The translations under genes were made by a program, and so were the position numbers. Positions 1-16,831 of a DNA stretch of 16,831 bases are shown here, in pieces; the stretch's first letter is position 1, and every line of letters begins with the position of its first letter. Under the pieces are notes generated by a model that saw nothing but the letters and a program-made list of their open reading frames with translations, searched no databases and was not told where the DNA came from. The stretch is from Nitrospirota bacterium (GTDB taxonomy: Bacteria; Nitrospirota; UBA9217), in contig JAOUEV010000065.1 of the NCBI GenBank assembly GCA_029858565.1, positions 1-16,831 of the forward strand, written 5' to 3'.

Positions 1-132
1 CCGGAAACAGCCGCATCGACGCGGAAACTGCCAAAAGCCGCGTAGATGCTATGTGAAAGATCAATAGGGCAATGCTGAAATCGTCGTAAAAATCGCGACG
101 AGCGGGTCAGCTCGCTCGAAACTCTAGTCTAT

Positions 133-160
133 ATAGTAACAGAAAAAAATAACCGCGCAA
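133..160 (-). promoter_or_regulatory. Putative divergent sigma70 promoter (leftward)
   Basis: Minus strand reads TTGCGC (160-155), 16-nt spacer, then extended -10 TG-t-TACTAT (hexamer 138-133). It points to a transcript leaving the window on the left. Confidence 0.4.
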
Positions 161-322
161 GGGCAACATTGTTCAAATATATGGCTAGCCGAGGCGGCAG
201 ACCGGGTGGAAAGGTTGACGCGGTTCTCCAGGGCGGTGCTGAACACCATATATTGTAGGTGCCGGGGAAGGTCTATCCATGCGATTGTATGCGGTTTTTT
301 ATGCTTCCCCGCGTGCAACCTC

Positions 323-352
323 TTGACTTTTCAGGGGTCATACCGGTATCAT
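323..352 (+). promoter_or_regulatory. sigma70 promoter of the tetR-efflux operon
   Basis: TTGACT (323-328), 18-nt spacer, TATCAT (347-352). Predicted +1 near 359-360, at the start of the operator palindrome. Confidence 0.65.
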
Positions 353-359
353 CAAATGT

Positions 360-381
360 AATGTAAGTACCTACTTACATT
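360..381. promoter_or_regulatory. TetR operator (perfect 10-2-10 inverted repeat)
   Basis: AATGTAAGTA-CC-TACTTACATT lies between the -10 box and the tetR ATG, the usual position for TetR-family autorepression. Confidence 0.8.
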
Positions 382-391
382 TTGACGACCC

Positions 392-1015
392 ATGAAAATA
401 ACCGCGACCAGACAGAAGATCCTCGATTCCGCCGTGCTCCTGGTGTCCGAAAAGGGCTATTTGGGAGCCACGACGCGCGAGATCGCGAAAAAGGCCGGGG
501 TGACCGAACTGACCTTGTTCCGCCATTTCGGGACCAAGGAGAAGCTCTTCGGATCTATCATGGGGAGCAACAGCTTCCTGCCGGCGCTCCGGGAGATATT
601 GCCGGACCTCGAAGAGATGTCCTATGCAGAGGCGCTTGAAATGCTCGGCACGCGATTCCTGCTTTCCCTTAAGGAACGGAAACCCTTTGTGAAGATCATG
701 CAGTCGGAGATGACCCGCTACCCGGCGGAGATGCGGCGCGTCTACGGCCACTTCATGGACGATATGCTCGGGACCCTGGCGCTCTATTTCGAATCGCTCC
801 AGCGAAAGGGCCAACTGCGGGACTTCTCGCCGACAATGGCGAGCAGGATGTTCATGGGCATGCTGTTCTCCTACTTCCGGACCGAGGAGATCATGCGCAA
901 TGTCGATATCACCCGGGGAAAACGGATGAACAAGGCGGTCGCTGAATTCGTGGATATCTTCGTGCACGGCACGCTGCCGAGAACGAACGGCACAGTGAGG
1001 CGGAAACGGTCATGA
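392..1015 (+). CDS. TetR/AcrR family transcriptional regulator
   Basis: 207 aa. N-terminal HTH '[43 protein letters not shown]'. Stop overlaps the next start (ATGA at 1012-1015). Confidence 0.95.
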
Positions 1016-2397
1016 TAACGATACAACGAGAGCATGGTATTTTCCTGGCGGCGGCTATGTTTCTGCTGGCCCCTGTCGGCGGAGCAGGGGCGGAGGATGC
1101 TCCGCCGCCCGCTGCGGTGACCGCTCCGACCGCGACCGCGGGGACGGTCGAGGGAACGGTCTCAGCGCCGGTGTCCGCTCCGGCCGGGGCCGGTGAAGCA
1201 ATGACCGGCGGCAGGATGACCTTGGACCAGTGCGTTGCTACAGCGCTCAAGCGGAGCCCTTCCATCCGCGCCGCGGCCGGGGCCGTAAACGTGGGAAAGA
1301 GCAGGGTGGGGCAGGCCCGGTCCGCGTACTATCCCCAGGCCACGCTTTCCGGAGGCTACTCAAAATATTCCCTGGCCGCCGACCCGACGAACAGCGTCCA
1401 GGAGCAGTACACAGCCAGCGCCACGGTAACGCAGAACCTGTTCGATTTCGGCAGGACCTGGAACCAGGTCACGGTCCAGCAGAAGAACGCGGCCGCGGCC
1501 GGCGAGGACCTGCGGAACACGACCGCGACGATCGTGCTGAACGTGAAGCAGGCATACTACGGCCTCCTGCGCGCGGAAAAGAACCGGGACGTGCTGCGGG
1601 AGACCGTGCGGTCCTTTGAACAGCACCTGGAGCAGGCGAAAGGGTTCTTCGAGGCAGGGGTCAAGTCCAAGTTCGACGTGACCAAGGCCGAGGTGGACCT
1701 GAGCAACGCGAAGCTGAGCCTGATCCGCGCGGAGAACGCCTTCAGGATCGCGCGGGTGACCTTGAACAACGCCATGGGACTGTCCGACGCGCCCGAGTAC
1801 ACGATCGAGGATACGCTGGCATTCCAAAAGCGGACCATTGCCTTCGAAGAAGCCCGCGATCGGGCGTACGCGAACCGGCCGGACCTCCGGTCCCTGGCAG
1901 CCCGGCGGCAGGCCTCGGAAGCCGCGCTTTCCCTGGCGCGCTCGAACTACTATCCCACGGTCACGGGCAACGCGGCCTACACGCGCACCGAGGAGAACTT
2001 CCCGCCCGAACCGAGCGGGTGGAGCGCCGGCGTGACGCTGACGATCCCGCTCTTCAGCGGATTCCTGACGAACAGCCAGGTCCGGGAAGCGAAGGAGAAC
2101 CTCGTGATCGCCAGGGCGAACGAGGACGCGCTCAAACAGGGCGTGCTGCTCGAGGTCCAGCAGTCCTATCTCAACCTGCAGGAGGCGGAGGAGCGGGTGG
2201 CGGTTGCGGAACTGACGGTCAAGCAGGCCGAGGAGAACTACGCCATTGCCAAGGGAAGATACGAGGCGGGCGTGGGCAGCCCTATTGAAGAGGCCGACGC
2301 GCTCGTGGCCCTGAGCAATGCCAAGACCAATTACATCGCCGCTCTTGCCGATTACAAAGTAGCCGACGCGGCGCTCACGAAAGCGATGGGAGAGTAG
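1012..2397 (+). CDS. TolC-family outer membrane efflux protein
   Basis: 461 aa. Signal peptide, Pro/Ala/Thr-rich linker, two OEP repeats ('[15 protein letters not shown]', '[15 protein letters not shown]') and '[11 protein letters not shown]'. Confidence 0.93.
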
Positions 2398-2403
2398 AGA
2401 TCA

Positions 2404-3654
2404 ATGCGGAGTGATATGAATACAATGCGGAATGCGGAATGGGGAATGCGGAATCAGCAGGGAAAGACAATAAAAATCTTGCCGGTAGTCGTCCTGTCGG
2501 TTCTTGTCGTCATGTCCGCGCTGTCTGCCTGCTCCAAGGCAAAGCAGGCGCCGCCGAGGGTGGCGCCGGTTTTGGTGGAGACCGCGGACCGGAAGAACGT
2601 GCCGCTCCAGCTCAAGGCCATCGGGAATGTGGAGGCCTACAATACCGTGGCGGTCAAATCCCAGGTGAGCGGCGAGATCTCCGAGGTCTTTTTCCGCGAG
2701 GGCCAGGATGTGCGGGTAGGGACGCTTTTGTTCCGCATCGATCCGCGGCCTTTTGAATCAGTGCTCCGGCAGGCCGAGTCTGCCCTGGCCCGCGACCGCG
2801 CGCAGGCACGGAACGCGGCGGAGGAGTCGAAGCGCTACGAACAGCTTTCCCAGAAAGGCTTCGTGTCGCGGCAGGAGTATGACCGCGCCAGGACCAACGC
2901 CGACGCTCTCAACGCGGTCGTGCAGGTCGACGAGGCCGCGGTGGAGAACGCGCGGCTTCAGTTGGAGTACACCGCGATCATGTCCCCGATCACCGGAAGG
3001 ACCGGCGCGATCACAGTGCAGAAGGGGAATGTGGTGAAGGCGAACGATATTTCACTCGTGACGATCAACCAGGTCGCGCCGGTCTATGTAACCTTTTCCA
3101 TGCCAGAACAGGACCTTGCCGCGATCAGAAAGTACAAGTCAACCGGAGAACTGCATGTGGAAGCGGTTTTGTCCCCGGGGGCGAAGCCGATCAGCGGGAC
3201 GCTCACCTTCCTGGACAACAAGGTGAACACGGCGACAGGCACGATACTGCTCAAGGCGACCTTTCCGAACCAGGACCACGCGCTCTGGCCCGGCCAGTTC
3301 GTGGACGTGGTGTTGACGCTCACCACGGAAAAGGACCGCGTCGTTGTCCCGTCGCCGGCGATCCAGACCGGCCAACAGGGCCAGTTTCTCTTTGTGGTGA
3401 AAGAGGACATGACCGCGGAGATGCGGCCGGTGACCGTGGTCCGGACCTTCGACCGCTGGGCCGTTATCGACAAGGGCGTGCAACCCGGGGAGACCGTGGT
3501 GACCGACGGCCAGATCCGCATCGCGCCGGGCGCGAAGGTGGAGATCAAGAACGCGGAGCAGGAAACTGAAAAAGGGAAGGGTAACCACGGAGGCACGGAG
3601 ACACAGAGAAAGACGAAAGAGAATGAGCGAACACAGGCAGTGACGGGGAAGTAG
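2404..3654 (+). CDS. RND efflux periplasmic adaptor (MFP), MdtA-like lipoprotein
   Basis: Lipobox LSAC. Motifs 'AIGNVEAYNTVAVKSQVSG', 'EGQDVRVGTLLFRIDPRPF', 'SPITGRTG', 'LWPGQFV'. True start uncertain: several in-frame ATGs (2404, 2416, 2425, 2446), some inside a heptamer repeat. Confidence 0.92.
   Translation: MRSDMNTMRNAEWGMRNQQGKTIKILPVVVLSVLVVMSALSACSKAKQAPPRVAPVLVETADRKNVPLQLKAIGNVEAYNTVAVKSQVSGEISEVFFREGQDVRVGTLLFRIDPRPFESVLRQAESALARDRAQARNAAEESKRYEQLSQKGFVSRQEYDRARTNADALNAVVQVDEAAVENARLQLEYTAIMSPITGRTGAITVQKGNVVKANDISLVTINQVAPVYVTFSMPEQDLAAIRKYKSTGELHVEAVLSPGAKPISGTLTFLDNKVNTATGTILLKATFPNQDHALWPGQFVDVVLTLTTEKDRVVVPSPAIQTGQQGQFLFVVKEDMTAEMRPVTVVRTFDRWAVIDKGVQPGETVVTDGQIRIAPGAKVEIKNAEQETEKGKGNHGGTETQRKTKENERTQAVTGK
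2424..2454 (+). repeat. Heptamer tandem repeat (AATGCGG)n
   Basis: AATGCGG AATGCGG AATGGGG AATGCGG AAT, with an additional AATGCGG at 2403-2409. Confidence 0.85.
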
Positions 3655-3710
3655 GGACGGACTTCCAAGAAGGTTCGTTGCCGTTCTCCGTGTCTCTGTG
3701 TCTCTGTGGT
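3584..3710. repeat. 27-bp imperfect inverted repeat built from 8-nt units (CACRGAG core)
   Basis: Left arm 3584-3610 ACCACGGAGGCACGGAGACACAGAGAA; right arm 3684-3710 TTCTCCGTGTCTCTGTGTCTCTGTGGT. 23/27 Watson-Crick plus 3 G-U. Confidence 0.85.
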
Positions 3711-3724
3711 GAAGGTTTGTACCT

Positions 3725-6700
3725 ATGAACATTTCCGATATCTGGATACGCCGTCCTGTCATGACGACCCTCGTGATGCTCTCGATCCTCTTCGTGGGCG
3801 TGGCGGGCTATCGTCTGCTGCCGGTCTCGGCCCTTCCGAACGTGGACTTTCCGACCATCGTGGTGACCGCGAATGTACCGGGTGCTTCACCGGAAACCAT
3901 GGCGTCCGCCGTGGCGACTCCGTTGGAGAAGCAGTTCTCCACCATCGCGGGCATCGACACCATGACCTCGTCGAACACCCAGGGGATCACCTCGATCACC
4001 ATCGTGTTCAGCCTCTCCCGTGATATCGACGCCGCGGCCCAGGATGTGCAGTCGGCCATCGCCGCGGCCCAGCGAAATTTGCCGCAGGACATGCCTTCGC
4101 CGCCGTCATACCGCAAGGTGAACCCCGCCGATGATCCCGTTCTTTATCTCGCGCTCAGCTCTCCCACCTTGCCCTTGTCCCAGGTTGACGAATATGCCCA
4201 GACACTCCTTGCCCAGCGGATCTCCATGGTCAATGGCGTGGCGCAGGTGCAGGTGTTCGGGTCCCAGAAGTATGCGGTCCGGATCCGCCTCAATCCCCGG
4301 GCGCTCGCCTCGCGCGGCGTGGGGATCGACGAGGTTGCATCGGCGGTGCAGAAGGCGAACGTGAACCTTCCGACCGGCACGCTCTCGGGCGCCAGCCAGA
4401 TGTTCACCATTCAATCGAGCGGCCAGCTCATGAAGGCGGCGGACTACCGTCCGCTGATCGTGGCCTACCGCAGCGGTTCTCCGCTCCGGCTCCAGGACCT
4501 GGGCACGGTGATCGACAGCGTGGAGAACGACAAGATCGCGAGCTGGTACCGGGACACGCGGGCGATCGTGCTGGCCATTCAGCGCCAGCCGGGCACGAAT
4601 ACCGTGGCCGTGGTGGAATCCATCAAGAAACTGCTGCCGAGGTTCCGGGACCAGATGCCGGGATCGGTGAACCTCGATGTGCTCTTCGACCGGTCCATAT
4701 CGATCCGCGAATCGGTGGACGACGTGCAGTTCACGCTTGTGCTCACGGTCTGCCTCGTTGTCCTGGTGATCTTCCTGTTCCTGCGCAACCTTTCCGCCAC
4801 GGTGATCCCGAGCCTTGCGCTGCCCATGTCCATCATGGGCACCTTTGCGGTGATGTACGTAATGGGCTTCAGCATGAACAACCTGACGCTCATGGCGCTC
4901 ACGCTTTCCGTGGGTTTCGTGGTTGACGACGCCATCGTGATGCTCGAGAACATCATGCGCCACGTGGAGATGGGCGAAGGGGTGATGGAGGCCGCATTCA
5001 AAGGGTCCCGGGAGATCGGCTTTACCATCCTGTCCATGACCATCTCGCTCGTCGCTGTCTTCATCCCCGTGTTCTTCATGGCCGATATCATCGGCAGGCT
5101 GCTGCACGAGTTCGCCATCACGATCGGCGCATCGATCCTGATATCGGGTTTCGTGTCGCTGACGCTGACGCCCATGCTCGCATCGCGGTTCGTCAAGCCT
5201 CACGGCAGGGAACAGCACGGCAGGCTGTACAAGGCGTCGGAGCGGGTCTTCGACGCGATGCTCCAGTTCTATGAGCGGACCCTCGGGATCGTGTTCCATC
5301 ACCGGCTGATCACGATCATCGCGTCCCTCGTGCTGCTGGTCCTGACCGTGGTGCTGTTCATGATCATGCCCGGCGGGTTCCTTCCCAATGAGGACATGGG
5401 CCAGCTCTTCATCGCCACGGAAGCTGCCCAGGGGAGTTCCTTCGAATCCATGAAGGAGCGGCAGCTGAAGGTGGCGGAGATCGCGCTGAATGATCCGAAC
5501 ATTGAAGGCTTCATGTCCGCGATCGGCGCCGGCGGATCCAGTTCATCGTCGAACCAGGGCCGCATTTTCGCCCGGCTCAAGCCGCGGCATGAACGGGTGC
5601 ACGTCGAGAAGGTGGTCCAGGCGCTCCGGCCCAAGCTCGCGCAGGTGCCGGGTATTGTGGCCTATCCGCAGGTCCCCCCGCCGATCCGACTGAGCGGCAC
5701 CCTTTCCAAGAGCCCCTATCAGCTCACGCTCCAGAGCCCGGACATGGATGAGCTCTATGGCAGCGCGCAGAAGCTCGAAGCAGCGCTGCGCGAACTGCCG
5801 ATGCTGCAGGGCGTGACCAGCGACCTCCAGATAAAGAATCCCGAGGTGCGTGTGGAGATCGACCGCGATCGAGCCTCGGCGCTGGGCATCTCGGCGGCGC
5901 AGGTCGAGAGCGCGCTCCAGACAGCATACAGCGATCAGCAGGTCTCCACGATCTATGCGCCGAACAACCAATACCGCGTCATCATGCAGCTGGAGCCGGA
6001 GTACCAGCGCGATCCCGCGGCGCTCTCCTTGCTCTATCTCCGGTCGTCGTCCAACCAGCTCGTGCCGCTCCGGAGCGTGTCCAGGCTTTCCCAGGGATTC
6101 GGCCCCCTGTCGGTGAACCACCTGGGCCAGCTCCCGGCAGTCACGGTTTCCTTTGATACGAAGGCGGGAGTTTCGCTCAGTACCGCGGTGGACGCAGTGA
6201 AGAAGAAAGCGGCGGAAGTGCTGCCCGGGACGGTTTCTACGAGCTTCCAGGGGACCGCCCAGGCTTTCCAGAAATCGACCCAGGGCCTGGGGCTCCTGCT
6301 GCTCGGCGCGACTCTCGTGATCTATATCGTGCTCGGTATCCTGTACGAGAGCTTCATCCATCCGATCACGATCCTTTCAGCCCTGCCTTTTGCCGGGTTC
6401 GGAGCGCTGGTAACCCTGCTCCTGACCGGAAACGATCTCAATGTCTATGCATTCGTGGGCGTCATTCTGCTCGTGGGCTTGGTGAAGAAGAACGGCATCA
6501 TGATGATCGACTTCGCGCTGGAAGCGCAGAGGGCCGAAGGCCTCGACCCCGAAAAGGCGATCTTCAAGGCCAGCATCGTCCGGTTCCGGCCGATCATGAT
6601 GACCACCATGGCCGCGCTCCTGGGCACGCTGCCGATCGCGCTCGGTTTCGGAGCGGGCGCCGAGGCGCGGAGACCGCTCGGTCTTGCTGTGGTCGGAGGC

Positions 6701-6877
6701 CTGCTGTTCTCCCAGACCCTTACGCTGTACGTGACGCCGGTGGTGTATATTTACATGGACAGCTTCCAGCACTGGATCTCCGGCAAGGGATGGTTCCATC
6801 CCATGAAACGGCGTGAAGGGAAGAGGCGTGATGCCGAGGAATTGCATAAGGAGTTGGAAAGAGAGATTAATGTCTGA
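3725..6877 (+). CDS. RND family efflux transporter permease, MdtB/MdtC-like (HAE1)
   Basis: 1050 aa. Motifs 'IRRPVMTTL', 'LPVSALPNVDFPTI', TM4 'GFVVDDAIVMLEN', 'GLVKKNGIMMIDFA' and 'RFRPIMMTTMAA'; the proton-relay residues are intact. Confidence 0.95.
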   Translation: MNISDIWIRRPVMTTLVMLSILFVGVAGYRLLPVSALPNVDFPTIVVTANVPGASPETMASAVATPLEKQFSTIAGIDTMTSSNTQGITSITIVFSLSRDIDAAAQDVQSAIAAAQRNLPQDMPSPPSYRKVNPADDPVLYLALSSPTLPLSQVDEYAQTLLAQRISMVNGVAQVQVFGSQKYAVRIRLNPRALASRGVGIDEVASAVQKANVNLPTGTLSGASQMFTIQSSGQLMKAADYRPLIVAYRSGSPLRLQDLGTVIDSVENDKIASWYRDTRAIVLAIQRQPGTNTVAVVESIKKLLPRFRDQMPGSVNLDVLFDRSISIRESVDDVQFTLVLTVCLVVLVIFLFLRNLSATVIPSLALPMSIMGTFAVMYVMGFSMNNLTLMALTLSVGFVVDDAIVMLENIMRHVEMGEGVMEAAFKGSREIGFTILSMTISLVAVFIPVFFMADIIGRLLHEFAITIGASILISGFVSLTLTPMLASRFVKPHGREQHGRLYKASERVFDAMLQFYERTLGIVFHHRLITIIASLVLLVLTVVLFMIMPGGFLPNEDMGQLFIATEAAQGSSFESMKERQLKVAEIALNDPNIEGFMSAIGAGGSSSSSNQGRIFARLKPRHERVHVEKVVQALRPKLAQVPGIVAYPQVPPPIRLSGTLSKSPYQLTLQSPDMDELYGSAQKLEAALRELPMLQGVTSDLQIKNPEVRVEIDRDRASALGISAAQVESALQTAYSDQQVSTIYAPNNQYRVIMQLEPEYQRDPAALSLLYLRSSSNQLVPLRSVSRLSQGFGPLSVNHLGQLPAVTVSFDTKAGVSLSTAVDAVKKKAAEVLPGTVSTSFQGTAQAFQKSTQGLGLLLLGATLVIYIVLGILYESFIHPITILSALPFAGFGALVTLLLTGNDLNVYAFVGVILLVGLVKKNGIMMIDFALEAQRAEGLDPEKAIFKASIVRFRPIMMTTMAALLGTLPIALGFGAGAEARRPLGLAVVGGLLFSQTLTLYVTPVVYIYMDSFQHWISGKGWFHPMKRREGKRRDAEELHKELEREINV

Positions 6878-6922
6878 AAAACAATACGAAGAAGAATCAG
6901 AACAAGGAAGCAACGAATCTTA

Positions 6923-7014
6923 TCTCGCGCAAAGCCGCAAAGGCGCAAAGGAAGTCAAAGCCAGGAGTTGACCGGGTCTTTCTTTCCTTTTCAGCTTGGC
7001 GGCTTTGCGCGAGA
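6923..7014. repeat. 20-bp inverted repeat built from (S)CGCAAAG octamers
   Basis: Left arm 6923-6942 TCTCGCGCAAAGCCGCAAAG, with a third unit GCGCAAAG to 6950; right arm 6995-7014 CTTGGCGGCTTTGCGCGAGA. 19/20 complementary. Confidence 0.85.
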
Positions 7015-7051
7015 CGCATTTTTGTTTCGACATGGCTGTCCCGGGTAGAAT

Positions 7052-8218
7052 ATGAGCATTATGAATAAACGAAACGATAATATTCGCACCTCGCCCGCCT
7101 TGACCGCGGGAATCTTCCTCCTCGCACTGGTTGCCGCGAGCTGCGGCAAGGACGGCGTAGAGTACCGCACCGAGCCGGTTACCAGGGGCGATATCCGGGA
7201 GACCGTTACTGCTACCGGGACCGTGAATCCCGTGACGACCGTGCAGGTGGGGACCCAGGTCTCGGGCACGATCAAGGATATCTTTGTTGATTTCAACTCC
7301 CTGGTCAGGAAAGGTCAGCTGATAGCGCAGATCGACCCGGCCTTTTTCGAGACCCAGCTGGCACAGTCGCGGGCCAACGCGGACCGGGCGCTGGCCGCGC
7401 TCCGGGACGCCGAGCGGGTGCTGAACCAGAACAAGGCGCTCTATCCCAAACACCTGATCGCCAAGAACGACTACGATGCCTCGGTCACGGCCCAGGAGAG
7501 CGCCGCGGCCCAGGTCGCCCAGGCCCTTGCCGCGCTCAAGGCTGCGGAGACGAACCTGAGCTACACCAAGATCTTTTCCCCGGTCGACGGCGTGGTGATC
7601 TCGCGGAACGTTGACGTGGGCCAGACCGTTGCCGCGAGCTTCCAGACGCCCACGCTGTTCACGATCGCCCAGGACCTGACAAAGATGCAGATCAACACGA
7701 ACGTTGCCGAGTCGGACATCGGACGCGTGCAGGTCGGCCAGGCAGTGGAGTTCATTGTGGACGCATATCCGGACACCAACTTCAAGGGAAGCGTGCGGCA
7801 GGTCCGGCGGGCGCCCATTACGGTCCAGAACGTGGTCACCTACGATGTGGTTGTGCAGGTCCCCAATCCCGGCATGAAGCTCATGCCCGGCATGACCGCG
7901 AACGTCGCCATCGTGATCACGACCAAGGATGAGGTGCTTCGCATCCCGAACTCGGCCCTGCGGTTCCGGCCTGAACGGTCCGCAGACCAGGCCGCGGCAA
8001 AGCCAAAGGCAGCAGCGGAGAAAAAAGGTCCCGCGGGACCGTCGGTCTGGGTGCAGGAGAACAACAAGCCAAAGCGCGTGGCCGTTACCACGGGCATCAG
8101 CGACGGGATCTGGACCGAGGTCGTCAGCGGCGAACTGAAGGAAGATCAGCAGGTGATCGTCGAGACGGTCAAGAAGAACAAGGGCGCGTCGCAGTCCGGC
8201 CCGCCAAGGATGTTCTGA
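7052..8218 (+). CDS. MacA-like periplasmic adaptor (MFP) of an ABC exporter
   Basis: 388 aa. Lipobox-like 'VAASC', 'VTATGTVNPVTTVQVGTQVSG', 'VDFNS-VRKGQLIAQID', 'GQTVAASFQTPTLF', 'LMPGMTA'. Start could be 7052 or 7061. Confidence 0.92.
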   Translation: MSIMNKRNDNIRTSPALTAGIFLLALVAASCGKDGVEYRTEPVTRGDIRETVTATGTVNPVTTVQVGTQVSGTIKDIFVDFNSLVRKGQLIAQIDPAFFETQLAQSRANADRALAALRDAERVLNQNKALYPKHLIAKNDYDASVTAQESAAAQVAQALAALKAAETNLSYTKIFSPVDGVVISRNVDVGQTVAASFQTPTLFTIAQDLTKMQINTNVAESDIGRVQVGQAVEFIVDAYPDTNFKGSVRQVRRAPITVQNVVTYDVVVQVPNPGMKLMPGMTANVAIVITTKDEVLRIPNSALRFRPERSADQAAAKPKAAAEKKGPAGPSVWVQENNKPKRVAVTTGISDGIWTEVVSGELKEDQQVIVETVKKNKGASQSGPPRMF

Positions 8219-8910
8219 TGTCCCTCATTCAGGCACAGAATATCACCAGGATCTACTCGCTCGGCGACGTGGAGCTCAGGGCGCTCGGCGGCGTGACGGT
8301 CACCATTGACCGCGGCGAGTTCGTGGCTGTCATGGGGCCGTCGGGTTCCGGAAAGTCCACGTTCATGAACATCCTGGGCTGCCTGGACAAACCCACGGAA
8401 GGCCGCTACCTTGTCGAGGGCATTGACATCGGCGGCCTTTCCCGTGATGACCTCGCGGAGATCAGGAACAACAAGCTTGGCTTCGTGTTCCAGGGATTCA
8501 ACCTGCTCTCGCGCACCTCGGCGCTCGAGAACGTGGAGCTGCCGATGCTGTACAACGGCCATGCCGCGCGGGAGCGGCACGACCGGGCCCGGGAAGCGCT
8601 CCGGTCCGTAGGTCTTGCGGGACGGGAAGACCACCACCCCAATCAGCTTTCCGGCGGACAGCAGCAGCGCGTCGCGATCGCCCGTGCGCTGGTGAACCGT
8701 GCGCCGATCATCCTTGCCGACGAACCAACCGGGAACCTCGATACAAAGACCAGCCGGGAGATCATGGAGCTCTTGGTCCGCCTGAACAGCGATTCAGGCA
8801 TTACGATCATCCTGGTGACCCATGAGCACGACATCGCGGCCTACAGCAGACGGATCATCCGGTTCAAGGACGGGGTTGTTGTCAGCGACGAGCTGACGCA
8901 AAAGGATTAA
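8218..8910 (+). CDS. ABC transporter ATP-binding protein (MacB/LolD-like NBD)
   Basis: Walker A GPSGSGKST, signature LSGGQQQRV, Walker B ILADEPTGNLD, H-loop VTHE. Translationally coupled to the MFP gene (TGATG). Confidence 0.96.
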   Translation: MSLIQAQNITRIYSLGDVELRALGGVTVTIDRGEFVAVMGPSGSGKSTFMNILGCLDKPTEGRYLVEGIDIGGLSRDDLAEIRNNKLGFVFQGFNLLSRTSALENVELPMLYNGHAARERHDRAREALRSVGLAGREDHHPNQLSGGQQQRVAIARALVNRAPIILADEPTGNLDTKTSREIMELLVRLNSDSGITIILVTHEHDIAAYSRRIIRFKDGVVVSDELTQKD

Positions 8911-8990
8911 AATGTCGAACAAGGATTAGGAGGAGTAAGGATTAATACTCTAAACCTTTGATCCTGTAATCCTGTATTTCAGTAATCCTG
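8902..8990. repeat. AGGATTA / TAATCCT inverted repeat cluster
   Basis: AGGATTA at 8903, 8922 and 8938, AGGAGTA at 8931; the opposing units are TGATCCTG-TAATCCTG (8959-8974) and TAATCCTG (8983-8990). Confidence 0.65.
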
Positions 8991-8998
8991 GAGTTAGT

Positions 8999-10228
<1,230 letters not shown>

Positions 10229-10251
10229 GTATCTTCTTCAGGACAAACCGC

Positions 10252-10280
10252 TTGCTTCGCAGGTACCCTTCCGTTATTAT
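10252..10280 (+). promoter_or_regulatory. Putative sigma70 promoter for the radical SAM-pgeF-yggS cluster
   Basis: TTGCTT (10252-10257), 17-nt spacer, TATTAT (10275-10280). Confidence 0.45.
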
Positions 10281-10314
10281 TCCTCAGCACTAAAGACGAA
10301 AGCAAAATATTGGA

Positions 10315-10404
10315 ACTGCGAAGGCGCGAGGGTCTCGAGGAAGGCCTAAATTGAACTTAAGAATATGGCAGTTGACGTCCTCGCGCCCTTTGCGTCTTTG
10401 CGGT
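10315..10404. repeat. 27-bp imperfect inverted repeat built from CGCRARG units
   Basis: Left arm 10315-10341 ACTGCGAAGGCGCGAGGGTCTCGAGGA; right arm 10378-10404 TCCTCGCGCCCTTTGCGTCTTTGCGGT. 20/27 Watson-Crick, 5 G-U, 2 mismatches. Confidence 0.8.
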
Positions 10405-10436
10405 AAAAAGCGTGATCGGTTTGTTCCCTGTTAAAC

Positions 10437-12164
10437 ATGAACCGCACCCTGCAAGATAAGCTCGACAAACTGCTCGCGTCCGAGCGCGGCGCCATCAGCA
10501 AGCCCCGCGACCGGGCGGTGAGCGTCGCACTTGCTTACCCGAACACCTACCACGTGGGCATGTCCAACCTCGGTTTGCACCGTATCTATTCGCTGCTGAA
10601 CAGCCGCGAGGACACGCGGTGCGAGCGTGTATTCCTTCCCGACGAAGAAGATCTGCCGGAATACGACGGCGCCGGCAACCCGCTCTTTGCTCTTGAGAGC
10701 AGGCAGCCGGTGAAGGACTTCGACATCCTCGCGTTCTCGGTCTCCTTTGAACAGGACTACCTGAACGTGATCGAGATCCTGCGGCTATCGGGCATTCCGC
10801 CGGAGCGGTCGCAGCGGGGAAGCGGTCACCCGCTGGTGGTTCTCGGAGGCATCTGCTCGTTCTTCAATCCCGAGCCCCTTGCGGACTTTTTCGACGTTGT
10901 GCTCACGGGCGAAGGAGAGGAACTGGCAGGCCGGTTTGCCGCTGCTTACGCGCAGCACCGGCAGCAGGGACGGGACGAGCTGCTCCAGGAGATCGCAAAA
11001 CTGGCGGGGGCCTATGTCCCGGAATATTACGAGGTCCGGTATGATCAGGACGGAACGATCAGGGAACGGAAAGCCCTTGTGCCCGAAGCGCCGGAGATGA
11101 TCATCAAGCAGGTTGCCCGGGACCTCGACGCAAAGCCGGCTTCGACCGTCATATTGACGCCCGAGACCGAGTTCAGCAATATGCACCTGAGCGAGGTAAC
11201 GCGGGGCTGCGGACGCCACTGCCGGTTCTGCATGGCGGGCTATATCTATCTTCCTCCCCGGAACCTGGGGCTTGACGCTGCAAAGGCCCAGGCAAAGCAT
11301 GCAGACGAAACCTGCGGCAGGATCGGACTGGTCGGCGCCGCGCTTTCCGACTATCCCGAGATCGAGGGTCTCTGCGACGCGATCACCGGCAGCGTCTCGG
11401 TCTCATCGCTTCGCGCGGATTCGCTGAGCGAAAAACTGGTCGCAAGGCTTGCCGCAAGCGGACACAAGACCATTGCGCTGGCACCTGAGGCGGGTTCGGA
11501 ACGGCTCCGGAAAGTGATCAACAAAGGGGTGACCGAAGGGGATATCCTGGCAGCCGCGGACAAGGTGTTCAGGGCGGACATCCCGAACCTGAAGCTTTAC
11601 TTCATCATCGGACTGCCCACGGAAACGCAGGAGGATGTGGATGGGATCATCGATCTTGCGAAAAAAGTGCACGAGGTCCAGCTTGACCATGCCCGTCCGA
11701 GGGGAAGGATCGGCAGGATCACACTGTCGGTCAACTCCTTTGTGCCCAAACCGTTCACCCCGTTCCAGTGGGAGCCCATGGAAGCGGTGTCAAGCCTGAA
11801 CAGGAAGATTCGCAACCTGGAGAAGGCGGTAAAGAACATCGGGAACATGAACATCATCCACGACCTTCCCAAGTGGGAGTATTTCCAGGCAATGCTCTCC
11901 CGCGGGGACCGGAGGCTCGGAAAGCTGCTGCTCGCGGCCCACGGAAAGAGCGGGGACTGGAAGGCCGCTGCCAGGGAGACCGGCACGGACATGGACTTTT
12001 ATGTGACAAGGAGGCGCGGCCTCACCGAGGTGCTTCCCTGGGATTTCATTGACATCGGAGTGCGAAAAGAATATCTTAGGAACGAATTCAACCGGGGCAT
12101 GGAAGGGAAGTTCACGCCGCCCTGCAAGGTGGGAACGTGCAGGACCTGCGGGGTGTGCCGATAA
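10437..12164 (+). CDS. Radical SAM protein with B12-binding-like N-terminal domain and C-terminal Cys cluster (TIGR03960-like)
   Basis: 575 aa. CxxxCxxC in 'RGCGRHCRFC', N-terminal 'YPNTYHVGMSNLG', 'APEAGSERLR', 'YFIIGLPTE', 'FVPKPFTPFQW', C-terminal 'CKVGTCRTCGVC'. Confidence 0.88.
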   Translation: MNRTLQDKLDKLLASERGAISKPRDRAVSVALAYPNTYHVGMSNLGLHRIYSLLNSREDTRCERVFLPDEEDLPEYDGAGNPLFALESRQPVKDFDILAFSVSFEQDYLNVIEILRLSGIPPERSQRGSGHPLVVLGGICSFFNPEPLADFFDVVLTGEGEELAGRFAAAYAQHRQQGRDELLQEIAKLAGAYVPEYYEVRYDQDGTIRERKALVPEAPEMIIKQVARDLDAKPASTVILTPETEFSNMHLSEVTRGCGRHCRFCMAGYIYLPPRNLGLDAAKAQAKHADETCGRIGLVGAALSDYPEIEGLCDAITGSVSVSSLRADSLSEKLVARLAASGHKTIALAPEAGSERLRKVINKGVTEGDILAAADKVFRADIPNLKLYFIIGLPTETQEDVDGIIDLAKKVHEVQLDHARPRGRIGRITLSVNSFVPKPFTPFQWEPMEAVSSLNRKIRNLEKAVKNIGNMNIIHDLPKWEYFQAMLSRGDRRLGKLLLAAHGKSGDWKAAARETGTDMDFYVTRRRGLTEVLPWDFIDIGVRKEYLRNEFNRGMEGKFTPPCKVGTCRTCGVCR

Positions 12165-12176
12165 TCGAAATCAACA

Positions 12177-12211
12177 AGTGCGGAGTGCGAAGTGCGGAGT
12201 GCGGAGTGGAA
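12177..12211 (+). repeat. Heptamer tandem repeat (AGTGCGG)n
   Basis: AGTGCGG AGTGCGA AGTGCGG AGTGCGG AGTGGAA; same ARTGCGG family as 2424-2454. Confidence 0.85.
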
Positions 12212-12974
12212 AGAAAATAAGAAAGGAAATGGAAAGAGCGCTGAATTATTACTGATCCCGGCGTTTGAGACGGTTCCGAACATCAGGCATGGGTTCACGA
12301 CCAGGGCCAACGGCCTTGGAGCCCGGATCGGAGGGTTTAAATCTCCTGATGATTGGAACCTGGTTGCCGATTCCTTCGGCATAGCGCCTGACAAACTCGT
12401 GACCGTGCAGCAGGTGCACGGAGACGAGATCGTTGTTGTGAAGGGGAACGATTACCAGGATATGCGGCCGCGCCAGGCTGACGGTCTGGTGACGGACAGT
12501 CCGGGCATCGCTATCGGTATTGAAACCGCTGATTGCGTTCCTGTGCTGATCATGGATCCGCAAACGCCGTCAGTCGCTGCGGTACACGCAGGCTGGCGCA
12601 GCACAGTGAAGAGGATCGTGCAAAAGGCGGTCAGCCGCATGCAGCACGAGTTCGGGTCCGATCCCTCGCGTATGATCGCTGCCATCGGCCCGGCCATCGG
12701 GCCCGAGTGCTATGAAGTGGATGAACCGGTCATGGGCCCGGTGCGCGGGGCATTTCCCTTCTGGAAGGAGATCGCGGAAGCGCGGGGGAACGGCCGCTGG
12801 AGCCTGGACCTGCGGAAGCTGAACAGCAGGGAATTAGTGCAGGCCGGGTTGAAAGAACGGAATATCCACAGCCTTGGCATGTGCACCTCCTGCAGGCGGG
12901 ACCTGTTCTATTCCTTCCGCGCCGAAGGCAGGACCGGCAGGATGCTGTCGGCGGTGATGATAGAGCAGCGGTAA
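12192..12974 (+). CDS. pgeF: Peptidoglycan editing factor PgeF / YfiH (laccase-domain, purine nucleoside phosphorylase-like)
   Basis: Motifs 'HGFTTR', 'QVHG', 'ADGLVT', 'TADCVPVL', 'AAVHAGWR', 'IGPAIGPECYEV' and 'FYSFRAEGRTGRM'. GTG start lies inside the repeat. Confidence 0.92.
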   Translation: MRSAEWKENKKGNGKSAELLLIPAFETVPNIRHGFTTRANGLGARIGGFKSPDDWNLVADSFGIAPDKLVTVQQVHGDEIVVVKGNDYQDMRPRQADGLVTDSPGIAIGIETADCVPVLIMDPQTPSVAAVHAGWRSTVKRIVQKAVSRMQHEFGSDPSRMIAAIGPAIGPECYEVDEPVMGPVRGAFPFWKEIAEARGNGRWSLDLRKLNSRELVQAGLKERNIHSLGMCTSCRRDLFYSFRAEGRTGRMLSAVMIEQR

Positions 12975-13033
12975 GGGGTAACGGGTAGGGGCAAGAGACG
13001 AGTGAGAGCTCGTGAAACGTGAGAAGCGAGACG
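12970..13033 (+). repeat. Degenerate heptamer arrays in the pgeF-yggS gap
   Basis: GGTAAGG GGTAACG GGTAGGG (12970-12990), then CTCGTGA AACGTGA GAAGCGA GACG (13009-13033). Confidence 0.55.
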
Positions 13034-13078
13034 ATTGGTATCAACGCCGTCCTCAGTGTCCAAGAATGTTGTTAGCCT

Positions 13079-13765
13079 ATGTCCATTGCTCACAATCTCA
13101 AGACTGTCCTGGATCGCATCTCCTTTGCCGCCAGCCACGCCGGGCGCGAACCTTCATCGGTCCGCCTTGTGGTCGTGACCAAGACCGTTGACATCGATCG
13201 CATCCGCGAAGCAGTGGCTGCCGGGGGCCTGCTCCTTGGCGAGAACCGTGTGCAGGAGGCGAAGGAGAAGATCGAGAAGCTCGGGAGTATCGCGTCCTGG
13301 CATCTGATCGGCCGGCTTCAGACGAACAAGGCGAAATACGCGGTCAAGCTCTTTGACCTGATCCATTCCGTGGACAACATCGAACTCGCCAGGGAACTGG
13401 ACAAGCAGGCCGCGAAGACCGGGAAGGTGCAGGACGTCCTGATCGAGGTGAGCATTGCCGGTGAAGCCGCCAAAGCCGGAGTGGCGTTGAGCGCAGCCGC
13501 AGATCTGGTGCGGGAAGCGGCAAAGCTCAAGAACATCAGGATCAAGGGTCTGATGACCATGCCGCCCTATTCCGACGAACCGGAAGCGTCACGGCCTTAT
13601 TTCCGGAAGCTTAGCGAACTGCGCGACAGGCTCGAACAAGAAAGTATCCCAAACGTCTCGCTGAAGGAACTCTCCATGGGCATGAGCGGGGACTATGAAG
13701 TGGCGATCGCCGAAGGCGCGACGCTGGTGCGCGTGGGAACGGCGATATTTGGGGAAAGACACTGA
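13079..13765 (+). CDS. yggS: PLP homeostasis protein YggS/PROSC
   Basis: Motifs 'LVVVTKT' (PLP lysine), 'GENRVQE', 'WHLIGRLQTNK', 'GLMTMPP', 'LSMGMSGDY' and 'VRVGTAIFGER'. Confidence 0.96.
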   Translation: MSIAHNLKTVLDRISFAASHAGREPSSVRLVVVTKTVDIDRIREAVAAGGLLLGENRVQEAKEKIEKLGSIASWHLIGRLQTNKAKYAVKLFDLIHSVDNIELARELDKQAAKTGKVQDVLIEVSIAGEAAKAGVALSAAADLVREAAKLKNIRIKGLMTMPPYSDEPEASRPYFRKLSELRDRLEQESIPNVSLKELSMGMSGDYEVAIAEGATLVRVGTAIFGERH

Positions 13766-13904
13766 AAGATCCTTTGCCACGGAAGCGGCGGATAACGGCT
13801 TATGAAGGACCATGACAAGACATTGCATTATCCGGAGTTATCATATGTTCTTTCAGTGTCTTCAGTGTCAAAAAACATTGAGACGTTTCCGACTCTTCCG
13901 TGGC
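13756..13904. repeat. Two interleaved inverted repeats (A-B-A'-B')
   Basis: A 13756-13769 AAGACACTGAAAGA pairs with A' 13849-13862 (14/14). B 13776-13792 GCCACGGAAGCGGCGGA pairs with B' 13888-13904 (15/17). Confidence 0.75.
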
Positions 13905-13929
13905 TAACGAATTTCTCTATGGAGGTCCC

Positions 13930-14814
13930 ATGGCGATCGACAAGAAAATAGCTTTCCTCGGCGGCGGGAACATGGCCGAGGCCCTGATCAAGGGACTGGT
14001 GGTGGCGGACGAGGCGCACGTGCAGAACATCACGGTCACCGACGTGCACCAGAGCCGGCTGGACCTCCTGCGCAGGACCTTCGGCGTCACGGTGACCCAG
14101 AGCAACAGCGACGCGGTCAAGGCCGCGGACATCGTGATCCTGAGCGTGAAGCCCCAGGTCATGGACGCGGTCCTCGCGGACATCAGCCAGGCAGCGGACA
14201 GCAGCAAGCTCGTGATCTCGATCGCCGCGGGCGTAACGCTCGAGCGCATCGAGAAGGGCCTGGCCAGGGGACCGCGGGTGATCCGGGTGATGCCGAACAC
14301 GCCGGCGCTGGTGCTGGCAGGAGCCGCGGGCATCGCCGCGGGAAAGACCGCTACCCAGCCGGACATGCTTATGGCAAAGGAGATCTTCGGTTCCGTGGGC
14401 CGCGCCGTGGAGGTGAATGAGAAGCTGATGGACGCGGTGACCGGTTTGTCCGGCAGCGGGCCTGCCTACGTGTTCACGATGATCGAGGCGCTGGCCGACG
14501 GAGGCGTAAAGGTGGGGATCCCCCGGGCTTTGGCCCTGGAGCTCGCGGCCCAGACGGTCTTCGGGAGCGCCAAGATGGTGCTGGAGACCAAGGAGCATCC
14601 GGCCAAGCTCCGGGACATGGTCGCCTCTCCCGGCGGCACCACGATCGCGGGCATGCACGAGCTGGAAAAGGGAAAGCTCCGGGCCACGCTGATCAGCGCG
14701 GTCGAGGCTGCAACGAAGCGGGGGATGGAACTGGGCGGCAAAACGGTCTCGCCGCGACGGGAGCAGAGGAAAAAAATGACCGCAAAAAGAGGACGGTCAG
14801 CAAAGCGAAAGTAA
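13930..14814 (+). CDS. proC: Pyrroline-5-carboxylate reductase
   Basis: ATG at 13930 follows GGAGG (13921-13925). Rossmann motif 'IAFLGGGNMAEA', plus 'VKPQ', 'RVMPNTP', 'TGLSGSGPAY' and 'SPGGTT'. Confidence 0.96.
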   Translation: MAIDKKIAFLGGGNMAEALIKGLVVADEAHVQNITVTDVHQSRLDLLRRTFGVTVTQSNSDAVKAADIVILSVKPQVMDAVLADISQAADSSKLVISIAAGVTLERIEKGLARGPRVIRVMPNTPALVLAGAAGIAAGKTATQPDMLMAKEIFGSVGRAVEVNEKLMDAVTGLSGSGPAYVFTMIEALADGGVKVGIPRALALELAAQTVFGSAKMVLETKEHPAKLRDMVASPGGTTIAGMHELEKGKLRATLISAVEAATKRGMELGGKTVSPRREQRKKMTAKRGRSAKRK

Positions 14815-14873
14815 GAAGGATATTACCGCAGAGGTCGTGGAGAAAATAGTTCAGTTATAAGAAAGGAGGCATT

Positions 14874-15176
14874 ATGGGCAACATCATCTTGGGAGTGGCG
14901 CAGGTCCTGGACATCCTGCTCGGCGCCTACAAGTGGATCATCATCATCCGGGCGCTGATCTCCTGGGTCAATCCCGATCCCTACAACCCGATCGTGCAGT
15001 TCCTGGTGAAGGTGACCGAGCCGGTGCTCAAGCCGCTCCGGAAGCTCGTTCCGACCTGGAGGATGGGCTTCGACCTGTCCCCGCTCATCGCGATCCTGGT
15101 GCTCATCTTCCTGGAGTACGCCCTCATCGGGAACCTGCGGGAGTGGGGCCTGAGCATGAAGTACCGGGTGCAGTGA
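14874..15176 (+). CDS. yggT: YggT/YlmG family membrane protein
   Basis: 100 aa, strong AGGAGG RBS. Motif 'IIIRALISWVNPDPYNPIVQFLVKVTEPVLKPLRK...FDLSPLIA'. Confidence 0.93.
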   Translation: MGNIILGVAQVLDILLGAYKWIIIIRALISWVNPDPYNPIVQFLVKVTEPVLKPLRKLVPTWRMGFDLSPLIAILVLIFLEYALIGNLREWGLSMKYRVQ

Positions 15177-15192
15177 TCAAAAGGAGCGAACC

Positions 15193-15672
15193 ATGAAAGT
15201 CACGCCGCTCGATATACAGCAGAAGCGATTCCATGTGGCCTTTCGGGGTTACGAACGGACCGAAGTGGACGCGTTCCTCGACACGGTGCGCGAAGAGATG
15301 GAGGACCTGGTCCGGGAAGTGACCGAGCTCCGGGAGTTCCATGATTCCTACGATGAACGCATGCGGGAGTTCCGTGACCGCGAAGAGACGCTCAAGAGCA
15401 CGCTGCTGACCACGCATAAGTTGGCCGAGGACATCAAGGTAAATTCACGCAAGGAAGCGGACCTGATCGTGAAGGACGCGGAGCTGAAATTCCACCAGAC
15501 CCTTGAGCAGGCGCGGCAGGAAAAGCTCAAGCTCGACGCGGAGATCATCGAGCTCAGACGCAAGAAGCACCATTTCCTGCAGGACCTGAGAAAAATGCTC
15601 CAGATGCACATGGAGATGGTGAGTTTCGAAGGGAGCGCCGGTGAAGGCGAAGCAGGGCCCGCAGCCGGGTAA
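15193..15672 (+). CDS. divIVA: DivIVA domain-containing protein
   Basis: N-terminal 'MKVTPLDIQQKRFHVAFRGYERTEVDAFL' followed by coiled coil 'ADLIVKDAE'; AGGAG RBS. Confidence 0.9.
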   Translation: MKVTPLDIQQKRFHVAFRGYERTEVDAFLDTVREEMEDLVREVTELREFHDSYDERMREFRDREETLKSTLLTTHKLAEDIKVNSRKEADLIVKDAELKFHQTLEQARQEKLKLDAEIIELRRKKHHFLQDLRKMLQMHMEMVSFEGSAGEGEAGPAAG

Positions 15673-15955
15673 GGCCGGTCCGGACGCGGCAGTCCTCTCG
15701 GTCCGGATCCAACCGCGGGCATCGAAGAGGGGCATCTCCCGCATGGAGGACGGATCGCTCAAGATCCGGTTGACCGCACCGCCCGTGGATGGGGCAGCGA
15801 ACGACGCTTTGATAAAATATCTTGCCGAGACCTTCAGCGTTCCCCGGTCGCAGGTGGAGATCCTTTCGGGCCACACCGGCCGCCAGAAGATCATCAGGAT
15901 CAGCGGAATCGGCCAGCAGGACGCCGAGGGGATGTTGTATAGCAGCGGCAAATAG
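15641..15955 (+). CDS. yggU: DUF167 / YggU family protein
   Basis: Motif 'LSVRIQPRASK...LKIRLTAPPVDGAANDALIKYLAETFSVPRSQVEILSGHTGRQK'. The GTG start overlaps the end of divIVA; exact start uncertain. Confidence 0.88.
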   Translation: MKAKQGPQPGKAGPDAAVLSVRIQPRASKRGISRMEDGSLKIRLTAPPVDGAANDALIKYLAETFSVPRSQVEILSGHTGRQKIIRISGIGQQDAEGMLYSSGK

Positions 15956-15962
15956 CGTAGTA

Positions 15963-16026
15963 TATAGTAGTAAGTAGTAAGCAGTAAGTTGTAAGCATAC
16001 TTACTACTTTAGAGCTTACTACTATA
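15963..16026. repeat. (TAGTAAG)n heptamer array with inverted CTTACTA copies, upstream of ssrA
   Basis: TAGTAAG TAGTAAG CAGTAAG TTGTAAG (15968-15995). Perfect 12-bp IR TATAGTAGTAAG (15963-15974) / CTTACTACTATA (16015-16026). Alternative 10-bp IR 15972-15981 / 16000-16009. Confidence 0.8.
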
Positions 16027-16044
16027 AAACTGATTTTAATGAAA

Positions 16045-16394
16045 GGGGGCGACAGGCTTCGACGGGGATCGCGAGGTTGAAAGTTGCATGCCGAGGTGCC
16101 GTGGGGCTCGTTAAACACGCGGCAAAACACAACTGCCAATAACGAACTGGCAATCGCTGCTTAACTAAGTAGCGCGTCTCCCGGCTGCCGCCTGAGCGGC
16201 TGAAGAGATGTCAAAATTCGGGCTGGTCTTTCCGCTATGTCCGGGGCGGAAGGATGAGAAAAACCGGGCTGGCTGATCCCGGAGCTTTCCCTGAGGCGCC
16301 GGAGGATGCGAGAGCTGTAAACGAGGGGATAAGCATGTATGAGCTTTCAGCTGATGGTTTTCGGACGCGGGTTCAATTCCCGCCGCCTCCACCA
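16045..16394 (+). ncRNA. ssrA: tmRNA (transfer-messenger RNA), one-piece, 350 nt
   Basis: 5' GGGGGCG pairs with 3' CGCCTCC-A-CCA, with a G3-U wobble (Ala identity). 'TTCGAC' near the 5' end; T-arm GCGGGTTCAATTCCCGC. Tag ORF at 16135-16164. Confidence 0.97.
16135..16164 (+). other. tmRNA proteolysis tag reading frame (A)ANNELAIAA*
   Basis: GCC AAT AAC GAA CTG GCA ATC GCT GCT TAA, downstream of the pk1 region; ends in the canonical Ala-Ala degron. Confidence 0.9.
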
Positions 16395-16462
16395 TAACTA
16401 ATTGATATTACAGGGTTAATTTGATTTGCGGAATCGAATTAAGCGGAATGGTGTTTTTGATG

Positions 16463-16500
16463 AGAGCTAACTCATTGTAAGAGTTAGCTCTTTTCTTTTT
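16463..16500 (+). terminator. Rho-independent terminator after ssrA
   Basis: AGAGCTAACTC-ATTGTAA-GAGTTAGCTCT is an 11-bp perfect stem, followed by TTTCTTTTT. Confidence 0.8.
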
Positions 16501-16671
16501 CCGCAATGACTGATGAACAGGGGTATCTTTTGGGGTACGCTGTTCAACGATAGCGCCGGTAATTCAAGCTATTGGACAACCTATTAAATAGCGGACGTGG
16601 GATTTGAATTGGCGTCCAGGGAAGTCCGATGTTCAGGCGCTCTGCTTTGATCTGCATTTCCGAAATCGTCC

Positions 16672-16700
16672 TTGCGTTCTTGTAGCTTATATGCTACAAT
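16672..16700 (+). promoter_or_regulatory. TA-module promoter with overlapping palindromic operator
   Basis: TTGCGT (16672-16677), 17-nt spacer, TG-c-TACAAT (hexamer 16695-16700). Palindrome TTGTAGC-N6-GCTACAA at 16680-16699. Confidence 0.75.
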
Positions 16701-16707
16701 AGCACAC

Positions 16708-16831
16708 GTGGAAAGCTTCCCCTACACAATAGCGTATTACCTTACCGAGGCCGGCGATAAGCCGTTCAAGGAATGGCTTGACGGGCTGAAGGATATCATG
16801 GCCCGTCAGAAGATCCGTATTCGGCTTGACC
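16708..16831 (+). CDS. Type II toxin, RelE/HigB-like 'addiction module killer protein' (5' part, runs off the window)
   Basis: Not in the ORF track. GTG start, translating to MESFPYTIAYYLTEAGDKPFKEWLDGLKDIMARQKIRIRLD...; the pattern Y-x-T-x-x-G-x-x-P-F-x-E-W-L-x-x-L-K-D...I-x-x-R-L-D is typical of this family. Confidence 0.8.
   Translation, partial: MESFPYTIAYYLTEAGDKPFKEWLDGLKDIMARQKIRIRLD

Follow-up and report, generated by a model that had tools for sequence, protein, structure and literature searches.

To our knowledge, the intergenic heptamer and octamer repeats that have been reported for years (STRR, Geobacter, Xanthomonas, Beggiatoa) have no agreed explanation. Cyanobacterial STRR sequences are further intergenic heptamer repeats. 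The REPIN-RAYT system of Bertels and Rainey is said to comprise one or a few repeat-flanked gene copies together with many dispersed, gene-less inverted doublets from the same sequence family, and several such families reportedly coexist, each with its own gene. Among very large families of tiny genes, TIGR04256 and TIGR02436 concern us here; we know of no function for either.

Paired arrays have been described in Geobacter metallireducens (Aklujkar 2009, PMC2700814), where 21 paired sites carry three tandem TCTCCGTS[Y] units on opposite strands at a variable distance, alongside further classes of four octamers and five heptamers, and where the paired sites of classes 1-3 are read as sites for a regulator of the IHF/HU type. 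The passages of that article on these sites, its supplementary alignments aside, give no link to GxxExxY or four-helix-bundle genes, no comparison of relatives and no period rule. GGGNATC heptamer repeats occur in Xanthomonas and Nostoc, with 70-75 convergent inverted pairs in Xanthomonas (Rehm 2015, PMC4692102), and TAACTGA repeats in Beggiatoaceae, cyanobacteria and Bacteroidetes (MacGregor 2015, PMC4679880); the terms 'four helix', 'S23' and 'intervening sequence' are absent from both texts. The 23S rRNA intervening sequence of Coxiella burnetii lies in helix 45, carries an S23p (PF05635) ORF and is excised by RNase III (PMC4990558).

The DNA analysed here, a stretch of 16,831 nt from a Nitrospirota contig (hereafter the window), was compared with each of these systems. 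As in classes 1-3 of Aklujkar 2009, the genome holds intergenic, opposite-strand pairs at variable distance, built of three to five tandem 7-8-nt units and falling into several classes; 89 pairs were found, with loops of 4-700 nt and about three words per arm. The window's CACGGAGA word and the class 2 unit TCTCCGTS, as printed in that article, are reverse complements of each other. Like the heptamers of Rehm and MacGregor, arrays lie between co-directional genes with about four units preferred (here a median of 4.1 copies, 42:16 in favour of the sense strand and near stop codons, the window arrays at 2424 and 12177 included). Horizontal spread of those heptamers is suspected, and the sections of the two papers that deal with them explain them as G-quadruplexes or translational regulators, whereas most heptamer words here are not G4-forming. 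With the Coxiella intervening sequence the likeness is a member of the same protein family inside complementary arms, found in full-length relatives in this genome, the window copies being ORF-less. That type of element is characterized in the source cited as selfish, horizontally acquired and reliant on host transcription for any expression it has, a likeness that appears to extend to the elements here. Unlike it, the present copies occupy gaps between protein, tRNA and tmRNA genes, their arms consist of repeated words, and most of them hold no gene; within the window every copy sits in a gap between protein genes or ahead of the tmRNA gene, and none in 23S rRNA helix 25/45. REPIN-RAYT offers an analogy of logic, with a repeat-flanked gene, gene-less inverted copies and coexisting families, but differs in its gene (a Y1 transposase, against a PD-(D/E)XK nuclease or four-helix bundle here), in our tandem-word arms and in our unconserved loops.

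The repeats themselves are therefore already known, as Geobacter 'global regulator sites' and as heptamer repeats. What is new is the period rule, the agreement between word class and protein tree, the co-distribution of arrays and genes, the junction polymorphism and the conservation of words rather than stems; no published link between these repeats and the two gene families was found in the literature searched, supplementary files aside. On balance, we consider it probable that the window repeats are gene-less members of two families of word-armed cassettes, whose words would bind a cognate cargo protein acting in trans. These gene-less members would comprise paired 'empties' and solo arms. 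Type O would have about three CRCNRAG-fitting words of 8-10 nt per arm in a fixed, inward-facing inverted layout, its full-length form enclosing a gene for a putative GxxExxY PD-(D/E)XK nuclease of about 125 residues, and type H would consist of 7-nt words, about four to five to an array, with a four-helix-bundle ('23S rRNA intervening-sequence', Avd-like) gene enclosed in the full-length form.

Repeat elements in the window

An earlier note on this DNA had described a short-period repeat in almost every gap, and this held: reading of the sequences and Tandem Repeats Finder (TRF) located arrays of 7-10-nt words in all but one of the 11 gaps that are 16 nt or longer, the exception being 15176-15193. 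None of the three overlapping gene junctions carries a repeat. Tandem-repeat and inverted-repeat scans recovered the window arrays and arm pairs, and the outer ends listed in that note collapse into one word grammar, CRCNRAG. Rfam covariance models at gathering score matched only the tmRNA (16045-16394) in the window and none of the repeats. No cargo gene of the GxxExxY or four-helix-bundle type was found in the window, as the note had stated. RNA folds were judged against 200 dinucleotide shuffles per region.

The hairpin at 3584..3710 is of GxxExxY type with period 8, and consists of three CACGGAGA-type words and three complementary words around a loop of 75-77 nt. TRF and the inverted-repeat finder place its mutually complementary arms at 3586-3609 and 3685-3708 (period 8, 3.0 copies each), and the region 3580-3712 folds with z -5.65 (0/200 shuffles as good). 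The upstream ORF reaches its stop codon (3652-3654) in the loop, and its C-terminal tail, which is not conserved, takes in the 5' arm; the same word class occurs in a gene-bearing copy at G000:C142:9750. The hairpin at 6923..7014, also GxxExxY-type with period 8, has three words of the CGCAAAG family per arm and the conserved outer end TCTCGCG; its arms (6923-6953/6984-7014) pair over 31 nt at 87% according to the inverted-repeat finder, TRF reports an array at 6927-6951 (period 8, 3.1 copies), and 6918-7018 folds with z -6.63 (0/200). A gene-bearing copy of this family lies at G000:C142:57083, and the hairpin is missing from the same junction in eight of nine relatives read. At 10315..10404, a GxxExxY-type hairpin of CGCGAAG/CGCAAAG-type words has outer ends ACTGCGAAG/ACCGCAAAG, a 3' arm array at 10388-10402 and a fold of z -4.74 over 10312-10408 (0/200). 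The element at 13756..13905 is compound: a GACACTGAAAG pair (13756/13849) and a GCCACGGAAG...GGATAAC pair (13776/13888) interleave and cross, the inverted-repeat finder giving 13756-13776/13842-13862 and 13770-13792/13888-13910 and TRF a period-9 array at 13852-13869, with z -3.12 over 13756-13905 (0/200). Its second arm type flanks a GxxExxY gene at G000:C14:144561.

Heptamer hairpins are present as well. At 8902..8990, three spaced AGGATTA and then three TAATCCT words of four-helix-bundle type form a looser hairpin (z -2.32 over 8898-8992, 6/200 shuffles as good; TRF array 8943-8990, period 8, 67% matches), and these words also flank a four-helix-bundle gene at G000:C123:4358. The hairpin of AGTAGTA/AGTAAGT heptamers at 15963..16026, recovered by the inverted-repeat finder, lies 19 nt upstream of the tmRNA gene and folds with z -3.53 over 15958-16030 (0/200); TRF reports period 7 and 4.3 copies at 15966-15995.

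Solo arrays had also been proposed, and those at 2424, 12177 and 14824, all on the forward strand, each lack a paired arm. The first (2424..2454, AATGCGG, 4.4 copies, TRF period 7), of a four-helix-bundle-type word class, sits between outer-membrane and membrane-fusion genes; the likely ATG start of the downstream gene lies within its last word, and relative G009 has a similar array at the orthologous junction. The array at 12177..12208 (AGTGCGG, 4.6 copies, TRF period 7) begins 13 nt past the stop of a radical-SAM gene and fills the gap up to the next gene, and its words form both arms around a four-helix-bundle gene at G000:C93:8506. At 14824..14841 the sequence reveals a 5'-type arm of the ACCGCAGAGG-GACGCGGAGG family, with ACCGCAGAGG and a degenerate second word; at the orthologous junction of relatives G008 and G017, heptamer arms enclose a four-helix-bundle gene. 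The repeat noted at 12970-13033 stands as a heptamer run and not as a hairpin: since 12966-13060 does not fold (z +0.94) and is unseen by TRF at score 30, only a degenerate, purine-rich forward-strand run is present (12970..13033; GGTAAGG, GGTAACG and GGTAGGG, then GAGACGA-like words, with no complementary arm). The stop codon of the upstream gene lies inside its first unit, the three units place TAA, TAA and TAG in three frames, and GAGACGA-type words flank a four-helix-bundle gene at G000:C7:9242.

Abundance, polarity and position across the genome

Junction zones (1.11 Mb) contained 212 period-7 and 191 period-8 arrays, compared with 17-25 and 20-26 in three dinucleotide shuffles, an 8-10-fold enrichment. 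Gene interiors displayed no period-8 excess (70 versus 91-95 shuffled) and a small period-7 excess (93 versus 62-71). Inverted pairs whose arms were 16 nt or longer and both at junctions numbered 349 against 16 after shuffling, and arrays of at least three CRCNRAG words 162 against 0. The proposals that the repeats are genome-wide rather than locus-specific, and that they target gene junctions, are both borne out by this junction-concentrated excess. Polarity was near-absolute, with 89 purine-first pairs and one reverse, and the word families are discrete with conserved outer ends. Copy number was bounded at both periods: the median was 2.9 at period 8 (136/191 arrays between 2.5 and 3.5) and 4.1 at period 7 (only 6/212 above 5.5). 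Excess over shuffles, bias in position and polarity and, in relatives, variable and cargo-enclosing occupancy were thus all found, in keeping with the earlier note on the three points where it had allowed for refutation.

Solo heptamer arrays prefer the sense strand (39:13, or 42:16 in a second count), and 23 of the 42 sense arrays start between -1 and +13 nt from the upstream stop codon, whilst solo type O arms showed no significant strand bias (49:38). Hairpins were found between tRNA genes too.

Association of word arrays with cargo genes

In this genome, mutually complementary arms from word families of the window enclose all seven PF13366/TIGR04256 genes and four of the five PF05635/TIGR02436 genes, the fifth having a downstream array only. 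The link drawn in the earlier note, of similar arms flanking GxxExxY and four-helix-bundle genes, is therefore correct for about 11 of the 12 such genes here. Arms also flank cargo in 58 loci of related genomes, and a search based on 10 closer sequences found arms at 71 of 78 analysable GxxExxY loci across many phyla (period 8 in 36, 9 in 24, 10-12 in 10, 5 in one and 7 in none), 57 of the 71 with at least two CRCNRAG words; members of this gene family from other phyla, and from one archaeon, have the same words beside them. That such arms enclose cargo here, in relatives and across phyla upholds the description of the window repeats as empty versions. At least one abundant family, GACACTGAGG, is without a gene-bearing copy in this assembly.

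Cargo predicts period: GxxExxY genes go with 8-10-nt words, about three per arm, and four-helix-bundle genes with 7-nt words, about four to five. The best arm period of 36 GxxExxY loci was 8 in 17, 9 in 11, 10 in six, another value in two and 7 in none, whilst 23 of 25 four-helix-bundle loci with scorable arms had period 7, nine further loci being weak-armed or armless. Among loci of clear periodicity only, period 7 was found in 0/16 of the former and 20/21 of the latter. On the GxxExxY protein tree, word class changes 11 times against a shuffled mean of 22.5, with none of 200 shuffles as low, and the CACRGAG clade has support of 100/99. Close proteins share words at non-homologous loci, indicating that gene and arms travel together; the agreement between word class and tree follows from their moving as a unit and is not by itself proof of recognition. 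As a guide to the edges of the mobile unit, identity between cassettes was computed segment by segment (flank, arm, spacer, CDS); the values were noisy, and the 10 pairs compared were too diverged to place those edges. Cargo was co-oriented with the upstream neighbour in 63 of 65 callable loci.

The curated HMM cut-off of 35 was far exceeded by the GxxExxY proteins, with 150 and 138 bits (TIGR04256/PF13366 PDDEXK_3), and 36 of them share invariant G18, G20, E23, Y26, D63, E73 and K75, with the motif GxGxxExxY. The fold of the structural model is PD-(D/E)XK, with Z scores of 8.2 for Cas4 SSO0001 and 6.8 for Hjc; Foldseek gave no match in the PDB at E <= 0.001, and the sequence search gave no solved relative. 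The four-helix-bundle proteins reached 128.4 and 80.6 bits where the curated cut-off is 24 (TIGR02436/PF05635) and, with an Avd (NF033474) score of only 45 versus 80, are not Avd proper. Two structures of solved relatives, 2gsc and 2rld, are entries of five chains apiece. Genome-wide, cargo-protein similarity was confined to the 12 known places, and 66 loops of at least 60 nt in gene-less hairpins held no cargo remnants. Origin by cargo decay would predict such remnants, and spread by copying would predict shared loops in young copies, where loops were found to be unrelated.

Distribution among relatives

Arrays and GxxExxY genes were co-distributed in 41 genomes of the family, kin that are not independent of each other. 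The 32 genomes with a GxxExxY match held 2-170 three-word arrays, whereas the nine without held 0, 1, 16, 1, 0, 1, 1, 0 and 0, and a reversed-pattern control gave 0-4. The contrast recurs inside genera g11 and g30. The exception is G018, with 16 arrays and no GxxExxY gene found in an assembly 91% complete in about 430 contigs. Comparison of orthologous junctions in 10 relatives, as the earlier note had suggested, revealed empty alleles, alleles filled with other word families and alleles filled with a four-helix-bundle gene. Occupancy was taken from reading of the sequences, the automatic table being conservative and missing degenerate arrays.

Conservation of words and stems

Compensatory covariation between arms was absent in 53 hairpins: the variable word position matched its pairing partner in 51% of cases versus 60% for non-partner words, and the spacer was complementary in 22/106 versus 26/106. 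Arms were no more complementary to their own partner (19.90/23) than to the arms of other copies (20.29), and 1995 of 2000 permutations reached the observed value. The conserved unit is thus the word, probably as a site bound by protein, rather than the stem.

Arms as complementary to other copies as to their own partner would also be expected from neutral decay after a burst. Some arms are kept across genera at orthologous sites, and only this, together with the unrelated loops, favours selection.

Interpretation and alternative explanations

The reading that we prefer, of gene-less members of two word-armed cassette families, is drawn from sequence comparisons. Each array would be a row of binding sites for its cognate cargo protein, which would act in trans on gene-less copies and so keep or spread them. 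The cassettes lie at junctions in the orientation of the upstream host gene and hence probably depend on host operon transcription; they appear to be gained and lost on a genus time-scale and to have crossed phylum and domain boundaries.

A contrasting view, which we consider unlikely, is that the elements act mainly as RNA, as IVS-like stems cut by RNase III or as REP-style stabilizing or insulating stems in polycistronic transcripts. Cargo mRNA would be freed from host transcripts and gene-less copies would serve as processing or stability sites. Five of the six window hairpins fold far better than shuffles, and co-oriented cargo, sense-biased solo heptamers close to upstream stops and hairpins between tRNA genes are all consistent with this. 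So are the residence of the four-helix-bundle family inside the RNase III-excised Coxiella 23S rRNA intervening sequence (PMC4990558) and, as stated in the text of Rehm 2015 (PMC4692102), the transcription of most Xanthomonas heptamer repeats. Against it, G:U-compatible mismatches in 86 hairpins showed no strand asymmetry (32 sense versus 24 antisense, p 0.35, beside 110 other mismatches), arms do not covary, type O solo arms have no significant strand bias and no Rfam family matched. The gap types of the 89 pairs (78 co-directional, 6 divergent, 5 convergent) likewise displayed no clear bias relative to all gaps (2575, 329 and 374), the 5 convergent and 6 divergent pairs being roughly proportional to the 11% and 10% of gaps of those kinds.

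That the arrays are host sites for a global regulator or nucleoid protein (IHF/HU), with small genes there by chance insertion, appears decidedly less probable. The Geobacter paired sites, whose unit as printed (PMC2700814) is the reverse complement of the CACGGAGA word, were read in this way, and words conserved without pairing covariation are what protein sites would give. A conserved regulon, by contrast, would not vary in occupancy and word family at the same junction among relatives; arrays vanish along with the GxxExxY gene, many word families occur in a single genome, and the pairing of these words with this gene family recurs in other phyla and an archaeon.

We regard as very improbable the view that these are ordinary non-autonomous transposable elements (MITEs or REPINs) of which a transposase from another locus, for instance a Y1 enzyme of IS200/RAYT type, makes complete copies. 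Terminal inverted repeats, dispersed intergenic copies in discrete families with conserved outer ends, and presence/absence polymorphism among relatives all resemble such elements; the genome has 12 Y1_Tnp (PF01797) matches, and an IS200-like ORF occupies one window-equivalent junction of relative G008. Yet word-array arms were seen at 0 of the 12 Y1 genes, the flanked ones each having an unrelated inverted repeat of their own, so that the RAYT link sought after the earlier note was not found. Target-site duplication was lacking, with length 0 in 69 of 89 pairs versus 56 of 89 in the control. Loops were not conserved among copies (7 of 3403 loop pairs similar, all nested or marginal), and loops unrelated between copies imply that whole elements are not being copied. 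The REP/REPIN-like label of the note hence survives as an analogy, whilst an identity as REPIN or MITE was rejected for want of a RAYT link, shared loops and target duplication. Finally, a microsatellite-like by-product of slippage or composition, for which short tandem units in non-coding DNA might be taken, is close to refuted, as copy number is bounded at about three or about four to five instead of open-ended, inverted polarity is fixed at 89:1, families are discrete, and the arrays are enriched 8-10-fold over dinucleotide shuffles and tied to cargo genes.

An extension of the preferred cassette reading can be put forward only tentatively: a so far undescribed, self-propagating cassette of a gene plus its own binding words, spreading without transposase chemistry, with words that double as punctuation. 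The GxxExxY nuclease would read three 8-10-nt words per arm and the four-helix-bundle protein four to five heptamers. The missing target duplication and the unique loops argue against transposase chemistry in the spread; the gene might instead home into scattered word-arm 'landing pads', with the nuclease as trigger. Heptamer arrays positioned exactly at stops and starts might also serve as frame-independent punctuation, C being absent from position two of the ANTGCRR words, each of which thereby offers a usable start codon.

Two repeat classes become the arms of cassettes bearing TIGR04256 and TIGR02436 genes, and for each class there is now a protein as candidate partner, and a simple rule of prediction, open to bench tests. 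For annotation, arrays give host genes start codons and C-terminal tails, break assemblies and, in this genome, occupy the majority of operon junctions. Stop codons in every frame, which do occur at 12970, were rejected as a general rule for heptamer arrays, 109 of 135 sense-oriented arrays being stop-free and 26 containing a stop triplet.

Intergenic repeats in the window and across the genome

The window (contig C22, 1–16831, + strand) belongs to the source genome G000, which comprises 3.92 Mb in 144 contigs with 57 % G+C. All of its genes lie on the + strand: a TetR regulator; an outer-membrane factor, membrane-fusion protein and AcrB pump; a second membrane-fusion protein, ABC ATPase and MacB permease; a radical-SAM enzyme, Cu-oxidase_4 protein and YggS-like protein; four smaller genes; and the tmRNA gene (16045–16394). 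We refer to the 7–10 nt repeat units as words, to tandem words as arrays or arms, and to two complementary arms with a loop as a hairpin. Read by eye, a repeat was present in 10 of 11 gaps measuring 16 nt or longer. Tandem Repeats Finder located arrays at 2424, 3586/3685, 6927, 8943, 12177, 13852 and 15966, and an inverted-repeat finder located pairs at 3586–3708, 6923–7014 and 15963–16026 plus two interleaved pairs within 13756–13910, confirming the earlier note's claim of short-period repeats in almost every gap. That these form hairpins was upheld for most: five of the six proposed hairpins had fold z-scores of −3.1 to −6.6, matched by none of 200 shuffles, the AGGATTA hairpin at 8898–8992 was weaker (z −2.3), and folding gave no hairpin at 12966–13060 (z +0.9).

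At 13756–13905, arm pairs from two word families were arranged A B … A' B', and because the arms interleave the two pairs cannot both form nested stems. Hairpins nested within hairpins were seen in the relatives G001 and G008. A heptamer hairpin lay immediately upstream of the tmRNA gene, whilst 16651–16831, downstream of it, displayed 97 % identity to the start of contig C61, which suggests that the ssrA site carries a repeated or integrated element and that there is an assembly break.

The repeats had also been thought to be genome-wide, and junction zones (intergenic DNA plus 75 nt gene margins) bore this out. These zones contained 212 period-7 arrays versus 17–25 in three dinucleotide shuffles and 191 period-8 arrays versus 20–26. 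Inverted pairs at junctions whose arms measured 16 nt or more numbered 349, versus 16 in shuffled DNA. Within gene interiors, period 7 was slightly in excess (93 versus 62–71 shuffled) and period 8 was not (70 versus 91–95). The 8–10 nt families (CGCAAAG, CACGAAG, CGCAGAG, CACGGAG and others) shared the word grammar CRCNRAG, and arrays with three or more words of this kind numbered 162 versus 0 shuffled. A reverse-complement array followed the first within 700 nt in 89 cases, with the opposite order seen once; since this purine-first polarity is identical when read from either strand, it marks the design of the element, not its orientation. Families kept their outer ends (TCTCGCG..., TTTTACCAC..., TTTTACCGC...) and copies per array were bounded, at approximately three for period 8 and four to five for period 7. 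No target-site duplication was found around paired elements, and loops (22–121 nt) were unrelated between copies.

Association of word arrays with two gene families

G000 holds seven PF13366 genes (GxxExxY, PD-(D/E)XK-like) and five PF05635 genes (four-helix-bundle), scoring as TIGR04256 and TIGR02436, respectively. All seven of the former and four of the five latter were situated between complementary arms, so that the earlier note's statement of such arms around these genes elsewhere holds for G000 too; as it had also stated, a search of the window found neither gene. Among these copies are a CGCAAAG-armed GxxExxY gene at G000:C142:57083 and an AGTGCGR-armed four-helix-bundle gene at G000:C93:8506. 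The words flanking this cargo were those of the window, namely AGTGCGR, AGGATTA, GAGACGA, CACAGAG, GCCACGGAAG and CGCWAAG. The interpretation of the window elements as empty versions of cargo-bearing ones is supported, and comparative sequence data firmly indicate the class to which they belong. At G000:C100:32549–33281 (L012), the GxxExxY gene was flanked by two complete, near-identical hairpins, a direct duplication of ~90 nt, and thus lay between hairpins and not within one; this is the layout one would expect had a hairpin carried by a circle recombined with a chromosomal one.

We surveyed arm period at 70 loci, comprising the 12 G000 copies and the best match per genome from 41 same-family genomes. 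For GxxExxY arms the best period was 8 at 17 loci, 9 at 11, 10 at 6 and some other value at 2, with period 7 at none, whereas four-helix-bundle arms had period 7 at 23 of 25 scorable loci, a further nine being left out for weak or absent arms or short flanks. A cross-phylum sample of 80 GxxExxY loci from several bacterial phyla and two archaeal MAGs, 78 of them analysable, displayed arms at 71, with period 8 or 9 at 60, period 7 at none and at least two CRCNRAG words at 57. These sequence surveys give a rule whereby cargo type predicts arm period. Under this rule the window elements at 3584, 6923, 10315, 13756 and 14824 are assigned to the GxxExxY type, and those at 2424, 8902, 12177, 12970 and 15963 to the four-helix-bundle type.

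Gene and words also travelled together. Word class required 11 changes when placed on a 36-protein GxxExxY tree, versus a shuffled mean of 22.5, with none of 200 shuffles as low. Some close copies were orthologous residents of the same locus, and one such locus (L009, L058, L066, L065, L061) was common to five genera. Three genomes had CACAGAG words in both arms at this locus, two of them in all six words and G000 with fewer clear ones; the other two genomes had CACGGAG words, one with a single variant word, a pattern that by sequence is one of concerted change. Other close copies occupied unrelated loci, indicating that the unit of gene plus arms has moved. Nine of the 41 genomes lacked a GxxExxY match and had 0, 1, 16, 1, 0, 1, 1, 0 and 0 three-word arrays, versus 2–170 in the other 32 and 0–4 for a reversed-pattern control, in a comparison where kin are not independent and some genomes are incomplete. 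Such contrasts were also found inside two genera. The ANTGCRR heptamer family tracked the four-helix-bundle gene more loosely.

The D...ExK core and GxGxxExxY motif of the GxxExxY protein were invariant, and its model (pLDDT 95.8) had a minimal PD-(D/E)XK fold. The closest structures were Cas4 SSO0001 (Z 8.2), a BpuSI domain (7.5) and archaeal Hjc (6.8), scores that signify no more than a generic fold match.

Turnover at orthologous junctions

Both window operons were syntenic in 10 relatives, with coding DNA ~70–80 % identical. Their orthologous junctions, to which the earlier note had looked for comparison, were found in empty, differently filled and gene-filled states. The CGCAAAG hairpin between AcrB and the second membrane-fusion gene was present in G000 only among the relatives compared, and the following junction was an overlap in G000 and held word arrays in G001, G003, G008 and G012. 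At the junction of YggS and the next gene, seven genomes carried seven different word families and two carried none. The junction that holds solo arm 14824 in G000 was occupied in G008 and G017 by a four-helix-bundle gene with heptamer arms on either side. Gap length at one junction ranged from 9 to ~1000 nt. In G008, the ABC ATPase/MacB junction (L046, contig C9) contained a ~1 kb insert with an IS200/Y1-transposase-like ORF, exactly at the position of the AGGATTA hairpin of G000.

Conservation of words versus stems

At orthologous sites, arms were kept across genera and loops randomized. In pairing tests, two of them limited to hairpins with three words per arm, variable word positions agreed with their pairing partner in 51 % versus 60 % for out-of-register words, spacer bases were complementary in 22/106 versus 26/106, and arms matched their own partner at 19.90/23 versus 20.29 for same-family arms of other copies. 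G:U-compatible mismatches had no sense-strand excess (32 versus 24). By these comparisons, what is conserved is the word and not the stem, and the persistence of arms despite randomized loops and no pairing covariation is read as selection on word arrays. Each array would then be a row of sequence-specific sites under selection, hairpin potential would follow from the inverted layout as a side effect, and the cargo protein would be a candidate reader of the words, a step that we infer.

An RNA-level or translational side is hinted at by the co-orientation of cargo with its upstream neighbour (63 of 65 callable loci) and the sense-strand preference of solo heptamer arrays (39 : 13 and 42 : 16), 23 of 42 sense arrays starting −1 to +13 nt from the upstream stop codon and the downstream ORF being open into the array in 19 of 42. 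However, the pairing tests were negative, and because of them we rank a primary function at the RNA level second to selection on words and regard it as rather unlikely. Gene-less copies arising by decay of cargo should hold remnants, which were not seen in G000 loops of at least 60 nt (n=66), and whole-element copy-and-paste predicts shared loops, which were not seen among G000 copies. Identity as MITEs was rejected given the absent target duplication and unconserved loops. Identity as REPINs was likewise rejected, leaving the REP/REPIN-like label as an analogy only, since loops were not conserved and none of 12 Y1/RAYT-type matches in G000 had word arms. One Y1_Tnp gene, at G000:C82:36838–37488, lay within 32 nt inverted repeats (27/32 complementary) unrelated to word arrays and may be a genuine RAYT/REP-like or IS200-like unit.

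Relation to described repeats and to stop and start codons

Comparable arrays have been described. The accessible text of Aklujkar 2009 (PMC2700814) reports, for Geobacter metallireducens, sites that occur in pairs and have three TCTCCGTS units each (class 2), TCTCCGTS being the reverse complement of CACGGAGA here, and further classes of four octamers and five heptamers, taken as regulator sites. The accessible parts of Rehm 2015 (PMC4692102) and MacGregor 2015 (PMC4679880) report heptamer arrays, some in convergent pairs, that have about four units and lie close to stop and start codons, and do not mention the four-helix-bundle family. Steczkiewicz 2012 places PDDEXK_3 among families of unknown function and notes multiple transfers. 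The literature searched, supplements aside, contained no published link between arrays and the two gene families.

In the window, the last word of element 2424 likely supplies a start codon, and the first unit of element 12970 contains the stop codon of the upstream gene. C never occupied the second position in 271 ANTGCRR words of G000, where 160 had G, 70 had T and 41 had A, so that every one of them holds GTG, TTG or ATG; the pattern was the same among the matches listed for relatives. The last ~25 residues of the membrane-fusion ORF (2404–3654) were encoded by the 5' arm and loop of hairpin 3584, and alignment to the relatives' proteins ended 4–27 residues earlier in six of seven read (0 in G017). 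The original C-terminus and stop codon of this ORF were apparently displaced by the inserted hairpin.

An intervening sequence of Coxiella bears an S23p ORF and is excised by RNase III, according to the accessible text of PMC4990558. In G000, a tRNA cluster (C14:128100–129300) had ANTGCGG heptamer arrays and hairpins as spacers, resembling intervening sequences of stable-RNA operons.
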